Positions 1-64,000 of a stretch of 64,000 bases of DNA are shown here, piece by piece. The stretch is from a bacterium (GTDB lineage Archaea > Thermoplasmatota > E2 > JACPAO01 > JAHFTW01), in assembly GCA_040390065.1 (NCBI GenBank), contig JAZJZE010000005.1, forward strand, positions 373,170-437,169, given 5' to 3'. Position numbers and translations under genes: made by a program. The notes beneath the pieces are model-generated. The model was not told the origin of the DNA, searched no databases, and saw nothing but the letters and a program-made list of their open reading frames with translations. The number at the start of each line of letters is the position of its first letter. Positions within the stretch are counted from its first letter, which is position 1.

Positions 1-1122
1 GGCCTTCGGGTGCGCTGCCCTGAAATCGCGCAAGCCGGAGAACGACGGGTCCGTCATGGCTTGGTTCCACGCCTCCGAGGGCAACAGCGGGACGTTCAGC
101 CCCTTGTCATCCGGTCCCCAGGGCTTGCTGGGCGCCATGACGAGGCCGGGGATGGGATCTCGCGGCGCTGGGCCCAGGGTCCTTGCCACCGTGCCGGGGG
201 CGTAGCTGACCAGGACCATCGTGGCGTGGTCGCCGTTGTCGTCCGTGCTGCGGGCCTCCAACTTGAGAGGGGAGGAGATGCCCGAGGCAAACCACACGGA
301 GACCTGGTACTCCTTCAGCGAGACCTCATCGGACGAGAAGTCCATGACGGCATCCGTCAAGACGCGGCTGGCATCGAAGCGCAAGGCGGGCCGACCGTCC
401 AGCATGTCCAACGCCTTGGCTTGGTACGTCCCCGCCGGCAGGGTGGCAACCTCGCCAATCGTGCACGTGTCCTCCAGAAGGAAGGAGGCGCCGACGGCAA
501 ACGTGCGGCCCTGCGCCGGGTTCACGAACAGGCAGAAGGCGTCGCCCACGCCGAAGGAGCGGCTCTGGCTCTTCTCATGCGTGACGATCTGGCTGTGGAT
601 GACTTCCGGCAGGCCGCCGACCGTGAGAGGAGAGCCCAGCAGGCCGCCGTCCGTCACGTTGCTCGTCGTCCGGTTCGATTCCGATGCCCAGACCTGCGAC
701 GAGCCTTGCTCGAACAGGATGGCGCCGTGGTACGATTCCCAAGGGTTGTGGTCGGGCTTGCCGTCGAAGTCGAAGTCGAACGTGTTGAGCTCGTCGTAGC
801 GCATGCCTTCGACGAGCCCGCGGTCCGTGGCGTGCACGAGCCCATCCGCCATGCGCACGGGCTCGCCCTTGCCGAAGCTGAAGTTGGCAAACGGCGCAGC
901 GCCATGGGCAAACGGTCCATCCAGCCAAGGACCCTTGAGGTCGAGCGAATAGCTGCCCTTGTCGCCAAGGTGCGCAACAGGAACCTGCACGTCGCGGCGG
1001 GCTGCGGACGTCTGCGAATTGGCATTGCCGGCGCCGACCACGCCGACGAGGATCGAACTCGTGAGGATGGCGATCAAGACGGCGGGCAGCAGGCGGCGGC
1101 CCAAGCGGGCAGGTCGGGTCAT
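1..1122 (-). CDS. Secreted/membrane protein, paralog of the wHTH-fusion proteins at 2731 and 5049 (runs off the left edge; not in the ORF track)
   Basis: Manual translation from ATG 1122: MTRPARLGRRLLPAVLIAILTSSILVGVVG...VAHLGDKGSY...FCLFVNPAQGRTF...GPDDKGLNVPLLPSEAWNQA...LRDFRAAHPKA; the blocks match both downstream paralogs. Confidence 0.8.
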   Translation of the reverse strand, partial: MTRPARLGRRLLPAVLIAILTSSILVGVVGAGNANSQTSAARRDVQVPVAHLGDKGSYSLDLKGPWLDGPFAHGAAPFANFSFGKGEPVRMADGLVHATDRGLVEGMRYDELNTFDFDFDGKPDHNPWESYHGAILFEQGSSQVWASESNRTTSNVTDGGLLGSPLTVGGLPEVIHSQIVTHEKSQSRSFGVGDAFCLFVNPAQGRTFAVGASFLLEDTCTIGEVATLPAGTYQAKALDMLDGRPALRFDASRVLTDAVMDFSSDEVSLKEYQVSVWFASGISSPLKLEARSTDDNGDHATMVLVSYAPGTVARTLGPAPRDPIPGLVMAPSKPWGPDDKGLNVPLLPSEAWNQAMTDPSFSGLRDFRAAHPKA

Positions 1123-1235
1123 TTGGACACCACTCGCACCACCTTGGGATGTAGTTAAAGGTAGAGTGGAGCAGGGTTCGAATCCACCGGGCTATCCCTG
1201 GAGGGAACGTCGAATCGACCCGGGATTGGCCGAGG

Positions 1236-2693
1236 TCATCCGCCGCCGGGGGAGACCCGGTCCGCGGAGGGCACGGTCTGCTTCTTCGGGTCTAGTGCGG
1301 CGTCGATCCTGGCCTTCGGCAGGCCGGCGTCGCGGTAGGCGATCTCGCGCACGGTCTTGTGCTCCTTCTGGCTCGTCTTGGCGATCTGCGCCGCCTTGTC
1401 GTAGCCGATGAGCGGGTTGAGTGCCGTGGCCATGGAGACGCTGCGTTCGACCGCGGCGGTGGCGCGTTCCGCGTTGGCCTTCGTGCCGGCCAGGCAGTTG
1501 TCGACGAAGACGCGCGACACGGCCGCGAGAAGGCGCGTGGACTCGAGCAAGTTGTGCGTCATCATCGGGAGCATGACGTTGAGGTCCAACTGGCCCCACT
1601 GGCCGCCGATCCGCACTGCGGCGCAGTTGCCCGTGACGTGGGCGCCTACCATCGTGACGGCCTCGCAGATGACCGGGTTCACCTTGCCAGGCATGATGCT
1701 GGAGCCCGGCTGGATGGCGGGGAGTTGCAGTTCCCCAAGGCCGCAGTCGGGGCCGGAGCCCATGAGGCGGACGTCGTTGGCGATCTTCATGAGGCTCGCG
1801 GCCACGGTGTCGAGGGCGCCGGCGGCAAAGACGTAGGCGTCGCGGCTGGCTTCGGCCTCGAAGTGGTTCTTGGCTTCGACGAACTTGAAGCCCGTTGCCT
1901 CCGTGAGTTTCGCGGCCACGCGGGCGCCGAATTCCGGATGGGCGTTGAGGCCGGTGCCGAGGGCCGTGCCGCCTTGCGCCAATTCCAGCAGGCCTTCCTC
2001 GGCTTGGCGGATGCGTCGGATTCCCAACTCGATTTGGCGGGCGTAGCCGGAGAATTCCTGGCCGAGGCGGATGGGGACCGCGTCCTGCAGGTGCGTGCGG
2101 CCGACCTTGACGACGTCGTCGAACTCCTTCGACTTCCGGACGAGGCAGTCGTGCAGGTACTCGAGGGCAGGGATGAGTTCGTGCTCGAATTGCAGGACGG
2201 CGGCGACGTGCATCGTCGTCGGGATGACGTCGTTGGAGGATTGGCAGAAATTGACGTGGTCGTTCGGGTGAACGTTTTCGCCAAGGATCTGCGTGGCAAG
2301 GTGCGCGACGACCTCATTGGCATTCATGTTGGTGGATGTGCCGGAGCCGGTCTGGAAGACGTCGATGGGGAAGTGCTCGAGGTGTTCGCCCTCGTAGATG
2401 GACAGCGCCGCTTGCGCGATGGCATCGGCCACGGCGGGCTTGAGGAGCTTGAGGTCCTTGTTCGCCATGGCGCACGCCCACTTGACGAGGCCGAGGCTGC
2501 GCACGAACTCGGGGGGCAGGTGCAATCCGGAGATGGGGAAGTTGAGGACCGCCCGCTGCGTGCTTGCGCCCCAGAGTGCGTCGATGGGGACCTCCATCGG
2601 GCCCATCGAGTCCTTCTCCGTCCGCGTCGCGGGGCCTTGGCCCTTCTCGTAGTCGGAACCCGGTTCGGCGGCAGCCACTGCCTTCTTGGCCAT
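1236..2693 (-). CDS. fumC: Class II fumarate hydratase
   Basis: EKDSMG, QTGSGTSTNMN, QSSND, GRTHLQDA, GSSIMPGKVNP signature; start chosen at MAKKAV. Confidence 0.95.
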   Translation of the reverse strand: MAKKAVAAAEPGSDYEKGQGPATRTEKDSMGPMEVPIDALWGASTQRAVLNFPISGLHLPPEFVRSLGLVKWACAMANKDLKLLKPAVADAIAQAALSIYEGEHLEHFPIDVFQTGSGTSTNMNANEVVAHLATQILGENVHPNDHVNFCQSSNDVIPTTMHVAAVLQFEHELIPALEYLHDCLVRKSKEFDDVVKVGRTHLQDAVPIRLGQEFSGYARQIELGIRRIRQAEEGLLELAQGGTALGTGLNAHPEFGARVAAKLTEATGFKFVEAKNHFEAEASRDAYVFAAGALDTVAASLMKIANDVRLMGSGPDCGLGELQLPAIQPGSSIMPGKVNPVICEAVTMVGAHVTGNCAAVRIGGQWGQLDLNVMLPMMTHNLLESTRLLAAVSRVFVDNCLAGTKANAERATAAVERSVSMATALNPLIGYDKAAQIAKTSQKEHKTVREIAYRDAGLPKARIDAALDPKKQTVPSADRVSPGGG

Positions 2694-2730
2694 GGCGGGG
2701 CCGACGGGGGCAGGGGAGAAAAAGGGTGGG

Positions 2731-4944
2731 TCAGGCCGCCACGGCGGATGGGCCGCCAACCAGCATCAAGCCGGCGAGGTCAGCCCGGAGGATGCCGGCC
2801 TTGCGCAGCCTGTCAACGTGGTAGTGCACGGTAGGCGGGCTGACGCCAAGCCGCCTGGCGACCTCCGCCGATGTCACGCCTGGCTGCCCCCTGGCTGCCG
2901 CCAGGATGGCCTTCGCCACGGGCGATTTGACAAGCGGTGCGGCCTCCATCGCAAGGCGGCCTGTTCCGCGTGGAAAATAGCACGTATAGCCGTGCCGACG
3001 GGAGGCAACGACAGCCCCTGCTTCCGCCAACGTGCGCAGGTGGTGCTCGACGGCGCCGTTGCCGATCCCAACCCGGCGCACGAGCTCCTGCAGGTGGATT
3101 CCTGGTTCGCGCTGAACCAGTTGCGCGATGCGGGCCCGCGTAGGATTGGCGAGCACGTCCTCGGCCTGGACGCGGGAAAACAGCCCGACGGCGCCGCCCT
3201 TGGCTGCAGGCCAGACCCACCACAGGAGGCCGGCAATGATGGCCAGGCCTCCGACGGCCTCGACGGCCGGAACGCTCGGCCATTTCCAGAAACCCGCTGC
3301 GCCGGCGTCAAGCGGCGTGAATGGCTGCTTGGAGGCGGGAAGTTGGGCGGCTGCTGGGGCGACGTCGGTCTTCTCTCCCGACGATACGGTCATGAAGGCG
3401 TGCGGTCCGTCTTCTGGCACGGTCCACTCGAGGTACTGCCCCGATGACTCGGTCGTCTGCAGCGGGTTGAAGCTCCCGAGGCCCGTCAGGTTGTAGTGAG
3501 CCTCTCTGTGTCCCGCCTGGTAGTACGGCTGGGCCTGCGTGCAGGACGCCTTGGTGACTTGATCATCGTAACATCCGAGCCAGAAGTCCCACGCGTTTGG
3601 CGCCGGCCGGACTTCGCCTGGCCGGAAGGCCTGATACTGCGCGAACATCGAGGCTACCGTGGGCGTCATCGCGGGCAGATTGTCCCGCGGTAGGAACCGC
3701 ATTCCGTCGAAGAACTGACCAAACTCCGCATCGCCCTGGAATTCGTCGTGTCCGGCTTGCCGCACGGGCCCGAGCCCTCCCAGGGCGGGCACGGTGCGAA
3801 TCGCATCGAAAGCGAGGCGCGCTCTCGGATCGGCGGCAATCATCCGCCACGTGTAGGAGACCTCCCCGAATGCATTCGTGGATTGCGACAACCGGGCGGC
3901 GCCCAGGTAGGCGGTGGGGTGAGCTGCCAGGAAGGTCCGAACGTCCGAGTAGATCACGTCCGATTTCGCTTCGGCCCACGCCTCGGATAGAGGAAACGGG
4001 TGAACGACGCCGGAATCCTCGACGATAGTCTCTGTCCGCGGCGCCATCTTGACTGGGGGCATCGACGGTAGTGCCACGCCAGACTTGTCGGCGATTGGCA
4101 CGCGTCCGCGCTCGAAGGATACCAACCGATACGAGTATCCTCCACGCTCCGGATTCCACGGGTCGACGACGAACTTCATGCGCACCGGGTATGGAATGTC
4201 CTCCTGGAACCAGAGACGCAGGTCCGTGCCGTTGAATCGTGAACTGAACCAGTCCACGACAATCGTCCGGTGGGGGGCATTGGGAACCTCGCCTCGCGGA
4301 ATGAGGAAGGCTGTGCGCGTCGTATTGATCGTCGCGAGGTCGCACCCGCCTAGTTCGGGAAGCGGCTTCTGCAAATCCCACGTGCGGCCTTGGAGGGCGC
4401 TCCGCCCTCCGCATGGTGCTTGAACGTCGGCGAAGACGGTCTGGTCCCAATCGCCAGTGGTGGAATGGGGCAGACCAGGCAACGGGGTCTCATTGTACGA
4501 GTATCCGCCGGCCGTGCGCAGGTTCCAGGCCGTGCCATCGACGGTTCCCGCAGCAAAGTGTGTGGCGCCGCTGTACCCGAATCCGGCGGCTGACACAACG
4601 GTCGTCCCGCCTGGGTCATCGCCGAGGAGCATGCGGCGCCACGAGAAGCGATTTGCCAGGACGGGGGAGGTCCCCTGGTAGTCGATGACGTCGCCAAGGG
4701 TCTCGAAATCCACGCCTTCGGAAAGCGGGAACCTGTAGGTTCCGTTGCCCTCGAAACGATACTGCCCACGATCGCCGACATTTGGCCACGCCAGGGTGAA
4801 TGGCGCAGGCGGGGCGGAGGACTCGCCGGGGTGTGGAGCCGCGGCGATGACGGTCCCGACACCGCCGACAAGCAGGGCCGTGAGTACCGCGGCGGCGATG
4901 TGCTTGGGCTGCGTGAGTTTGGCGTGCATCGGCTTGTGGGCCAT
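2731..4944 (-). CDS. Membrane-anchored protein: N-terminal TM/signal, large extracellular domain, TM, C-terminal double winged-HTH
   Basis: Hydrophobic N-terminus, TM near aa 560-580, then LANPTRARIAQLVQREPGIHLQEL...HHLRTL and PGVTSAEVARRLGVSPPTVHYHVDRL. Confidence 0.8.
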   Translation of the reverse strand: MAHKPMHAKLTQPKHIAAAVLTALLVGGVGTVIAAAPHPGESSAPPAPFTLAWPNVGDRGQYRFEGNGTYRFPLSEGVDFETLGDVIDYQGTSPVLANRFSWRRMLLGDDPGGTTVVSAAGFGYSGATHFAAGTVDGTAWNLRTAGGYSYNETPLPGLPHSTTGDWDQTVFADVQAPCGGRSALQGRTWDLQKPLPELGGCDLATINTTRTAFLIPRGEVPNAPHRTIVVDWFSSRFNGTDLRLWFQEDIPYPVRMKFVVDPWNPERGGYSYRLVSFERGRVPIADKSGVALPSMPPVKMAPRTETIVEDSGVVHPFPLSEAWAEAKSDVIYSDVRTFLAAHPTAYLGAARLSQSTNAFGEVSYTWRMIAADPRARLAFDAIRTVPALGGLGPVRQAGHDEFQGDAEFGQFFDGMRFLPRDNLPAMTPTVASMFAQYQAFRPGEVRPAPNAWDFWLGCYDDQVTKASCTQAQPYYQAGHREAHYNLTGLGSFNPLQTTESSGQYLEWTVPEDGPHAFMTVSSGEKTDVAPAAAQLPASKQPFTPLDAGAAGFWKWPSVPAVEAVGGLAIIAGLLWWVWPAAKGGAVGLFSRVQAEDVLANPTRARIAQLVQREPGIHLQELVRRVGIGNGAVEHHLRTLAEAGAVVASRRHGYTCYFPRGTGRLAMEAAPLVKSPVAKAILAAARGQPGVTSAEVARRLGVSPPTVHYHVDRLRKAGILRADLAGLMLVGGPSAVAA

Positions 4945-5048
4945 GGAGGGACACGGCGCGCCTGGCCTTATCAGGAGCGCGGGGGGATTCTCTAATGGCT
5001 AACGCCCAGTTGGGGCGTTTCTCTAATACCTTGCTCCAGGCCGACGAA

Positions 5049-7232
5049 TCACCCGGATGCCGCAATCGCCATCCCAGTCTCCGTCGGCTGCAGTGTCCCA
5101 GCAGCCACCAGGCCCGCGGCGCGCAGCCGCTCCAAGTGGTAGTAGACCGTGGCGGGCGCGATGCCGAGTCGGCGGGCGGCTTCCTGCGGCGTCATTCCTG
5201 GGTTCTTCCGCAGGAGGTCGAGGAGTTTCCGCGCCGCCGGTGCCCGCAGCGCCGGTCCGGCCTTGGCGAAGCGGTCATCGGTTCCGGCCGGGAAGTAGCA
5301 CGTATAGCCAGGTGCCCGCACGGCCTTGAGGAGGCCCGCCTCGGTAAGCTTCGCCAAATGGTGCTCCATGGTCCCGTTGGATTCGCCAAGCACCCGAAGG
5401 AGGGCCTGGTAGTGGATGCCGGGCTGCGCTTGCACGGCCTCGACGATGCGCCGGCGAACGGGGTTGTCGAGGAGTTCGTTGTCGCGGGTCTTGCTGAACA
5501 AGCCGACGGCGCCGCCCTTGGCAAGAGGCCACAGGTAGTAGGCGAGGCCGGCCACGAGGGCGCCGAAGGCCACGGTCGTGGCTTGCACCGGGGTGGGCGC
5601 AATCCACGTGGAGGCAGGGACGACGCCCGGTGCGGGGGCGACGGGGGCGGGCGGCGTGGACGCCAAGGGCGCGGCGCCTGCCGGCTGGTCCGTCTGCTCG
5701 GAGCGGTCGAACCGTTTGGCCGTGCCATCCGGTGCCCACGTCATCGTCGTCGCCCGCCACGTCGTCGTATCGGCTTGCAGGCCAGGGAATGCGGCCGTCG
5801 ACGTCGATGTGGCGTCGCCCGCCCAGACCATCTGGATGGGATATCCATCGGCCTGCTCCATGAAGCAGAATCCCCAGTCGTTGCCGACCTGGTTGGGGTC
5901 GCCCCACGGCCGCCACTGGGCCAGCATGCTGGCCACGCTCGGCATCGTCTGGGGCAGTTTGTCGAGGCTGACCGGCTGCATGTCGCTGAAGGGCCGGTCG
6001 GGGTCGACCTTCACGTCTGCTGGGGCGCCGGAGTTGCCGATCTGGTGGGTCCAGCGCCGCTCGATGCCCGTCTCGTGGATGCTGCCGCCGTCACTCACCC
6101 CGAAACTCCACCGTTCCCTGTGCTGGTCGGCGGGCAGAAGCGGCGTTGGGCTGTCGACGTGCCCGTCGAAGGCGATGTGCCGCGCCCACACCATGACGGC
6201 GCCGGGATGCTGGCCGAGGTACGTCGCGAGCTCCGGGTCCACGCCGGTGCGGGCGGACGCGAAGGCCTCCGACAATGGGAACGGGTGGACGACGCCGGTC
6301 TCGTCGGGACCGTCGACGTCGAGCGGCTGGAAGACCCACTGCGTCGGCATGGCCGCGTCCGAGGCGCTGCGCGCAAGGACCGTGCCGCGGGTGAAGCCTG
6401 TCATGGTCCACCTCTGCGTGGGGAATTCCATGGTGACCGGGTACGGGATTCCGGCGCGGTACACGAATTCGCCCTGCTTCGTCGGCTGGTCATCGTACAC
6501 GGCGGGACCATCGGGCACGCCTTGGTTGTAGCCGAGAGTCATCCACCACTCGACGCGCATGTCGCCGCTGTCGATGCGGGCGACGCGCAACTCGACGTCC
6601 TTCGTCTCGCCAGGGTTGGGCAGGTCCGAACAGGGATGTTCATCGGGGACGACCTGCCCGAGCGCGATCTCGCCGCCTTGGAACGGGTTGCGCAGGCCGC
6701 ACGGCAAGGAGGCGGTGCCTTCCATGTAGAACAGGCTCGTCCAATTGTTGGTCCGAACCTGGCCTGACGGGTCGGGGACCGAGCCGGGCGTTGCGTCGGT
6801 CTGCGAACTGCTCACCCGCAGGATGTCGGCGGCCAGGCTTCCGGCTGGAAGGAAGTGGTCCTCGTCGCGCGAGTCGTCGCCGCGGACGTCCTTGGTGAGG
6901 ATATGGTTGGCCCACATGGTCCCGCCGTGCAAGCCCGGGACCTGCTCGTCGGCAAGCCACGTGAAGTCGTAGCCCCAGTCGCCGGAGCCGTGGATTGTCG
7001 CCGGGTTGGGGAAGGTGATTGCGTACGCCGCGCGGTCGCCCACATTGGGCATGGGGATCTGGAAGGCGACGGCCGAATCCGGACCGAAATTGGCGGCGAG
7101 GTCGTGCTGGCCGTTCGCGTTTGCGAGCCCCACGGTCAGCCCGGCGCCTCCTCCCAGGAGGACGACGACGGCGACGCTGGCAAGGATGTGGCGCGGACGA
7201 TGCAGGATGGCGCGGTCCATGGGGGCAGACAC
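5049..7232 (-). CDS. Membrane-anchored double winged-HTH protein, tandem paralog of 2731-4944
   Basis: Same architecture; shared PNVGDR, GVVHPFPLSEA, KGGAVGLFS, PGIH, GYTCYFP; start may be ATG 7220. Confidence 0.8.
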   Translation of the reverse strand: MSAPMDRAILHRPRHILASVAVVVLLGGGAGLTVGLANANGQHDLAANFGPDSAVAFQIPMPNVGDRAAYAITFPNPATIHGSGDWGYDFTWLADEQVPGLHGGTMWANHILTKDVRGDDSRDEDHFLPAGSLAADILRVSSSQTDATPGSVPDPSGQVRTNNWTSLFYMEGTASLPCGLRNPFQGGEIALGQVVPDEHPCSDLPNPGETKDVELRVARIDSGDMRVEWWMTLGYNQGVPDGPAVYDDQPTKQGEFVYRAGIPYPVTMEFPTQRWTMTGFTRGTVLARSASDAAMPTQWVFQPLDVDGPDETGVVHPFPLSEAFASARTGVDPELATYLGQHPGAVMVWARHIAFDGHVDSPTPLLPADQHRERWSFGVSDGGSIHETGIERRWTHQIGNSGAPADVKVDPDRPFSDMQPVSLDKLPQTMPSVASMLAQWRPWGDPNQVGNDWGFCFMEQADGYPIQMVWAGDATSTSTAAFPGLQADTTTWRATTMTWAPDGTAKRFDRSEQTDQPAGAAPLASTPPAPVAPAPGVVPASTWIAPTPVQATTVAFGALVAGLAYYLWPLAKGGAVGLFSKTRDNELLDNPVRRRIVEAVQAQPGIHYQALLRVLGESNGTMEHHLAKLTEAGLLKAVRAPGYTCYFPAGTDDRFAKAGPALRAPAARKLLDLLRKNPGMTPQEAARRLGIAPATVYYHLERLRAAGLVAAGTLQPTETGMAIAASG

Positions 7233-7311
7233 TCCGGCCGGGGCTTAAGATGAGCCCGGTGCAAACGCTGACGACGGCGGCCAGCGGTGCAATCCTCGAA
7301 GAACTTTCTGG

Positions 7312-7812
7312 CTACAGTTTGTCCGCCGCATGTTCCCGACTGGCCTTGATGATGTCGGCGATGCGCTTGGCCTTCTCCATCTTCTGTTTCTCCTCGGCCG
7401 TGCTGGCGACGACGGCTGGCACGGGCGTCGGCTTGTTGTTGCGGTCGAGGGCGACGAACGTCATGTAGCAACTGGCCGTGTGCCGCACTTCGCCCGTCGT
7501 CGGGCTTTCGGCTTCGACGCGCACGCCGACGAGCATGCTGGTCTTGCCGACGTGGCGCACGGTGGCGTGGATCGTGAGGATGTCGCCGATGTAGACGGGT
7601 TCACGGAAATCCATGCGTTCGAGGCTCACCGTCACGACTTTGGGTACGCGGGCATGGCGCCACGCGGCGACGGCGGCGGCCTCGTCGATGTACTTCAGGA
7701 TGGCACCGCCGTGCACGTTGCCGTAGACGTTCGCCTCGTCCGGCGTCATGAGCTTCGACATCGTCGTCGCGGAACGGCTCATGGGGACGGCTTCGAGCTC
7801 GGCCTTGGGCAT
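7312..7812 (-). CDS. Acyl-CoA thioesterase (hotdog fold, YciA-like)
   Basis: ANVYGNVHGGAILKYIDEAA, VTVSLERMDFREPV, GKTSMLVGVRV, MTFVALD. Confidence 0.9.
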   Translation of the reverse strand: MPKAELEAVPMSRSATTMSKLMTPDEANVYGNVHGGAILKYIDEAAAVAAWRHARVPKVVTVSLERMDFREPVYIGDILTIHATVRHVGKTSMLVGVRVEAESPTTGEVRHTASCYMTFVALDRNNKPTPVPAVVASTAEEKQKMEKAKRIADIIKASREHAADKL

Positions 7813-7973
7813 GCATCGAGCAGCGGGAGCAGCGATTTCAGGGTGTCCCTCGCCCCAACACGGCATGAAGACGGTGGGCGTCTCCGTTTGCGCCCTGTAG
7901 GGAAAGTCCAGCAGGAATCCGAGGGCAAAGAGGAGGAGGGAATCATGCGAGTCCGTTGGCACCGGCGGAGGGC

Positions 7974-8201
7974 TTAGCCCTGGACGCAGACGCCGAAGAC
8001 GTATTCGCGGCACGGGTTGCCCTGCTGGCAGTACGAAACGCCGTAGCCACACGTGCAGTGGTCGTCGATGATGCCGTCGCACGGATTGTCGGCGCCGAGG
8101 TGTTGCCCAGCGATCTCGAACGCGCTGGCCGTGGGCGTAAGCACTGTCGCCATCATGACCATCGAGGCTGCCAAAACGAGCATTTTAGTGGTTGTCTTCA
8201 T
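7974..8201 (-). CDS. Small secreted Cys-rich peptide (75 aa)
   Basis: GGTGA RBS before ATG; signal peptide ending ASA; six Cys in the mature part. Confidence 0.7.
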   Translation of the reverse strand: MKTTTKMLVLAASMVMMATVLTPTASAFEIAGQHLGADNPCDGIIDDHCTCGYGVSYCQQGNPCREYVFGVCVQG

Positions 8202-8309
8202 GGGTTCACCTTGTTGTTGTCGCAGTCGCTTGGACTGCTTGGCGTGGCGACCGGCCCATTGCGATGATAGCCATTGGCGCAATTTCCTGAAAGTCCAGCA
8301 TGAATCTCG

Positions 8310-9191
8310 TCAAGCATCCGGAAACAGCGGCGCTGCAGGCCCCCGGGCAAAGCGGGCTCCCGTCTCTGGTCCGCCGAGCGCGGCCGCGACGCGTGGCAAG
8401 GAATCCACCGCGTTGCCTTCGAACGGGTTCGTGACGATGACGAAGCACTCCTTCCATGACGCATCCGTGAGCCGCTTGCGCATCTCGAGGACTTCGCCGA
8501 GGCGGTCGGCGACGGTGACGTGGCGGCCCCGCGTGTTGACGTGCTTGCCCGTGAAGCGCACGTAGCCCCGGGCCGCGGTGCGCCACGGGGGCGCGAAGGC
8601 CTTGGGGAACGTGGACCAGACCAGGGGTGCGTCGAAATCCTCCAGGATGTTCTCGACGGCGGGCACGAACCAGGAAGTGTGGCGAAGCTCGACGGCAAAC
8701 GTACCAGGCGGCGCGCTGCCTAGAATGGCAAGAAGCCGTTCCCAGCCTGCCTCCCGGTCGAGCGTTGGCGCGAATTGCACGAGTGTGGGTCCAAGTTTGC
8801 CCGCGGACCGCAGTGGCTTGAGCGAGACAAGGAACTCCTTGGTCTTCTCTTGGTCTACGTCGGCCTGTCGCTCCTGTGCCTTCGGCGTCTCCGTCAGTTG
8901 CGGGCGCAGCCAGGCGTAGCGCTTGCCGACGCGGCCGCCGCCCTTCATCGTCGGGCCGTGGGTTGCATCCTTGTGCAGCTTCGGCAGGAAAAGGAAGCCT
9001 TCCGGCGTCTGCGCGACCCAGTCCTGGAGCGTGCCCTCCTCGGCGGCCTGGTGGTGCAGGATGTCCGCCTCCACACAGTCGAACTTGGTGCTGTAGCGCG
9101 GAAGATACTCGGCGTGCAGCGTCCGCAGCGGGTACAGCGTGTGCTCGAAGTGCGCATTCGACCAGGCCGCAAGGCCAAAGCGGAGGCGCAT
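8310..9191 (-). CDS. DUF72 family protein
   Basis: GLAAWS, YSTKFDCVE, TPEGFLFLPK, LGPTLVQFAP, AVELRHTSW, YVRFTG. Confidence 0.85.
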   Translation of the reverse strand: MRLRFGLAAWSNAHFEHTLYPLRTLHAEYLPRYSTKFDCVEADILHHQAAEEGTLQDWVAQTPEGFLFLPKLHKDATHGPTMKGGGRVGKRYAWLRPQLTETPKAQERQADVDQEKTKEFLVSLKPLRSAGKLGPTLVQFAPTLDREAGWERLLAILGSAPPGTFAVELRHTSWFVPAVENILEDFDAPLVWSTFPKAFAPPWRTAARGYVRFTGKHVNTRGRHVTVADRLGEVLEMRKRLTDASWKECFVIVTNPFEGNAVDSLPRVAAALGGPETGARFARGPAAPLFPDA

Positions 9192-9271
9192 CACGGCGCC
9201 ATGGCCAGCCGCGGCATAAGGGCCTCTCCCCAAACGAAAACCGGAATGCACGGCAGAGCCTGGGGCGGCCG

Positions 9272-9652
9272 TTGCCCAACCCGACCGCGGGCGCCGCAGT
9301 CGACGCCTTCCGCCATGAATACGACCGCATCAACGACGCCGTCTACGGCAACACGTTGCCTCCCTTTCCCGGCGTCGACGTCGTGGACCGCACCGACATC
9401 TTCTCCATGACGCGCACGGTCGGCTTGGGGCCGTGGCGGGAACTCCGCCCGTTCCTCCTGTCGCGGCACGTCAAGGGCGATCTGCTGTTGGAAGCAATCC
9501 GTCACGAGGTCGCGCATGCGGCGGCACTCCTCTTCGACGACGACGAGGACCACGGGCCTGCTTGGCGACGGCACGCGGAACTCTGCGGCGCGCACCAGAT
9601 TGCCACCCTCGACGACGGCCATCCCCTCCGCCGCGATTGGCCACGCCGGTGA
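9272..9652 (+). CDS. SprT-like zinc metalloprotease
   Basis: IRHEVAH (HExxH) followed by HGPAW; start uncertain (TTG 9272). Confidence 0.7.
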
Positions 9653-9708
9653 ACCGGGCTTCCAGGTTTTCCCCAACCTTCATCTATTCCCCCCTGTCAG
9701 GGCCAATC

Positions 9709-10951
<1,243 letters not shown>

Positions 10952-10977
<26 letters not shown>

Positions 10978-11060
10978 CGCGCGCAGCGCGTCCGGCCTTG
11001 GGTCGGCGGGCGTTGCTGCTGCACACAAGGGCAGCAGCGCACCCACCCGACCGTCAAGGT
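10952..11060 (+). repeat. 19-bp direct repeat of the icd 3' end flanking a GC hairpin (possible terminator)
   Basis: CCCACCCGACCGTCAAGGT at 10952-10970 and 11042-11060; GCTGCTGC-N8-GCAGCAGC at 11015-11038. Confidence 0.7.
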
Positions 11061-11107
11061 GTCGTAGCGACGAAACGGCCGAGCGCAGCGAGCGGCCTTT
11101 CGAGGCC

Positions 11108-11347
11108 CTATTCGTTGACGCTCAACTGTCCGTCGTCCTCGTCATCCGCCGGATACGTGTCGGGCCGCATCACGGTCATGGGCACCGGTGCAAGTGTGAC
11201 GACGGTGCCGATGACGATGAGCAGCAGGCCCCAGAGACTGCGGTGGTCGACGAGGGTGACGAGGCCCCCGGCGAAGGTGAAGACGCCCGCGACCTTGGTG
11301 AACAGCGTCAGGAGCTTGTAGTCGCGCTCCGACAGCACCAGGGGCAT
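11108..11347 (-). CDS. Small two-TM membrane protein
   Basis: Two hydrophobic segments, acidic tail, host-like codon usage. Confidence 0.6.
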   Translation of the reverse strand: MPLVLSERDYKLLTLFTKVAGVFTFAGGLVTLVDHRSLWGLLLIVIGTVVTLAPVPMTVMRPDTYPADDEDDGQLSVNE

Positions 11348-11419
11348 GCTTCGTTCGACGCCCGGGCGCTATTTGTCGGTTGTGGGAGGGGCGGTCCAGG
11401 CCTGCCAGCGGCCTCGGCC

Positions 11420-12211
11420 TCAAACCGGCTCCGCCGGAGCGTGCCCCAACTGTCCGCGCCACGACTTCTTGCCGAGTTCCACGCGGATGCTGGCAAAGGA
11501 CGCGGCCACGACGTCGCGGATGGCCTTGTCCACCTCGGCAGATCCCATGATAGCCACGACCTCGTCGAAGAGAAGGGCTTCTTCGCGTTCGATGTTGCCG
11601 CGCATTCCAGTCAGCTGGACGAGGCGGCCGAGCGTCCCCGTCTTGAGTTGGACTTCGTAGATGCGCTTGAGGATTGGCTCGCGGTTGACGTGCAGCGCCT
11701 CGGCCGCGGTGTGGCCGAAGTCGGCCTTTGCGATTTCCGCCTGCCAGCGGACCAGGACGCGGTCGACGACGCGGTCGCTGAGCTCTTCCTCGAAGGCCGT
11801 CACGAGGACGAGGACTTGCTTGAGTACGAATCCGTCCCCGAGGCTACGGTCGAGCGCGCGCAGGACGCGGCAGCCCAGCACGACCCACAGAATCCATGTG
11901 GGCCAGCCCTGCACGACACCGAGCGCCGCAGGGACCATCGCCACGAAGTCGAACCAGCGCCAACGCAAGTACCGGGCGCGGTGGTTGCGCCATCCCGAAC
12001 GCGTGAAGAATTCGAAGGCGAAGATGACCGTCATGGCGACGTCCACGAAGGCGAGGCGCCACGCCACCTCGCTGCCCACCTGCGCGAACATGGCGACGGC
12101 CTGGACCGCAAGGGCAACCATGCTGAGGAGCCACGCAATCCAGTGGAGGGCAGCGGGGCGCCTGCGACCGATGGGCGTTGGGAGGATGTGGGGGACGCGC
12201 GGCTCGGGCAT
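11420..12211 (-). CDS. Ion-transport (voltage-sensor-like S1-S4) domain protein with helical C-terminus
   Basis: VDVAMTVIFAFEFF, WFDFVAMVP, CRVLRALDR; no GYG pore loop. Confidence 0.65.
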   Translation of the reverse strand: MPEPRVPHILPTPIGRRRPAALHWIAWLLSMVALAVQAVAMFAQVGSEVAWRLAFVDVAMTVIFAFEFFTRSGWRNHRARYLRWRWFDFVAMVPAALGVVQGWPTWILWVVLGCRVLRALDRSLGDGFVLKQVLVLVTAFEEELSDRVVDRVLVRWQAEIAKADFGHTAAEALHVNREPILKRIYEVQLKTGTLGRLVQLTGMRGNIEREEALLFDEVVAIMGSAEVDKAIRDVVAASFASIRVELGKKSWRGQLGHAPAEPV

Positions 12212-12261
12212 GCGTGGGCATGGGTGGGTCCCGCTTCAAGCAAGCGGTCGCTACAGCCCCT

Positions 12262-12756
12262 TCAAGGCGAGGGTTCGTCGCCAGCCGGCGGGTGTTGTGG
12301 GCGTCCCAGCCACAGGGACCACGCGGCAGCCGCGGCTGCGGCGGCACCGACCCACCAGCCCAGCCCGGGATGCGCTTCGATGACCTGCGCGTCGACGCCG
12401 TCCGCCGCGCCGAACGTCTTGGTCCCCCAAAACGGTGTATCGAGCGGCCAGAACCAGGCCGATGCAAGGGCGCCAATCATGAGGGCCGTGGCGACACCCA
12501 AATCGCGACGCCATGCCTTGGGCTCGTGCACGATGGACCTCGCCGCCAGGCGGACGAAGAGGAACGGGATGGGCAGGATGGCCAGGGCATCCGTCACCCA
12601 GACGGCCTTGAGGTTGAGGTCCCCTGGTGGTCGTGACCAGAGGCCGAAGCCGTCGCTGGCGCCGAATGTCTGGTTCGTGGCGACCCACCACGTCAGGAAC
12701 AAGGCCGTGATCTGCAGCAGCATCGCCATGCCTGCGAGGAAGCTGGCGCGGCGCAT
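12262..12756 (-). CDS. Multi-pass membrane protein, hypothetical
   Basis: About four hydrophobic segments from MRRASFLAG. Confidence 0.6.
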   Translation of the reverse strand: MRRASFLAGMAMLLQITALFLTWWVATNQTFGASDGFGLWSRPPGDLNLKAVWVTDALAILPIPFLFVRLAARSIVHEPKAWRRDLGVATALMIGALASAWFWPLDTPFWGTKTFGAADGVDAQVIEAHPGLGWWVGAAAAAAAAWSLWLGRPQHPPAGDEPSP

Positions 12757-12825
12757 GCGCAGCGGTTGGTCGACAGCGGCTTCGTCCGTGTGTCGGCGAC
12801 GGCGGGCCAAGCCATGACCCTTGTG

Positions 12826-13215
12826 CTAATGCGCAGATTGGACGGCGAGGGCGGCCACCTCCCGACCTGAGACGATGGCCAAGATCTCCGGGCCGTACGT
12901 GGCGACCTTGGCGGGGCCCATGCCGCGGATGGCCTGCAGTTGCTCGAGGTCGGTCGGCATAGCTGCCTCGATGGCGTGCAGCACGGCGTCGGTGGCGATG
13001 ATGTAGGGCGGCAGGCCCTTGCTGCGAGCCTGCTCGGTCCGCCATTGCCGTAGCGCCGCAAACGTCGGGCTGCTGACCTGAGGCGCAGGGCTGGGCTTTG
13101 CGGCACCGGCCCTGAGTTCCTGGAGGGCTTCCTCGATGCGGACGACGGCGCGTTCAATCTCGGGCGCAAGGGTGTATGCTTCACGCATGAGGAGGACCAA
13201 CGCGCCTGCAACCAA
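12826..13215 (-). CDS. Stand-alone HRDC-domain protein
   Basis: FAALRQWRTEQARSKGLPPYIIATDAVL...IRGMGPAKVATYGPEIL. Confidence 0.85.
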   Translation of the reverse strand: MVAGALVLLMREAYTLAPEIERAVVRIEEALQELRAGAAKPSPAPQVSSPTFAALRQWRTEQARSKGLPPYIIATDAVLHAIEAAMPTDLEQLQAIRGMGPAKVATYGPEILAIVSGREVAALAVQSAH

Positions 13216-13259
13216 GAGTGGCGACGCTCAGGCCAGCGTGTGGCCGAGTTCGCCGACCT

Positions 13260-14744
13260 CTACGCGTGCACGGGAGCCGGGCCGCCTGCAGGGGGTCCAT
13301 GTGCCTTGCGCAACAGGAGGGCTGCCAGGATGGCTGCGATGGCCGCAAAGACGGCACCGACGAGGAACGCCGCGTGGTACCCCGAGTTGAGCGCCGCTGC
13401 ATCCGAGGCGCCGCCCAGGTCGGCCGTCCGGCTTGCGGCCAGGCTCGCGAGGATTGCAAGGCCCAGAGCGCCGCCCATCATGAACGAGGTGTTGACGAGG
13501 CCGCTTGCTAGCCCACCTTCGTCCGGCTTGGCATCGCCCATTGCGGCAAGGAAGAGGGGATTGAACGCCATGCCCGCGCCGATACCAAGCAGGAGCATGC
13601 CTGGAAGGATGGCCGTGAGGAAGCGGCCGTCCAGCGGAGCCACGGCGAAGAGCAGGAGACCCGCCGCAGCAAGGGTCATCCCCGCGGCCACGGGGGCGCG
13701 GATGCCGAACCGGTGCACCATCTTGGCGGACAGGCCGACCGAGAAGGCGGCCATGACGACGTCGGCTGGAACGAAGGCGAAGCCGGTCTTCTGCGCGTCG
13801 TAGTGCAGAATGTTCTGCATGTAGAGCGAGGACAGGAAGAACCAGGCGAACATGGCAGCAGCCCAGAGCATGCCGATGGCGTTGGAGGCCTGGATGCTGC
13901 GCTTGCGAAACAGTTCCAACGGGACGAGCGGGTTGCGTACGGTGCGCTCGATCCATATGAAGAGGGCAAGCAGTGCCGCGGAGACGCCGAGTCGCAGGAG
14001 CGTGGTGCGCGAGGTCCAACCCAAGTCCTTCGCTTCGACGACGGCGTAGACGGCGAGCAGCAGCGACGAAGTGACCGTGATGGCGCCGGCGACGTCGATG
14101 CGGCCGGTGGCGATGCCTGGCGTGCGGGGCAGGAGGGCGCGCGTGGCCATGAACACGGCGACCCCGATGGGGACATTGACGAGGAAGTTCCAGTGCCAGT
14201 CGAAGTGCGCGGTGATGAAGCCGCCCGCGACGGCGCCGACCGCCCCGCCGCCGGATGCCACGAAGGCGAAGATGCCCATGGCCTTGACGCGGTCCGGCCC
14301 GTCCGGGAACAGGTCCATGATGAGGGCCAGTGACACCGCCGTGACGAGGGCTGCGCCGAGGCCTTGGATGGCCCGGGCCACGATGAGGGCGGTCGACGAC
14401 TGCGCTAGGCCGCAGGCCAAGGAGGCAAGCGTGAAGACGGCGAGGCCGACGAGGAACAAGCGCCGGCGGCCGTACAGGTCGCCCAACCGCCCGGAGAGGA
14501 GAAGGAAGCCGCCAAAGGTCAGCATGTACGCGTTGATGACCCATGCCAGGCCCGCGTCCGAGAAATGCAACGAGTCGTGGATGGGCTTGAGGGCGATGTT
14601 GGCAATCGTCGTGTCGAGCACGTTCATCAGGGTCGCCAGGCAGAGCACGCCAAAGGCGAGCCAGCGCCGCGCGTCGGCGTGGGCCGCGCCGATCTGGGCC
14701 GGGGGGGCAGGAATCGTCTGCTGGGCGGGGTCGGGTGAATCCAT
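13260..14744 (-). CDS. DHA2-family MFS efflux transporter
   Basis: LDTTIANIAL, WVINAYMLTFGGFLLLSGRLGDLYGRRR, WHWNFLVNVPIG; about 14 TM. Confidence 0.92.
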   Translation of the reverse strand: MDSPDPAQQTIPAPPAQIGAAHADARRWLAFGVLCLATLMNVLDTTIANIALKPIHDSLHFSDAGLAWVINAYMLTFGGFLLLSGRLGDLYGRRRLFLVGLAVFTLASLACGLAQSSTALIVARAIQGLGAALVTAVSLALIMDLFPDGPDRVKAMGIFAFVASGGGAVGAVAGGFITAHFDWHWNFLVNVPIGVAVFMATRALLPRTPGIATGRIDVAGAITVTSSLLLAVYAVVEAKDLGWTSRTTLLRLGVSAALLALFIWIERTVRNPLVPLELFRKRSIQASNAIGMLWAAAMFAWFFLSSLYMQNILHYDAQKTGFAFVPADVVMAAFSVGLSAKMVHRFGIRAPVAAGMTLAAAGLLLFAVAPLDGRFLTAILPGMLLLGIGAGMAFNPLFLAAMGDAKPDEGGLASGLVNTSFMMGGALGLAILASLAASRTADLGGASDAAALNSGYHAAFLVGAVFAAIAAILAALLLRKAHGPPAGGPAPVHA

Positions 14745-14840
14745 GGTCGTCGGGTCTCGTCGTTGACGCCGTGCTCAGGCATCAGGCCTTGGGTTGTTGG
14801 AGGGGATGGGTGAAAGTGGAGAAGGGAAATGGCCGGTTCG

Positions 14841-15650
14841 TCACAGGCCGAACGCCTCGACCAGCGCGGGCCGGAGCGCCGCGGGCTTGACGCCGTGGTT
14901 CTGCTTGGGCAAGACCTTCGTTGCAGCCCCCGGGATTGCCGCGGCTGCGTCCTGCGCCGCCTTCTGTAGCGACGCCGGCGACTTCGTGCCCCAAAGGACG
15001 ACGACCGGAGTCTTGATGCGGCCGAACCGCGCCGTCGGGACTTTGAACCCGTTCAGGGCAGCCGCATCGTAGGGCAGCGTGTGCGCCGCAGCGACGGCGG
15101 TCTTCCAGAACTTCATCATCCGCATGAAGGGGATCATGAACCCGGGAACGCCGACGGTGCGCATGAACAGGACCACCGCTTGGTCGCGCTTGCCGGCGGC
15201 CACCAAGTCGTTGACCTTGCGCTCGTACTCGGGATCCATGTCCGTGACGTACGGCGGTTCGTGCGCGGCGAGCATGCGCATCGGAACTCCCGCTGCAGCG
15301 GCCTCCAGGGCAAGCGCCGCCCCTGACGACGTGGCGCAGACGAAGGGCTTGCCGCCTGCGGCTTGGCAGATGGCGGCAAGGTCCTCCACTTCGCGCTGCA
15401 CGGCGAACGGCTTGGTGTCACCGGACTCGCCGCGGCCGCGCCGGTCGTAGTCGTAGACCGTGAACGACTTGGCCAGTTCTTCGCGCATGCGGCGGGTGAA
15501 CGGCGAGTCACGCACGCCGAGGGCACCCCAGACGAAGACCAGGGCCGGACCGCTGCCTACAATCTCGTAGGCTAGGCGCGTGCCGTCCTTCGACGTGACG
15601 CTGCGTGACGCCTGCGCGCTTTCCTCCCTCTTGGTGGTGGATTGAGCCAA
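14841..15650 (-). CDS. Alpha/beta hydrolase
   Basis: SKDGTRLAY, YDRRGRGESG, nucleophile elbow ATSSGA, HEPP, C-terminal His. Confidence 0.88.
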   Translation of the reverse strand: MAQSTTKREESAQASRSVTSKDGTRLAYEIVGSGPALVFVWGALGVRDSPFTRRMREELAKSFTVYDYDRRGRGESGDTKPFAVQREVEDLAAICQAAGGKPFVCATSSGAALALEAAAAGVPMRMLAAHEPPYVTDMDPEYERKVNDLVAAGKRDQAVVLFMRTVGVPGFMIPFMRMMKFWKTAVAAAHTLPYDAAALNGFKVPTARFGRIKTPVVVLWGTKSPASLQKAAQDAAAAIPGAATKVLPKQNHGVKPAALRPALVEAFGL

Positions 15651-15659
15651 GACGTCACC

Positions 15660-16232
15660 TCAGAAGGGCAGCTCGGCTTCGCACAGGTTGGCAAGGTTGT
15701 CGAGGCTCTGGCTCCAGCCGTACGGGGCGCCGTCGGCGGCGGGGCCGGCCGGGATGCCTTCCTGCAGGATGGTGAGTTCGGTGCCGCCCTTGACGGGCTT
15801 GAAGTCGATCGTGACCTGCATCTTGGCGTTGGCCATGACGGGGTCGTCGGACTCGAAGGCGGTGGCGTAGCGGATGCGCTTGCCGGGCACGAGTTCCTGG
15901 TAGGTCCCGGTGAACGAGTGCCCCCACGCGCGGTTGATGGTGGCGAAGCGCATGCGGTAGCCGCCGCCGACTTTCGGGTCGCTTCGGTCGACGTGGCCGG
16001 TGAAGCCGTGCGGCGGCAGCCACTTGACCATGGCATCGGCGTCGAGGAAGCAGTCGTAGATGCGCTGCGCCGGCGCCTTGATGACGCGCACGAGGCGCAG
16101 GCTGGTCGCCTTGCCTTTCGTCACGGTGGCCTTCGTGGCCCCGAGCGTCAGGTTGGTCGTCCCGGTCGGCAACGGCGGCGGGCCCTTGGGCGGGATCATG
16201 GTGCTGGCTTGGGTCTGCTTCTTGGCGGGCAT
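15660..16232 (-). CDS. SRPBCC (AHSA1-like) domain protein
   Basis: LVRVIKAPAQRIY, KWLPPHGF, GGGYRM, YQELVPG, GWSQSLDNL. Confidence 0.9.
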   Translation of the reverse strand: MPAKKQTQASTMIPPKGPPPLPTGTTNLTLGATKATVTKGKATSLRLVRVIKAPAQRIYDCFLDADAMVKWLPPHGFTGHVDRSDPKVGGGYRMRFATINRAWGHSFTGTYQELVPGKRIRYATAFESDDPVMANAKMQVTIDFKPVKGGTELTILQEGIPAGPAADGAPYGWSQSLDNLANLCEAELPF

Positions 16233-16237
16233 GGATT

Positions 16238-16627
16238 TCAGGTCTCCTTTGGTTTGGTGGTCTTGGAACGGCGCCGTGCAGGCGTCGGGGCCGGCGTCTC
16301 GACGGCGGCGGCGATGGCGTCCAGCGTGTCCTCCCAGAACAGGCGGTACTGCACGATCCAGGAGAACGCGGCCGACAAGGGCTTTGCCTTGAGGGCACAG
16401 CGGCGCACCCGGCCGTCCGGCGTCTGCTCCAGCAGGCCCGCGTCCTCCAGCACCCGGAGGTGCTTCGAGATGGCGGGGCCGCTGACGTCGTGCGGTGCGG
16501 CGAGGTCGGCCACGGTGCAGTCGCCCCCCGAGAGGCGCGCCACGATGGAGCGCCGGATGGGGTGGGCGAGGGCCGAGAAGACCGCGTCGAGGTCCGCACG
16601 TTGTTCCTTAACCATCTGGTTAACCAT
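16238..16627 (-). CDS. ArsR/SmtB-family transcriptional regulator
   Basis: VFSALAHPIRRSI, AISKHLRVLEDAGLL, GRVRRC. Confidence 0.92.
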   Translation of the reverse strand: MVNQMVKEQRADLDAVFSALAHPIRRSIVARLSGGDCTVADLAAPHDVSGPAISKHLRVLEDAGLLEQTPDGRVRRCALKAKPLSAAFSWIVQYRLFWEDTLDAIAAAVETPAPTPARRRSKTTKPKET

Positions 16628-16660
16628 TAGGCAAGGGCAATACTTAACGATTTGGTTAAG
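16608..16660. promoter_or_regulatory. Paired palindromic operators for ArsR autoregulation
   Basis: TTAACC-ATCT-GGTTAA (16608-16623) and CTTAAC-GATTTG-GTTAAG (16643-16660) in an AT-rich patch at the ArsR start. Confidence 0.7.
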
Positions 16661-16702
16661 CGATGCGCCACGCGCCGAGCCCTGGGGCCAAGTGGCGTGC
16701 GG

Positions 16703-18043
16703 CTACGGGTCGATGGGCATGCGCGGCCCACTCGTCTGCACGACGACGTGCAGCGGCATCGAACCCGCCGCCAGGACCATCGCCTGGTCGTCGTTGCCCG
16801 ACACGTCGCTCATGATCATGTACGCCCGGCCATCGGGGCCAAGCGCTGCGCCCTGCACGTGGCGCGACGGCTCGGGTCCAGCCTTCGTGGCGAGGTTGAC
16901 GTCCTTCAGGACGACGTGGCCGTTCTCGACGAAGGCGTGACCGAAGTAGTAGTCTGCCTTGGTGCCGTCGACGAGGCCCCAGTACACGAGCGCGCCCGGG
17001 CCCCTGAGGTTGCCATCGATGTACAGAGCGCCGACCGGCTTGGGGAAGACGAAGCGGTCAACCGTGAAGTTGCGCCCGTCGTCCGTGCTGTGGGCCAACT
17101 CCAACGCGCCGCCGCTGGTCTCGTTGTTGTTGAACGCCGCGACGTACATCGTGCCGGCCTTGTCGAACGTGACCTGGCCGGAATCCATGACGGACGAAGC
17201 CGCCGTGCTGTCGAACTTCAGGACAGTGTGCTGTTCGACCGCCATGACATTCGTGGCGTGACCGGTCACGACGACCATCGAGTCGCCCTGGAGCTGCGGC
17301 ACGGCGAAGAACAGGTCGTTGCGCATGCCGGGAATCCCCGGGATACCGCCGTTGCCGTTGCCGGCGCAGGTGTTCCACGTCGGGCCGGTCGCCGGAGTCG
17401 TGAGGCTTGCCGGCTGCGCGGGCGGGACCTTCATGGCGGCGACTTGCACGGGGCCACCGCCTGGGTTGTTGACCATGAGGAGCGTGCCGTTGGCGTACGC
17501 CGCCCACGGGCGGTCGTTGAGACTCGCCGTGCTGCAGGGGGCCATCAGGGCTGCCGCGCGGTCGTACCCGTTCGGGTTGTAGTAGCACTTGTCGGCGCCG
17601 TTGTTGCACCAGCCGTGCACGGGGTAGCTTGCGAGCGTCACGTCGACGCCCCAGGCCGTGCCATCGTTGCCGGCCACGATGAAGATCTCGTCGCTCGGCG
17701 GCGGCGTTCCCTGCTGCGAGCTGGACGGCACCGAACCGCTTGCCGCCACGGGCAGGGTGATCCACGTCTTGCCGTCGTCCTTGCTGTAGTACGCTGGCGC
17801 GCCGCCGGCGTCGACGCCCGTGGTGTGGGCGCTTACGTACAAGACGCCGGAGGGCGACACGTCGATCGTCGGCTCGTACAAGCCGTGGCCTTGGTGGATG
17901 GCTGGCAGGTCGAAAGTCGTGAAGTTCATGGCCTCGACGAGGGGCAGAGGCTGCACCGGGGGCGTGGTCGTCGTGGTCGCGGTCTCCGTCGTGCATCCGG
18001 CGAGGAGCAATCCCATGAGGGCCAAGCCAAGGGTCAGGCGCAT
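16703..18043 (-). CDS. Lipoprotein with sialidase-like/BNR (Asp-box) repeats
   Basis: Lipobox LLAGC; Asp boxes SKDDGKTW and STDDGRNF. Confidence 0.75.
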   Translation of the reverse strand: MRLTLGLALMGLLLAGCTTETATTTTTPPVQPLPLVEAMNFTTFDLPAIHQGHGLYEPTIDVSPSGVLYVSAHTTGVDAGGAPAYYSKDDGKTWITLPVAASGSVPSSSQQGTPPPSDEIFIVAGNDGTAWGVDVTLASYPVHGWCNNGADKCYYNPNGYDRAAALMAPCSTASLNDRPWAAYANGTLLMVNNPGGGPVQVAAMKVPPAQPASLTTPATGPTWNTCAGNGNGGIPGIPGMRNDLFFAVPQLQGDSMVVVTGHATNVMAVEQHTVLKFDSTAASSVMDSGQVTFDKAGTMYVAAFNNNETSGGALELAHSTDDGRNFTVDRFVFPKPVGALYIDGNLRGPGALVYWGLVDGTKADYYFGHAFVENGHVVLKDVNLATKAGPEPSRHVQGAALGPDGRAYMIMSDVSGNDDQAMVLAAGSMPLHVVVQTSGPRMPIDP

Positions 18044-18104
18044 AAGCGCGCGAGGCCGACTGGCCTGGATGAGGATTGTGGAGCCCCGCTGGCCCCCAGG
18101 GGGA

Positions 18105-19052
18105 CTATTTGGCGAGAGCCAGGGCCAGCTTCTCGAGGTTCTTCGTGACGCCCTGCCGCGAGCCTTCGCTGTGCTCGGCCGTCGCCAGGGGCCCCTGCTT
18201 GAACGTCAGTTTCGTGCCGCCGCCGGGCGTGGGTGCGAGGTCGATGGTGATGGCCACCTTGTAGGGCTTCTCGCCCGGGCCGAGGAAGATGTCGAACAGC
18301 CATTCCTGCGCCAGGCGGCGGTTGGGGACCACTTCCGTGTAGTGGCCGTGGTTGACCAGTGTCACCTTGGCGTCCTTCATCTCGATGGCGTACTCGCCGC
18401 CGACGCGGACGTCCAGCTTGCGCACGGCCAACGCATAGCCCATGTCATGCGCCGCCACCGCCCACCAGGACATGATGCCCTCCTTCGTCGTCCACATCTT
18501 CCACACCTTCTCGGGAGCCGCCTTGAACGTGCGCTCGATGGTGAAGCCCACGTTTGGGCCAGCGGCCTTCGGCAGGGCCGCGCCAGTCCCGAGCAAGCCC
18601 TCGAGGTGGTCGAAGCCTTGGTTCCAACCCTTGGTGGCCATGGCGTGGTATTCGCCGGGCACGCCAGTCACGGTGACGATCATGCGCGTCATCTTGGCTG
18701 ACATCGGCACGAACTGCACCTGGATCAGGAACGACTTGTCGGGCGAGCCCGAGACGATCTCGTTGGGCTTGTCGAGCTTGTGGAAGACGCCTTCCTGCGG
18801 ATTCTTGTTGCCGTCCGGCTGGGGCATGTCGAAGCGGATCTTGCCGCCGACGCGGACGTCGAATTCGTGGATGACCAGGTCGAGCGGCGCGGGGTTGAAC
18901 CATTTGGCGTACTTCTTCGGGTCGGTCCAGTAGGCCCACAGGGTCTCCGGCGTTGCGTTGAAGGCGCGCTCGAGGGTCAGTCTTGCTGCCGGCTTGGCCG
19001 AGCCCGGGGCGTTCGTCTTCGTCGTCTGCTTGGTGGTCGTCGTCATCGTCAT
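18105..19052 (-). CDS. Tandem double SRPBCC-domain protein
   Basis: Two LERxF...W.WT...DVRVGG repeats; GGAGGA RBS; ATGA overlap with the upstream ArsR. Confidence 0.88.
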   Translation of the reverse strand: MTMTTTTKQTTKTNAPGSAKPAARLTLERAFNATPETLWAYWTDPKKYAKWFNPAPLDLVIHEFDVRVGGKIRFDMPQPDGNKNPQEGVFHKLDKPNEIVSGSPDKSFLIQVQFVPMSAKMTRMIVTVTGVPGEYHAMATKGWNQGFDHLEGLLGTGAALPKAAGPNVGFTIERTFKAAPEKVWKMWTTKEGIMSWWAVAAHDMGYALAVRKLDVRVGGEYAIEMKDAKVTLVNHGHYTEVVPNRRLAQEWLFDIFLGPGEKPYKVAITIDLAPTPGGGTKLTFKQGPLATAEHSEGSRQGVTKNLEKLALALAK

Positions 19053-19366
19053 TCCTCCATGTCTTCGGCGAGTGCTTCTTCGAGGCGGTCGAACGCCGCG
19101 TTCCAGCGCTGCGCGGACTGCTTGATCCAATCGGATGCGCGCTCCAACCCGTGCGCCCGTAGACGGACGTGTCGGCTGCGGCCATGCTTGCGTGTCGCCA
19201 CGAGGCCTGCCTCCTCGAGGACGCGGACGTGCTTCTGCACGGCCATGAGCGTGATGGGCAACGGCTGTGCCAGTTGGCTCAGGGTCTTCTCGCCGCGCTC
19301 CAGCTGCACCAACAGTTGGCGCCGGGTCGGGTCGGCAAGGGCGGAGAAGGTGCGGTCCAGGTCCAC
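19049..19366 (-). CDS. ArsR/SmtB-family regulator
   Basis: TFSALADPTRR, AVQKHVRVLEEAGLV; AACC-N4-GGTT at 19371-19382 just upstream. Confidence 0.9.
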   Translation of the reverse strand: MDLDRTFSALADPTRRQLLVQLERGEKTLSQLAQPLPITLMAVQKHVRVLEEAGLVATRKHGRSRHVRLRAHGLERASDWIKQSAQRWNAAFDRLEEALAEDMEE

Positions 19367-19472
19367 GCTAAACCAATAGGTTGAATGATAATGTAAACGT
19401 TTCCGCGGGGGCAGACGCGGGGCCACACGCCGCGGCCCGAAGCCTCATAGCCCAACCTCCGCGTCCACGCGC

Positions 19473-19928
19473 ATGGCCAGCATCACGCCGTTTCTGTGGT
19501 ATGACACCCAAGCCGAGGACGCAGCACGCTTCTACTGTGGGATCTTCCCGGACTCCGGCGTCGACCGTGTCATGAAGGGCCCGGACGGCAAGGCGTTCGG
19601 CCTCGAGTTCCACCTGGGAGGCCAGAGCTTCATGGCCTTGAACGGCGGTCCCATGTACAAGTTCACGCCGGCCATCTCCCTCTACGTCAACTGCAAGGAC
19701 CAGAAGGAGGTCGACACGCTGTGGGCGAAGCTGTCCGCCGTGCCCAAGGCGGAGCAGTGCGGCTGGATCGTCGACAAGTACGGACTCTCCTGGCAAATCA
19801 TCCCGGAGGCGCTGCCGCGGCTGCTTGGCGACAAGGACCCGGCCAAGGCCGGCCGCGCCATGCAGGCCATGATGCAGATGAAGAAGATCGACGTCAAGGC
19901 CCTGGAACGGGCGGCCGCCGGCAAGTAG
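19473..19928 (+). CDS. VOC/PhnB-like protein (3-demethylubiquinone-9 3-methyltransferase family)
   Basis: ITPFLWYD, ALNGGP, CGWIVDKYGLSWQI, MMQMKKID. Confidence 0.9.
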   Translation: MASITPFLWYDTQAEDAARFYCGIFPDSGVDRVMKGPDGKAFGLEFHLGGQSFMALNGGPMYKFTPAISLYVNCKDQKEVDTLWAKLSAVPKAEQCGWIVDKYGLSWQIIPEALPRLLGDKDPAKAGRAMQAMMQMKKIDVKALERAAAGK

Positions 19929-19959
19929 CCGCGGCCAACGGATCCCCGTCCAGGCAGAC

Positions 19960-20397
19960 TCAGGCCCCGGCCGCCTTCTTCACGAGGGCGACGATGGCCT
20001 TCTCCTCGGCCGGCCCAATCCCGGTGAGGCCGAACGACGTCGGCCACATGCGGCCGTCATCCAGCTTGGCATGTTGGTTGAACCCGAGCGTGGCGTAGCG
20101 TTCCTTGAACTTCTGCGCCGCCTTGAAGAACACGACGACGCGGTCGCCGTCGGCGTAGGCCGGCATGCCATACCACGTGCGGCAGGTCAGCCCCGGAGCC
20201 GTCGACCGGACAAGCTTGTGCAGCCGCTCAGCCAGCCCGCGGTCGGCGGGCGCCATGGCCTTGATGGCCGCCATCACGGCCGCCTCACCGTCTTCGCCTG
20301 CGGCCTGGCGCGCCCGTTCGCGCATCGTTTCCTTCATGGCATCCCGTTCCTCCTTCGACAAGCCGACCTTGCCTGCCGCCTTGGCCTTGACCGCCAT
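19960..20397 (-). CDS. DUF1801 (YdhG-like) protein
   Basis: TWYGMPAYA, FFKAAQKFKERYATLGF, LDDGRMWPTSF. Confidence 0.85.
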   Translation of the reverse strand: MAVKAKAAGKVGLSKEERDAMKETMRERARQAAGEDGEAAVMAAIKAMAPADRGLAERLHKLVRSTAPGLTCRTWYGMPAYADGDRVVVFFKAAQKFKERYATLGFNQHAKLDDGRMWPTSFGLTGIGPAEEKAIVALVKKAAGA

Positions 20398-20399
20398 GG

Positions 20400-20867
20400 T
20401 CAGGCCTCCTTCAGGAAGGTCGCCAGGTTCTGCATCGCCATGTGGGCGCCGGCCAGTGCGCCGTACTTGACCATGGTGTCGCGGTGTTCCTTCGTTTCGC
20501 AGACGTTGGTGAGCGTGAGGTGGGTCTTTCCCCCGGCTTCGCGCAAGTCGACCGTGGCGGTGACCTTCTGGGGTTGGCCTTCGATCTCGAACGTGTAGAC
20601 CAGGCGCGTCACCGGTTTCACCTCGACGTAGGAACCGTGGAACACCATCTCACGGCCGTCGGGGTTGCGCTGCAGGAAACGCCACGCGCCGCCGGGGCGG
20701 ACATCCATCCTGTCGACGCGGATCGAGCCGCCCTTCGGGGCCCACCAAGCGGCAATCTGCTTGGGATCCGTGTAGGCAGCGAAGATCTTGGCGGCGGGGG
20801 CGTCGAATTCGTGCGTGACGGCAAATTCGCGGTCGGAGAGGACTTTCGTGGTTTGGTTGCTTGACAT
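20400..20867 (-). CDS. SRPBCC domain protein
   Basis: SDREFAVTHEFDAP, MDVRPGGAWRF, RLVYTF. Confidence 0.88.
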   Translation of the reverse strand: MSSNQTTKVLSDREFAVTHEFDAPAAKIFAAYTDPKQIAAWWAPKGGSIRVDRMDVRPGGAWRFLQRNPDGREMVFHGSYVEVKPVTRLVYTFEIEGQPQKVTATVDLREAGGKTHLTLTNVCETKEHRDTMVKYGALAGAHMAMQNLATFLKEA

Positions 20868-20872
20868 GGGGT

Positions 20873-21211
20873 TCACTTCCTTGGATGCTTGCTTCGATTC
20901 TTGGACATTGGCCCATCGACAAAGTCGGCTAGTCGCTCGAGACGCTCGCGCTCCGCGTGGGCGTAACGGCGCACCCAGGCCTCCAGTTCGCGCAGTGGCT
21001 CGGGCCGCAGCGAGTACATGCGGCGCTGGCCATCGGGTCGCGCCCTCACCAGCCTCGCCTCGCTGAGGATGCGCAGGTGGCGCGAAACGCCGGGTTGGGC
21101 CAGGCGGACCTCGGCGACGAGTCCGTTGACGGAACGCTCGCCGTCGTGCAAGATCTCCACGAGGCGCCGGCGCGTGGGGTCCGCGAGCACCGCAAAGAGA
21201 GCAACATGCAC
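20873..21211 (-). CDS. ArsR/SmtB-family regulator
   Basis: FAVLADPTRRR, QPGVSRHLRIL, DGQRRMYSLRPEPL. Confidence 0.9.
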   Translation of the reverse strand: MHVALFAVLADPTRRRLVEILHDGERSVNGLVAEVRLAQPGVSRHLRILSEARLVRARPDGQRRMYSLRPEPLRELEAWVRRYAHAERERLERLADFVDGPMSKNRSKHPRK

Positions 21212-21413
21212 AAACGTGTATATGTCTGATAATGAATATGATGTTTTGCCACGCGACGTGCGGGCTGGCCCGCCCATGCCGCCCGTTCAATCGAGCCGAC
21301 GGTTGGCGCGGCTACAGGGACGCAACGGAATGGTCTGCAACTGGTCGTCCGCCCGCGTGGCAAGGGCTAAACGCCATTGGCTGGATTGCGCGGCGACCCG
21401 CGGGAGTCCAATC

Positions 21414-22037
21414 ATGGGAAAACTCGTCGTCGACATGTTCACCACCCTCGATGGCGTCGTCCAGGCGCCCGGCGGCCCGCGCGAAGACACCTCCGGCGGG
21501 TTCCAGCACGGCGGCTGGCAAGGCCCGTTCTTCGACGATGCATCCGGAGCGGTGATGGCGAAAGGCTTTGCAACGTTCGATGCGCTGCTCCTTGGACGCA
21601 AGACATACGACATTTTCGCCGCGTACTGGCCCAAGCAGCCCAAGAACGCGTTCTCCGGGCAACTGAACTCGGTCCCCAAGTACGTCGCGTCCCGCACGCT
21701 CAAGAAGCTGGAGTGGCGGAACTCGCAACTCATCGAAGGCGATGTCGCCCAGGCGGTCCCCAAGCTGACGCAGAAGCACAAGGAGGTCCGCGTGATCGGG
21801 AGCGCCAACCTCGTCCAGACGCTCCTGAAGCACGACCTCGTCGACAGGTTCAACCTCTGGGTGTACCCCATCGTGCTCGGCTCGGGCAAGCGACTGTTCG
21901 GCGACGGCGCCGTCCCCGCCCGGTTGAAGCTCGTCGAGGCGACCTCGTTTGCCGGGGGCGCCGTCCACCTCGTCTACGAAGCGGCAGGGAAACCCACGTA
22001 CGTCGACATGACGACTCAAACCCTGAAGACGGACTGA
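21414..22037 (+). CDS. Dihydrofolate reductase-like (RibD C-terminal) protein
   Basis: FTTLDGVVQAPGG, LLGRKTY, GSANLVQ, YPIVLGSGKRLF. Confidence 0.9.
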   Translation: MGKLVVDMFTTLDGVVQAPGGPREDTSGGFQHGGWQGPFFDDASGAVMAKGFATFDALLLGRKTYDIFAAYWPKQPKNAFSGQLNSVPKYVASRTLKKLEWRNSQLIEGDVAQAVPKLTQKHKEVRVIGSANLVQTLLKHDLVDRFNLWVYPIVLGSGKRLFGDGAVPARLKLVEATSFAGGAVHLVYEAAGKPTYVDMTTQTLKTD

Positions 22038-22273
22038 GCCCGGCGAAGGGGAGCAACGAGCCGTACCACGTTTGTGCGGACAGCCTGGAGGCGTTCGCGT
22101 CTGCAAGCACGCGGTTCGCGACGCTGGGCGATTGGACGCAAGGCGAGCAAGGGCACCGTCGTGGTGGCGGGCCAGTCCCAAGGGCGTCGCACCCGCCCGT
22201 GCCGAAAGACCCCGTCGGCAAAACGCCTCGCGCGGTGAAAGTCTAAAGCGGAACGAATGGGTCGTCGCCCCGC

Positions 22274-22741
22274 GTGACGCGAAGCCTGGAACTCTCGGTC
22301 GAATATCCGCACCCCGTCGAGAAGGTCTGGCGCGCCCTCACCGAGCCGGAGCAATTGGGTCTGTGGCTCATGAACTTCGACAACGACCCGGGAGAGATGA
22401 AGACGGATTTCCGTCCCGTCGTGGGGACCGCCTATCGTCTCGAAGCCAGGAAAGGAAGAGGCTGGCGCGGCTACGTCGCGGGCGACGTCCTCGAGGTCGT
22501 CCCGAAGAAGCGCCTCGTCTACACCTGGGCTCACAGCACGTACCAGGATGCGCACCCCGTGCGCGTCGAGTTCACGCTCGAACCTACCTCGACGGGCACC
22601 CGCATCTGCATGGTGCAAAGCGGCTTCGTGGGCGTGAAGGGCTGGTTCTCGCGCAAGGGTCTCCAGATGGGATGGAAGAAGATGCTCAAGTCTGGCCTAC
22701 CTCCCGTGTTGGACGGAACGGCGCCCCCCATCGCGCCGTGA
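22274..22741 (+). CDS. SRPBCC domain protein
   Basis: YPHPVEKVWRALT, FRPVVG, RLVYTW, MGWKKML. Confidence 0.85.
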   Translation: MTRSLELSVEYPHPVEKVWRALTEPEQLGLWLMNFDNDPGEMKTDFRPVVGTAYRLEARKGRGWRGYVAGDVLEVVPKKRLVYTWAHSTYQDAHPVRVEFTLEPTSTGTRICMVQSGFVGVKGWFSRKGLQMGWKKMLKSGLPPVLDGTAPPIAP

Positions 22742-22768
22742 GTGCCGGCGTCCAACCTAGGGTCCGTC

Positions 22769-23641
22769 CTATTTCGTGCCCGCCACGAGGATGAGCTCGC
22801 AGGGCCCCACGAATCCTTCGTTGGTCTCGAACTGGCGCAGCGCCATGCCAATCTCAGCCCACGCCGCCTCTTGGTCCGCCGCGCTGAGCGTGGCCATCAT
22901 CTGATGCAGGGCGCCAAACGATTCGCGGGCGAAGCGAAGGCAATCGGCAGCGGTCGGCAAGCACAGCGGAGCCTGCAACCACAGGGTCTGGACGTCGCGG
23001 AAGCCCGCCTCCTTCACCGCATTCTCAAGGACACCGCTCGCGCCGAGGCTGAACGGACCGGGCTGGCCGGGAAGTGGAGGCGGCGTCCTCGCGCGCCGAC
23101 GGACGATGCCGATAGGCACCGAGAAGAAACCGTTGTTCTCCGGAGTCGAGTAGACGATGGCTGCGAAGCGACCTCCGGGCTTCAGGACGCGCAAGAAGCC
23201 GCGCAGCGCCCGCGGCAGCTCGGGGAAGAACATCAGGCCCAGACGGCAGATGACGGCATCGAAGCTGGCCTCCGGGTGTTCGAGGTTCTCTGCATCCGCC
23301 GTTTGCGTGGCGACGTTGCGGAACCCGGCGTCCAGCGCGCCATGGGCCGCGAATTCGAGGATACGCGGCGAGATGTCGGTCGCCAGAACCTTGCCGGTGG
23401 GCCCGACGCGACGCGCGGCGGCCAGCGTCTGTTCCCCCGCGCCGGCGGCCACGTCGAGGACGGCACCCCCTGGACGCAGGCCCGCCATGTCGAGCATCTG
23501 CTGCGTTGCCGGACCCAACCAGGTGTGCAGCGTCGGGCCCCACCGGGACCACGGCTCGGCGGCCTTTTCCCATTGCGTCTTGGTCGTGGCCTTGTACGTC
23601 TCGGCGTCGAACGCGGTCGTCGGCGTTTCTTGATGCGTCAT
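22769..23641 (-). CDS. Class I SAM-dependent methyltransferase (UbiE-like)
   Basis: VLDVAAGAGE, ATDISP, FDAVICRLGLMFF, LKPGG. Confidence 0.9.
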   Translation of the reverse strand: MTHQETPTTAFDAETYKATTKTQWEKAAEPWSRWGPTLHTWLGPATQQMLDMAGLRPGGAVLDVAAGAGEQTLAAARRVGPTGKVLATDISPRILEFAAHGALDAGFRNVATQTADAENLEHPEASFDAVICRLGLMFFPELPRALRGFLRVLKPGGRFAAIVYSTPENNGFFSVPIGIVRRRARTPPPLPGQPGPFSLGASGVLENAVKEAGFRDVQTLWLQAPLCLPTAADCLRFARESFGALHQMMATLSAADQEAAWAEIGMALRQFETNEGFVGPCELILVAGTK

Positions 23642-23775
23642 GGGCTGGCCTCTTGCGGATCGACGCATGCCGTGCTCTTGGCGCGCGTCAACCCGATGGC
23701 CATGTGCCGACGTCGTAGATAGGCCTGCTCCCCGGCGTTGGTGGCTTGCCGGAGCGATGCTCGGCCAGATCATGG

Positions 23776-24219
23776 TCAGGCGAGCTCCTGGGCCAGCCCG
23801 ACCAGAACGCCTTCGGGCCCGCGGATGTAACAGAGCCTGTACGCGTCTTCATACTGGACAATCTCACCTACGAGTTGCGCGCCGCGTTTTCGAAGCCGCG
23901 CAACCGTCTTGTCGATGTCGTCGACGGTGAACATGACGCGAAGGTAGCCAAGGGCGTTCACGGGCGCCTTGCGGTGATCGGCGACGACAGGCGGCGCAAG
24001 AAATCGTGAGAGCTCGAGCCGGCCGTGACCATCCGGCGTCGCAAGCATCGCAATCTCGACGCGTTGACCGTGCAGCCCGGTGACGCGCCCCGCCCATTCT
24101 CCTTCGATCGTGGCCCGACCTTCGAGCCTCAGCCCAAGCTCGGTGAAGAAGGGGATGGCATCATCGAGGGACTCGACCACGATGCCAACGTTGTCCATTC
24201 GCTTGACGCCCATTGGCAT
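23776..24219 (-). CDS. VOC/glyoxalase family protein
   Basis: DNVGIVV, LELSRF, GYLRVMFTVDDID, YIRGPEG. Confidence 0.9.
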   Translation of the reverse strand: MPMGVKRMDNVGIVVESLDDAIPFFTELGLRLEGRATIEGEWAGRVTGLHGQRVEIAMLATPDGHGRLELSRFLAPPVVADHRKAPVNALGYLRVMFTVDDIDKTVARLRKRGAQLVGEIVQYEDAYRLCYIRGPEGVLVGLAQELA

Positions 24220-24309
24220 GCCAAGGCTTGGCGTGCCTTAATCGCTGGCCAGGCGAGCGGGAGGAAGAAGGCGAAGAGGGCCTGAATCTTGGGACGCAAG
24301 ACCGGGGGT

Positions 24310-25137
24310 TCACTCGGCGGTGACGAAGTGCAGCGCCATGCGGTGGCCTTCGCGTTCCACGGGCACGAGGATGACCTGGGTCTTGGCGGTCTTGCCGTCC
24401 TTGCGGCGCCACGTGACGGGGATCTGCCGGGCAGCTCCCTGCTCGACAGCGTTCTGGTACGCAGACACCAGCGTCGCCTGGCTCTTCGGGTCCACGAAGG
24501 CGCGGGTGAACGAGTCCTCGATGGCCGTCCACTCGGCCGCCGTTGCGTATCCGAGCAGTTTGGCGAAGCGGTCGTTGCACCACTTGGTGCGGTCATCCAG
24601 GTAGACGTACATCGCTTGCGACGACGTGTCCCCGAGGCCTTGCAGGTCCGACACCAGCAAGTCCAGGCCGGCCGTGTGGACGTCCGCGCCTCGGCCGCCG
24701 GAACCGGCCGCCGCGTCCGGCGTCGTGGCGTAGTGGCTGGCCCCGAACCAGTCCACCACGACCGCGGGCTCGTTGCCGACGACCCAGGCGTCATGCCCCT
24801 TCGGAAGGCAGGTCACGTCACCGGGCCCTGCGACGAACTCGCGCCCGTCATCCGTGCGGATGCCGAGTCGGCCGGAGACGTGGTACTGGAAGTGCGGCGC
24901 CTCGCAGCTGGCCGTCCGGGCGATGGGCTTGACGTCGTTGGACCAGCGCCAGCCCGGCTGGAACACCAGGCGGCCGACTTCGCCTTGGCCCATCTTCAGG
25001 ATTTCGGCGTGGCCCTTCGGGAATTCCCGACGTTCATCGGGCTTCGCAAAGCTTCCCTGTTCGGTCTGCTGCACCCGGGACATCGGCTGCGGGCTGTTCT
25101 TGGCTTGCTTGGTCTGTGTGGTGGTTTGGGTTGCCAT
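24310..25137 (-). CDS. Cupin domain fused to a PAS-like domain
   Basis: PGWRWS, CEAPH, PKGHDAWVVG (cupin); CNDRFAKLLGY...RRKDG (PAS-like). Confidence 0.75.
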   Translation of the reverse strand: MATQTTTQTKQAKNSPQPMSRVQQTEQGSFAKPDERREFPKGHAEILKMGQGEVGRLVFQPGWRWSNDVKPIARTASCEAPHFQYHVSGRLGIRTDDGREFVAGPGDVTCLPKGHDAWVVGNEPAVVVDWFGASHYATTPDAAAGSGGRGADVHTAGLDLLVSDLQGLGDTSSQAMYVYLDDRTKWCNDRFAKLLGYATAAEWTAIEDSFTRAFVDPKSQATLVSAYQNAVEQGAARQIPVTWRRKDGKTAKTQVILVPVEREGHRMALHFVTAE

Positions 25138-25246
25138 GTGGGCTCACCGCATGGCCATTGGGCGGTCGGTCAAGGGCCTGCTGGCGCCGGGTGGCCGATT
25201 TCGCGACACTCCAACCCGCCCGATGTCTGGATTCGCAAGTCGTGCC

Positions 25247-26215
25247 CTAGATCTTGGACAACGCCACCGGTTCCGGCTCGTCGCGGGCGACCTGCGCGGC
25301 CCGCTGGATCTCCTCCGTGAGCCACGCCTCGTTGCTGAAGGATTGCGCTGACAGGAGGGCGTCAGCGTCCGCCACGTCGGGAATCGCCCGCAGGCGGTCA
25401 AGCGTATCCTGCATTTGGCCCGGAGAGCGGAAGACCAGGCCCATGACCAGGTTCGCAACACGCCGGTCGGGCGGCGCCCAGCAGAAGGCCCACTGGGAAT
25501 CGAATTCCTCGTGAAGGCGCTGCGTGACGCCCGCGGGGGCCACGTCCTTGAAGCGGATGCCCACGTTCGCCAGAAGTTGCCCCGGCACGTTGCCCTGGTC
25601 GAGCCGCACGACTGTGTCGATCATGCCCTCGGCCCACATTCGCTCATAGCGGCGGCTGACCGTACGTCCACTGACGCCAAGTTCGGCCGCGACATCGGCC
25701 AGCGGTCGCGTCGCCCGTCCCCGCAAGGCATGGATGATCCGCCAATCGAGTCGCGTGGGCTGCCGCGCCACGGGGTTGGAGGGGTATGCGGCGTATCTCG
25801 AATGTCCGGTCGCACCCAGGACCCGCGTGACCAGTTGTACGCGGCGCTCGAGCGCATCGGGGCTCTTCTCAAACAAGTCGACGCGGATGGCGGGACCCAA
25901 GTAGCGCTCGACGACGCCGACGCCGTCGACGGCGCGCAGGTCCGACATGCTCTGCGCCGTGGCGGGCCGCGGCAAGTGGAAGAGGAAGCCCACGCAGACG
26001 TAGCCGAGCAAACTGAAGTTCGGGTAGATTTCGTAGCCTGCGATGACGCCGTCCTTCTCCATGCGGCGGATGCGCGCCTTGGCCGCCTCGCCGCTAAGGC
26101 CCAGCGCCGCTGCCGCGTAGGACGCCTTCAGGTGGTCGCCATCGCGCGGCCAATCGGCGAAGGGCTGCACGCCCATGAGGCGTAGGATGCGCAGGTCCTT
26201 GGCGTCCAACGGCAA
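25247..26215 (-). CDS. Lrp/AsnC-like regulator with duplicated HTH
   Basis: LDAKDLRILRL...ARIRRMEKDGVI and LDWRIIHALRGRATRPLADVAAELGVSGRTV; start uncertain. Confidence 0.8.
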   Translation of the reverse strand: MPLDAKDLRILRLMGVQPFADWPRDGDHLKASYAAAALGLSGEAAKARIRRMEKDGVIAGYEIYPNFSLLGYVCVGFLFHLPRPATAQSMSDLRAVDGVGVVERYLGPAIRVDLFEKSPDALERRVQLVTRVLGATGHSRYAAYPSNPVARQPTRLDWRIIHALRGRATRPLADVAAELGVSGRTVSRRYERMWAEGMIDTVVRLDQGNVPGQLLANVGIRFKDVAPAGVTQRLHEEFDSQWAFCWAPPDRRVANLVMGLVFRSPGQMQDTLDRLRAIPDVADADALLSAQSFSNEAWLTEEIQRAAQVARDEPEPVALSKI

Positions 26216-26282
26216 CGGCAGGCACCCGCCTCGTCTTGAGGATTCGCCACCCTTAAAGGGCCTCGACCTTGATGGCGGAGCC

Positions 26283-26408
26283 ATGAAGCCGCCGCAGGCC
26301 GCCAAGGCCTTCCGCTACCGTTGCCCCGACTGCGGATCGACGAAGGAGTTCGCCACGAAGCCGGCGTTGCCCCCGACGTGTTGCGGCAACGCGATGCAAA
26401 CGATGTGA
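26283..26408 (+). CDS. Small CPxCG metal-finger microprotein (41 aa)
   Basis: YRCPDCG...PTCCGNAM; GGAG before ATG. Confidence 0.65.
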   Translation: MKPPQAAKAFRYRCPDCGSTKEFATKPALPPTCCGNAMQTM

Positions 26409-26429
26409 ACACGACGCGGTGACATCACA

Positions 26430-26813
26430 ATGTCCCCCGAACGCAAAGCGATGAACGAGGCGTCGACTGCCCGCGTCTTTGCGATTCGCATGGCGGGGCT
26501 GTACCCCGTCTACATCAACAAGGTGGAACGCAAAGGACGCACGAAGGCGGAGCTCGACCAAGTCATCCGCTGGCTGACCGGCTACACCCAGAAGGGCCTC
26601 GAATCGCACGTGGCGAAAGGGACGGACCTGCAGACGTTTCTCGCCAAGGCCCCGAAGATGAATCCCGCGCGCAAGCTCATCACGGGTGTGGTCTGCGGCG
26701 TGCGCGTCGAGAACATCAAGGACCCGACGATGCAATCCATCCGCTACCTCGACAAGCTGGTGGACGAGTTGGCGAAGGGAAAAAAGCTCGAATCCATCCT
26801 GCGCACCCCATGA
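26430..26813 (+). CDS. DUF2200 family protein
   Basis: KVERKGRTKAE, WLTGY, GVVCGVRVE, RYLDKLVDELAKGK. Confidence 0.9.
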   Translation: MSPERKAMNEASTARVFAIRMAGLYPVYINKVERKGRTKAELDQVIRWLTGYTQKGLESHVAKGTDLQTFLAKAPKMNPARKLITGVVCGVRVENIKDPTMQSIRYLDKLVDELAKGKKLESILRTP

Positions 26814-26884
26814 CGTTGCGCCCCTGCCCCCGCAGCTTCCAGCGGCTGCCTACGGAGACGTAGAAGAGCACAGGAGACCTCTGC

Positions 26885-27799
26885 ATGACTGTGCCCGGAC
26901 GGTTGACCGCGAAAGACACGGGGCTCCTCGTCCTCGTCGCCGTGGCCTGGGGTTTGAACTTCGTCCCGATCCGCTGGGCCCTCAACGACCTGCCCCCCTT
27001 CATGCTCGCCGCCGTCCGCTTCTTCCTGGCCGCGGTGCCCCTCATGTTCTTCGTCAAGCGCCCGAACCTGCCATGGCGCTACGTTGTCGGCTACGGTCTC
27101 GCCATCGGTGCGGGGCAATTCGGCTTGCTGTTCTTGGCCATCCGCCTGGGCTTTCCCGCCGGCCTGGCATCCCTCCTGATCCAGGTGCAGGTCTTCTTCA
27201 CCATCTTCCTGTCGGCGGTGTTTGCACGGGACCGGCCGCGCCTGCGGCACCTCGTGGGCGCGTGCATCGCCGCCCTCGGCATCGTCGCGTTGGTCGCCCA
27301 ACGGCTCAAGAGTGGCGGCGGAGGCAGCGGCCTCGGACTCCTCGTCGTCCTGGCGTCCGCCATCTCGTGGGCCGTCGGCAACGTGACATCCAAGGTGGCC
27401 GGCCAGCGCTACGCCTTCGACATGTTCGCACTCGTCGTCTGGTCAAGCCTCGCGGCACCGCTGCCGCTCTTGGCGATGTCGTACGGGTTCGAAGGCGGCT
27501 TCAACGCGTGGCACGCATTGGCATCCGCCAGTCCTCTCACGTGGGGCAGCGTCTTCTTCATCACGTACGCCGGCACCATCTTCGGATACGCCGTCTGGAA
27601 CCGCATGCTGTTGCGGCATTCCGCGGGACAAGTGACGCCCTTTGCGCTGCTCGTCCCCATCGTGGGCTTGGCGAGCGCCGCCGCCTTCCTCGGCGAACCC
27701 CTCGAGCTCGTGCAAGCCCTTGCGGCCGCAGTCGTGCTGGCTGGCCTGGCGGTTGCCGTACTAGGTCGGCGCGGCACGCGCACGCCGGTGCCGACGTAG
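26885..27799 (+). CDS. EamA/DMT family transporter
   Basis: AWGLNF, PPFMLAAVRF, GLASLLIQVQ, PFALLVP; about 10 TM. Confidence 0.92.
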   Translation: MTVPGRLTAKDTGLLVLVAVAWGLNFVPIRWALNDLPPFMLAAVRFFLAAVPLMFFVKRPNLPWRYVVGYGLAIGAGQFGLLFLAIRLGFPAGLASLLIQVQVFFTIFLSAVFARDRPRLRHLVGACIAALGIVALVAQRLKSGGGGSGLGLLVVLASAISWAVGNVTSKVAGQRYAFDMFALVVWSSLAAPLPLLAMSYGFEGGFNAWHALASASPLTWGSVFFITYAGTIFGYAVWNRMLLRHSAGQVTPFALLVPIVGLASAAAFLGEPLELVQALAAAVVLAGLAVAVLGRRGTRTPVPT

Positions 27800-27828
27800 T
27801 GGACCTCACGGCCCGGTCGCAGTGCGGC

Positions 27829-28443
27829 CTAGGTGGGGGGCCGCACGAAGCCGAACATCTTCCCTGCAGCGGACTTGCGCACGAGGTTTGCCAGGCGTTT
27901 GCGGAACTCCAGGGAACCGTGTCGCCGGCCGGCCTCCACGTACGCCACACGCAGCCGCCGATACTCCTCCGAGAACGAGCTGAAATTGCGCCATGCGGCT
28001 TCGTCGGCGCGCAAGGCCTCCTCGACATCTTGCTGCAGCTCCAGCGGCTCCTCAGGATCACTCGGGTCGAACCTGCCTTCGACCGCGGCCAGGCCGGCTG
28101 CCCGCATGCGCCCAGTCTTCACGAGTTTGCGCAAGCGCTGCCGGTTGGCCTCCGACACGCTGCTTCCCGCCCGGCGCGGGCTGAAACGCTGAGCCGTTCG
28201 TGCAGCGTCGACGGCCTTGACGGTACTGTCAATCCAGCCAAAGCAGAGCGCCTCCTCCACGGCGTCATCGTACGCAATCCGCGCACGGCCCGAAGACTTG
28301 CGCCAATACACGAGCCAGATTCCAGTCGCCTTGGCGTGATTCCGGCGCCGCCAGGAGCGCCAGGTGCTGCGATCGGCGCCGACGTCCAGGAGAGGGGATG
28401 GTGCACGCGCCCGGGGGGACGCCGTGGCCCGCTTGTCCGGCAT
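27829..28443 (-). CDS. YdeI/OmpD-associated family protein
   Basis: YDDAVEEALCFGWIDS, RFSPRR, GRMRAAG. Confidence 0.88.
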   Translation of the reverse strand: MPDKRATASPRARAPSPLLDVGADRSTWRSWRRRNHAKATGIWLVYWRKSSGRARIAYDDAVEEALCFGWIDSTVKAVDAARTAQRFSPRRAGSSVSEANRQRLRKLVKTGRMRAAGLAAVEGRFDPSDPEEPLELQQDVEEALRADEAAWRNFSSFSEEYRRLRVAYVEAGRRHGSLEFRKRLANLVRKSAAGKMFGFVRPPT

Positions 28444-28720
28444 CGCTCCGGCATGACCGTATCGCCTGAAAGGCAGTTCGTCTTCGCTCTTGCCAAACGA
28501 GGGTTGACCCCCGGCCCGACGCATGTTCCTACGTTGCCTGGCTCGCGCCACGGCCCGCTGGCAGTCTTGCTCAACGAACTTTGTAGTGGGTCCGGTACCG
28601 GATGGCTACAACACGGCTACAACACGAAGGCCGAGGGGGGCCCTTGGGGCAAGGCTTCAGAAGAAGCGGATTGTCTTAGGGAAAATGCCGTACGCTGAAG
28701 CCAAGGCATCAGAGGCGGCT

Positions 28721-29560
28721 TCAACACGGCTTGGGGACGCCGGCCATCTGAGACATGGCGCGACCTAGCGCCGGCCCCCAGAGAATCAAGTTACTGCCTA
28801 CGCCAGCGCCCCGAACACTTGGGTACTGGAAGCCCGATATGCCTAGCGTCTCAAGAAGGAAGCGAACCACGTGGCTTGGGCGGTAGATTGTTTCGTCCTG
28901 GTTAGCGTCCTGCTCGGCTACGAAGAGGATGGCGTTGAGGTGCGGATGCGTCGCCTCGGCGTTTCGAGGAAGTTCCAGGAAACGTAGTTCAGACAGGTCC
29001 AGCTCGAACGCCTGCATGTAGACCACGTCGGTGGCAGACGCGCGCATCTCGGCTCGAGCGACGGCCACCGTTTCCGCAAGGTAGAGGCATGGCTCCTTTC
29101 GTCCGTTGTATCGGCCTTCGCCGGTCGGCTTCGGGTTGGGCCCGTAGTGCGAGGGGTCTTCCGCTAAAGGCGGAAGCAAGCCGGCTCGAGCGCGAACATA
29201 CCTCCCAGTCCACGTTTGCGTCACCAGGGATTTCGCTTCGTCCAGAATCTGCTTCCCAACGGGCTCTGCCACCAGGGCACCAACCTGCGGGGGCCACACA
29301 TCAGCGCAGGCTGTGTCCAGGAAACCTCGAACGGCGTAATAGGCCGGCGGCGTCTTGGTGTTGATGACGGTCGCCAGTCGCTGCGTCCCGGCATGGGTCG
29401 CCACGCCAACAACGCTGTCCACCATGGTTTCGATTCCCATGCTGAACGTAACGGCGAGATCGCTCTTCATGCAATCCATGCATGCATGCGGGCCCTTCGG
29501 AACGTAGTTCGTTGAATCACCGACCACCCTTCCGCAGTGACGGCAAGTAACGGCAGACAT
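28721..29560 (-). CDS. RES-domain (NAD+-targeting toxin family) protein with N-terminal Zn finger
   Basis: CRHC...CMDC; GRYNG, CLYLAE, AEMR, Y.PS, GFQYPSVR, NLILW. Confidence 0.82.
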   Translation of the reverse strand: MSAVTCRHCGRVVGDSTNYVPKGPHACMDCMKSDLAVTFSMGIETMVDSVVGVATHAGTQRLATVINTKTPPAYYAVRGFLDTACADVWPPQVGALVAEPVGKQILDEAKSLVTQTWTGRYVRARAGLLPPLAEDPSHYGPNPKPTGEGRYNGRKEPCLYLAETVAVARAEMRASATDVVYMQAFELDLSELRFLELPRNAEATHPHLNAILFVAEQDANQDETIYRPSHVVRFLLETLGISGFQYPSVRGAGVGSNLILWGPALGRAMSQMAGVPKPC

Positions 29561-29563
29561 CTG

Positions 29564-30133
29564 CTAGAATCCCGCCCGCAACAACTCGCCCGGCAAATCA
29601 ACCACATTGCGGACCTCGAAGCCCCACTTGTCCTGAATCTCTTTGGCGTAGTGCACGAAATGGCCGTCCTTGCTGTAGACGTAGACCTCGCGGCCATTCC
29701 CCACGAGCTTGCCGGCTTGGATCATGATGATGCGATCTCCCGGGTCTGGCATGCTAGATTTGGGCTTGCCCCCGGCATCGGGGAGCTTCTTTCCGACTAA
29801 TCGGAAGTAGTCCTCCGCGTCCTGTTCGTCAGCAGGCGTAACCACGGGATCCTCCTCCTTGGCAAGCTTCAGCGCCACTTCGAGGTCGGCTTGGACCTTG
29901 CGCACCAATCGGTTGAGTTTGTCGTAGCCATGGCCAGCGAGTCGTGTCGGCGCCTCCCGCTGAACGACGGCGCGGCTCTCGGCACGAATAATGGGAAAGG
30001 CAACGAGAACGCCATCCTTGTTGTCGACCATCTGGGCCAGGCGCGAGATATCAATGGCCTCAAAACTGCCATCGCCCCGCGAACCCCGCTCCTTGAACGC
30101 ATGGGCCACGAATGCGCTGCTTTCGGGAATCAC
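29564..30133 (-). CDS. Divergent PIN-like nuclease
   Basis: IPESSAFV (first acidic site), AES, PDPGDRII, SKDGHF. Confidence 0.6.
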   Translation of the reverse strand: MIPESSAFVAHAFKERGSRGDGSFEAIDISRLAQMVDNKDGVLVAFPIIRAESRAVVQREAPTRLAGHGYDKLNRLVRKVQADLEVALKLAKEEDPVVTPADEQDAEDYFRLVGKKLPDAGGKPKSSMPDPGDRIIMIQAGKLVGNGREVYVYSKDGHFVHYAKEIQDKWGFEVRNVVDLPGELLRAGF

Positions 30134-31044
30134 TACGAGAGTTCCGGGGGTTGGGATGCAGCCACCCCCTGGATGATTGCGTCCAAATCGTCGTCCGTCG
30201 GAACGGAGGCGTACCCGTAGACAGTTGCGAGTTCCTCGAGGGCCGAGAGCCGGAGGTCCAATTCTCGTTCGAGCTCTTTGGCTCCCGTCTTGGAGTCACC
30301 GAGAGCATCCTTTGCTCCGACCACGGTAGCGACTTGTTCGCAATTCCAGACGAGGAAGTGTTTGCCGGCGTCCGCGTTGCCATCCTCGTGAACGGCCTGG
30401 CGAACGCCTAGGAGGCACTGGTTGCCGAAGTCGAGGGCCGCGGCAGCAGAGAGGCTCACCTTCTCGCGCATGTTCCACTTACTGGCGGCCGTGAGCTTGA
30501 CTTCGAAATCTTTGCGGAGCGTTTCGTAGTGATCTCGAAACTCGCTTGGATCGTCCAGGGCCAAGATTTCGTGGCTGTACTTCGCTAGCTGACTGCCTGA
30601 GCGATTGAAGCGGTGGTTGATTGGCGCGGTCGCGAGAATTGCGCTGAATTCCTTAGCCTTGGGATGCCGTTCCAAGGTCGGCAATACCACGCGATGCAGG
30701 TAGTCGGATCCCTTGGGAGTAGGCGCAAACAGGACTTGGTCCGAGAGGCCATTCGGCATCTTCACTTTCTCAATCCGGAGAATTCCTGCGCCCTCTCCTT
30801 TGCGGGCCCGGCGCTCGACCTCCATAGTGGCCGGCCCCATCTGGAGAAGCGTGAATTTGTACGGAATCGGGAACCCTTCCATCTGAAGAAGGGCAAGAAC
30901 CTTCGTCGTTTTGACGATGCCTTCGGCCGTGTTTGTGGGATTGAGAGAGGCGGCGAGGAGTGTTTCCCACCCTGGCTCAAGCTTGGAAAGGTCCCCCGGC
31001 TCTGGGCGGCCAGCGTCAACCATTGAGTTGGCCATGGAGTCCAT
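30133..31044 (-). CDS. wHTH protein (YwgA/SocA-Panacea-like N-terminus), putative antitoxin
   Basis: GIVKTTKVLALLQMEG...YKF...GP...TPKG pattern; stop overlaps the PIN start (TAGTG). Confidence 0.5.
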   Translation of the reverse strand: MDSMANSMVDAGRPEPGDLSKLEPGWETLLAASLNPTNTAEGIVKTTKVLALLQMEGFPIPYKFTLLQMGPATMEVERRARKGEGAGILRIEKVKMPNGLSDQVLFAPTPKGSDYLHRVVLPTLERHPKAKEFSAILATAPINHRFNRSGSQLAKYSHEILALDDPSEFRDHYETLRKDFEVKLTAASKWNMREKVSLSAAAALDFGNQCLLGVRQAVHEDGNADAGKHFLVWNCEQVATVVGAKDALGDSKTGAKELERELDLRLSALEELATVYGYASVPTDDDLDAIIQGVAASQPPELS

Positions 31045-31254
31045 GTGAAGTGAAGGCCTATAAGAGCGTTGATACGAGTTGGGTGAAAGTGAATAGGCAG
31101 GACTCAATAGTAGAAGTTTTGGTCACCTTGTAATATAAGAAGGCAGCCATATTCGAACTGCGAGTCCTCGAATGACTTCACGACGCGGTCCTGGATCCAA
31201 AGGCTCAGCGACTTGTAGCCCGCCTTCGTCGCCAGGTCGCGGCAAATTCCTGTC

Positions 31255-32580
31255 CTAACCCAGCAATTCCGCGCGCAACCGTTTCAGGCTTCCCACAACG
31301 CTGGCGCGGCCTTCGCCCTCTAGCAGAACGCGCACGCCCTCGCGTGCGACGTTGACCTTGACGGGCGGCGTTTTGAGTTCCAGCAAAATGGCAGCTGTGA
31401 AGTCGTACCAATAGTGGTCACGATCTGCCACAGTCAGCAGGGACCACAAGACCGGCGCCAAGGCAGCAATAGACTTTGGTCGATGTTCCGCCAGATCCTG
31501 CACCAGCGACAGAACGCTAGCGGCATAGTAGGGTGCGGGGTGGTCGTGGTCTCGTAGGTCTTCGAGCTCTGTAGAGAGCCACGCTGCAGCTTCGCGCGGG
31601 TGCCGGTCAAGGATGTCCAGCGCTGCGTCGCGAACTTCTTCCGACCCTGACAAATGCATTCCCACGAGGAATGTTGACAGCTTCTCGAGGGCCTCCTCAG
31701 GCTGGATTTCGCCTGCGCCAAGTGCCGTGAGGATTGCCGACGGCGACCGACCGATCTTTAAGTGCCATACCGGCCAAGCCAGTTCGCAGGCTGGGTCCCG
31801 AGCCGGCGGTTTCTTGGCCCCGAAGATGGCGCGGATCTCTGCGGGCAGCAGGTCCGGGCGACTGAACCCGATGTTGGACAAAGCCCACAGAAGCGGAGCA
31901 GGGCGACCGGCCCGCTTCCGAAGGCGTTCGAGCAACGCCGGGACCGTTCCCTCCACTAGCTCCGGGCGACCGTACCCAATCCAGCCGATCGCTCGGATTA
32001 CCGCGTCGACCACGTAGCCATTGGGGTCCCTAGAAGTCGCACGAGACATCTCCGTCACAAGTGCCTCTACGGTTCTGCGGATGTCCTCGTCGGCGAGGTC
32101 GCTTCCGTGCGAGTACTCACGCAACAGCCAGTAATCCCAGAACGAACGTCGGTCCTCTACATCCCCGGCATCGCCAAGACCAACAACGGAACGGCCGTCC
32201 CACGAAGGTACCTGTGGGCGCCGACCGGCGATGGTGGCCAGCCCGTGCGCAGCCCATACGGCTGCCTGCTGAGGCCTTCCCTTCAGCTGGCGAGCCAGCC
32301 TATCTAGCAGCCACGTCCGGTTAACAGGTCCTTCCCAGACACCCATGAAGGCCAAAGCGCGGGCTGCTTCTTGCGCCCGGTCCGCCGGTTTCTCGCTCAG
32401 GTAGTCGCCTAGGACCCGCACTGCCACCGGATACCACAGGTCGTGGACCTTCAGGTCCTGGAACAACCGTTTGTGAATGCCGTACACCTCGCCACCGCCT
32501 TCCTGACGCGATAGGAGCGGCTGGAGCATCGCAGCGACCTCCCTGTAGTGCATGGAGCGATTGCGCGGCTTGCCGGCCAT
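31255..32580 (-). CDS. HEAT/ARM-repeat-like alpha-solenoid protein
   Basis: AARALAF, AAHGLATI, IRAIGWIGYGRPELV, LWALSNIGFSRPDLL, VRDAALDIL repeats. Confidence 0.6.
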   Translation of the reverse strand: MAGKPRNRSMHYREVAAMLQPLLSRQEGGGEVYGIHKRLFQDLKVHDLWYPVAVRVLGDYLSEKPADRAQEAARALAFMGVWEGPVNRTWLLDRLARQLKGRPQQAAVWAAHGLATIAGRRPQVPSWDGRSVVGLGDAGDVEDRRSFWDYWLLREYSHGSDLADEDIRRTVEALVTEMSRATSRDPNGYVVDAVIRAIGWIGYGRPELVEGTVPALLERLRKRAGRPAPLLWALSNIGFSRPDLLPAEIRAIFGAKKPPARDPACELAWPVWHLKIGRSPSAILTALGAGEIQPEEALEKLSTFLVGMHLSGSEEVRDAALDILDRHPREAAAWLSTELEDLRDHDHPAPYYAASVLSLVQDLAEHRPKSIAALAPVLWSLLTVADRDHYWYDFTAAILLELKTPPVKVNVAREGVRVLLEGEGRASVVGSLKRLRAELLG

Positions 32581-32719
32581 TGGCGTGCAAGCCCGGGCCT
32601 AAGAATGAGGCTACCTGTGGCAAAGCCCCGATTGCCGGCGGGCGCCGGCGTGGCATCACTGGCTAGAGAGTAACCTGCCCGTTGACCACTTGGGCGGAGC
32701 TCCACGGGTGACGCCAACC

Positions 32720-32725
32720 TTTATC
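32720..32725 (+). promoter_or_regulatory. Possible TATA box for a leaderless 32751-36407 operon
   Basis: TTTATC 26-31 nt upstream of ATG 32751. Confidence 0.4.
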
Positions 32726-32750
32726 CATCTTTGACCAACTCGAACACTGC

Positions 32751-33716
32751 ATGCGGGCGGCCCTTGGTAGCATCCTGGTGGCCGTTGCCGTCTCCGCCCT
32801 TCTGGTTTCCTCTTTCCCCGTTGCAGGCCGCTCCCAAAATGAACTCCTAACCGCCGTCGGCCAGCTTGGCGGAAGCAATCAAGCCTCATACCTGGCGTCG
32901 TTTCCAACCGTCGCGGTCATCAAGACCAATTTGGAGGCCAGGCTCCAGGTTCCCAACATGCCCCTTGCCGACCAGCAGCAGTTGGATGCCCTCCTGGTGC
33001 TAGCATCCAATCATGCTCAGGCATGGACTAACTTGCAGGGCATTGGACAGGGTGCCGGGCATGACCAACTCGTTGGCCTGCAGGGTGTGCTGGCTGCGGC
33101 CAAGGCCTTGAAATCCGAGTTGCAGACCAGCACTGCCGAGCCGGACACGGTGGACCTGTTGCTCCTGGCGACGCTGGACCTGCTCCGCTCCACGGGGGAC
33201 ATGGCCCGCAGCGCGGCCCAATCAACGGTCTCCGTCCCTACTGCGGATCGTCTAGCGTTTTTCCAGGTGGCAATTGAAGGTTACCAAGAGGCGGGGCAAG
33301 GTTCTAACGCCGCGGCAATGCAACGCGAATTTGATGGAATGTCGCGGACCTATACTGCCGACATGGAGGCTGCTGACAACGCCATCCGCGCAGCTGAAAC
33401 CGCTCGCGATGAACCCATTGCTTGGTTTGTGCCTTTAATCAGCCAATACGGTGGCATGAGGGCTGCCGTGTCCGACTTGCAAGCATCAGGGGCGAAACTC
33501 CAGGCGCACGGGGAAACCCAGCGATCCGCGCAGGCCCAGCAAGATTTGACCGGCTTGCAAGCCCACCTCGCACAGGCCCAACGGCAGCTGTTGCAGTCGT
33601 TGGCCGTCTACCTCGCAATTTCCCTCGTTGTTTGTGCTTGGGGCACGCGGGCAACCTACAGGTGGCAAAGCGACGTTCGAACTGCAAGCCTGGGAAGCGG
33701 CATTCCGGGGACGTGA
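32751..33716 (+). CDS. Secreted helical protein with C-terminal TM anchor (ESCRT/tubulin locus)
   Basis: Signal peptide, Ala/Gln-rich helices, TM, tail WQSDVRTASLG. Confidence 0.7.
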   Translation: MRAALGSILVAVAVSALLVSSFPVAGRSQNELLTAVGQLGGSNQASYLASFPTVAVIKTNLEARLQVPNMPLADQQQLDALLVLASNHAQAWTNLQGIGQGAGHDQLVGLQGVLAAAKALKSELQTSTAEPDTVDLLLLATLDLLRSTGDMARSAAQSTVSVPTADRLAFFQVAIEGYQEAGQGSNAAAMQREFDGMSRTYTADMEAADNAIRAAETARDEPIAWFVPLISQYGGMRAAVSDLQASGAKLQAHGETQRSAQAQQDLTGLQAHLAQAQRQLLQSLAVYLAISLVVCAWGTRATYRWQSDVRTASLGSGIPGT

Positions 33717-33719
33717 CCT

Positions 33720-35864
33720 TTGCGCGTTGCCACCGTCCTTCTAGTCCTTCTTTTCGCCGCCGCGCTTCCGCCCTCGAGCCAGGCCCAACCGCCGCCGGCG
33801 CCTGACATTGTGCTCACGACGTCCTCTGGAACGTCATCCCTAGCGCTGGACACACGCTATTCAGCCACGGACTCGGCGACTGCCTATGTTACGGTGAATG
33901 TTCGCAACCAAGGAACCGCGTCGGGAACCGCCACGCCGGCGGCGGCTGCGAGTCTTTCCCTCCCGTCCGGGCTCACGGCCAACTGTAGCAGTTGTTCTAC
34001 AGCTACTGTAAGTGCCGGGTCCTCGACTTCGTGGACTTACCAGTTCACCGCTAGCGCTTCCGATTCTGTGACGCCCGCCAGCGGCGCGGTGAGCATCCCT
34101 ATTTCGGTTGCGGCGGGCACAATCACGTACACTGCGAACTTGGCCGTGACCCGCCAAGACGCCGGCCGGCTTTCTGCCCAGGTTACGCCCGCGGTCTACA
34201 CTCTGCCTTGTCCAGGAAGCACGACTGGCTCGTCCACCTACATCACAGTCCAACTGACCAATGGCGGGGCCACGGCCGTGTCGCTGTTCTCCAATCCCAC
34301 TTTGACCCAGACGACGGCGTCCGGGGTGACAATTTCGCTTTCCTCGCCAGGCAGTTCGTCAATTGGCGCGAATGGCGGCGCAACCTCTCTCCAATATCGA
34401 GTCGACATCAGTTCTGACTTTGCCTCGCGCAATTCCGGCGTTCAGCTTTCGGGTACAGCTGGGCTCCAAATCTCGTATTCCACGACGCGAACCCGACCCG
34501 ACGTCTCGGCCAGTCTTCCCTTTACGATCACCATCCCAATCCAAGTGTCGTTCCTGGACAACGCAGGATTTGTTCAGACCGGTTCGGCGCTGAGCCACGA
34601 CTTTGGGAATGTCGAAATGCAACGCGCTGCATCCCAGTCGGCGCAATTCCGCGAGTCCTGTGGATACCGCGCGATCTCCTTGTCCGCCGATGATCTGGCG
34701 CACAACTCGTTTGCGGTGGCGCCGGCTGCAACTACAATCTTGGGTGGCGGAAGCGCCACCATGGATTTCGGGGTCCTTTTCACCCCGGGGGGCGGGGCCA
34801 GCGTTTGCAAGGCCGAGAACTGGTCCTATCGCGTCGTCGGCTCCACCGCAGGTTCGCAGCAGTACACGCAGCTCTTCGAATTCAGAGCCCAGCCATCCTT
34901 CCAGGATCTGACGGCATACAAGGCCGAATTGGAGACGGCGGCTTCTGGCATCGAAGGATACGATTCCTCCCTGCGCAATCACCTTCTCGCTCTTCGTAAC
35001 GACGCGGACAGTCACACGCAGGGCGGCAGCGGATGCAGTGACGTGCAAGGTGAAACCGCTTTGCTGGTCGGAGTATTGCAACCCCTCGCCTATGCAACGC
35101 GAACCCTGAACGATGCCCAGGGTAAGGTTGCCGCATCCGACTTTGCAGGGGCCAGCACGGCCTTGCTGGGGGGGGCTGCGGCGACGCGAGCCATTAGGAA
35201 CCAATGTTCCAAGATTGTCCAACTGGCTGATGCCGCGTCAGATTGCAAGGCGGCTACCGACGCTCTGACACTGCACTGGACTGCCCTTGCAAATCAGGCG
35301 CGTGACAACTTCAAGGCACAGTTGGGGCCAGGAGCAAATCAACAAACCTTGCTCGATGCCCATGCTGGGCTCGGCCTCATCTATAGGGCATTAAGCCAGC
35401 CAGAACAGGCCAGGGAGGAAGACCAGCTGGCGGAGTCCTCGAGTCAGCGCATTCAAGAATTGCGCAGCCAAGCAACAGAAGAGTTGGACCAGGCGACAGG
35501 GACGCCGACGAATCCCTGGCTTTTTGCTCACATCGGAGACACCTCAGTTGCTTGGAATCCCCTGGGCTATGGCGCGTTGCGTGAATCGCGTGCGTCCACG
35601 GAGGCGCATTACGTTGCGGCAATGGACGCGTACAAGGCGGCCGGTGATACTCGGTCCGCCCAAGAAACGGAGCAAACCCTTGCAGCAATGCAGGCGACGT
35701 ACGGCCGCGCTCAACTGGCTAGCCAGATTGTCCTTGGCATGTGGATCTTGTTGTTCCTGCTTATCGGCGTCCATGTATGCATCCAGACCATTGGCTTCGC
35801 CAATGACCAAAAGCGAATTGCCCTCGGGTTCACGTTGTTCAACTCACCAAAGGGAGGAAGGTAA
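33720..35864 (+). CDS. Large surface protein: signal peptide, Ser/Thr-rich Ig/CARDB-like domains, helical stalk, C-terminal TM
   Basis: VTVNVRNQGT, VQLTNGG, DFGNV beta-sandwich motifs; C-terminus similar to the 32751 protein. Confidence 0.7.
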   Translation: MRVATVLLVLLFAAALPPSSQAQPPPAPDIVLTTSSGTSSLALDTRYSATDSATAYVTVNVRNQGTASGTATPAAAASLSLPSGLTANCSSCSTATVSAGSSTSWTYQFTASASDSVTPASGAVSIPISVAAGTITYTANLAVTRQDAGRLSAQVTPAVYTLPCPGSTTGSSTYITVQLTNGGATAVSLFSNPTLTQTTASGVTISLSSPGSSSIGANGGATSLQYRVDISSDFASRNSGVQLSGTAGLQISYSTTRTRPDVSASLPFTITIPIQVSFLDNAGFVQTGSALSHDFGNVEMQRAASQSAQFRESCGYRAISLSADDLAHNSFAVAPAATTILGGGSATMDFGVLFTPGGGASVCKAENWSYRVVGSTAGSQQYTQLFEFRAQPSFQDLTAYKAELETAASGIEGYDSSLRNHLLALRNDADSHTQGGSGCSDVQGETALLVGVLQPLAYATRTLNDAQGKVAASDFAGASTALLGGAAATRAIRNQCSKIVQLADAASDCKAATDALTLHWTALANQARDNFKAQLGPGANQQTLLDAHAGLGLIYRALSQPEQAREEDQLAESSSQRIQELRSQATEELDQATGTPTNPWLFAHIGDTSVAWNPLGYGALRESRASTEAHYVAAMDAYKAAGDTRSAQETEQTLAAMQATYGRAQLASQIVLGMWILLFLLIGVHVCIQTIGFANDQKRIALGFTLFNSPKGGR

Positions 35865-36407
35865 ATGCCCCTTCGCAGAAAAGAGAGCAAAGTTGAGCAA
35901 CGAGTTGCTGGCGTCATGAAAGAGATTGACGCGGAATACAGCTACTGGAGCCAGGAGTTGGAGAAGGCACGCGAAGATTTGGAACACGGTCGCCGCGCCA
36001 ACGATGGACACCGGGCGGCCCGAGCCGAACAACGGATGGCCAGAATCGAGGACCGCCGGCGCCAGATCAACAACATCATGGCGATTCTCCAGAACTTGAA
36101 GGACAATATCCGTTTCACACAGGGAACCATTGAGAAGTACCGTGAAATTGGCACCATCGTCGGCAAAGAGGGCACCGGCGCGGAAATGCGGGAGCACCTA
36201 GCCGGTGTCACCGAGCACTTGCAGGTCCTCACTGAAAGCCAGTCAAAGTTGGAAAGCCAGATGGATATTGCCTTGGCAATTTCACGGTCTCCTTTGGGAT
36301 CTGCATCCTCGACTGTCCCTGCCAGCTCGCCCTCCGCCCAACCGGATTTGGATCGTGAGAACGAGGAACTTCAGAAACGGCTTCGCAAGTCACGGCGACT
36401 TTCGTAG
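35865..36407 (+). CDS. ESCRT-III/Snf7-like coiled-coil protein
   Basis: 180 aa helical hairpin, Ser/Pro linker, C-terminal ENEELQKRLRKSRR (MIM1-like). Confidence 0.6.
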   Translation: MPLRRKESKVEQRVAGVMKEIDAEYSYWSQELEKAREDLEHGRRANDGHRAARAEQRMARIEDRRRQINNIMAILQNLKDNIRFTQGTIEKYREIGTIVGKEGTGAEMREHLAGVTEHLQVLTESQSKLESQMDIALAISRSPLGSASSTVPASSPSAQPDLDRENEELQKRLRKSRRLS

Positions 36408-36440
36408 CCCTCTAGCTCCCACCATGCCTGGGGACAGAAA

Positions 36441-36803
36441 TCAACTGACGCGAATCTCACGCCAGGAAACGTGTCCGGCTTCGACTTGCGCCTTCACACG
36501 CTGTTGCGACGGGCTGAGTCGGCTTGAGGCGCTCTTGATTTCCACGAACACCACGCCATCCTCGTTGAATTGTACGCCATCAATGGGGCTTCCAATGAAG
36601 CGGAACTGCTTGGGATCCCACGGCCACGATTGCATAAACGGCGCGAAGTTTTCCGTAATCTGACCGTAACGCGTTGCCTGACTGCGCCCATCGAATTTCA
36701 CTTTGCGCAGGCGACGCAGGAGGTACCGCACCCACATCGATAGCAGAAACGCGAGTGTTACCAGCCCGGCGATGGCCCAGCCGAGGGCCGCAATCAGTTC
36801 CAT
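36441..36803 (-). CDS. Membrane-anchored Holliday-junction-resolvase-like endonuclease (COG4741/Endonuc_Holl type)
   Basis: N-terminal TM; GQITENFAPF, RFIGSPID, VFVEIKS, LSPSQ (PD-(D/E)xK). Confidence 0.85.
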   Translation of the reverse strand: MELIAALGWAIAGLVTLAFLLSMWVRYLLRRLRKVKFDGRSQATRYGQITENFAPFMQSWPWDPKQFRFIGSPIDGVQFNEDGVVFVEIKSASSRLSPSQQRVKAQVEAGHVSWREIRVS

Positions 36804-36891
36804 GTGGTCTGAATGCCGGCGGAGGTTTTCAGCCCGCGGGTCGCAACTTGGTGGTGCTTCGGAGGCGGGCTGGCGGGTTCCCACGACTCCT

Positions 36892-38703
36892 TCACGAGGT
36901 CATCCGCGCTCGCCACGCCGGATCTTGAACCACCGTGCTCACCAGCGCCGCCTGGACTTGGAGAAAAAGGACTTGAGCTACAAGGTCTGCGCCAGTCCTT
37001 TGCCTTTCCTGAAATGCCTGCGAAAGCGCCTGCCATAGAGTCGAGGGCAGCAGGACGTCATGCCCGGCTGCCAGTTTCGTGATTGCCTCGTCCAGGCGTT
37101 GGATTGTCGCGCCAACTCGTTGGCGCTCCTGGATGAGTTGGTCTGAGGACGCCCGGAGGAGAATCTGGGCAGCATCAGAGGAAATCTCCAGGCGTGGGGC
37201 CGAAGCAAGGTTGCGCCGTGAGGACGTCAGCTTGTTAATGATCGCCTTTTCGGACAGAGTCGCCTGCAAAGAGGCAATCAGGTTATGGCCTTCCCGAACA
37301 AGGGCGCGGTGAACTGCGACCGGGGCGTACGGACTTGACAGAAGCAAGCCACCCCATTCGGGTAAGCCCTGTAGACCAGTGAGAAAGGGCGCGGCTGCTT
37401 GATTGACAAGGGCGCCCATTTCAGGGTCGAAGCTTGCACATTGTCGGACCAACCGCTCGCTATCCTGACGGAGGGCCACCAAGGCGTCAACGTCAGGTCC
37501 AGTTGGCTGGAAACGGAATCCTACCGAAAGCTGAATCGTGCCGTTGCCGCCCGACGCCGCATCTGCGACGGTGTCTTCGAATCCTTCCCGTTCCACTGCC
37601 GTGCCTACAAGGCAACCGTCCACGGTCGTCTCGACGTCAAATCGGACCCGGCCCTCCAGGTCGGATTTCTGTTGGGCCACAATTTGTTCCCCGCGCTGGA
37701 GGAAAACGGGGATTCCTTGCAATGCCGCGCCCGTGCGTTCGCCCACGACACGTACGGCGATCGACACTCGGTCAGCGGTCAGCGCGATTCGTTGGACGCC
37801 GTCGGCCTGCAGGCGCACCTCCGTTGGCCTGTATCCGGGCGCCGATACGACGGCACGACCGGCCAGGGGCGCCGTGAAGTGTAGGACGCCGTCTTTCCCT
37901 TTCGTCGCATGGCTGAACGGAACTTCCCCGGCAGCATGCTCGACAGATGCACCAGAGATAGCGCGCCCGTCTCCGCTGTCTACGACCTGAATGCTAAATT
38001 CGTGCGTGGAGGCCCGCCGGGCAACTGGGGCGGCAGGGATGGGGTAGGTCGGCAAGGAGCCTCGTGCCGCCGTCCTTGTCGGCTCCGCCGCAACAGTTCG
38101 CGCCACTGGCCTGCTATGGACGGAGGGCGGGCGGGCGGCAGGATTTCGGTCGGGCGCGCGGGAAGTTTTCCCGGAACGGCTGCCAATCACGCTGATGAGA
38201 CCCGAAATTCCAACCAAGATGACCGCGGGGCCGAAGCCCAGCGAAAGGGTCCACAGCCAGAATCCGCCGGGCAGTACCATGCCCGCCGCTACCTCATAGC
38301 CCCCGCCGGGAGGGGAAGGTGGCTGTGCAGTTGCGACTCCATCCTGGAAAACCCGGAATCGATAGGTATTCCCGTTCGCGACATGGACCCCGTGATCGTT
38401 CAAGGTGGCGCGTGAGACATCCAGTTGACCATTTGATGGCGCCAGCCCTGACACAGCGCCTAGCGGGCTTGCCGTCTTGTCGGCGACTGAATCGAACTCT
38501 AGGGTGTAGGTCTTGGAGTCGTCGAGCGCGTACCCCTTGGTTTCATTCGTGTCGCCAGGTTTGAAGTGAAGCTCGCCGAAGAGATCGAGACTTGCTGTGG
38601 CCTCGCCCCCAATGCGGCCCGAGCTCCAGTTCCACACGAGCACTCCGGAGGCCAAGAGGAGGCCGATCGCGAGCCCAATCGCTAACGGGAGCCCCACGCG
38701 CAC
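36892..38703 (-). CDS. Two-TM protein with carboxypeptidase-regulatory/Cna-like Ig domains and helical C-terminus
   Basis: TMs at aa about 5-25 and 140-170; VVDSGDGRAISGASV, VSAPGY, TGAALQGIPV, SDLEGRVRF. Confidence 0.65.
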   Translation of the reverse strand: MRVGLPLAIGLAIGLLLASGVLVWNWSSGRIGGEATASLDLFGELHFKPGDTNETKGYALDDSKTYTLEFDSVADKTASPLGAVSGLAPSNGQLDVSRATLNDHGVHVANGNTYRFRVFQDGVATAQPPSPPGGGYEVAAGMVLPGGFWLWTLSLGFGPAVILVGISGLISVIGSRSGKTSRAPDRNPAARPPSVHSRPVARTVAAEPTRTAARGSLPTYPIPAAPVARRASTHEFSIQVVDSGDGRAISGASVEHAAGEVPFSHATKGKDGVLHFTAPLAGRAVVSAPGYRPTEVRLQADGVQRIALTADRVSIAVRVVGERTGAALQGIPVFLQRGEQIVAQQKSDLEGRVRFDVETTVDGCLVGTAVEREGFEDTVADAASGGNGTIQLSVGFRFQPTGPDVDALVALRQDSERLVRQCASFDPEMGALVNQAAAPFLTGLQGLPEWGGLLLSSPYAPVAVHRALVREGHNLIASLQATLSEKAIINKLTSSRRNLASAPRLEISSDAAQILLRASSDQLIQERQRVGATIQRLDEAITKLAAGHDVLLPSTLWQALSQAFQERQRTGADLVAQVLFLQVQAALVSTVVQDPAWRARMTS

Positions 38704-39971
38704 TACTTCGCCTCCTTCATCAGGGCCTGGGCGCGCTTCACCCGATCGAGATAGCCATCCAGATTGGCCTTGATTTTCTTCAGTCTGCGGCCGAGCTCCT
38801 CGTTTCCGGGCTGCAGGGTCAGCATCTGGCTTACCTGGTCGAAGTGCTTCAACGGCTTGCGAAGGAGGGGGCGCAGATCAAATCCACCCAGCACAAGCAG
38901 GACGTCAAAGCCTGAGCTGTCCTGATCGCTCACCGTTAGCGAACTCATTCCGACAACGGTACTCAGATTCTTGCGCTGCCATTTCGTGAACGTGTCCAGG
39001 ACACCTTTCGCCGTAAAGTCATGTTTGCCGAGCAGCTCCTCGGGTACACGCACGATGAGGTACGCCACGAGGACGCTCTTTGGATCGACTTCGACGAAGG
39101 ATTCCTTCAGCGCGAAGTCGAGCGCCAATTCGAGTTCTACAATGTCGGGATCGTTGCCCAGGGAAAGCCCGCACGTGAAATGCGTGAGCCCCATCTTGCC
39201 GGGGAGCCGGATGAGATCCTCAACGTCAATGACGTTGACAGCGCGTCGGCCGCCGGCCGTTAGCAGGTCCAAGGCGTCGGCAATGCGCCGATTGATGTCG
39301 TAGAAGTCAGCCTCGGCCGCCTCCCCCGCATCTCCTAGACTTGCCAATCGCGAATTGTCGCAGAGCATTACCCAGTCGGCGTTAGGCATCCCCGTATCCT
39401 CCTGCATGAGTAGGCGAGACAGGCCGGCAACGGCATTGAAATGGCGGTGCTTGTCCTCATTCTCGAAGGGCCATGCGGCCACTGCAAAATGGTGGACCTT
39501 GTCTAGTCCCAGGCCTCCTTTGCTCTTCATGGAGCGGATGATGTAAGGGACGCTGCCATTTCCGGTGCCGCCGCCAAGGGTGGTCAGACTAATCAAAGCG
39601 TCTCCCTGCCCGATGCCTACGGCCAGCATCTTGCGCCTGATGTTCGTTTCAAAGTGCATGACCGCATAGTCCTCACCTTGGGTAAACAGGTTGCCGGCAC
39701 CGCGGTGCTCGCCGAACTCCACAACGTGTCCCTTACTGATTTCATCGATGCGATCCGACCCCGCACTATCATCGAGGCGGATGCGGAGTTCGTCCAGGAT
39801 ATTTGCGAGGTCGCCTGGATTGGAATTCAGAAGTAGGATTCGATTGCCAACAGATGGGTGCTGCGTCTTCGAGAAGTACAGGGAAGCAATGCGCGTCCCC
39901 CCTTCTCCCGAGCCAACGACGGACCAGCGGCTATGCCGGCTCCGGCCTGCCACCCCAGATTCATCAGCCAT
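38703..39971 (-). CDS. Tubulin/FtsZ-family (CetZ-like) GTPase 2
   Basis: VVGSGEGGTRIA, GAGN, LGGGTGNG, WPF, LCDN, INRRIA, IDVED. Confidence 0.88.
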   Translation of the reverse strand: MADESGVAGRSRHSRWSVVGSGEGGTRIASLYFSKTQHPSVGNRILLLNSNPGDLANILDELRIRLDDSAGSDRIDEISKGHVVEFGEHRGAGNLFTQGEDYAVMHFETNIRRKMLAVGIGQGDALISLTTLGGGTGNGSVPYIIRSMKSKGGLGLDKVHHFAVAAWPFENEDKHRHFNAVAGLSRLLMQEDTGMPNADWVMLCDNSRLASLGDAGEAAEADFYDINRRIADALDLLTAGGRRAVNVIDVEDLIRLPGKMGLTHFTCGLSLGNDPDIVELELALDFALKESFVEVDPKSVLVAYLIVRVPEELLGKHDFTAKGVLDTFTKWQRKNLSTVVGMSSLTVSDQDSSGFDVLLVLGGFDLRPLLRKPLKHFDQVSQMLTLQPGNEELGRRLKKIKANLDGYLDRVKRAQALMKEAK

Positions 39972-41415
39972 CGCGGACCTTCCCCTTGACCTTCGTCGGT
40001 GCCGTCTTCTTGACCTGCTTTGCCTCGCCGGTGGGCGCGTCAGCTGCGGCGGGCACGAGGCTGCCATTCTTGAGCATCCATGTGGGGTTCTCCCGCGCAA
40101 ATTGCTCGAACACCTCGCTGGCATCCCGCAACTTGAGGTCCTTGGCCGTTACCAGACCCTTGCTCTTGATTGTGGCCTCAATCGTGGGTTTGAGCTTCTT
40201 GTAAAGGGGACGCAGCTTTGCGTCCTTGAGAGTGTCGCGGAATCCCGACGAAAGTTGTTCGAAACGTGGTCGCCAGTCGTTCAGGTAAGGCGCGACCGGG
40301 CCGCCGGCGATGGGCAGGGCCGCGGGACCACCGAAGGTTTCCACGTAGAGGCCCCAGGCCTCGGTTCCGCCTTCTTGCTTGGAAACCTGCGCTTCCAGTT
40401 CTGCAAGGGCAGCGCCCGCCAAGTCCACGAGTTGGGCACGCAGCGTGGGGATGCGACCGACCTGCAGGGGAGAATGGAGGGAGTCAATGGCCATGCTCAG
40501 TTCTTGGATTCGGTCCTGAGTCGCCCTTGCCAAGAGCGGGCGGCCGGGGGATTCATTGAGTTCTAGGAGCGCCCGCAAGAGTTCGTTGCGGCCGCGATCG
40601 AAGCCTTCCTTGAGTCTCCCCTCGAGGGCCCTCCCGCCATCGCGCAGATAGGTTAGAGCCGCCAGGACATTTCCTGATTCCATGGCTTTGAGAGCTTGCT
40701 CCCTTAGTGCCACTGCCGATGCCGATTCCTTGTATTCGGCTTCCACGGAGCGAATTGCTCCTTGCAAGCCGTCATTTGCAGACCGGGCGATTTCGTGCAA
40801 GGCACCGTGCAGTTTCTCGAGGGCGTCCTTGGGGTCGCTGGCAACTTGGCTCGCCGGCGGGAGCGGTTTGCCCCACCCCATTTTTTCAAGGTCACGAATC
40901 AGGGGTTGCGCGGCGGACCGCAGGGCATCCGTTCCCTGCCGGATGATGACGTCAGCATTCGCTCGTGCGGCGGCCAGCTTCGTGCGTTGACGGTTGAGAA
41001 GCGCCAGATCCATTTCGTCCTGGCGCCGGGCATTAGCTTCGAGGGGCTGATCGGCATGTTCCGATTGGCGCAGATACGGCTCCAGGTCCGCGCGGATGGG
41101 GGCCAAGCTGGGGAGGGTTTCGCGGCTTGCCCCAAGCAAACGGGCTGCGGAACCCAGGCGACTTTCAAGAGCGTTGAATTGCTGGATGAATTCCGCTAGT
41201 TCCCGGGCCTTGAGTTGAACCGGAAGACTGTATTTGTTCATCGAGACCATGCTTCGCTTCATCAGCAGAATCCCAACGCCGATCAAGATGGGGCTTCCCA
41301 GCAAAGCGAACCCGGCGATCTTGTTCCCGGTGTCCATGAAAAAGGCGCCCAGGGCGAGGAGCGCCACGGCCGTGCCTGCCGAGGATACAGCAATGATTTT
41401 CGTTTCGTTGTTCAT
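39964..41415 (-). CDS. Two-TM anchored coiled-coil protein with possible C-terminal winged helix
   Basis: Two N-terminal TMs, long helical region, TIEATIKSKGLVTAKDL...WMLKNGSL. Confidence 0.65.
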   Translation of the reverse strand: MNNETKIIAVSSAGTAVALLALGAFFMDTGNKIAGFALLGSPILIGVGILLMKRSMVSMNKYSLPVQLKARELAEFIQQFNALESRLGSAARLLGASRETLPSLAPIRADLEPYLRQSEHADQPLEANARRQDEMDLALLNRQRTKLAAARANADVIIRQGTDALRSAAQPLIRDLEKMGWGKPLPPASQVASDPKDALEKLHGALHEIARSANDGLQGAIRSVEAEYKESASAVALREQALKAMESGNVLAALTYLRDGGRALEGRLKEGFDRGRNELLRALLELNESPGRPLLARATQDRIQELSMAIDSLHSPLQVGRIPTLRAQLVDLAGAALAELEAQVSKQEGGTEAWGLYVETFGGPAALPIAGGPVAPYLNDWRPRFEQLSSGFRDTLKDAKLRPLYKKLKPTIEATIKSKGLVTAKDLKLRDASEVFEQFARENPTWMLKNGSLVPAAADAPTGEAKQVKKTAPTKVKGKVRDG

Positions 41416-41419
41416 GGGG

Positions 41420-42733
41420 TCATCTCAGCAGAACCTGGAATAGGCGAAGCAATCCAAACGGCAAGGCAATGGCTGCCCCGACAACAAGGGCGACAAGGCA
41501 GCCGATTGCCGCGAATTTGGTGGCGTCGAGGGCACGGAAGCCCGCGTCGTAGCCAATCCATCGGGCAACTTTGGTTTTCCATCGGCGCCCCCAGACCCAC
41601 GTGCCCGCCGTCGCTGCCAGGGCACCGCTTGCAGCGGTAAGGCCAATGCCCATGGACAGTTGCCAACGGGCCCCCTGCAGAGCGGTCTCTGCGGAATCAA
41701 AGCGAGTTTGTGAGGTCTCGCGAAACGCTTGGTCGACCTCGGAATCAATCGTTGCAACCGCCGTCTTGACCGTCGCCAGTTGGTCCCAGGTTGGCAGCGG
41801 GCTTTGGTCCATCTGGAAACCTTCGATTTTTGAGCGAATGGCTGCCACGGTTCCGGTCGGTGCTCGCACGGTCTTGTTGTATGTTCGCCATGCCTTCTCG
41901 GCCATGGTTGCGTTACTGCTGTTCCTGATGTCGTGGATGGCAGTTGCGGCCGTGGAATTTAGGCTTTCAACAAGGGAGCGAAGCTCTCCGTATGCAGCGC
42001 GATCACCGGAAGGAATACAGAAGGGGGCCTTTCCAAGCGCCCGTTCAACCGGGTAGGCGAGTGCGAGAGTTTCCGTTCCGGACGGGCAATCCGCGAACGG
42101 GCAGGAAGCAGATGTGATCTTGCCCGCTGCCACTGATGTTCCGTTCCATGTGGCACGCCACTGGAACTCGACGGATCCGGAGGTTGCGCTGCCACCCGAC
42201 AGCGGAATCGCAACCCGGCTCGTCCCATTGTTTGCCGCTAGGGGAACCACCTGTTGGAGCGTGGAGCCCTTCCATGTCCCCACAGCGTCGACGTGTAGCT
42301 CTGTATCGAGCCTTGCAACCAAGTTGCCGGCGTGTATTGTAAACTCAGCCTGCCCGCCCCGCGTGAACGGGCACGGAGGCGCATCGACGCTGACCAGGTA
42401 CGGAATGTTCGGCCGGAGCGGCAAGGTCGATACCGTATTGTTGGCCGCCACGGCGACTTGCTCGATGGCCAGCGCGTTCGAGCCGTTCCTAATGATCAAG
42501 GTAGAAACGCCCGGAGCGAGACTAAGCGTCATTGATGTCCCGGTAACTGGGAGAGTTTGATTTGCAGTGCCGCGGTGTTCCACAACGAGTTCGAGAGGCT
42601 GGCCACCCGGGAAGCCATCCAGCTGGACTGCAAGGTTCGCCGTCACCGCCGGAAGACCCGAGCTGCCGCCAACAACGGCTGCGCTAGCCAACAAGATGCA
42701 GAGGGGTAGCAGGGCGAGCCGAACACGGTTCAC
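41420..42733 (-). CDS. Secreted Ig-like plus helical protein with two C-terminal TMs
   Basis: Signal peptide from GTG 42733, several N-x-S/T sequons, two hydrophobic C-terminal segments. Confidence 0.65.
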   Translation of the reverse strand: MNRVRLALLPLCILLASAAVVGGSSGLPAVTANLAVQLDGFPGGQPLELVVEHRGTANQTLPVTGTSMTLSLAPGVSTLIIRNGSNALAIEQVAVAANNTVSTLPLRPNIPYLVSVDAPPCPFTRGGQAEFTIHAGNLVARLDTELHVDAVGTWKGSTLQQVVPLAANNGTSRVAIPLSGGSATSGSVEFQWRATWNGTSVAAGKITSASCPFADCPSGTETLALAYPVERALGKAPFCIPSGDRAAYGELRSLVESLNSTAATAIHDIRNSSNATMAEKAWRTYNKTVRAPTGTVAAIRSKIEGFQMDQSPLPTWDQLATVKTAVATIDSEVDQAFRETSQTRFDSAETALQGARWQLSMGIGLTAASGALAATAGTWVWGRRWKTKVARWIGYDAGFRALDATKFAAIGCLVALVVGAAIALPFGLLRLFQVLLR

Positions 42734-43020
42734 TTTCCAGCCTCCAATTCCCGCTTGAAGCGTCGGCCAATCAGAGGGCCCGCAAGCCCGAAGCCAGCGG
42801 CGATTCCGAGGCAGGCGCCCACAACCCATGCTATCCAGGCAGGTTGAAGAGAGTCGGCCGCCCCTTGGGCGTCGGCCTGGCCTTGAGATTCGCTAGCAAT
42901 TTCGTCCGGTCCGTTTCCGCTTAGACCCGGCCGATGCAGGGGCGACAGCACGAGCAGTAGGAGCAGAGCCAAGGCCGCCGTTCCCAGCAAGAATCCCAAA
43001 AATGGCCAGCCCTTCGTCAC
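42730..43020 (-). CDS. Small two-TM protein
   Basis: Two TMs; GTGA overlaps with both neighbours. Confidence 0.6.
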   Translation of the reverse strand: MTKGWPFLGFLLGTAALALLLLLVLSPLHRPGLSGNGPDEIASESQGQADAQGAADSLQPAWIAWVVGACLGIAAGFGLAGPLIGRRFKRELEAGK

Positions 43021-44291
43021 AGACCAAGGACCCCCCCCGCATTGTAGCGCATTGCGAGGTCACTGATCTGCTGCAACCGCGTGAGCTGCTTGCGCTCAAA
43101 GGTAAGAAGCGTGTTGACGCTCACAATCGGTCGACGGCCAATGGTGATGCCAAAATGGGTTTCTTGTAGCCGGGACATCTTCCCAAGCTTCGCCTCAACC
43201 TGCCCTGTCTGCGGGAAAAAGCGCGGGTTCTTCGCGAGATTTAGAGGGAGTCGCACGAGGCCGAGGTTCTTCTGGGCCTCCTCCGGACGTACGTCCTGAA
43301 TGCTTTGCTTTCGCAATGCCACCTCGAGGAGGGCGGTGCAGTCCACATTCCGGCGGCCGAGACCTGGCAGCAGGTAGCCTCGGTACTTTCGCGTGGTATC
43401 CGCGGCCCAGCCGATGCTAGCGTAGCCCGGACGGCGGCCCCGGTCTCCTGTCCCGAAGCTGATTGCGCTTGCTATGTCGCGTACATCCGTCACCTTGAGC
43501 GACATGTTGCCAGCCTTGGCCAAGTCGAGGTCGTCCAGTAGGTGGGCAGCAAGTAAGTCGGCCATAGCCCGCGCGACGTAGGCATTGAAGTCTGGGAAAA
43601 GCCGCTCCACTTCGCCTGCATAAGCGAGGCGCTCGTTATCCACTAGGATGAAACCGTCGGCGACCTTTTCCAGTTCATCGAGGGCGAAGATCGTGTTCCA
43701 TGCCTGACGGTGGGTCCCGCGGGCACCGTCCTCGGAACCTTCGTGCGTCGCCGGCAGAATGCCGACCACGATGATAGTCGTCCGGCCGGCTGAGGCCTCT
43801 CGCAGGGCCTTGGCAATCAATGCGGCGGTGCCACACCCGGTGCCGCCCCCAAAACCAAGGAACAGAACGGCGTCTGGAATCGTACCGACGTCCTGCTCGG
43901 TCACCTCCCATTCATCGCCGTCAGTGGCGACGTTTCTGGTCTTGCTGGTCAGGTTCGCGGCGCCGGTCTCGCGCGCAGCGAAATCCTTGAAGAAGGCGAT
44001 GAGGGCTTCCATGTTCTTGCCAATGCGCTCCTGCGCCAGTCGCGGGTCTTTTCCAAATCCGCCAACGACCATCGATTCGATGCCAGGAGTGGGGCCTGGA
44101 ACGATTCCCTTGGTTTCAGAAAGGCCCAGCCAGTTGGAACGCGGAATATGCTTGAGAGATTGAAGGTCCTTGATCGTGGAGTTGATTGCCAAGGGCTTGT
44201 GCGCCTTGGAGAAGTGCTTGAAATGCTGGGGGTCCATCATTTGATCCACAATGGCTCCGCCAGCTTGTCCAATTCCAATCAGTAGTGTCAT
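43017..44291 (-). CDS. Tubulin/FtsZ-family (CetZ-like) GTPase 1
   Basis: IGIGQAGGAIVD, AINST, GGFGKDP, FGGGTGCG, GILPA, ILVDNE, FN, TDVRD; ATGA overlap with the ATPase stop. Confidence 0.9.
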   Translation of the reverse strand: MTLLIGIGQAGGAIVDQMMDPQHFKHFSKAHKPLAINSTIKDLQSLKHIPRSNWLGLSETKGIVPGPTPGIESMVVGGFGKDPRLAQERIGKNMEALIAFFKDFAARETGAANLTSKTRNVATDGDEWEVTEQDVGTIPDAVLFLGFGGGTGCGTAALIAKALREASAGRTTIIVVGILPATHEGSEDGARGTHRQAWNTIFALDELEKVADGFILVDNERLAYAGEVERLFPDFNAYVARAMADLLAAHLLDDLDLAKAGNMSLKVTDVRDIASAISFGTGDRGRRPGYASIGWAADTTRKYRGYLLPGLGRRNVDCTALLEVALRKQSIQDVRPEEAQKNLGLVRLPLNLAKNPRFFPQTGQVEAKLGKMSRLQETHFGITIGRRPIVSVNTLLTFERKQLTRLQQISDLAMRYNAGGVLGL

Positions 44292-45493
44292 GTCTTGCCT
44301 CCCGATGACTGCGAAGATGCATAGTTCTCGTAGTATTGCAACTGCTCGGGTTTCAACGCGGCAGGAACACTTCGCATCGCTTTCTCGAAGTGTGCCCACG
44401 TCAAGGGAAGCGTGCGCAACTTTTCGCCTGACTTGAAGTCGGCGCTTGCGTCCCCCAGGCTCGGATTCGCGTCCTGCAGCATGGCATGCACGGCGTCGTC
44501 GCAGAGGTTCTTGAGGTCCCGACCGGAATAGCGCTCCGTCCTTGAGACAAGCTGGGCTAGGTCGAAGGCAAGTTCGTGTCCCCGGGTTTCTAGCCGGACA
44601 ATCTGCTGGCGCGCCGCCGCGTCGGGTAGAGGCACGTACACCTTTTTCTTGAACCTGCTACGGATTGCGTCCGAAATCTCATCAGGCCGATTCGTGGTGG
44701 CAATCGTGATGACTTTGGGCGGACCTCCCTTCGCCGAGAAGCCGTCCAGCATTTGCAGGAACGTATCGTGCAGCTGGGTAGCAACCTCATGGCTGCCTTC
44801 CGTATGGCGGCCTAGCCGCGTGAACTCGTCCAAGAAAACGATGCTCGGTGCCCGCTGCTCCGCCTTCTTGTAGAGGGTGGTGAGAAGCTTTCCCGAATCA
44901 CCGACCCATTTTGATTCAAGATTGGCCAGGTTGACGTTGAAGAACGTCATGCCGTTCGCTGAAGCCGCCGCGCTCGCCAAGAGAGTCTTGCCGGTCCCTG
45001 GCGGACCGTACATCAGAATCTTGTCTGGTACTCCGATTTTCAGGCCTTCTGGCTTTTCACGGAAGAACATCTGGATGGCGCTCACAATGGTGCGCTTGGT
45101 TTCTTCGAGACCAGCGATGTCTTCCCAGCGGGTCTTGGACGTTTCAATCATCGCTTCAATGCGGCGATCCAAGCTTCCCTGGTCTTCGTCTTCCTCGGAT
45201 GCAGGACTGCCCGCCTTGTCGTCACGAGTCCTGGTCCTGGAATTTCCGGGTGGAGGTCGTGGAGGGCTACGGAGATTAGCGGCTCGGTCTCGCAATTGTT
45301 GAACACGAATTCTTGCTTGTCCTTGCGTATAGGCCGTGCGAGCGAGCTTTGCGACCTTGTCGGCTTGGGCAGCCGCCTCGTCATACGCATTAGCGGCACC
45401 GGCAGGATCGTGCCCTTCGAGTGACGACGCGCGCGCAATGGCCGCCCGCATCTTCTCTTCGGCGATGGAGACCGCCAATTCCTCCATGCCCAT
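44288..45493 (-). CDS. Vps4/CdvC-type AAA+ ATPase with N-terminal MIT domain
   Basis: MIT-like AANAYDEAA...LRDRAANL; WEDIAGLE, GPPGTGKT, SKWVGDS, IVFLDE, TTNRP...AIRSRF, VPLPD, YSGRDL. Confidence 0.9.
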   Translation of the reverse strand: MGMEELAVSIAEEKMRAAIARASSLEGHDPAGAANAYDEAAAQADKVAKLARTAYTQGQARIRVQQLRDRAANLRSPPRPPPGNSRTRTRDDKAGSPASEEDEDQGSLDRRIEAMIETSKTRWEDIAGLEETKRTIVSAIQMFFREKPEGLKIGVPDKILMYGPPGTGKTLLASAAASANGMTFFNVNLANLESKWVGDSGKLLTTLYKKAEQRAPSIVFLDEFTRLGRHTEGSHEVATQLHDTFLQMLDGFSAKGGPPKVITIATTNRPDEISDAIRSRFKKKVYVPLPDAAARQQIVRLETRGHELAFDLAQLVSRTERYSGRDLKNLCDDAVHAMLQDANPSLGDASADFKSGEKLRTLPLTWAHFEKAMRSVPAALKPEQLQYYENYASSQSSGGKT

Positions 45494-45500
45494 CGCGGAC

Positions 45501-46082
45501 TCAGCTCCGCAGAGGGTCGGCAACCTTCAGGCGCGAGTTGAGAGCATCGTCAATCTTCTCCGGCGGGAGGGATTCCAGCTCCGTCATGATGCTCATGAAG
45601 TTTGAGTTGTTCATTTCGGAAGAAGCCGAGAGCGCGTCCTGCGATTGCTCGATTTGCTCCGCGAGTCCGGCAAGGCGAATGCCAATTTTCTGCTCGCCCT
45701 TCGCCAAGTCACGGATGCTGTGACTCAGATCGCTCATCGTTTTCGCACCAACAATTTTCTTGAGGGCCTTCAGGGCACCTTCCGTCTCAAGCTCCTGGGC
45801 CTCGTAGCTGCTCTTGATGGCCGTGGCCGCGGAATAGACGGCAATCTTGTAGGAAACTGCACGCTGCGTTGAACGGGCGGAGCTGTAGAACCCCTGGACC
45901 TGGGCGGCAATGAGTTGTTTGGAGGAGTTCGGCGCGCCGATGGCCTTCTTCATGAGGTCGCGAGCCTTCTTGTCGGCCTGCTCGATTTGACGGGACTTGA
46001 TGTTGATGTCCGCATTCAAGTCGAAGATCAGGTCATCCAGTTGCTCGATTTTCTTAGAGGTCTTTTTTCCGAAGAGGCCCAT
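45501..46082 (-). CDS. ESCRT-III (Snf7/Vps24-like) protein
   Basis: MGLFGKK amphipathic N-terminus, helical body, C-terminal DDALNSRLK (MIM1-like); adjacent to the Vps4-type ATPase. Confidence 0.7.
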   Translation of the reverse strand: MGLFGKKTSKKIEQLDDLIFDLNADINIKSRQIEQADKKARDLMKKAIGAPNSSKQLIAAQVQGFYSSARSTQRAVSYKIAVYSAATAIKSSYEAQELETEGALKALKKIVGAKTMSDLSHSIRDLAKGEQKIGIRLAGLAEQIEQSQDALSASSEMNNSNFMSIMTELESLPPEKIDDALNSRLKVADPLRS

Positions 46083-46086
46083 GTAG

Positions 46087-46671
46087 TCACTCCCGTCCCT
46101 GTGGCTTTGTCTTGGTAGATTTGTTGGTGGCTGGCTCTTCCGCCTTCTTCGTCGGCGCGGGCGCCGAGTTGATCATGCGCTCTTCCTCCGACAGTTCCCC
46201 GGAACCAGCTCCAGTCCCCTCAGAAAGTCGGCCGCGACGCTGCTCCGTCTGTGCCCGGGCCTTCTCCACTTCCTTCTGGCGGCCCTCGAGAGCCTTGCCA
46301 AGCTCGTGATCAGACATTTTTCCAGTTACCTTGTCGAGTCGCTTCGCACCGCGCACCGCCTCGGTCCCGCGGCGCTGCTCAATGAGAGCAGTCACGGTTT
46401 CTTGCTGGGCCAACAAAGCATCGAAATCCTGCTGGAGGCGTTCAATTTGGGGGCGCAGTTGGCGTGCCTTGCTCGCTCGCAAGCGAACGTCGTTGTCCGT
46501 TTCCTCGGGGCGTCGACCGGAAAGCAATGCATCGTACTGCGCTCGGAGCTGCTTGAGTTGGGCGTTCGTACCGTCCGCCCTTACGCCGAGCCGCGTTTCC
46601 TCGTCCGCTAGCTTGTCAAGCGACAATTTGTCCAACTTTTTCGAAGGATCTGAGCGGCCAAATGGAATCAT
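46087..46671 (-). CDS. ESCRT-III-like coiled-coil protein, first gene of the operon
   Basis: MIPFG N-terminus, long charged helical hairpin, 194 aa, context. Confidence 0.55.
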   Translation of the reverse strand: MIPFGRSDPSKKLDKLSLDKLADEETRLGVRADGTNAQLKQLRAQYDALLSGRRPEETDNDVRLRASKARQLRPQIERLQQDFDALLAQQETVTALIEQRRGTEAVRGAKRLDKVTGKMSDHELGKALEGRQKEVEKARAQTEQRRGRLSEGTGAGSGELSEEERMINSAPAPTKKAEEPATNKSTKTKPQGRE

Positions 46672-46880
46672 GACATTGACTCCCGGGTTGCGGGCCCGAA
46701 TGCGACCTGCAACTCCTGCGGCAGCTGGACCAGGCTAGCGCCGAAACAGCGTCCCCGGACCAAGGCAGAAAGCAAGCAAATCAACAGACAGGACCATCCG
46801 GTATAACGGTTGGGGTTCCCCGTCAGGAGAGGGCGCGGGGCGAGCTTCATTCGGCTGCGCTCTGGGAGCGCTCCGGCGGC

Positions 46881-47648
46881 ATGCTTATGCCATACGGCCA
46901 GCGTGTACAGGGCGTGGCGGAAGCGCAGCGCCGGTGCCCATTTTGCAAGAGCACCATGGTCCCGAATCGCATGGCTTCTGGGGCCCTGCGTTGCTCCGTC
47001 TGCGACAATACGGGCGTGGTGCGCGAGAATGCGCCATCGACGGTTGTCGTCGTTGCAGCCAACCCCGCGCCCGCGCCACCTCCGCCCGTTGTTCTAGCCG
47101 AACAACCGGCGGCATCGGCCTGGGCCCCCCAGGTCCCGGTGCAAGCCACCACGTTTGCTGAATCGGCTCCGTCTTGGGAACAAGTCCCCGAAGCACCGGC
47201 GCAGTGGCAACCCGCCCCGCCCGCTTGGACACCACCTGCGTCTTCCAGTCAGGGGTCCGGGTTTGCTCGGCTTTCAGGCGGGCAGAAGACGGCCGTCGTT
47301 TGCAGTGGCCTCATGGCCATCGGGGCGCTGGGCCCATGGATTGAGATCTTGGGTTTCAGCGTGTCCGGAACAAAAGGCGACGGTTGGTTCATTGCGGGGC
47401 TGGCAGCCGCGGCCGGCTTGACGCTTCTTTTCGCAAACAAGGCCTCGACGAGGAAGGGTGTGGCGGCAACCTGCTTTGCCGTGGGGCTCGTCATTGTCCT
47501 GGTAGAGTTTGGTCAGCTTCAGAGTAAGATTGGAAACACGAGTCTGCAACTTTCGGATTTCCTCAGTTGGGGGTTGCCCCTGGCGCTAATCTCCGGCATT
47601 ATCGGGTTCATTGGGTCCCTCCAATCGCCTCGGTACAAAGGTCAGTAG
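46881..47648 (+). CDS. Zn-ribbon / Pro-rich linker / four-TM membrane protein
   Basis: CPFC...CSVCDNTG, PAPPPP, LGPW...GDGW membrane domain. Confidence 0.7.
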   Translation: MLMPYGQRVQGVAEAQRRCPFCKSTMVPNRMASGALRCSVCDNTGVVRENAPSTVVVVAANPAPAPPPPVVLAEQPAASAWAPQVPVQATTFAESAPSWEQVPEAPAQWQPAPPAWTPPASSSQGSGFARLSGGQKTAVVCSGLMAIGALGPWIEILGFSVSGTKGDGWFIAGLAAAAGLTLLFANKASTRKGVAATCFAVGLVIVLVEFGQLQSKIGNTSLQLSDFLSWGLPLALISGIIGFIGSLQSPRYKGQ

Positions 47649-47704
47649 CGCTGGAACGCCAACGTTGAAGAAAAGCTGAAGTGGACGATGCCTGTGCCGG
47701 AGGC

Positions 47705-48217
47705 ATGGCCAGAAATGTATTCGCGGCATCCTTGCTTGTTGTGGTCTTTTCGGCGATGCTCCTGGCCGGATGTGCCAACAACTCTGGCTACCAGCCTCAA
47801 TCCACGTACCAACCCCAGCAGGGGCAGCCGCAGGCACAGCCCCAACCGGCACAGCCGCAGCCACCTCCCCCACCTCCGGCCCAGCCCACGCTGCATTACA
47901 TCGTGCAGAATCACGTTGCGGCCGTAGCCGCGGGTACCGTAGGTTCCTATTCCTTCGAAATCACGGGCGCACCCGTCGACACATACTACCAGTGGACGCG
48001 CTCGGACGACAGCGCCGTTGACACGGGATTCATCCGGGCATCGGACCTTGCTGAATACAAGCAAGGCCAGACCGTTAATGGTTGGGCAATCAATCGACAG
48101 GCTGCGAGCGTCACAGATCACGCCACCCTGCCCGTCGAATCTTACGCCTATATCATCAAGTGCGACAATTCATTTGCCGACTGCGACGGCACGTTCTCAA
48201 TCTACTACTACGCTTGA
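47705..48217 (+). CDS. Lipoprotein with Gln/Pro-rich linker
   Basis: Lipobox LLAGC; QPQ repeats; small beta domain with a Cys pair. Confidence 0.7.
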   Translation: MARNVFAASLLVVVFSAMLLAGCANNSGYQPQSTYQPQQGQPQAQPQPAQPQPPPPPPAQPTLHYIVQNHVAAVAAGTVGSYSFEITGAPVDTYYQWTRSDDSAVDTGFIRASDLAEYKQGQTVNGWAINRQAASVTDHATLPVESYAYIIKCDNSFADCDGTFSIYYYA

Positions 48218-48269
48218 CGGGCGACGGTCAACTGGAAAGAGCCTTGTACGCTCGCCTTCGTCTAGAATC

Positions 48270-48824
48270 GTGGCGGGAGAAGTCGTCTGTCCGTACTGCC
48301 GATCTGCGGTCGCGCCCCTTAGGGACGCTCAAGGCAGACTCGTCTGCCCTGCCTGCATGAACACCGGCCAGGTGCAGGCGGCGTCGGCGTCTGCCAGCAC
48401 GCCAAGACCGGTCCCTCCACCGAACCGAGCGGCCAGCTACGGCGGGAGGTATCCGGCCGATGTCGTGTCGCAGCTCCTCCCCGGCGAGGAGGTTCGCTAT
48501 TTCTCGTACGTAGCGCAGAAAGGCGGATGCATGAGCTCCGCGCCGCGCGACGAACACTGGGTCGCGATGACGAACAAGCGCTTCATGTACAAGGCCCTGG
48601 TTCGTCTCCAGGATCGAAAGACGACGGTCGAAAAAGACGGGGTAATTCCATTGGCCATGGTATCGGTTGTCCAAGTAACGGAAGTCCGCCAAGCCGGTTG
48701 CTCGGGAACGAAATCCTTCCAGCTCATGATTGGATCATCCGGTAACGAGATTGCAATTCCAATTCTGACGCGTGAGAAAGGCGTCGAGGTTCGCAATGCC
48801 TACTCCCAAATCATCCACGGCTAG
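48270..48824 (+). CDS. Zn-ribbon plus PH-like domain protein
   Basis: CPYC...CPACMNTG; LLPGEEV, VAMTNKRF, IPLAMVSVV (bacterial PH-like). Confidence 0.65.
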   Translation: MAGEVVCPYCRSAVAPLRDAQGRLVCPACMNTGQVQAASASASTPRPVPPPNRAASYGGRYPADVVSQLLPGEEVRYFSYVAQKGGCMSSAPRDEHWVAMTNKRFMYKALVRLQDRKTTVEKDGVIPLAMVSVVQVTEVRQAGCSGTKSFQLMIGSSGNEIAIPILTREKGVEVRNAYSQIIHG

Positions 48825-49050
48825 CCGTCGAGGGCGATGGCCGCTCAATCGGTTCGCGATTTGGACGGTACGACTCTATCAGAAGCGCACGGCCGACAAG
48901 CCACACAAGTGCTTGCATTACCCCACATGCTCGACGTTCAGCATCCTGGCGTTTGAGAAGTACGGCTTTTTCCTGGCTTCGCTCAAGACCATGAAGCGCA
49001 TTCGGCTCTGCAATCCGTTTTCGACGCTGCCGTACGAAGACTACCCCTGA
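48796..49050 (+). CDS. yidD: Membrane protein insertion efficiency factor YidD-like
   Basis: VRLYQK, CLHYPTCS, AFEKYG, RIRLCNPF. Confidence 0.8.
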   Translation: MPTPKSSTASRRGRWPLNRFAIWTVRLYQKRTADKPHKCLHYPTCSTFSILAFEKYGFFLASLKTMKRIRLCNPFSTLPYEDYP

Positions 49051-49183
49051 AAATACCTGAGTGCGGCTAGTTGTTTCCGGCGTGGGAGGCCGAGCTCAAG
49101 GACCCCTGGTTTGGCGGCGCCATGATTGCGGGCTCCCCATGTGGCATCTGCTTCGGCGCACACTGTCCCGGAGGGGAGAAAAA

Positions 49184-50095
49184 TCATTCCAGGCTGTCAC
49201 GTTGCCACGGAATCATTGCCACCCTTTTCTGATGTGCCTGCCGTTCCCGGCTAGAGATAAAAGACGACAAATGGCGCTGGAGATCTGGCGTGTCCCACGC
49301 AACCTCCATGTTGGCCTTCAGCCATCCCCACGTATCGCCGGCATCGAGCCGCTGCCCCGAAACAAGAACGGCCGACATTCCCTCATCGATGGCAAGGTTA
49401 GCTAACGCCTCGGTTAGCTGGATTTCCCCACCGAGGCCTGGAGCCGCCGCAGCCAGTATCGAGAAAATTCTCGGCGTCAAGACGTAACGTCCAACTACCG
49501 CGAGATCGCTAGGAGCCTTGGCAGCCGCAGGCTTTTCTTCCAAGGTTCGTACGCGATAAACGCCAGGCCGAAATTCCTCGTTCAAGCCGAATACGCCGTA
49601 TCGACTGATGTCCGCGCCCGAAACGCGAACCCCACCAACTGCCGATAGCCCCGTCTGGTCATGGACATCCATGAGTTGCTTCGTTGCGGGTACCGGACCG
49701 CGAACTATGTCGTCGGCCAGGAGGACGGCAAACGGCTCATTTCCAACAAAATTCCGAGCGCACAGCACAGCATGACCTAGACCCCGCGGTGCATCTTGCT
49801 GCACGTAGTGGATGTTGACGATCTGACTACCACCTGTCAAGCGTAGCGCTGTACCGACCTCGGGGTTGCGCCCGATTTGCCGCTCAACTTCAACGGTTCG
49901 GCCAAAGTGGTCCTGGATGGCGCGCGCCCCCGGCCCCGTGACAATCAAGATTTCGTCACAGCCTGATTCCACGGCTTCCTCGACCACGTACTGGATGACC
50001 GGCTTGTCAACGACCGGCAGCATTGCCTTCGGCATGGAATGGGTCGCAGCGAGCATGCGAGTACCCAAGCCTCCCGCTGGAATGACCGCCTTCAT
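49184..50095 (-). CDS. galU: UTP--glucose-1-phosphate uridylyltransferase
   Basis: KAVIPAGGLGTR, PKAMLPVVDKPVIQY, GLGHAV, EEKP, GEIQLT. Confidence 0.9.
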   Translation of the reverse strand: MKAVIPAGGLGTRMLAATHSMPKAMLPVVDKPVIQYVVEEAVESGCDEILIVTGPGARAIQDHFGRTVEVERQIGRNPEVGTALRLTGGSQIVNIHYVQQDAPRGLGHAVLCARNFVGNEPFAVLLADDIVRGPVPATKQLMDVHDQTGLSAVGGVRVSGADISRYGVFGLNEEFRPGVYRVRTLEEKPAAAKAPSDLAVVGRYVLTPRIFSILAAAAPGLGGEIQLTEALANLAIDEGMSAVLVSGQRLDAGDTWGWLKANMEVAWDTPDLQRHLSSFISSRERQAHQKRVAMIPWQRDSLE

Positions 50096-51471
50096 TTCTC
50101 GGCTCCGTTCCCAACGGCGTTGCCGGTCGGGTAGCCTGGGGCGACGCCGACCCCCTGTACCTGCCAACCATGTTTGACAAGGTCGTCGAAGGGCAGACTG
50201 TTTCTGGCGTCAAGCAGGCGGGCCGCCTTCGCAATCGAGTGAAGGCCGCCCCAGTCCAATGAGGCGTATTCGGGCCATTCCGTCATGTGCACGACAACAT
50301 CGGCGTCCTGGACGGCAAGGGTCACCTGCGCCGCCTGCCGAACGCCGACAATCTGCGATGCGTTCGGCAGGATTGCGATGGGGTCGTGCATCGTGACGGC
50401 GGCCCCTTTGGAGACCAGCGCTTCCGCCAGGAGGAGCCCGGGCGCGCCACGTGAGTCGTCCGTCCCAGGCTTGAAGGAGATTCCGAGAATTGCCACGCGT
50501 TTGCCGATAGGCTTTCCGTCAAGCGCGCCCTCAACCTTGCCGAGGATACGCCGCCATTGGGCCTCGTTGGTTCGTTCGGCGGCCTCCGCCACCGGCATCC
50601 CTAGATTATGGGTTCTGGCAACAGCGGCAAGGCCGCGGACGTCTTTGGACAAGCACGACCCTCCGTACCCAATTCCCGGACGCAGGAATTCTGGTCCGAT
50701 GCGGCTATCATCACCTAGAATCATGGCCACATGGCGCACGTCGGCGCCAAGCGCATCGCACAGGTTGGCGACTTCGTTAATGAGACTGATGCGAACGGCC
50801 AGGAACGCGTTTGCGGCATATTTTGACATTTCGGCGGTTCGCCGGTCGACGAAGTGGCGCGGTGCTTCTGGGCGGATGTCGGTCCACAACGAGGCCACGA
50901 GTCTCGCGGAAGCGAGAGGGCCGCCGAAGACGAGCCGTCTGGGTGCCAAGAAATCACGGACAGCGGTGCCTTCTGCCAGGAATTCTGGTGAATTCACGAC
51001 TTCGATGTCCTGGCGACCACTTGCCTGCATTTGGGCGGCTAGCAAGTCGCCGGTTCCCGGGGGCACGGTGCTAGAAATCACCAAGACGATTCCGCGTGGG
51101 GCCGCTGCCGCCACGCTAACCGCGGCGGCTTGCACGAACGATAGGTCGGCGGTCCCGTCGGCAGCGGCGGGGGTGCCCACGGTCAGAATCGCGATGCTGG
51201 CCGTCGACAAGGCTGGCGCCAACGCAGAGTCAAACTTGAGGTGACCGAGAGCCTTTGCGGCGCGCACCACGCGGCCAAGATCAGGTTCGCTGAAGGGAAG
51301 CCGACCCTCCAGCAGCGCCTGGATACGGCCAGGGTCGATGTCGACGCAGGTGACGTTGTGTCCCTTTTCGGCCAGGCACGCCCCTGTGACCAGGCCGACA
51401 TGGCCGGTTCCCACGATGACCACGTTCCGGAATTGCGGACCTCCGAAGCCGTCGTGGTCGTTCATAGCCAA
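50092..51471 (-). CDS. ugd: UDP-glucose/GDP-mannose dehydrogenase
   Basis: GTGHVG, VGTP, PEFLAEG, KYAANAFLA, GYGGSCLSKD, FKPGTDD. Confidence 0.9.
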   Translation of the reverse strand: MAMNDHDGFGGPQFRNVVIVGTGHVGLVTGACLAEKGHNVTCVDIDPGRIQALLEGRLPFSEPDLGRVVRAAKALGHLKFDSALAPALSTASIAILTVGTPAAADGTADLSFVQAAAVSVAAAAPRGIVLVISSTVPPGTGDLLAAQMQASGRQDIEVVNSPEFLAEGTAVRDFLAPRRLVFGGPLASARLVASLWTDIRPEAPRHFVDRRTAEMSKYAANAFLAVRISLINEVANLCDALGADVRHVAMILGDDSRIGPEFLRPGIGYGGSCLSKDVRGLAAVARTHNLGMPVAEAAERTNEAQWRRILGKVEGALDGKPIGKRVAILGISFKPGTDDSRGAPGLLLAEALVSKGAAVTMHDPIAILPNASQIVGVRQAAQVTLAVQDADVVVHMTEWPEYASLDWGGLHSIAKAARLLDARNSLPFDDLVKHGWQVQGVGVAPGYPTGNAVGNGAEK

Positions 51472-51526
51472 AGGTAGGATTACCCCTCGTTAAACCGATG
51501 CCCCGGCGGTTTCTTCGACCGGGGCG

Positions 51527-52477
51527 CTACGCAAAGGGGGCTGCGGCGGCGCGGGGCGTGGCGTCCTGCCACACTGGAGGTAGATGCGGCGGGCGAAGGT
51601 GCGGGTCTGGGGCGAGGGCGGCCGCGACGAATTGAGGAACCCCTGGTCCCGCTGCCTGAAGGGCAGAGGAGGCGAGCGCCTCCTCAGAAATGGCGGCATG
51701 CGTCCTGGCATACTCGTCCCACGCCTCTTGGGGCGGATGAATCAGATTTGTGTAGGGTGGGCGCCCTGTAGCAACAGTGAAAATTGATGACCCGAGAGAA
51801 AAGAAGTCGGCGCGGCGGTCCAGAATGTTGCGGCATTCCATGATTTGTTCAGGGGCCCAATGTACCCATTTCCCTGAACCCAAGCGATACGGCGCTGGAG
51901 TGCGCGCAACCATGTCTTTCTCGGACCGGACGCTACCCACGTCGACGAAGACGGTGCGCCCAGTTCGGTCGTCGACAACGAGGTTAGCGGGCTTGAAGTC
52001 GCGCATGACAAATGCCCCCCTTGGGCTCTCGTGAAACCTTGGGAATAGTTGCACGGCGGCTTCAAGCAGGCTTCGGACCAACTTGACTCGGCGGCTGGCA
52101 GACGTCGCCCCATGAAGAATATCTGACAGCGCGATCCCGGGCACATATTCGCGTGCGAGGAACCCGCCGTCTAGGCTCTTGGCAACGAGGCGGGGTACGG
52201 CGTCGCACCGAAGGGCGCCGAGGATCATCTCTTCTCGACGCAGAGTTGATTCGGCGGCTGCCGCCTCTTGGGCCGTTCTCCCGGCATAGGCCGGGACCTT
52301 CACGACAACGTCATCCCCTGTCTTCATTCGCAGCAAGAACAGTGCGCCCTGCCCGCCAACCGATAACTGGCGGATGGACGTGCATTCCGCGTCAATTGCA
52401 CGGAAGGCTTCCGTCAGGCGGGCGGCAATTCGAGGATGCTGCGCCGCGTGGCGAATTTGGTCGCTACCTGTCTGCAC
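51527..52477 (-). CDS. Hanks-type Ser/Thr protein kinase-like protein
   Basis: GGQG loop, VVKVP, RDFKPAN, VDVG, APEQ, DFFSLG. Confidence 0.85.
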   Translation of the reverse strand: MQTGSDQIRHAAQHPRIAARLTEAFRAIDAECTSIRQLSVGGQGALFLLRMKTGDDVVVKVPAYAGRTAQEAAAAESTLRREEMILGALRCDAVPRLVAKSLDGGFLAREYVPGIALSDILHGATSASRRVKLVRSLLEAAVQLFPRFHESPRGAFVMRDFKPANLVVDDRTGRTVFVDVGSVRSEKDMVARTPAPYRLGSGKWVHWAPEQIMECRNILDRRADFFSLGSSIFTVATGRPPYTNLIHPPQEAWDEYARTHAAISEEALASSALQAAGPGVPQFVAAALAPDPHLRPPHLPPVWQDATPRAAAAPFA

Positions 52478-53538
52478 GGAAGGTCATCACCGCCTGTTCG
52501 TAGGTCGCACGGAGGCGGCTCGTCACGGCATCAAGAGAATGCCGGGCTCGGACGCGCGGGGCCACGACGTGCTCAAGATGCTCCTGAAAGTCGTCTGCGT
52601 CGACGAGCCCGAGGACGGCGTCCGCCAAAGCGTTGGGGTCGTTGGCTTCAACTAGAACGCCCGAATCCGTGTGCGTCACAATATCTGGAATGCTCCCGGT
52701 CGCGGTGGTGACGACGGGAAGCCCCATGGCCTGTGCCCACAAGATTGTTTGTGGAGTGCCGTCGGCGTTCCCATCGTCCGCTACGCGCGCCGGATGGACG
52801 AGGATCCCGGATTGCGCCATCGCAGCCAGGGTGGCGTCCAATCCTTGGAATCCACGCCACGTCACCCGAGGTTCAACCCCTAAGTCAGAAGCCAGCTTCT
52901 GAAGCTCGTGCCGGCAGGGTCCATCGCCTATGATCGTCATAGTGAAACCTGCGGGAAGACGAGAAAGTGCCGCCAAGGAAATGTCGACCCCCTTTTTTTG
53001 GGACGAGCCTAGCCACCACAAGGAGCGAAAAAGGATTCCGCTTTGAGGGCCTGGGCAGCCGGTGCAAATCGATGGCAACGGGTAACACGACAATTGGACG
53101 TTGGACGCCGAGCCGGCGCAGACGTTGAACGTCCGAGGGCCCGACCACCGTAAGCGCATCGGCCCGGGTTGCGACCGCGCGAGTCCACGGTGAGTAGCGG
53201 CTATCGAAAATCTTGGCATTGGTGTCAAAACCACCGTGAAAACTAAGGATAAATGGAAGCCCGGCGGCCACGGCAGCGCGACCCGCTCGCAGGGCCGTCC
53301 GGCCATCATAGACCGCGTGCACTACGTCCAAGGCATCTGGGCCGAAGGTCAGTGGGCCGCGCGAGTAAGGGACGCGCTCGACCACGTTTTCAAATGTGAA
53401 GTGATCTGTGAATTCCTTTGCATAGACGTGAAACTCGCAATCCGCCAATCGTGCTACCAGCATGGCCATGCCGTGATGCGTCGGTTCGAGAAAACGGTGC
53501 GTGACCAATGCAATGCTCAGACGCCCATTTTCCGACAT
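52464..53538 (-). pseudogene. GT4 glycosyltransferase split by a +1 frameshift in an A7G5 run
   Basis: Frame 1 ends ...VARLVPKKG, frame 2 resumes KKGVDISLAA...AMGLPVVTT; homopolymer at 52988-52999. Confidence 0.8.
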
Positions 53539-53584
53539 GGCGGTCACGGGCGCGCTCCCGGCGGTGTCCCGATACGGCACGATT

Positions 53585-54196
53585 TCACGAACCTTCTCGG
53601 CGGGATTGCCATTCCTGCCGGGACATTCGAAGATCAACGATCTCAATCGGACTGCCGTCTGGTCGCGTGCGGACCGAACGTCCCACGATCCGCATTCCAA
53701 GGGCCTCGTTCAGTCGCGCCGCTCTTTCGTTCCCAACGACGTAACTCGTGCGCACGCTGGACAAGTCAAAATGTCGTAGAAAGCGGTCCGCCAGGGATGC
53801 GCCGGCGTCGAAGGCTGCGGACGCCTGCCGGCCACCCGTGGCCAGAGCAACCGGTGCCGCGGTCGTCGCGACCACTGCAATCCTACCGGCGGCTACCGAC
53901 CGATCGACCGGATCCCAATCTGTCCATCCAATCGTGCCGAGAAATCGCCCGTCGCTTCGATTTCTGATACATAGAATGGCCTCCCATGGCCGGTTCGTTT
54001 CCGAAAGAATCCAAGCGCGGTTCGTTTCCTCACCAAGAACTGTGTCATCGATGAACCAACGCCGGACGGCCGGCGAGTTGCGCAGGCCCGTCATGGAAGA
54101 GACGTCGTCAGGCCGTGGCCATTCCAGGAACGTGAAGACCCCGGTCGCCACAACGCCGCTGGTCGGGAATTCCTGGAATGGCACTCCGTCCGTCAT
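53585..54196 (-). CDS. GNAT N-acetyltransferase (PseH/RimJ-like)
   Basis: LRNSPAVRRWF, FLGTIG, NERAARLNEALGM. Confidence 0.8.
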   Translation of the reverse strand: MTDGVPFQEFPTSGVVATGVFTFLEWPRPDDVSSMTGLRNSPAVRRWFIDDTVLGEETNRAWILSETNRPWEAILCIRNRSDGRFLGTIGWTDWDPVDRSVAAGRIAVVATTAAPVALATGGRQASAAFDAGASLADRFLRHFDLSSVRTSYVVGNERAARLNEALGMRIVGRSVRTRPDGSPIEIVDLRMSRQEWQSRREGS

Positions 54197-55308
54197 GCAA
54201 CGACCCGCGCGGGTTGGACGGCAGCGCATACGGCGGCTCCCACGGTGTCAACCTCTTCCAAGCTCATCGCCGGATAGGCGGGCAACGTCACGATTTCCGA
54301 CGCGGCTTGTTCGGCCGAAGGGCACCTCTTGCCCAACGCAGCAAAGAGCGGGTGTTTCGACAGCGAGTCATAATGCAGACCGGAAGCAATTCCCGCTTTG
54401 GCCAGGGCTGCGCGCAGTCGGTCTCGGCCCCACGTCACTCGGACGACATACATGAGGCGCGAGTCATCGGGCCCTCTGGGCAGCAGACGAACATGGGGTT
54501 CCAGAATCCCAAGCCTCCGGTCCAAACGATGCGCAATTTCCTGTCGGCGCGCCCGGGTTGCGGCGAGGGAATCGATTCCGGTCTGGGCGATTGCAGCCGC
54601 GATGTCGTTCAACCGCAGTTTGAGCCCCGACTCCCCAGAATAATGTTCCGAGGCATGCACCGGCGTGGAGGTACGCGTCATAGTATCCGTTTCTAATCCC
54701 AGGTTGGAAAGACTGCGGGCGCGGGCTTCATCCAGCATGTGCTGGCCCCAGAGCATTCCGCCCTCCCCTCCAGGTGCTTCCTTCACCCCGTTGAAGCTGT
54801 AGCATGCGAGGTCGCCCAGCGGGCCGCGAGCGTCGAGGAGGTCGAGTCGGTGGGCGCAGTCCTCGACCAAAACGAGGCCCCGCGAATCGCACAGCTGCCT
54901 GAAGCTTGCCGTTTCCGCTCGCTGCCCATACAAGTGAACCACGACAATCGCACGTGTTTTCGCCGTGATTTGTTCCGCCGCCGTTTCCGGGGTCACCATC
55001 AGGCTAACCGGATCGACGTCCGCAATCCTGACCTTGAAGCCCGCTTCCTTGAAGGCCATTGCAGTCGCGACGTACGTCAGGGCGGGCACGATGACCTCAT
55101 CTCCCACCTTCGGCGAGAGGAGACGGCCGGCCGTGAAGAGGGCCGCGGTACAAGACGACGTGCCAACGGCCCAGCCGCCACGGCCCTCGACGAAGCCTTG
55201 CTCAAGCGCGCGAGATGCGGGCCCATAGCCAATCCAGCCCGAGCTCAGGCATCGTCGAACGGCCTCGATGGCCTCGGGTGGAAGCGCAGGCCTCACGAGG
55301 GGAATCAT
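54193..55308 (-). CDS. DegT/DnrJ/EryC1/StrS PLP-dependent sugar aminotransferase
   Basis: SSCTAAL, VHLYG, EDCAH, SFNGVK, GEGG, TLPAYP. Confidence 0.9.
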   Translation of the reverse strand: MIPLVRPALPPEAIEAVRRCLSSGWIGYGPASRALEQGFVEGRGGWAVGTSSCTAALFTAGRLLSPKVGDEVIVPALTYVATAMAFKEAGFKVRIADVDPVSLMVTPETAAEQITAKTRAIVVVHLYGQRAETASFRQLCDSRGLVLVEDCAHRLDLLDARGPLGDLACYSFNGVKEAPGGEGGMLWGQHMLDEARARSLSNLGLETDTMTRTSTPVHASEHYSGESGLKLRLNDIAAAIAQTGIDSLAATRARRQEIAHRLDRRLGILEPHVRLLPRGPDDSRLMYVVRVTWGRDRLRAALAKAGIASGLHYDSLSKHPLFAALGKRCPSAEQAASEIVTLPAYPAMSLEEVDTVGAAVCAAVQPARVVA

Positions 55309-56510
55309 GGATGATCCTTCCCCTGCGCCTGCACGCGAGCGAAGACGCCGGCGTAGTCGCGTGCCTCATCGTCGGGTGTCCGCTGCAACATTTTTTCAGC
55401 TGCCGCCTGGCCCATCCGGTGGACCGCTTCCCGGTTGCGATTCAGCCTTTGCAAGGCAGCGGCAAGGGAATCCGAGTCCCCTGCCGGAACGAGCAAGCCG
55501 TTCACATTGTCGGTAATCACATCTGAAAAGAAGTGCGACGCAACCGGACATAGCCCCATGGCCATTCCTTCCAGCAGGCCATTTGCCATTCCATCATCCA
55601 GACTTGGCATTACCACGACGTCGCAGCCGGCGGCCCAGCTGGCCACGTCGTCGCGCGGCACCATCCCAGACACGAATGCGTGGCCACGGTCTTTCAGCGT
55701 TTGCCAAGCGGTTCCACAAAGTCGAAGCTCCATGGAGCCCAAATCCGGGCCCACCACCAGGAAGCGTACCGGCGAGTCCGGCCCCAGAGCGCCCAGCGCT
55801 TCGACGAGCGGCGCAACGCCCTTCTTCTCGCGAAGGGTTCCGATGAAGACGATGCGAAGCGCGGACTCGTCCCAACCTGTTGCACGGGCCAGGGCTGCTC
55901 GGCTTTGCGCGCGTGAATGCGTGCTTCCCCCACGGACGCTATTCGGTATGACCAGGGTCTTGTTGGCCACATTCGGATGAGCCAGCAACAACCGTTCGCG
56001 CAGGTGGTCGTTGACGCAGACCACGGTATCCGCACCCTGGACAATCCACGAGATGACGCCGAAGCGTTCAACATGAAACATGTTGCGCCCAAGATCATTG
56101 CCGCGGATACCGGCAACGAACGGCACCCGGAGATGACGGGCCACATATTGGGCAAGGAATCCCGCATTCAGAAGATAGAATGCCAAGATGACGTCGACGC
56201 CCTGGCGCCTCAGAATCTGCGACATGGCCTCGAAAGCGCGCCTTCTCAGCGTGGCTTTCACTTTCTCGGGCACCTGGTCGGCGGACAGCGCCGGCTGTTT
56301 CAGAAAGAACGGCCCAATCCGACTGACCTGCACGCCCTGGTCGAGCTCTTCAATGCAGTAGTCCGCCGAGGCAACATCCCGCGAATGGTCGAAGCAGATC
56401 ACATGGACCTCGACGCCTTGCCTGACCAAGGCCCGAGCGACGCGTTGGGCGCTCGTGGCAACCCCCCCATCGGTTGGCGGGTAGTGCTCCGACACAAACC
56501 CAATCTTCAT
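55305..56510 (-). CDS. GT4 glycosyltransferase
   Basis: YPPTDGG, LREKKG, PSLDDGMANGLLEGMAMG, NGLLVP. Confidence 0.9.
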   Translation of the reverse strand: MKIGFVSEHYPPTDGGVATSAQRVARALVRQGVEVHVICFDHSRDVASADYCIEELDQGVQVSRIGPFFLKQPALSADQVPEKVKATLRRRAFEAMSQILRRQGVDVILAFYLLNAGFLAQYVARHLRVPFVAGIRGNDLGRNMFHVERFGVISWIVQGADTVVCVNDHLRERLLLAHPNVANKTLVIPNSVRGGSTHSRAQSRAALARATGWDESALRIVFIGTLREKKGVAPLVEALGALGPDSPVRFLVVGPDLGSMELRLCGTAWQTLKDRGHAFVSGMVPRDDVASWAAGCDVVVMPSLDDGMANGLLEGMAMGLCPVASHFFSDVITDNVNGLLVPAGDSDSLAAALQRLNRNREAVHRMGQAAAEKMLQRTPDDEARDYAGVFARVQAQGKDHP

Positions 56511-56764
56511 CGATTTGTCACCGTTTCCGACGATTGGTGATTGCTAATTATAGGATTGGGTCGCAAACAGACGGACGGCTTTCGGGCTACGTCGGGCCCG
56601 CCCGCCGACCCCGGTGTTCCGTGCGAGACCTCGTCGTCCCGGCCAGGGGTTTCCGCCACCAGGGCGTGGCTCAAGGAAAACAGAATTGGGGGGAAGGCCG
56701 CTGGCGGCATGCGAGCAACCGCTCGTAAACAACACCTTCAAGCGCTAGGCGCCTTGCCCCGCCT

Positions 56765-57356
56765 GTGCCCACGGGAAGAGTGGAAGCCCGCCTTCCCCCC
56801 GGCTCTCAGGCACCTGAACGGTTTCTGGTGACCGGCGCAGCTGGATTCATCGGATCCACGGTTTGCCGTCTGCTGGCGAGCGAGGGCTCGGACGTCGTCG
56901 GCATCGACAACCTCAACGGCACCGCACACCCCGCACTCCAAGCATGGCGGCTTGAACAACTGCGGCCGCTGGACAGATTCTCGTTTGTACAAGCCAGCAT
57001 CGACGACCGGGCGGCAATCGGGGAGGTTCTTGATGCCGGCTCTTGGGACGGCATCATCAACCTGGCGGGCCTCGGTGGAGTCCGGTCAAGCCTACGCGAC
57101 CCATGGGGCCACCTTAGGACGAACGCTGCGGGGACCCTGAACCTTCTGGATCTGTGTCGGAGCCGCGACATCAAGCGCTTCCTGTTGGCTTCGACATCAA
57201 GCCTGTACGGCCGCAACAATTCCACGCCGTTCCATGAGGACGCGGATACGACTCGGCCGTTGTCGCCCTATGCGGCATCAAAGGCGGCAGCCGAAGCAAT
57301 GGCTGCGGCTTATGCACACCTCTACGGCATCAATGTTGCCGTCCCGCGGTACTTTT
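56765..57356 (+). pseudogene. NAD-dependent epimerase/dehydratase (UDP-glucuronate 4-epimerase-like), 3'-truncated
   Basis: VTGAAGFIG, ASTSSLYG, YAASK; similarity stops at PRYF where TVYGP is expected. Confidence 0.82.
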
Positions 57357-58395
57357 CACCCCGAAGGATCTTGAGTTCCAAATCGTTGATGCCAGTCCCA
57401 AGGGCGTACGTGGTGGAGAAGCCGCGGAAGCAATGGCTGTTGAATCGCTCCTCCCGCTTCTTTTCGCGACCAGTCATGAGGCCTATGCGCTTGGCGTTCT
57501 TGTGGAGGGTGGTGCGGTAGTTGCCCCGCCAGCCCTTGCCCCAAGGCAGACCTCGTTGAGTGATGGCAAACCGTGTTGTGACGGGTTTGCCATCGTCGTC
57601 TCGTTGCACGTGGTCGTCACGCCATGGCAGGTAACGGTCGGTAAGCCAAGTCTTGAGTTCCCGGTCGAAGATGATGCGGTGGTTGCCTAGGCGTTTGCCC
57701 CCCATGGCGCGGTTCCGTGGAATCTCAGCCCAGCCTTGCTCCAGGTTCCACATTCCTGGGACCATGTCGAGTTTCAGGACCTCGTGCATCCGGACGAAGC
57801 ATTTCGCCTGCACGAGGTAGGGCGTTCCGTGTTGCACTGGCGATTCGAGCACAATGCGCTTCACGTCGGGCATGGTTAGTTCGCGGGTGCGAGCGTTGCG
57901 GCTTCGTTCAGCGAACAGCTCCCGGTGGCGCTGCTCGAAGGACGCGCGGGGCCCGGCAATCGGATTCACTGCGACGTGACCTTCCATCAACAGCCATTCG
58001 TAGAGGGCATTCATGGTCCGAAGGTACGAGCGCACCCCGGTCGGATCGAGGGGCGCGTAGCGCGGGCATGATTGAGGCGCGGCTCCGGTCAGAAGGGGGC
58101 ATGACTGGACGGCCAAACCGACGTTGCACTTTGGGTCCGCCCCCCGAAGGTGTTTGCACTTGCCTTCGAGGCGTTGGATGGCCGTTTCAACGTCGTGAGC
58201 TTCCAGCTGAGTAAGGAGCGTGGAGCCCCAAAGGCGTGCGAAGGCCTTGGCTTCCTTGGGGTAGTGCTCGAGTACGCTCTGAGCCGAACCCTTGTGCTCC
58301 AATGCGTCTGCCCAGGTCGTGATGATTTCGTCGCTGCTGGCCCACACGCGGCGCTGTGGGGCCGGAGTCTTCCTAAGGGGCTCCATCCAGCTCAT
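57322..58395 (-). pseudogene. Archaeal-type tyrosine recombinase/integrase, C-terminally truncated
   Basis: NPI, KCFVRMHEV, KRLGN, SHCFR, ILRG then unrelated tail; catalytic Tyr segment missing. Confidence 0.78.
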
Positions 58396-58811
58396 GCAGT
58401 CGCCTCCACCAACGCGATGCCTTTTGCGACAGCGCGCATGAGGGTGGCCTCCATCTCCGCGAGCCGGACCTCCAGGCGCGTGTTCTTGGCGGCGACTTCC
58501 GCGTTGGACCCTTGCAGCCACGTGTACGCGTCGCGCAACTTTTGGAGTTCCTCTGCCATTTCGCGCTCGCGTTGACCGGGCCCGCGCAACGCGAGCTCGA
58601 CCATCTCTTGCATCCACGGGCCGAGCCCGATGCCTCGGGCCGCGGCCAAGGCACGCCACCTCTCTTCGCGGTCTCCCTTGAGGTGGACGCCCTGCTTGAC
58701 GCGATAGTACCGGGAGTAGTAAGTCCTCAACTGGTCTCGGTCATCGGTTGTCAGCGGCTCTCCACGGCGGACCTTGGCGCGTAGGATTGTAACCGGGCTC
58801 TTCGGCCTCAT
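58392..58811 (-). CDS. Ribbon-helix-helix plus coiled-coil protein coupled to the integrase
   Basis: GVHLKGDREERWRALAAARGIGLGPWMQEMVE then heptad repeats; ATGA overlap. Confidence 0.6.
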   Translation of the reverse strand: MRPKSPVTILRAKVRRGEPLTTDDRDQLRTYYSRYYRVKQGVHLKGDREERWRALAAARGIGLGPWMQEMVELALRGPGQREREMAEELQKLRDAYTWLQGSNAEVAAKNTRLEVRLAEMEATLMRAVAKGIALVEATA

Positions 58812-59012
58812 GGTGCCATCCGAACCTTGTCCTGCAATTAAGGGTGGTTCGGAAGGTACGAACTCAAGCGCACTTGATTCGAGGTGTGCTAGAGGTTGAT
58901 TGTTTACACGCGACGAAGCTTTCGCTGGGATGTCTTGCATGGGGATGCACCGCCCGGATCACCCCAATTGCTTCGTGTTGTGCAACAATTTGCGTCGAGT
59001 TGGCGCCGGCCG

Positions 59013-59735
59013 CTACCTGACCTTGTAGTACGTCGCATTCAGCTTCGACTCGTACTTCGGCCGGTGCCTCTGGAAGAACCAGAACGCGATGAACGTGCAC
59101 AGCAGGGTCTGATGCAACGTGACGAGGCCGAGGATGTTGATGAGTTCGCTCGAGGTGTGGATGATGTTGGATTCCAGCAGCCAATGGATATGACCATGCA
59201 AGGGCTGCACCTCGTAGGCGAAGAGAATGTCGAAGATCGCGGTGACGGAGAGCCACCACACGAGGGCTAAGCCGAAGACGCCCATGGCGGCATTGGTCGG
59301 CGATTCGACGGGGCGGCGTGCTTTGCCTTTGCCGAAGAACGGAATGAACATCGGCCCGAGGACGATGACGTTGACGAGGATGGTGCCGAGGAACTTGGTG
59401 TCGATGAGCGGGTTCGGCAGGAACGGCAGGCCCGGGTTCGGGATGGGCCACTTGGACAGCACGATGGGGCCCAGGGACCACAGGAGGTACCAGTCGGGTT
59501 TGACGTACTTCGGGGGCTTGGACATGTCGTAGTGCGGGTGCAGCGGCGGCGGCACGATGGAGATGAGGAGGAAGATCGTCGCGCACATGAACGCGATGAT
59601 GGCGCCGTCGCGAATGAGTTCGTCTCCGAGGCTGATGCCTTCGACGGCCTTCTGGCGCTTCGGCGGGCCGCGAGCGGCTTCCATGCGGGCCTTGGTGGCC
59701 ACGTAGAGGTTGGTGAGCTCCTTCATTCGTCCCAT
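59013..59735 (-). CDS. Cytochrome b/b6 C-terminal subunit (subunit IV-like)
   Basis: KPDWYLLW (PEWY equivalent), RRPVESP, several TMs. Confidence 0.85.
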   Translation of the reverse strand: MGRMKELTNLYVATKARMEAARGPPKRQKAVEGISLGDELIRDGAIIAFMCATIFLLISIVPPPLHPHYDMSKPPKYVKPDWYLLWSLGPIVLSKWPIPNPGLPFLPNPLIDTKFLGTILVNVIVLGPMFIPFFGKGKARRPVESPTNAAMGVFGLALVWWLSVTAIFDILFAYEVQPLHGHIHWLLESNIIHTSSELINILGLVTLHQTLLCTFIAFWFFQRHRPKYESKLNATYYKVR

Positions 59736-59743
59736 AAGTCACC

Positions 59744-60589
59744 TCAGTGCGGTTCCGCCATCCCTTGCAGCCAGACGATGAACATGTGCATGACCATGAG
59801 GCCGAACAGGATGAACGGCAGGATCCACACATGCAGGATGTACATGCGTGGAATCAGGTTGCTGTTGATGTTCTGTCCGCCAAACATGAGGCGGGCGGCG
59901 TAGTCGCCGATGATGGGGATGGAGCCGAACATGTTTTGGCCGATGGTGGCGGCGGCGATGGACAGTTGGTCAGCGGGCAGGAGGTAGCCGGAGTACGCGA
60001 AGAAGAACGTGATGCCAAGCAGCGTCACGCCGAGGACCCAGTTGAGTTCGCGGGGCTTCTTGTAGGCGCCCACGAAGTAGACGCGCATCATGTGCAGGAA
60101 GACGCAGGCGACCATGAGGTGGGCGCCCCAGTGGTGGACACCTCTCAGGATGTAGCCGAGCGTCACCTTCTCCATGATGAACTGGACCGATTCTCTGGCT
60201 TCGAATGCTTCTTGCGGGACGTAGTTGGGAACGTAGTACAGTGCCAGGACGACGCCCGAGATGGTGAGGATGATGAAGGCGATGAAGGCGAGGCCGCCGA
60301 GGCAGTAGAGCGGGTACCAGTACCAGATCGTGCGCAGCTTGTAGCGCTCCGTGTGGCTGCGGGGCAGTTGTCGCTGGATGGACAGGGCCGCCGCCTTGGC
60401 CGCATCGACGTGGTTGCGGATGCGGATGGAGTCGTCGAGGTACGCGAGCGTCATGAGGTAGAAGCGGGCGATGAAGCCGAGGCGCTTCTCCTTCGCCAGT
60501 TTCTCGTAGGCGCGCTTTCCTTGCTTGTGTGGGCGGCTGGGGTCGCCGGAGGCTGTCGTGATGGGCGGCTCGGGGGCCTCGTCGCTCAT
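59744..60589 (-). CDS. petB: Cytochrome b6-like N-terminal subunit
   Basis: YCLGG, SGVVLALYY, RGVHHWGAH, LHMMRVY, PRELNW, GYLLP, ILHVWILP, HMFIV. Confidence 0.92.
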   Translation of the reverse strand: MSDEAPEPPITTASGDPSRPHKQGKRAYEKLAKEKRLGFIARFYLMTLAYLDDSIRIRNHVDAAKAAALSIQRQLPRSHTERYKLRTIWYWYPLYCLGGLAFIAFIILTISGVVLALYYVPNYVPQEAFEARESVQFIMEKVTLGYILRGVHHWGAHLMVACVFLHMMRVYFVGAYKKPRELNWVLGVTLLGITFFFAYSGYLLPADQLSIAAATIGQNMFGSIPIIGDYAARLMFGGQNINSNLIPRMYILHVWILPFILFGLMVMHMFIVWLQGMAEPH

Positions 60590-61398
60590 GCGGAGGACTC
60601 CCAGGAATAGTCCTTGGGCTTGACCAGGTGGTCGGCCTTGCGCAGCTTGAAGGCGCTGCCGGGCGAGGAGCGGTCGGCGTCGCGGTAGGCGAGTTGCGCC
60701 AATGTCTCGACGCCGATGAGGGCGTTCTTTGCGGCGGGGATCTTGAGGGCCTCGTCGCCGGGGTAGTTCGCCACGACGTTGAAGCGGATGACGTTGAGGG
60801 GGGCCGGCGGCGGCGTGCCCGGGACATTCAGCGCCAGGTTGTGGATGTCATATTGGCCGCCGTGGCACGGGCACAGGATGCGGCCGTCGTTGACGCCGTC
60901 GCCGTCGTAGTCCTCGACGTCCAGGCTGCCGCCGTAGCCGCCGTTCCACCCGACGGTGCAGCCGAGGTGCTTGCACTTGCCGACGTAGGCGAGGACCGCG
61001 TGCTTGGCGTCGCCAGGGACTTCCACGGCGTGCTGGGCGGTATTGAAGCCGCGCGTCTGCGACGATCCGCGCAGGACGTCGACGCGGACCTTGTACGCGA
61101 TGGCCGGCAGGAACGAGTATTCGCCGACGAACGGGTTGTTTCCCGGCTGCTCCGCCAAGTCCTCGATGGTGACGGGGATCTTCGCGTTGCTCTTGGGGTC
61201 GCGCTTGATGATGGGTCCGGGGCCGCCGCCGGACAGCGCTGCGGGCGCGACGGATGGCAGGAGCTGCGTCAGCAGGCCCGGGATGACGGCGCCGGCCACG
61301 GCGAAGCGCACGGTATTGCGGATGAACTCGCGGCGCGACAGGATGGACTCCTTCTTCGGCGGCATGCCGGGCAGTGGCGGCGAAACGGCGTCAGGCAT
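60586..61398 (-). CDS. Rieske 2Fe-2S protein, Tat-exported
   Basis: SRREFI Tat motif; CKHLGC and CPCHGG. Confidence 0.92.
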   Translation of the reverse strand: MPDAVSPPLPGMPPKKESILSRREFIRNTVRFAVAGAVIPGLLTQLLPSVAPAALSGGGPGPIIKRDPKSNAKIPVTIEDLAEQPGNNPFVGEYSFLPAIAYKVRVDVLRGSSQTRGFNTAQHAVEVPGDAKHAVLAYVGKCKHLGCTVGWNGGYGGSLDVEDYDGDGVNDGRILCPCHGGQYDIHNLALNVPGTPPPAPLNVIRFNVVANYPGDEALKIPAAKNALIGVETLAQLAYRDADRSSPGSAFKLRKADHLVKPKDYSWESSA

Positions 61399-61801
61399 GC
61401 AACTGGACTCCCTCATCTTCCCATTTCCTGAACCGCTTCTTGTAGATCGTGACGTGGTCCTTGAAGTAGCGCTGGTACAGGAAAATCATCCAGAACAGGC
61501 AGAAGAAAGTCATCGAGATCCAGAACGAGATGATGGTCTGCTCGTTCTTGAACATCGTTCCAAGCGGCGCGTTGTCGATTGCCGGGTCGTGGCCCGCGGC
61601 ATTGTTGGCGTCCGGGATCACGGGGTCAGCCGATGGGTCGGAGATGAGGTCCTGCCACAGGGCCGATGCGATGAGGCCGAAGAAGATGAGTTGGATGAGA
61701 AACAGTGCGAGGATCATCGCGCCCACGATGGCGGGTCGCGGCGCCGGCGTGCGGCGGACCACGACTCCGGGCGTCTTCCCCGTCTGGATCTCGAGGCCCA
61801 A
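61391..61801 (-). CDS. Small membrane protein of the bc operon
   Basis: Two TMs, GGTGA RBS, overlaps the Rieske start. Confidence 0.65.
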   Translation of the reverse strand: MGLEIQTGKTPGVVVRRTPAPRPAIVGAMILALFLIQLIFFGLIASALWQDLISDPSADPVIPDANNAAGHDPAIDNAPLGTMFKNEQTIISFWISMTFFCLFWMIFLYQRYFKDHVTIYKKRFRKWEDEGVQLHA

Positions 61802-61805
61802 CGAT

Positions 61806-62555
61806 TCACCGGTCCTTTTGGTCCGTGTTGTGAGGTGTCACGTACTTGAGGTACACGTAGCCCGCGACCATGACGAAGATCATGCCCGCGAGGCCGATGA
61901 GGCCAATCCAGTACTGCTGCAGGCTGATGCCGAACTGCACTTCCTTGACTTCAGCGGGGGCCCCGGCGACGGCCCCCTCCGGCCCAGCCAGTGACGGGTC
62001 GGCCCGGTACACCTTGTCGCCCGGGTCATTCCCGAGGTCGCCGTTGACGTCGTTGACGAAGATGTCAAAGACGACCGGGCCGGCATCGGGGGCCGCCCAG
62101 TTCACGGACCAGCGCGTCGCCGATGCGGCTTTGTGGGTCGCCTGGGACTGGTCGGTAGAGACCTGGACGTTCGGGTCGGAGCCGACCAACAGCTTCCCGG
62201 CCGTCGCGCGCAGGTTGAAGCCCGCGTGGTTGTCCTTGTCGGAGAACTGTTCATCGACGAGAGTCACGTTGATCGTGTACGTCTTGCCTTTTTCGTATGC
62301 GTTGCCCACGAGCGGTTGGCCGGCGTCCGTAATGGACACCTGGAGCTTGTCGGCTCCGCCTGCCGCGAACTTGTTGTCGCCGTGGCAGTGCGTGCACCCC
62401 TTGGCGGCAAAGTCGCCCGGGTAATCGCCCGTGTCCTTGAACATCCCTGAGGAATGGCCGAGCCCAGTGGGGGCGACAAAGAGCGTGGCGGCCACGGCGA
62501 ACAGCCCCAGGACGACCCAGGGACCTGCCCGGTGGACACCAGGAGAAAGGCTCAC
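61806..62555 (-). CDS. Membrane-anchored CxxCH / Reeler-like (choice-of-anchor V-like) protein
   Basis: Signal peptide, GCTHCHG, GFNL, WSVNWAAP, C-terminal TM; TTATAT about 25-30 nt upstream of GTG 62555. Confidence 0.7.
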   Translation of the reverse strand: MSLSPGVHRAGPWVVLGLFAVAATLFVAPTGLGHSSGMFKDTGDYPGDFAAKGCTHCHGDNKFAAGGADKLQVSITDAGQPLVGNAYEKGKTYTINVTLVDEQFSDKDNHAGFNLRATAGKLLVGSDPNVQVSTDQSQATHKAASATRWSVNWAAPDAGPVVFDIFVNDVNGDLGNDPGDKVYRADPSLAGPEGAVAGAPAEVKEVQFGISLQQYWIGLIGLAGMIFVMVAGYVYLKYVTPHNTDQKDR

Positions 62556-62674
62556 GGTCGCGCCCAAAGCCGGCTCGGATATAAGCGGTGCGACCAGCGG
62601 TGCGCCAGGAGGTCCGACCAACGCTCGGCGCTGCGTGAAAAGCGCTAAGAGAGCACCCTGTCTCGGCCGCTTGC

Positions 62675-62932
62675 ATGGCAGAGACCGAGCGCCGCTCCAA
62701 GCCCCGTAAAGTGGAGCCCAAGGAAGACGAAGAGACCGAACCGAAAGGCCACGGCCTCGTGCTGCTTGCGTACCTCGTCGCCTCCGTCGCGGTCATCGAG
62801 GTCATGTTCGTGGTCGCCTCGTTCCTTTCGGCCGGCAAGGCCGACAACATGGTCCTCTACGTCCTTGGCGCGACCGCTCTCGTCTCGGCCATCCTCTTCG
62901 CGGCGGGCAAGTTCATCGGCCGCAAGAAGTGA
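62675..62932 (+). CDS. Small two-TM membrane protein
   Basis: Two hydrophobic helices, host codon usage. Confidence 0.6.
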   Translation: MAETERRSKPRKVEPKEDEETEPKGHGLVLLAYLVASVAVIEVMFVVASFLSAGKADNMVLYVLGATALVSAILFAAGKFIGRKK

Positions 62933-63261
62933 AGGCCGACCGCATCCCTGACATCTCGCGCATGGTGCCGCGCCACACCGTCGTCGAATGGAAGGAGGAG
63001 GCGGGCCGCGTCGTCGTGCTGAAGAAGCGCAAGGGAACCATCCGGCCGCGCCTGCTGCGCATCTTTGGCGTCCCGCCCATGCTGCGCGTCAACCTCGATC
63101 CCCTGGGGTCGGAGGTGTGGCGTCTCATCGACGGCGCCCGCACGGTCGCCGCCATCAAGGCCGCATTGGAGGCGAAGTTCCCCGACGAATCTCAGATGGC
63201 GCAGCGGCTGGGCCATTTCTTCGGCATCATGGTGTCGAAGGGCTTGGTCGAGCTGGGCTAA
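62929..63261 (+). CDS. PqqD-like (RRE/wHTH) protein
   Basis: LDPLGSEVWRLIDGARTVAAI...L...F. Confidence 0.75.
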   Translation: MKADRIPDISRMVPRHTVVEWKEEAGRVVVLKKRKGTIRPRLLRIFGVPPMLRVNLDPLGSEVWRLIDGARTVAAIKAALEAKFPDESQMAQRLGHFFGIMVSKGLVELG

Positions 63262-63845
63262 CACACGCGGTATTCGAACTGCGCCGTGCCGTCGATGGTG
63301 GCGGTGCTGATGGTGTTCGCGTTGCCGTCGAGGTTGGTCTCCCACTGCGCATCGAAGACCAAGGCGGTCGGCGTCGGCGGCGACGGCGGCTGCGACAAGC
63401 GGATCTCCAGGAGCGGGTGGGCTTCGCCGGGGCCGTACGTGAAGTGGTACTGTCCCGTGTTCTTGGCGCTCGGCGCTCCCTTGGCCATGTCGTAGGCGAG
63501 AAGCGGCACGTGGTTGTCGGCGCGGTAGAAACTGAGGGTCAGCCGGCTGTCCAGGGCGCGGATCACTTGTTGGCGGCTGGCGTTGTACGAACTGGCGCCG
63601 TCGAAATGCATGTAGTAGACGTCAATCGGATGCCCGCTGTCCGTCAAGGTCACGTCGGGATTGAGCGTCTCGTTCGTGGGATTGTTGGGCAGGCGTTCGT
63701 CGAGGTCCCAGTGCACGCCGCTGTGGCCCAAACCCACTTGCCAGCCTGGGCACGTCTGGCCATGCGAGGTCGTGCCGTCGGTGCCGCCACTGCATCCCGC
63801 CAGTCCGGAGAGGAGGAGCAAGACAGCGAACGGGCGCAGGAACAT
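63258..63845 (-). CDS. Lipoprotein, hypothetical
   Basis: Lipobox LAGC; ends YRVC. Confidence 0.7.
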   Translation of the reverse strand: MFLRPFAVLLLLSGLAGCSGGTDGTTSHGQTCPGWQVGLGHSGVHWDLDERLPNNPTNETLNPDVTLTDSGHPIDVYYMHFDGASSYNASRQQVIRALDSRLTLSFYRADNHVPLLAYDMAKGAPSAKNTGQYHFTYGPGEAHPLLEIRLSQPPSPPTPTALVFDAQWETNLDGNANTISTATIDGTAQFEYRVC

Positions 63846-63887
63846 GCACAGGCGGACGATGGCGTCCCTCTTTTGGCTTTCGCCGCG

Positions 63888-64000
63888 CTAGACGTCGGCG
63901 CCGCAGACCCGGTAATGGTACGTGATGGTGTACTGGACCGCGGCACTTCCGTTGCCTTCCAGGCTCCAGCGCAACTCGACGGGGGCCGGCCGTTGCGCCT
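63888..64000 (-). CDS. 3' end of a probable paralog of the 63258 lipoprotein (runs off the right edge)
   Basis: Manual translation ...VELRWSLEGNGSAAVQYTITYHYRVCGADV*. Confidence 0.55.
   Translation of the reverse strand, partial: AQRPAPVELRWSLEGNGSAAVQYTITYHYRVCGADV

Follow-up and report, generated by a model that had tools for sequence, protein, structure and literature searches.

Gene content and organization of the locus

The window analysed here, a stretch of archaeal DNA of 64,000 nucleotides, carries a nine-gene operon with near-abutting or overlapping stop and start codons throughout, and two of its genes encode the tubulin/FtsZ-superfamily proteins referred to below as TubP1 and TubP2 (Table 1). 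Every junction is an ATGA/GTGA overlap or a 4-8 nt gap: the stop of CC1 and the start of CC2 lie 4 nt apart, the ATPase stop and the TubP1 start overlap as ATGA, the gene of the 96-aa membrane protein has a GTG start shared with the TubP1 stop as GTGA, and the next gene again begins with a GTG overlapping the preceding stop. This tight archaeal operon combines two very divergent tubulin/FtsZ-type GTPases with membrane proteins (five of the nine genes, as judged by hydropathy), a Vps4-like ATPase and coiled-coil proteins.

Table 1. Features of the locus, in window coordinates (membrane topology by hydropathy)
Feature	Position	Strand	Description
CC1	46087..46671	-	194-aa soluble coiled-coil protein; operon gene 1
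CC2	45501..46082	-	193-aa helical protein; candidate ESCRT-III-like subunit
AAA+ ATPase	44288..45493	-	401 aa, Vps4/Cdc48-like, single-cassette; helical MIT-like N-terminus
TubP1	43017..44291	-	424-aa tubulin/FtsZ-superfamily GTPase; GQAGG aa 8-12 (44256-44270), GGGTGCG aa 148-154 (43830-43850), TDVRD aa 268-272 (43476-43490)
Small membrane protein	42730..43020	-	96 aa; two TM segments
Membrane protein	41420..42733	-	N-terminal signal/anchor, ~370-aa outside domain, C-terminal TM
TMcc	39964..41415	-	Two N-terminal TM helices, ~430-aa helical cytoplasmic domain
TubP2	38703..39971	-	422-aa tubulin/FtsZ-superfamily GTPase; GEGG aa 22-25 (39897-39908), GGGTGNG aa 133-139 (39555-39575), IDVED aa 248-252 (39216-39230)
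Membrane protein	36892..38703	-	603 aa; TM, short outside loop, TM, ~420-aa cytoplasmic domain
Endonuclease	36441..36884	-	Membrane-anchored, Holliday-junction-resolvase-like; Pfam Endonuc_Holl 67.9 bits
Two convergent surface-protein genes	32751..35864	+	321 aa and 714 aa; signal peptide, C-terminal TM anchor

Several of the membrane proteins recur beside the tubulin genes elsewhere. Homologues of TMcc are encoded immediately upstream of TubP2 in 15 genome loci and three metagenome loci (phmmer 1e-5 to 1e-11), and in the window the TMcc stop and the TubP2 start overlap by 8 nt. This conserved, overlapping arrangement and the long cytoplasmic helical domain fit TMcc as a candidate membrane tether of TubP2, in keeping with the proposal of an earlier note on this DNA that the intervening TM proteins act as tethers. 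The 603-aa protein has homologues directly 3' of TubP2 in Methanoperedens (3e-6) and in syntenic position in genome G066 (3e-17), where a homologue of the protein at 41420..42733 is likewise syntenic (E 2e-7). Homologues of the surface proteins adjoin tubulin genes in G066, Methanoperedens, Hydrothermarchaeota and haloarchaea. The endonuclease gene is the sole part of the 36-47 kb region with DNA matches in genomes of the same genus (69-77%, in 8 of 12), and, though adjacent, it is probably not part of the system.

Motifs, fold and mutual distance of TubP1 and TubP2

The earlier note had described two tubulin/FtsZ paralogues with the signatures GGGTGCG and GGGTGNG, and both open reading frames and their motifs were confirmed. 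The Pfam family PF00091 matches TubP1 at 55.1 bits (cut-off 33), and TubP2 at 30.3 bits, slightly below the cut-off, or at 33.7 bits when neighbouring stretches were included in the genome scan. All 18 aligned relatives of TubP2 have Asn at position 138, and the odd position of the TubP1 signature holds C or S over 19 aligned sequences; the unusual residues are family traits rather than errors. The T7-like DxxD that both proteins were said to keep is also borne out within each family, with Asp269 and Asp272 of TubP1 invariant (19 sequences), Asp249 of TubP2 invariant and Asp252 present in at least 90% of aligned sequences. An insertion of roughly 30 residues before the TubP1 signature proved real (about 30-35 residues, modelled by AF2 as a β-hairpin, residues 115-135) and lineage-specific, being absent from the aligned G018, haloarchaeal and Hydrothermarchaeota orthologues. 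Each family has its own conserved C-terminal block, RLxxLxxLAxxY (a helix) in TubP1 and LxxIExNLxxY in TubP2.

The AF2 model of TubP1 (pLDDT 86, pTM 0.88) has the full two-domain fold, and its best structural matches are CetZ2 4b45, CetZ 3zid and CetZ1 4b46 (TM by target 0.75-0.79, 17-19% identity). Searches of the PDB with the family profiles also gave CetZ as the best match of both, with 8.5e-21 for TubP1 (FtsZ 2e-12) and 1.9e-12 to 4b45 for TubP2 (FtsZ 2.9e-11), and CetZ is the nearest solved relative of both families. TubP1 and TubP2 themselves are distant paralogues: they share about 23% identity over 268 columns (BLASTP E 0.14), and their family profiles match each other with an hhalign probability of 98.5% (E 3e-15).

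Phylogenetic placement

A tree of 97 rows, with 29 of TubP1, 27 of TubP2 and FtsZ and CetZ included, recovered clades for TubP1 (support 100/100), TubP2 (100/99) and the haloarchaeal paralogue TubP0 (100/100), with FtsZ1, FtsZ2 and CetZ all outside the TubP1 and TubP2 clades. Neither paralogue nests within ordinary FtsZ or CetZ clades, and the nesting of both that the earlier note, in proposing such a tree, had named as counter-evidence to its reading was thus not observed. The grouping of TubP1 with CetZ (78/41) suggests only weakly that the two are sister groups, and TubP2 is placed as a separate deep branch.

Could these be CetZ paralogues of the usual cell-shape kind, or extra copies of a division FtsZ, whose motifs have drifted? 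Among solved structures CetZ is closest in both fold and sequence, some relatives are annotated 'CetZ' or 'FtsZ' in source records (haloarchaeal TubP2 relatives as 'FtsZ family protein, noncanonical'), and arCOG02202 takes in both CetZ and the TubP2 orthologue. We nevertheless regard this as very improbable. The stems of the two fully supported clades measure 1.5-1.9 substitutions per site, and CetZ and FtsZ sequences drawn from these same genomes fall outside them; CetZ structures are only 17-19% identical, and the signatures GGGTG(C/S)G and GGGTGNG set the families apart. Moreover, the host genome already carries two canonical FtsZ genes, the membrane-protein context of the TubP genes is unrelated to that of CetZ as described in PMC9871819, and the module is missing, by DNA comparison, from 12 genomes of the same genus.

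Distribution and co-inheritance

The pair was found in Hydrothermarchaeota, Micrarchaeota, Methanoperedens, ANME-2, haloarchaea and the window's own phylum. Fifty of the 80 genome loci that hold TubP2 also hold TubP1, and in 46 of the 80 (from haloarchaea, Hydrothermarchaeota, Methanoperedens and others) TubP1 precedes TubP2 on the same strand, separated from it by 1352-4744 nt; both tubulins are present in 16 of 43 metagenome loci. Pairwise distances within the two families over 68 loci are correlated at r = 0.92, with a maximum of 0.10 in 500 shuffles. TubP1 and TubP2 each belong to an ancient family of the tubulin superfamily, and the two families are inherited together in many archaea, in line with the pairing that the earlier note proposed.

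The association is looser in some genomes. Five ANME-2 genomes have the genes on different contigs, with a scored TubP1-family ORF elsewhere in four of them and a similar Pfam hit close to a contig end in the fifth. G066 (94% complete) has TubP1 with its membrane partners in a contiguous syntenic locus that has no ATPase, and no TubP2 was found anywhere in that genome by Pfam and family-profile searches. Haloarchaeal loci add TubP0 as a third paralogue beside the pair. Gene order in G018 is as in the window (CC, CC2, AAA, TubP1, two genes, TubP2, large TM gene), although its membrane proteins are positional equivalents only, with no detectable homology to those of the window. The CC1 equivalent in G018 is weakly similar (26% over 98 aa, E 9e-4); CC1 showed no TM segment by hydropathy and matched no Pfam or NCBIfam family.

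The module's absence from the 12 same-genus genomes, its location in a stretch of lower G+C (~0.60 versus 0.66) and one copy on a Natrinema plasmid might be read as signs of a plasmid- or virus-borne system for DNA segregation of the TubZ/PhuZ type. Such an origin is scarcely credible in the face of the five membrane-protein genes among nine; the TubP2 profile matched no relative in the viral collection, the window holds no tRNA, and none of the ORFs compared with Pfam matched an integrase family.

The ATPase and its helical partner

The Vps4-like ATPase and coiled-coil genes of the operon were absent from the earlier note. The ATPase matches Pfam AAA (118.6 bits) and AAA_lid_3, gives partial NCBIfam matches to CDC48, PAN and CdvC, and is ~40% identical to Thermococcus and Methanococcales proteins bearing Vps4_C; Pfam detected neither a MIT nor a Vps4_C domain in the protein itself. 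Residues 1-112 are nearest to MIT clusters in the Atlas (score 0.87, TM about 0.6), which offers a lead to a MIT-like N-terminus. Among the loci compared, G000 and G018 alone have the ATPase beside the tubulin genes.

A search of 1.84 billion representatives gave CC2 only five relatives at E<=1e-10. A C-terminal motif, (D/E)xx(L/I)xx(R/K)(L/V/I)K, is conserved. In the AF2 model of CC2 (pLDDT 73.7), helices 4-47 and 52-100 form a long hairpin, and four shorter helices come after it. Foldseek returned nothing significant (best E 0.25), with CHMP1B first and weak rows including CdvB2, CHMP2A/3, Vipp1 and PspA, and VIA-align returned generic helical hairpins. Pfam gave no Snf7 or PspA match for CC2, and none was seen at the locus in genome scans. 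CC2 may tentatively be viewed as an ESCRT-III-like protein.

Relationship to published systems

The TubP families are not new; the pair has been glimpsed in print. From the published description, we infer that they are the quasi-tandem 'Halo.Tub' copies of Santana-Molina 2023 (PMC9871819), which match the haloarchaeal loci holding TubP0, TubP1 and TubP2. The portions of that paper that deal with these copies neither split them into co-inherited families nor link them to Vps4, and report them as sparse, whereas the pair also occurs in the other groups named above.

Makarova 2024 describes a Halo_adaptin ESCRT system (PMC11188069 / PMC10936438) with a single 'CetZ-like' gene, and this gene is the haloarchaeal TubP2 orthologue. 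The other components described are a Vps4-like ATPase, a membrane protein, Ig-like 'adaptin' proteins and a gene of the ESCRT-III/PspA type. In supplementary table 2 of PMC10936438, the last gene of the H. walsbyi neighbourhood is 'FtsZ3' (1233 nt, arCOG02202), at exactly the position of the TubP2 orthologue; since the table stops there, TubP1 and TubP0 are not listed in it. A Haloquadratum MAG has only two FtsZ and three tubulin-like genes, and all three of the latter lie in the TubP cluster. Encoded next to them are Ig-like proteins, a PQQ propeller protein and an AAA protein of 571 aa that carries a CDC48_2 domain. The 714-aa surface protein of the window is homologous to haloarchaeal proteins at the place of the adaptin-like gene, the position given for the 'adaptin appendage domain' protein in Makarova 2024. 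The two arrangements differ in other respects. The Halo_adaptin ATPase has a VAT-N-like domain and is encoded in a convergent operon ~12 kb away, whereas that of the window has a helical, MIT-like N-terminus and is translationally coupled to TubP1; wH proteins and the PQQ propeller protein were not found at the window's locus, and a profile comparison showed no similarity between CC2 and the ESCRT-III-like gene of haloarchaea.

Other divergent tubulins offer partial parallels. The Nitrosoarchaeum artubulin also adjoins an ESCRT-III gene, an upstream Snf7 gene (PMC10936438, PMC9871819), but is described as a single tubulin of another family (arCOG14071) with a bona fide CdvB and without the membrane-protein set. 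FtsZl1 and FtsZl2 (Makarova and Koonin 2010, PMC2875224) are likewise divergent FtsZ-like proteins predicted to remodel membranes with several partners. FtsZl1, as described there, has about 1000 aa, a coiled coil, no recognisable T6-H7 elements and links to vWA, GTPase and OmpA genes, and FtsZl2 is proteobacterial; neither description fits TubP1 or TubP2.

Working mode of the pair

Two paralogous tubulin-family genes are likewise kept in one locus for α/β-tubulin, BtubA/B and Asgard AtubA/AtubB (PMC13394414). The TubP profiles match BtubA/B and AtubA/B less well than CetZ, with E-values of 1e-7 to 1e-10, and the TubP genes differ from those of α/β-type heterodimers in being non-adjacent. An obligate heteropolymer, in which TubP1 and TubP2 alternate in one protofilament and neither works alone, was the reading of the earlier note. 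The conserved, co-inherited pair survives from it: one-operon pairing extends over several archaeal phyla, the families evolve at nearly equal rates, and ANME-2 genomes have both genes even though unlinked. Its 'obligate' nature is not supported. TubP1 alone in G066, the unlinked ANME-2 genes and the full GTP and T7 loops argue against an obligate α/β-style dimer, as do the third haloarchaeal paralogue and the 1.3-4.7 kb of membrane-protein genes between the two. β-Tubulin shows asymmetric loss among such residues, whereas both TubP families retain all GTP loops and both T7 aspartates. We consider the obligate heteropolymer unlikely.

The same complete loops and acidic residues imply that each protein could in principle polymerise alone. 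It is possible, and we hold it tentatively, that TubP1 and TubP2 each form a homopolymer of their own and do different work at a shared site, much as archaeal FtsZ1 and FtsZ2 do, one scaffolding and the other constricting or positioning, co-regulated but not co-polymerised. Their different C-terminal blocks suggest different docking partners, and each tubulin gene abuts a different membrane-protein gene; the G066 and ANME-2 cases are consistent with this arrangement, although two families so tightly co-inherited and so equally diverged could just as well be physical partners.

In either mode, copolymer or two cooperating filaments, TubP1 and TubP2 would each bind and hydrolyse GTP and form filaments beneath the membrane. 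These may be attached through TMcc and the TM protein encoded downstream of TubP2, tethers that would link on to Ig-like surface proteins outside the cell, and the ATPase and its helical partner would remodel or recycle the membrane-bound polymer at the same site. We think it probable that the TubP pair, with its fixed set of membrane proteins, forms the cytoskeletal core of a module for envelope and membrane remodelling that is accessory in archaea and was glimpsed before in the 'Halo.Tub' copies and in the CetZ-like gene of Halo_adaptin. What the window adds is a compact variant in another phylum, in which TubP1 is translationally coupled to two coiled-coil proteins, one of them tentatively ESCRT-III-like, and to a single-cassette AAA+ ATPase whose N-terminus is MIT-like.

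Organisation of the operon

TubP1 and TubP2, the two divergent paralogues of the tubulin/FtsZ superfamily, belong to a run of nine closely packed minus-strand genes, as judged from ORF calls on the window. Neighbouring genes are joined by ATGA or GTGA overlaps, by one 8-nt and one 1-nt overlap, or by gaps of 4-8 nt. The stop codon of the membrane-protein gene TMcc overlaps the start of TubP2, and TMcc homologues are found at the corresponding position in 15 genome loci and in at least three metagenome loci. Transmembrane topologies were derived with a hydropathy script; no usable Pfam match was obtained, even at loose thresholds, for the membrane proteins or the N-terminus of the ATPase. ORF and motif mapping located all the motifs which the earlier note had ascribed to the two paralogues where it had placed them. 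One DNA sequencing run, which may be the source of the sequence, contains this stretch, and no RNA run is listed for it.

Seven nucleotides past the last operon gene lies a resolvase-like gene (Pfam, 67.9 bits) which, unlike the operon, is conserved in genomes of the same genus. On the other side, two ORFs divergent from the operon each start with a zinc-ribbon-like CxxC...CxxC pattern, and three TM segments are present in one of them; between them is the gene of a secreted protein rich in Gln and Pro, and none of the three matches a family.

Genes of the operon, which runs from 46671 to 36892, and other features of the window
Feature	Position	Strand	Description
CC1	46087-46671	-	194-aa coiled-coil protein
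CC2	45501-46082	-	193-aa helical protein
AAA	44288-45493	-	AAA+ ATPase with single cassette
TubP1	43017-44291	-	GTPase, tubulin/FtsZ superfamily (predicted)
TM96	42730-43020	-	two-TM protein, 96 aa
SP469	41420-42733	-	signal/anchor, outside domain, C-terminal TM (hydropathy)
TMcc	39964-41415	-	two TM helices at N-terminus and ~430 helical cytoplasmic residues (hydropathy)
TubP2	38703-39971	-	GTPase, tubulin/FtsZ superfamily (predicted)
TM603	36892-38703	-	membrane protein, 603 aa (hydropathy)
Resolvase-like gene	36441-36884		membrane-anchored endonuclease, akin to archaeal Holliday-junction resolvase
Zinc-ribbon-like ORFs	46881-48824		two ORFs with a secreted protein between them
RES-domain pair	28721-30133		279-aa RES-domain ORF, then 189-aa ORF on the same strand
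HTH paralogues	2731-7232		two adjoining ORFs of ~730 aa
Low-G+C stretch	28000-60000		looks like a variable surface-structure island

Superfamily assignment and phylogeny

Pfam family PF00091 matches TubP1 with 55.1 bits and TubP2 with 30.3 bits (33.7 in a genome scan; cut-off 33), and two canonical FtsZ genes of the same genome score 161 and 151 bits in that scan. The FtsZ model TIGR00065 gives the two paralogues only 43 and 32 bits at a cut-off of 295. The nucleotide loops of a GTPase domain (T1 GxxG, T3, T4 GGGTGxG, T5 and T6) were found in both proteins and are conserved within each family; the atypical signature residues, N in TubP2 and either C or S in TubP1, characterise the respective families. 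Acidic T7 residues are likewise retained, D269 and D272 being invariant in the TubP1 family and D249 and D252 conserved in the TubP2 family. As to the second (activation) domain after H7, the AF2 model of TubP1 (pLDDT 86, pTM 0.88) aligns to CetZ and FtsZ across both domains, and the TubP2 family profile aligns to residues 76-339 of M. jannaschii FtsZ.

The best fold matches of the TubP1 model were CetZ2, CetZ and CetZ1 (TM-score by target 0.75-0.79, identity 17-19%), followed by FtsZ and TubZ. Searches of the PDB with family profiles gave, for TubP1, E-values of 8.5e-21 to 2.5e-17 against CetZ and 2e-12 against FtsZ and, for TubP2, 1.9e-12 against CetZ and 2.9e-11 against FtsZ; for both families the E-values for eukaryote-type tubulins, BtubAB, artubulin and TubZ were weaker than for CetZ. 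The paralogues share only about 23% identity with each other, and their family profiles match at an hhalign probability of 98.5%.

A careful IQ-TREE analysis of 97 rows selected from the loci and 364 columns, including FtsZ and CetZ genes from the same genomes, recovered one split per family: TubP1 (29 rows, support 100/100), TubP2 (27 rows, 100/99), the third haloarchaeal paralogue TubP0 (8 rows, 100/100) and all FtsZ (21 rows, 100/100). The FtsZ clade takes in the two canonical copies of the genome and neither TubP1 nor TubP2. The tree covers TubP0, TubP1, TubP2, FtsZ and CetZ, its CetZ rows coming only from a single haloarchaeal genome, from five genomes of ANME-2 and from four metagenome entries. 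On this sampling TubP1 lies outside the CetZ clade and is at best sister to 12 CetZ or CetZ-like rows, at a support of only 78/41, and TubP2 and TubP0 form separate long branches, TubP2 away from the CetZ clade. The divergence put forward in the earlier note is thus borne out, neither paralogue being placed inside the FtsZ or the CetZ clade.

Among the matches listed for the TubP1 pattern, nine metagenome loci (L136-L144) form a tight group of CetZ-like proteins of 365-409 aa with 23-26% identity, and the four of them in the tree group with ANME-2 CetZ rows.

An accessory module in the genome of the window

Of 400 genomes sampled evenly across the phylum, only G066 (58% identity) and G018 (37%) have TubP1 orthologues; the remaining 47 matches had E-values of 7.7e-9 or weaker, and the nine of them entered in the tree group with FtsZ rows. 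None of the 8 same-genus and none of the 10 same-family genomes listed carries TubP1. Nearly all of positions 28001-48000 is missing from the 12 genomes of the genus against which they were searched as DNA; only three kinds of match appeared: the resolvase-like gene, a piece of a few hundred bases around 28.1-28.7 kb, and short fragments with AAA motifs. The G+C content is about 0.60 across roughly 28-60 kb, against about 0.66, and together with the absence from genomes of the same genus and family this indicates that the module is accessory in this genome. Gene order is fully kept in G018 (CC, CC2, AAA, TubP1, two genes, TubP2 and a large TM gene). G066 retains TubP1, an SP469-like gene, a TM603-like gene and two surface proteins; the ATPase was not found at its locus, nor TubP2 at the locus or elsewhere in the genome. 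The reduced module (L017, G066:C20, 6733-12956) consists of TubP1, the SP469-like gene, a 310-aa ORF and the TM603-like gene, with TMcc, TubP2 and the ATPase all missing.

The far end of the low-G+C stretch encodes glycosyltransferases, an aminotransferase, a UDP-glucose dehydrogenase and a protein kinase, and the stretch looks like a variable surface-structure island. At its edge, a second ORF comes immediately after the RES-domain ORF (Pfam, 47.8 bits), the two possibly forming a toxin-antitoxin pair of RES/Xre type. Elsewhere in the window, the two ~730-aa paralogues end in HVO_0163-type and ArsR-type HTH domains, and no family match was obtained for the large N-terminal portions.

TubP1 and TubP2 as a co-inherited pair

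In a large protein collection TubP1 has only 13 word-sharing relatives including itself, the closest at 44-79% identity; the ATPase may lie on the same contigs as these, judging by 'longest contig' lengths (12650, 16809, 50153 and 43673) that agree between the listings. TubP2 has 227 relatives in that collection, many of them from haloarchaea, in which the source annotation reads 'FtsZ family protein, noncanonical'. Pairing was counted on 80 genome loci gathered with the TubP2 profile, 50 of which also hold a TubP1-family gene. TubP1 is upstream of TubP2 on the same strand in 46 of these 50, where 1352-4744 nt (median 3382) separate the two genes, and the other four, three from Micrarchaeota and one from ANME-2, are arranged differently. 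The 30 loci without TubP1 comprise six cut by contig ends and 24 of ANME-2/Methanosarcinales type, and of the latter nine extend over 8 kb upstream and two contain no more than a truncated TubP2. On searching five ANME-2 genomes whole, TubP2 was found in all five. Four have a TubP1-family ORF on another contig, with family-profile scores of 195-215 bits, and in the fifth a Pfam hit of this kind lies close to the end of a contig. Both genes occur in at least 16 of the 43 metagenome loci listed, the rest being mostly short contigs or nine CetZ-like outliers, and the relatives among the matches listed in a metagenome scan with the TubP1 pattern all have 38% identity or less. In the viral collection, no relative was confirmed with the TubP2 profile among 35 pattern matches.

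Pairwise distances of TubP1 and TubP2 across 68 loci are correlated at r = 0.92, the maximum in 500 label shuffles being 0.10, and the mean divergence of the two families is nearly equal (0.54 and 0.56). These values demonstrate that the two families are inherited together under similar constraint, which speaks to inheritance and not to binding. New to this analysis is the recognition that the two genes are inherited together and widely conserved as a unit.

The earlier note had proposed a possible obligate heteropolymer of both paralogues, tethered by the intervening membrane proteins. Co-inheritance of the pair and the fixed membrane partners agree with a tethered heteropolymer; on the obligate part, an alpha/beta-type TubP1-TubP2 dimer, the evidence weighs against it, since G066 has TubP1 without TubP2, the ANME-2 genes are unlinked, haloarchaea have a third paralogue and the catalytic loops are kept symmetrically in both proteins. 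A copolymer and two cooperating homopolymers fit these data alike.

The third paralogue, TubP0, is a longer tubulin-like protein of 530-650 aa encoded upstream of TubP1 in haloarchaeal loci (L068:1055-2902; equivalents in L042-L080), scoring 49 bits against PF00091 in Haloquadratum. It has no counterpart in the window, where the CC and AAA genes stand in its place.

The ATPase and the coiled-coil proteins

The ATPase has one AAA cassette in 401 aa (PF00004, 118.6 bits), the single-cassette form of the classic/meiotic clade. Its nearest solved structures are Cdc48/VAT D2 and fidgetin-like proteins, and it scores 147 bits against the CdvC model, far under the cut-off of 650. It is about 40% identical to Vps4-type proteins of Thermococcus and Methanococcales which carry Vps4_C (PF09336); this domain is present in many relatives at ~40% identity and was not found in the ATPase or its close relatives P0145-P0147. 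No MIT domain was matched by Pfam, loose thresholds included; in a protein atlas residues 1-112 are nearest to MIT clusters, with a feature score of 0.87 and TM 0.60-0.63 over ~75-83 residues, both under the bar of the tool. Among the genome loci fetched and the metagenome loci listed, the ATPase adjoins tubulin genes only in the genome of the window (G000) and in G018.

CC2 has five clear relatives among 1.84 billion representatives. Its model shows a hairpin of helices 4-47 and 52-100 followed by four shorter helices, and its C-terminus has a conserved acidic-to-basic motif, resembling the MIT-interacting MIM1 consensus. Foldseek with the model gave CHMP1B as best row at an E-value of 0.25, and ESCRT-III-superfamily entries recur among the weak rows; VIA-align gave Z-scores of 8-10 to many unrelated hairpins and no specific fold. 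None of nine CC2 family members matched Snf7 or PspA_IM30 at E<=1, and genome-wide Snf7 and PspA scans found matches at other loci only, not at the operon. By hhalign the CC2 family showed no relation to the haloarchaeal ESCRT-III-like gene or to CC1, and BLASTP of CC1 against CC2 likewise found none. We consider it somewhat more likely than not that the ATPase and CC2 make up an 'ESCRT-III-like plus Vps4-like' set.

Relation to published systems

The Halo_adaptin ESCRT system was defined, in the available text, from Haloquadratum walsbyi with one CetZ-like gene (Makarova et al. 2024, PMC11188069 / PMC10936438). The last entry of the C23 gene table, as available, is a 1233-nt 'FtsZ3' (arCOG02202) lying exactly at the TubP2 position (PMC10936438). 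A Haloquadratum MAG has, apart from two FtsZ, no tubulin-family genes except the three of the cluster, so that the TubP2 family can be equated with the CetZ-like component already published; TubP1 and TubP0 are situated immediately past the end of the gene table as available. Next to the Haloquadratum cluster are genes for Ig-like proteins, for a PQQ propeller protein and for an AAA protein of 571 aa that has a CDC48_2 domain.

The Halo_adaptin system combines a Vps4-like ATPase bearing a VAT-N domain with wH proteins, PQQ/Ig 'adaptin-like' proteins and a CetZ-like gene. Of these, the window shares the last, as TubP2, and has a homologue of an Ig-like surface protein; Pfam searches of the window found no VAT-N domain, wH protein or PQQ propeller. 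The ATPase is about 12 kb off in a convergent operon in the haloarchaeal cluster, but coupled to TubP1 in the window.

Earlier surveys, in the portions available, caught fragments of the family, as quasi-tandem copies (Santana-Molina et al. 2023, PMC9871819) or as a single CetZ-like gene on the margin of a gene table (PMC10936438), and the available text of Brown and Duggin 2023 has only 'non-canonical TSF proteins' of patchy distribution. A candidate counterpart, FtsZl1 with Vps4, was rejected; FtsZl1, in the available text, is a different family of ~1000 aa with vWA and OmpA partners (PMC2875224). Full-text searches of PubMed Central and bioRxiv returned no experimental work on the family. 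The family has already been glimpsed in print and is uncharacterised; what is new in the window is a compact variant outside Halobacteria, coupled to a Vps4-like ATPase.

Possible function and implications

Both proteins are predicted to be GTPase-competent and of tubulin fold, and they have fixed membrane partners, operon coupling and co-inheritance. TubP1 and TubP2 would form membrane-tethered filaments, for which TMcc may be the tether; the filaments could be linked to the Ig-like surface proteins outside the cell, and an AAA-driven helical polymer may work at the same site. In a more far-reaching and speculative scheme, which we regard as unlikely, TubP1 and TubP2 would copolymerise into a membrane-tethered filament, and the coupled Vps4-like ATPase would assemble and dismantle this filament along with an ESCRT-III-like polymer.

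Archaea are usually viewed as doing membrane work by either FtsZ/tubulin or ESCRT, and cooperation of tubulin with ESCRT is otherwise known from eukaryotic abscission. The operon described here translationally couples genes of the FtsZ/tubulin kind and probably of the ESCRT kind, and its tubulin part is a pair of families, a triplet in haloarchaea, whose members have been passed on together in archaeal lineages very distant from one another. If the scheme is true, tubulin and ESCRT cytoskeletons would be mechanically joined in one trans-envelope machine, an archaeal precedent for their cooperation. Seen as a conserved pair that keeps the same membrane partners, the two genes provide a concrete hypothesis which is testable in genetically tractable haloarchaea with the cluster, whose carriers include relatives of Halobacterium, Natrinema, Haloarcula and Halorubrum. 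It also bears on the origin of paired tubulins, a question sharpened by the recent work on Asgard AtubA/B.

Follow-up and report, generated by a model that had tools for sequence, protein, structure and literature searches.

A probable divergent ESCRT-III encoded with an MIT-type AAA ATPase and two tubulin-like GTPases in a rare archaeal operon

The window analyzed here, meaning the whole 64,000-nucleotide stretch of DNA, carries on its minus strand a compact operon in which the genes follow the order E3-2, E3-1, MIT-AAA ATPase, CetZ-like Tub1, membrane proteins, Tub2, and another membrane protein (Table 1). The initial annotation had singled out an open reading frame with an MGLFGKK start adjoining an AAA ATPase, and both genes are present as described; on the plus strand, the E3-1 interval is interrupted by stops in the reading-frame check. 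The E3-1 protein begins with MGLFGKKTSKK and ends with ...LPPEKIDDALNSRLKVADPLRS (equivalently, ...ESLPPEKIDDALNSRLKVADPLRS). Its gene lies 4 nt from E3-2 and 7 nt from the start of the ATPase gene, and the ATPase and Tub1 genes share an ATGA in which the stop of the former overlaps the start of the latter; these junctions fit the expectation for one transcription unit. GC content is 0.58–0.63 over 28–60 kb, where the operon lies, versus 0.65–0.68 over 1–28 kb, and no tRNA was found in the window. PADLOC returned only generic AAA matches for the locus, which is thus not a known defense system. The archaeal origin suggested from the sequence was corroborated by genome markers, as ribosomal protein L31e was found and L35p was not, and we infer that the host is non-Asgard.

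Table 1. Genes and protein elements of the operon and of the convergent genes next to it
Feature	Coordinates	Strand	Basis
E3-2, helical protein, 194 aa, start MIPFGRSDPSKK, Pro/Lys-rich tail; possible second ESCRT-III-like subunit	46087..46671	-	ORF
E3-1, ESCRT-III-like protein, 193 aa	45501..46082	-	ORF; AF2 model; hhalign family profile
MGLFGKK, E3-1 residues 1-7, putative membrane-inserting hydrophobic/basic start	46062..46082	-	sequence
LPPE turn and amphipathic helix, E3-1 residues 173-187, with partial MIM1-like DDALNSRL	45522..45566	-	AF2 helix 174-185; tail alignment; motif counts
Vps4-like AAA ATPase, 401 aa	44288..45493	-	Pfam AAA 118.6 bits, AAA_lid_3 34.3 bits
MIT-like three-helix N-domain of the ATPase, residues 1-78	45260..45493	-	AF2 model; best structural matches are MIT domains
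Tub1, divergent tubulin/FtsZ-family GTPase (CetZ-like), 424 aa, from M37 of a long ORF	43017..44291	-	Pfam Tubulin 55.1 bits, above cut-off 33
Small membrane protein, 96 aa	42730..43020	-	ORF; two hydrophobic segments
Membrane protein, 469 aa, N- and C-terminal hydrophobic segments	41420..42829	-	ORF; same position and topology in G056
Protein, 483 aa; two membrane segments at the N-terminus and a long, helical cytoplasmic region	39964..41415	-	ORF; G056 positional counterpart with same topology
Tub2, second divergent tubulin-like protein, start M52 of a long ORF (inferred)	38703..39971	-	Pfam Tubulin 30.3 bits, below cut-off 33
Membrane protein, 603 aa	36892..38703	-	counterparts in G056 (topology) and G025 (sequence, 27%, E 5e-16)
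Convergent trio: 321-aa and 714-aa proteins (each with N-terminal signal-like and C-terminal membrane segment) and 180-aa coiled-coil protein	32751..36407	+	

The same gene order is kept in a second genome of the phylum (G056), with identities of 38% for E3-1, 34% for the ATPase, 33% for Tub1, and 32% (over 394 residues) for Tub2. The start of Tub1 was set by alignment to its G056 counterpart, and its best PDB sequence matches were 4b46, 4b45, and 3zid, which we take to be CetZ structures. A tubulin-type GTPase domain is indicated by the Pfam score of Tub1, that of Tub2 lying below the cut-off, and by the GGGTG-type signature, present as GGGTGCG and GGGTGNG in the tubulin-like sequences; Tub2 also matches the ftsZ model weakly. 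The five membrane proteins of the two loci correspond position by position in the topology of their hydrophobic segments, with no BLASTP similarity between them at E 1e-3, and for the convergent trio G056 has proteins of 785 and 304 aa that match in topology. A reduced module, consisting of Tub1 (58% identical) and four membrane proteins, occurs in G025 and also, on a short contig, in G029; the 469-aa membrane protein has a relative 28% identical over 148 residues in G025, and the 714-aa protein of the trio one that is 25% identical over 684 residues (E 1e-24). The reduced module contains neither ESCRT-III nor ATPase genes, which makes the ESCRT-III/ATPase pair an addition to a core of tubulin and membrane proteins.

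E3-1 itself escapes the standard models. Neither it nor nine homologues matched Pfam Snf7 (PF03357) at E-values up to 0.1–1, NCBIfam gave nothing relevant for E3-1, including no CdvB match, and PDB sequence (phmmer) and profile searches returned coiled-coil noise only. AF2 modeling (pLDDT 82.5) placed helices at residues 3–47, 52–94, 101–111, 116–129, 131–153, 159–171, and 174–185, so that the predicted protein of about 200 aa would have the ESCRT-III layout of a long α1–α2 hairpin followed by the shorter helices α3–α5/6. Among the best weak structural matches in the Foldseek/VIA comparison, CdvB, CdvB2, IST1, and CHMP1B recur, at a level not above the helical background, and Atlas embeddings of E3-1 point to Snf7-tagged clusters. 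A six-frame Pfam Snf7 search, an insensitive one in which S. acidocaldarius fell below the cut-off, gave hits above the cut-off in 10 of the 401 phylum genomes, nine of them in one small-genome family. The strongest evidence that E3-1 belongs to ESCRT-III is, at the level of sequence profiles, its similarity to such proteins: the E3-1 family profile (A1) aligned by hhalign with an alignment of nine Snf7-positive ESCRT-III proteins from its own phylum (A5), starting at residue 1 and extending over 166 collinear columns, with E 1.2e-4, score 35.3, and a probability of 55%, which is below the usual 90% bar. Column-shuffled versions of the A5 alignment scored 12.3 ± 1.9 (maximum 21.0; 0/100 reached 35.3) and the reversed one 13.3. 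The E3-1 family also aligned with an ESCRT-III-like protein of locus L008 (E 1.9e-4, graded weak or non-significant), and its comparison with a partial protein of locus L013 gave E 0.23. With the predicted layout and the controlled profile alignment, the ESCRT-III identity proposed by the initial annotation stands as the most likely one, and we regard E3-1 as probably a divergent ESCRT-III.

The N-terminus had been described as eukaryote-style, CHMP3 also beginning with MGLFGK. This wording was too strong, because the Snf7-positive ESCRT-III proteins of the same phylum start with M(A/V)LFKFGKS (MVLFKFGKSEEEK) or MGFFKKK, so that a hydrophobic-Gly-Lys head is also found on the ordinary ESCRT-III of the phylum, and the CHMP3 match is therefore a variant of the general ESCRT-III N-terminal motif. 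Starts within the E3-1 family vary as well (MGLFGKK, MKIPFFGEK, MKVPFFGKK, MGFFRKT, MVNIPFIGKR, and others). Judged by these sequences, MGLFGKK is a general ESCRT-III head that is neither Vps24-specific nor eukaryote-specific. E3-2 is possibly a second ESCRT-III-like subunit, sharing the N-terminal motif and the position only: in hhalign, its comparisons with the E3-1 family gave E 0.01 and E 0.007, the latter through the N-terminus alone, and that with the Snf7-positive set a non-significant E of 0.35. Its relationship to the syntenic G056 counterpart was detected by BLASTP at E 9e-4 over 98 residues.

The ATPase encoded downstream of E3-1 has a single AAA cassette and lid according to Pfam, with a Vps4_C score of 13.8 bits against a cut-off of 21.3; in NCBIfam it scored 147 bits against the CdvC cut-off of 650, and 180 bits with CDC48. 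Sequence methods did not match an MIT domain in it. The domain claimed for it nevertheless gained support from AF2 modeling (pLDDT 83.4; helices 3–25, 30–50, and 54–75), which predicts an MIT-like three-helix bundle with MIT domains as the best structural matches, and this N-domain is conserved in four homologues. The PDB matches of its C-terminal part were Cdc48, katanin, and fidgetin-like 1, and judged by sequence the ATPase is no nearer to Vps4 than to any of these three. The pairing with E3-1 is repeated in G056; a search with the ATPase alignment found one locus, L013, where a Vps4_C-positive ATPase, 38.7% identical to the present one, follows an ESCRT-III-like gene; and a family of 1.4–2.0 Mb genomes in the phylum, some of them single-contig, has a Snf7-positive ESCRT-III adjoining an MIT-type ATPase. 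This family resembles the Thermoplasmata clade of PMC10936438, and the phylum is presumed to be Thermoplasmatota. In the portions of PMC10936438 drawn on here, an MIT domain or ESCRT neighbors qualify an ATPase as Vps4-like, and the present protein, with its MIT-like domain and its ESCRT neighbor, counts as such. An AAA profile run over genome ORFs of at least 200 aa found only three AAA proteins, with no Cdc48 among them.

A further claim was that E3-1 ends in a MIM1-like tail, IDDALNSRLKV, of the type known from the Vps2/Did2 class. The peptide is present at residues 177–187, but it is followed by six more residues (ADPLRS). With MIM1 defined by the consensus (D/E)xxLxxRLxxL(K/R) in the C-terminal helix, the strict form occurs in none of the 11 E3-1 family members and a relaxed three-anchor form likewise in none, whereas the [DE]xxLxxRL core is present in 4/11 and a relaxed two-anchor form in 6/11. 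The final Leu was correctly noted as missing; the third Leu is absent from 11/11, as is the basic residue that closes the consensus, and the Arg position is variable (R, K, T, or H). The reading as MIM1 is therefore weak, and what the family does keep is an amphipathic helix after the LPPE turn: 9/11 members have an LPPE(Q/K) turn and, after it, a helix bearing hydrophobic residues at positions i and i+4, the conserved element being (L/M)PPE(Q/K) and then a short amphipathic helix ending in K(V/F/A).

These features bear on whether the tail is a genuine eukaryote- or Asgard-type MIM1, with DDALNSRLKV lying in the groove of MIT helices 2 and 3 as Vps2/Did2 tails do, and E3-1 accordingly a non-Asgard example of the Vps2/24/46 class. 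We consider this unlikely, although several observations speak for it. The [DE]xxLxxRL core is rightly placed and rare by chance, appearing within the last 25 residues in 0.11% (0.0011) of 20,000 shuffles of E3-1; a helix is predicted over residues 174–185; and 12 of the 17 invariant positions of the MIT-like domain cluster in helices 2 and 3, the pair that makes up the MIM1 groove (PMC7240154, in the sections cited). Moreover, three-anchor MIM1-like tails such as DKDLEDLLKSL are carried by 7/9 of the ordinary Snf7-positive ESCRT-III proteins of the phylum, so helical MIMs may predate Asgard archaea. The missing third Leu and basic residue and the inconstant Arg argue against the genuine motif, as does the absence of any sequence tie to Vps2/24/46, the sole profile link of E3-1 being to euryarchaeal-type ESCRT-III. 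A complex prediction for MIT residues 1–82 (A4) and E3-1 residues 154–193 (A2), run without controls, scored 0.00 against a mark of 0.32 and speaks neither for nor against binding. The most fitting description of the tail is a degenerate, MIM1-like helical element that retains two of three hydrophobic anchors; it is no bona fide MIM1 of the eukaryotic type. Through this element the ATPase may still contact E3-1.

The position of the ATPase gene between E3-1 and Tub1 also raises the question of its substrate. In eukaryotes, ESCRT-III brings MIT-bearing spastin to microtubules. By analogy, the ATPase could act like katanin or spastin, severing or disassembling filaments of the two CetZ-like proteins, with E3-1 and E3-2 acting as membrane adaptors that recruit it via MIT. 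The ATGA overlap with Tub1 would suit such a role, as would the best single-cassette PDB matches, which are katanin p60 and fidgetin-like 1 for both the whole ATPase and its C-terminal part, with no Vps4 chain among the PDB matches listed, and the retention of two tubulin-like genes in both operon-bearing genomes. We nevertheless judge this role improbable, since Tub1 and Tub2 have no acidic C-terminal tails, G025 has the Tub1 module without the ATPase, and the closest ATPases found (L013 and L008) adjoin ESCRT-III-like genes, not tubulins.

The E3-1 family is very small. An exhaustive search of 1.84 billion representatives with E3-1 gave 10 matches at E up to 1e-3, five of them at 1e-10 or better; a word-indexed search recovered three proteins with the single sequence and six with the profile, none annotated, and the single protein found no related locus among genome contigs and metagenome contigs. 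E3-1 was absent from the 12 genomes of the same genus and present in 3/401 genomes of the phylum sample, namely the source genome, G056, and G188 (a weak match, E 5.3e-4); in the order of G056 it was confined to G056 itself (1/15 genomes). Protein pairs from contigs of equal length, P0004 with P0016 (16,809 bases) and P0015 with P0018 (2,145 bases), suggest that the E3-1/ATPase pair recurs on two metagenome contigs. The operon is thus rare, patchily distributed, and apparently mobile. Elsewhere in the genome, two canonical FtsZ genes were detected at full score (427.7 and 398.7 bits), and no model match was obtained for CdvA or CdvB. Given the two FtsZ genes and the lack of the module in the close relatives searched, an accessory, horizontally mobile module is most likely, and the operon likely serves membrane remodeling as an accessory and is not the division machine of the cell.

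Taking gene order, motifs, predicted folds, profile similarity, and distribution together, we hypothesize, with somewhat better than even confidence, that the locus encodes a divergent ESCRT-III in a tight operon with an MIT-AAA ATPase recruited to its tail, the whole forming an accessory horizontally mobile module with tubulins and membrane proteins. E3-1, the product of the second gene of this tightly packed operon, may be anchored to the cytoplasmic face of the membrane by its hydrophobic/basic MGLFGKK N-terminus, and its α1–α2 hairpin may polymerize, possibly together with E3-2. The Vps4-like hexamer would be recruited through its MIT-like N-domain to the LPPE turn and amphipathic helix of E3-1 and would then remodel or disassemble the polymer, while the module as a whole might work together with both tubulin-like GTPases and the five membrane proteins. 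That E3-1 is instead an unrelated coiled-coil protein, such as a scaffold or a filament-associated protein serving the tubulin module, its terminal motifs being coincidental, is very unlikely: the negative Pfam, NCBIfam, and PDB sequence searches, the background-level structural matches, and the mutual attraction of coiled-coil profiles would all fit, but the full-length collinear alignment with the Snf7-positive proteins lies far above its shuffled and reversed controls, the N-terminal motif is common to both, and a gene directly upstream of an MIT-AAA is the standard archaeal ESCRT arrangement (PMC10936438, as far as the cited sections go).

A bolder extension of the ESCRT-III reading, to which we attach little probability, would make the operon a prokaryotic counterpart of the eukaryotic axis of ESCRT-III, MIT-AAA (spastin- or Vps4-like), and tubulin. 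The helical MIM-like tail of a membrane-bound polymer would then recruit an ATPase whose remodeling activity extends to the ESCRT-III polymer and CetZ-like filaments alike, coupled to five surface-exposed membrane proteins, in building or cutting a vesicle, protrusion, or envelope feature. If true, this and the three-anchor tails of the phylum would place helical MIM–MIT recognition and an ESCRT–tubulin link before or outside the Asgard lineage. In the cited sections of Lu et al. 2020 (PMC7240154), MIM1–MIT recognition is treated as Asgard-archaeal in origin and CdvB proteins are described as being without MIM1, and those of PMC8970359 give no identified interaction domains for euryarchaeal Cdv homologues and record MIM1, like the N-terminal ANCHR motif, for Asgard homologues alone. 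The E3-1 locus, and still more the ordinary ESCRT-III of the phylum (DKDLEDLLKSL), suggests helical Leu-rich tails beside MIT-type ATPases outside Asgard. The locus also extends the composite archaeal ESCRT systems by a rare, mobile grouping in which ESCRT-III-like and Vps4-like genes stand with two CetZ-like genes and a fixed membrane-protein set, and offers a compact system for asking whether cooperation between ESCRT and tubulin-family cytoskeletons is older than the eukaryotes.

Among known systems, the minimal ESCRT-III and Vps4 pair of a Thermoplasmata clade (Makarova et al. 2024, PMC10936438, in the parts cited), apparently of the same phylum as the E3-1 genome, likewise has an ESCRT-III gene adjoining an MIT-type single-cassette AAA ATPase. 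Both share the hydrophobic-Phe-Gly-Lys start, and their profiles align end to end. The differences are that the proteins of this clade are detected by Pfam Snf7 whereas E3-1 is not, that 7/9 of them have the third hydrophobic tail anchor missing in E3-1, that the ATPase lies upstream in L016 but downstream of E3-1 here, and that the E3-1 operon contains, in addition, two tubulin-like genes and genes for five membrane proteins. The Halo_adaptin system of Halobacteriales, as presented in the same sections of PMC10936438, also has a derived ESCRT-III-like gene just upstream of a Vps4-like ATPase, accompanied by a tubulin-family protein of the CetZ-like kind and by membrane or surface proteins, and is thought to be non-divisional. 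Its ATPase, however, is given there a VAT-N domain and no MIT, whereas that of the E3-1 operon is MIT-like; its locus encodes winged-helix and WD40/Ig adaptin-like proteins, none of which were found here by Pfam; and the E3-1 operon carries two tubulin-like genes. For a CetZ-like protein linked with an ESCRT locus, PMC10936438 was the only literature found, and its supplementary tables, beyond the sections cited, may list such loci. The FtsZl1/FtsZl2 systems (Makarova and Koonin 2010, PMC2875224) were rejected as a model because their vWA, GTPase, and OmpA partners, as described in the cited part, do not fit.

The Vps2/24/46-class ESCRT-III with MIM1 of eukaryotes and Asgard archaea (PMC7240154, cited sections) resembles E3-1 in its C-terminal helix, in the acidic-xx-Leu-xx-Arg-Leu core, in the adjacent MIT-bearing ATPase, and in the short hydrophobic N-terminus; the E3-1 family differs in the final Leu, the basic residue, and the Arg already discussed. 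From the crenarchaeal CdvB–CdvC pair (MIM2–MIT), E3-1 is set apart by having neither the Pro-rich MIM2 nor the winged-helix domain, and its genome by having FtsZ and no CdvA/CdvB model match. The eukaryotic ESCRT-III/spastin/microtubule axis brings together ESCRT-III, MIT-bearing AAA proteins of the Vps4/katanin/fidgetin kind, and tubulin. The E3-1 operon combines the same three kinds of protein, although here the link is genomic and the tubulins are CetZ-like, not α/β-tubulin. Seen against these systems, the operon represents an uncommon, apparently mobile ESCRT and tubulin module, a variant of the known archaeal ESCRT systems.

Elsewhere in the genome that carries the ESCRT-III-like/ATPase operon, two canonical FtsZ genes were identified (427.7 and 398.7 bits), in addition to the two divergent tubulin/FtsZ-family genes of the operon itself (Tub1 and Tub2; see table). 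A smaller form of the module was observed in two related genomes, at loci L028 (G025:C20, 3717-12956) and L029 (G029:C254). In both genomes, which belong to the same order, this reduced module is composed of Tub1 (58% identity) and four membrane proteins; the ESCRT-III-like, ATPase and Tub2 genes are all missing at both loci.

To survey the AAA proteins of the source genome, a profile derived from the system ATPases was employed on ORFs of at least 200 aa, with a threshold of E 1e-10 or better. Only three AAA proteins were recovered, and a Cdc48-like two-cassette protein was not found among these ORFs at this threshold. Because the genome is 89% complete, the missing Cdc48-like protein and the small number of AAA proteins may reflect an assembly gap.

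The analysis of base composition revealed that GC content falls from 0.65-0.68 to 0.58-0.63 between positions 28000 and 60000 of the window. Beyond the operon, this low-GC stretch contains sugar-nucleotide and glycosyltransferase genes, a Ser/Thr kinase gene and many genes without a Pfam family; a membrane-anchored kinase is also situated at the border of the syntenic locus in genome G056. Where the low-GC region borders its surroundings, the RES-domain gene and the neighboring 189-aa ORF may constitute a toxin-antitoxin system. Among the genes flanking the operon, the 180-aa coiled-coil protein yielded no family match, and three hydrophobic segments were noted toward the C-terminus of the first of the two proteins with weak zinc-ribbon-type similarity.

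Genes of the low-GC stretch, the operon and its flanks
Feature	Position	Strand	Remark
RES-domain protein	28721-29560	minus	47.8 bits
189-aa ORF, no known family	29564-30133	minus	adjoins RES-domain gene
Third small coiled-coil protein, 180 aa	35865-36407	plus	last gene of convergent trio
Tub2, divergent tubulin/FtsZ family	38703-39971	minus	same operon as ESCRT-III-like and ATPase genes
Tub1, divergent tubulin/FtsZ family	43017-44291	minus	same operon as ESCRT-III-like and ATPase genes
Weak zinc-ribbon-type match, first of two	46881-47648	plus	divergent from operon; below Pfam cut-offs
Weak zinc-ribbon-type match, second of two	48018-48824	plus	divergent from operon; below Pfam cut-offs
Ser/Thr kinase	51527-52477		in low-GC stretch

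Ordinary, Snf7-positive ESCRT-III proteins of the same phylum (L014-L024) begin with M(A/V)LFKFGKS, and seven of nine end in a three-anchor MIM1-like motif, e.g., DKDLEDLLKSL. For Euryarchaeota, no interaction domains are reported in the accessible part of PMC8970359. Another locus of the phylum, L008 (G188:C2, 9904-14127), lies in a low-GC genome and comprises three ESCRT-III-like helical genes alternating with two MIT-type AAA ATPases. A further cluster was observed on an Acidilobaceae MAG contig (L013; JALWGG010000164.1, 2-2537). Here, a partial ESCRT-III-like gene, whose product has the tail ...LTPEVVEEKLSVKV..., is in line with genes for a MIT-type ATPase, which is Vps4_C-positive, and for an FHA-domain protein. 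The gene order is similar to that of the FHA-associated ESCRT loci of PMC10936438.
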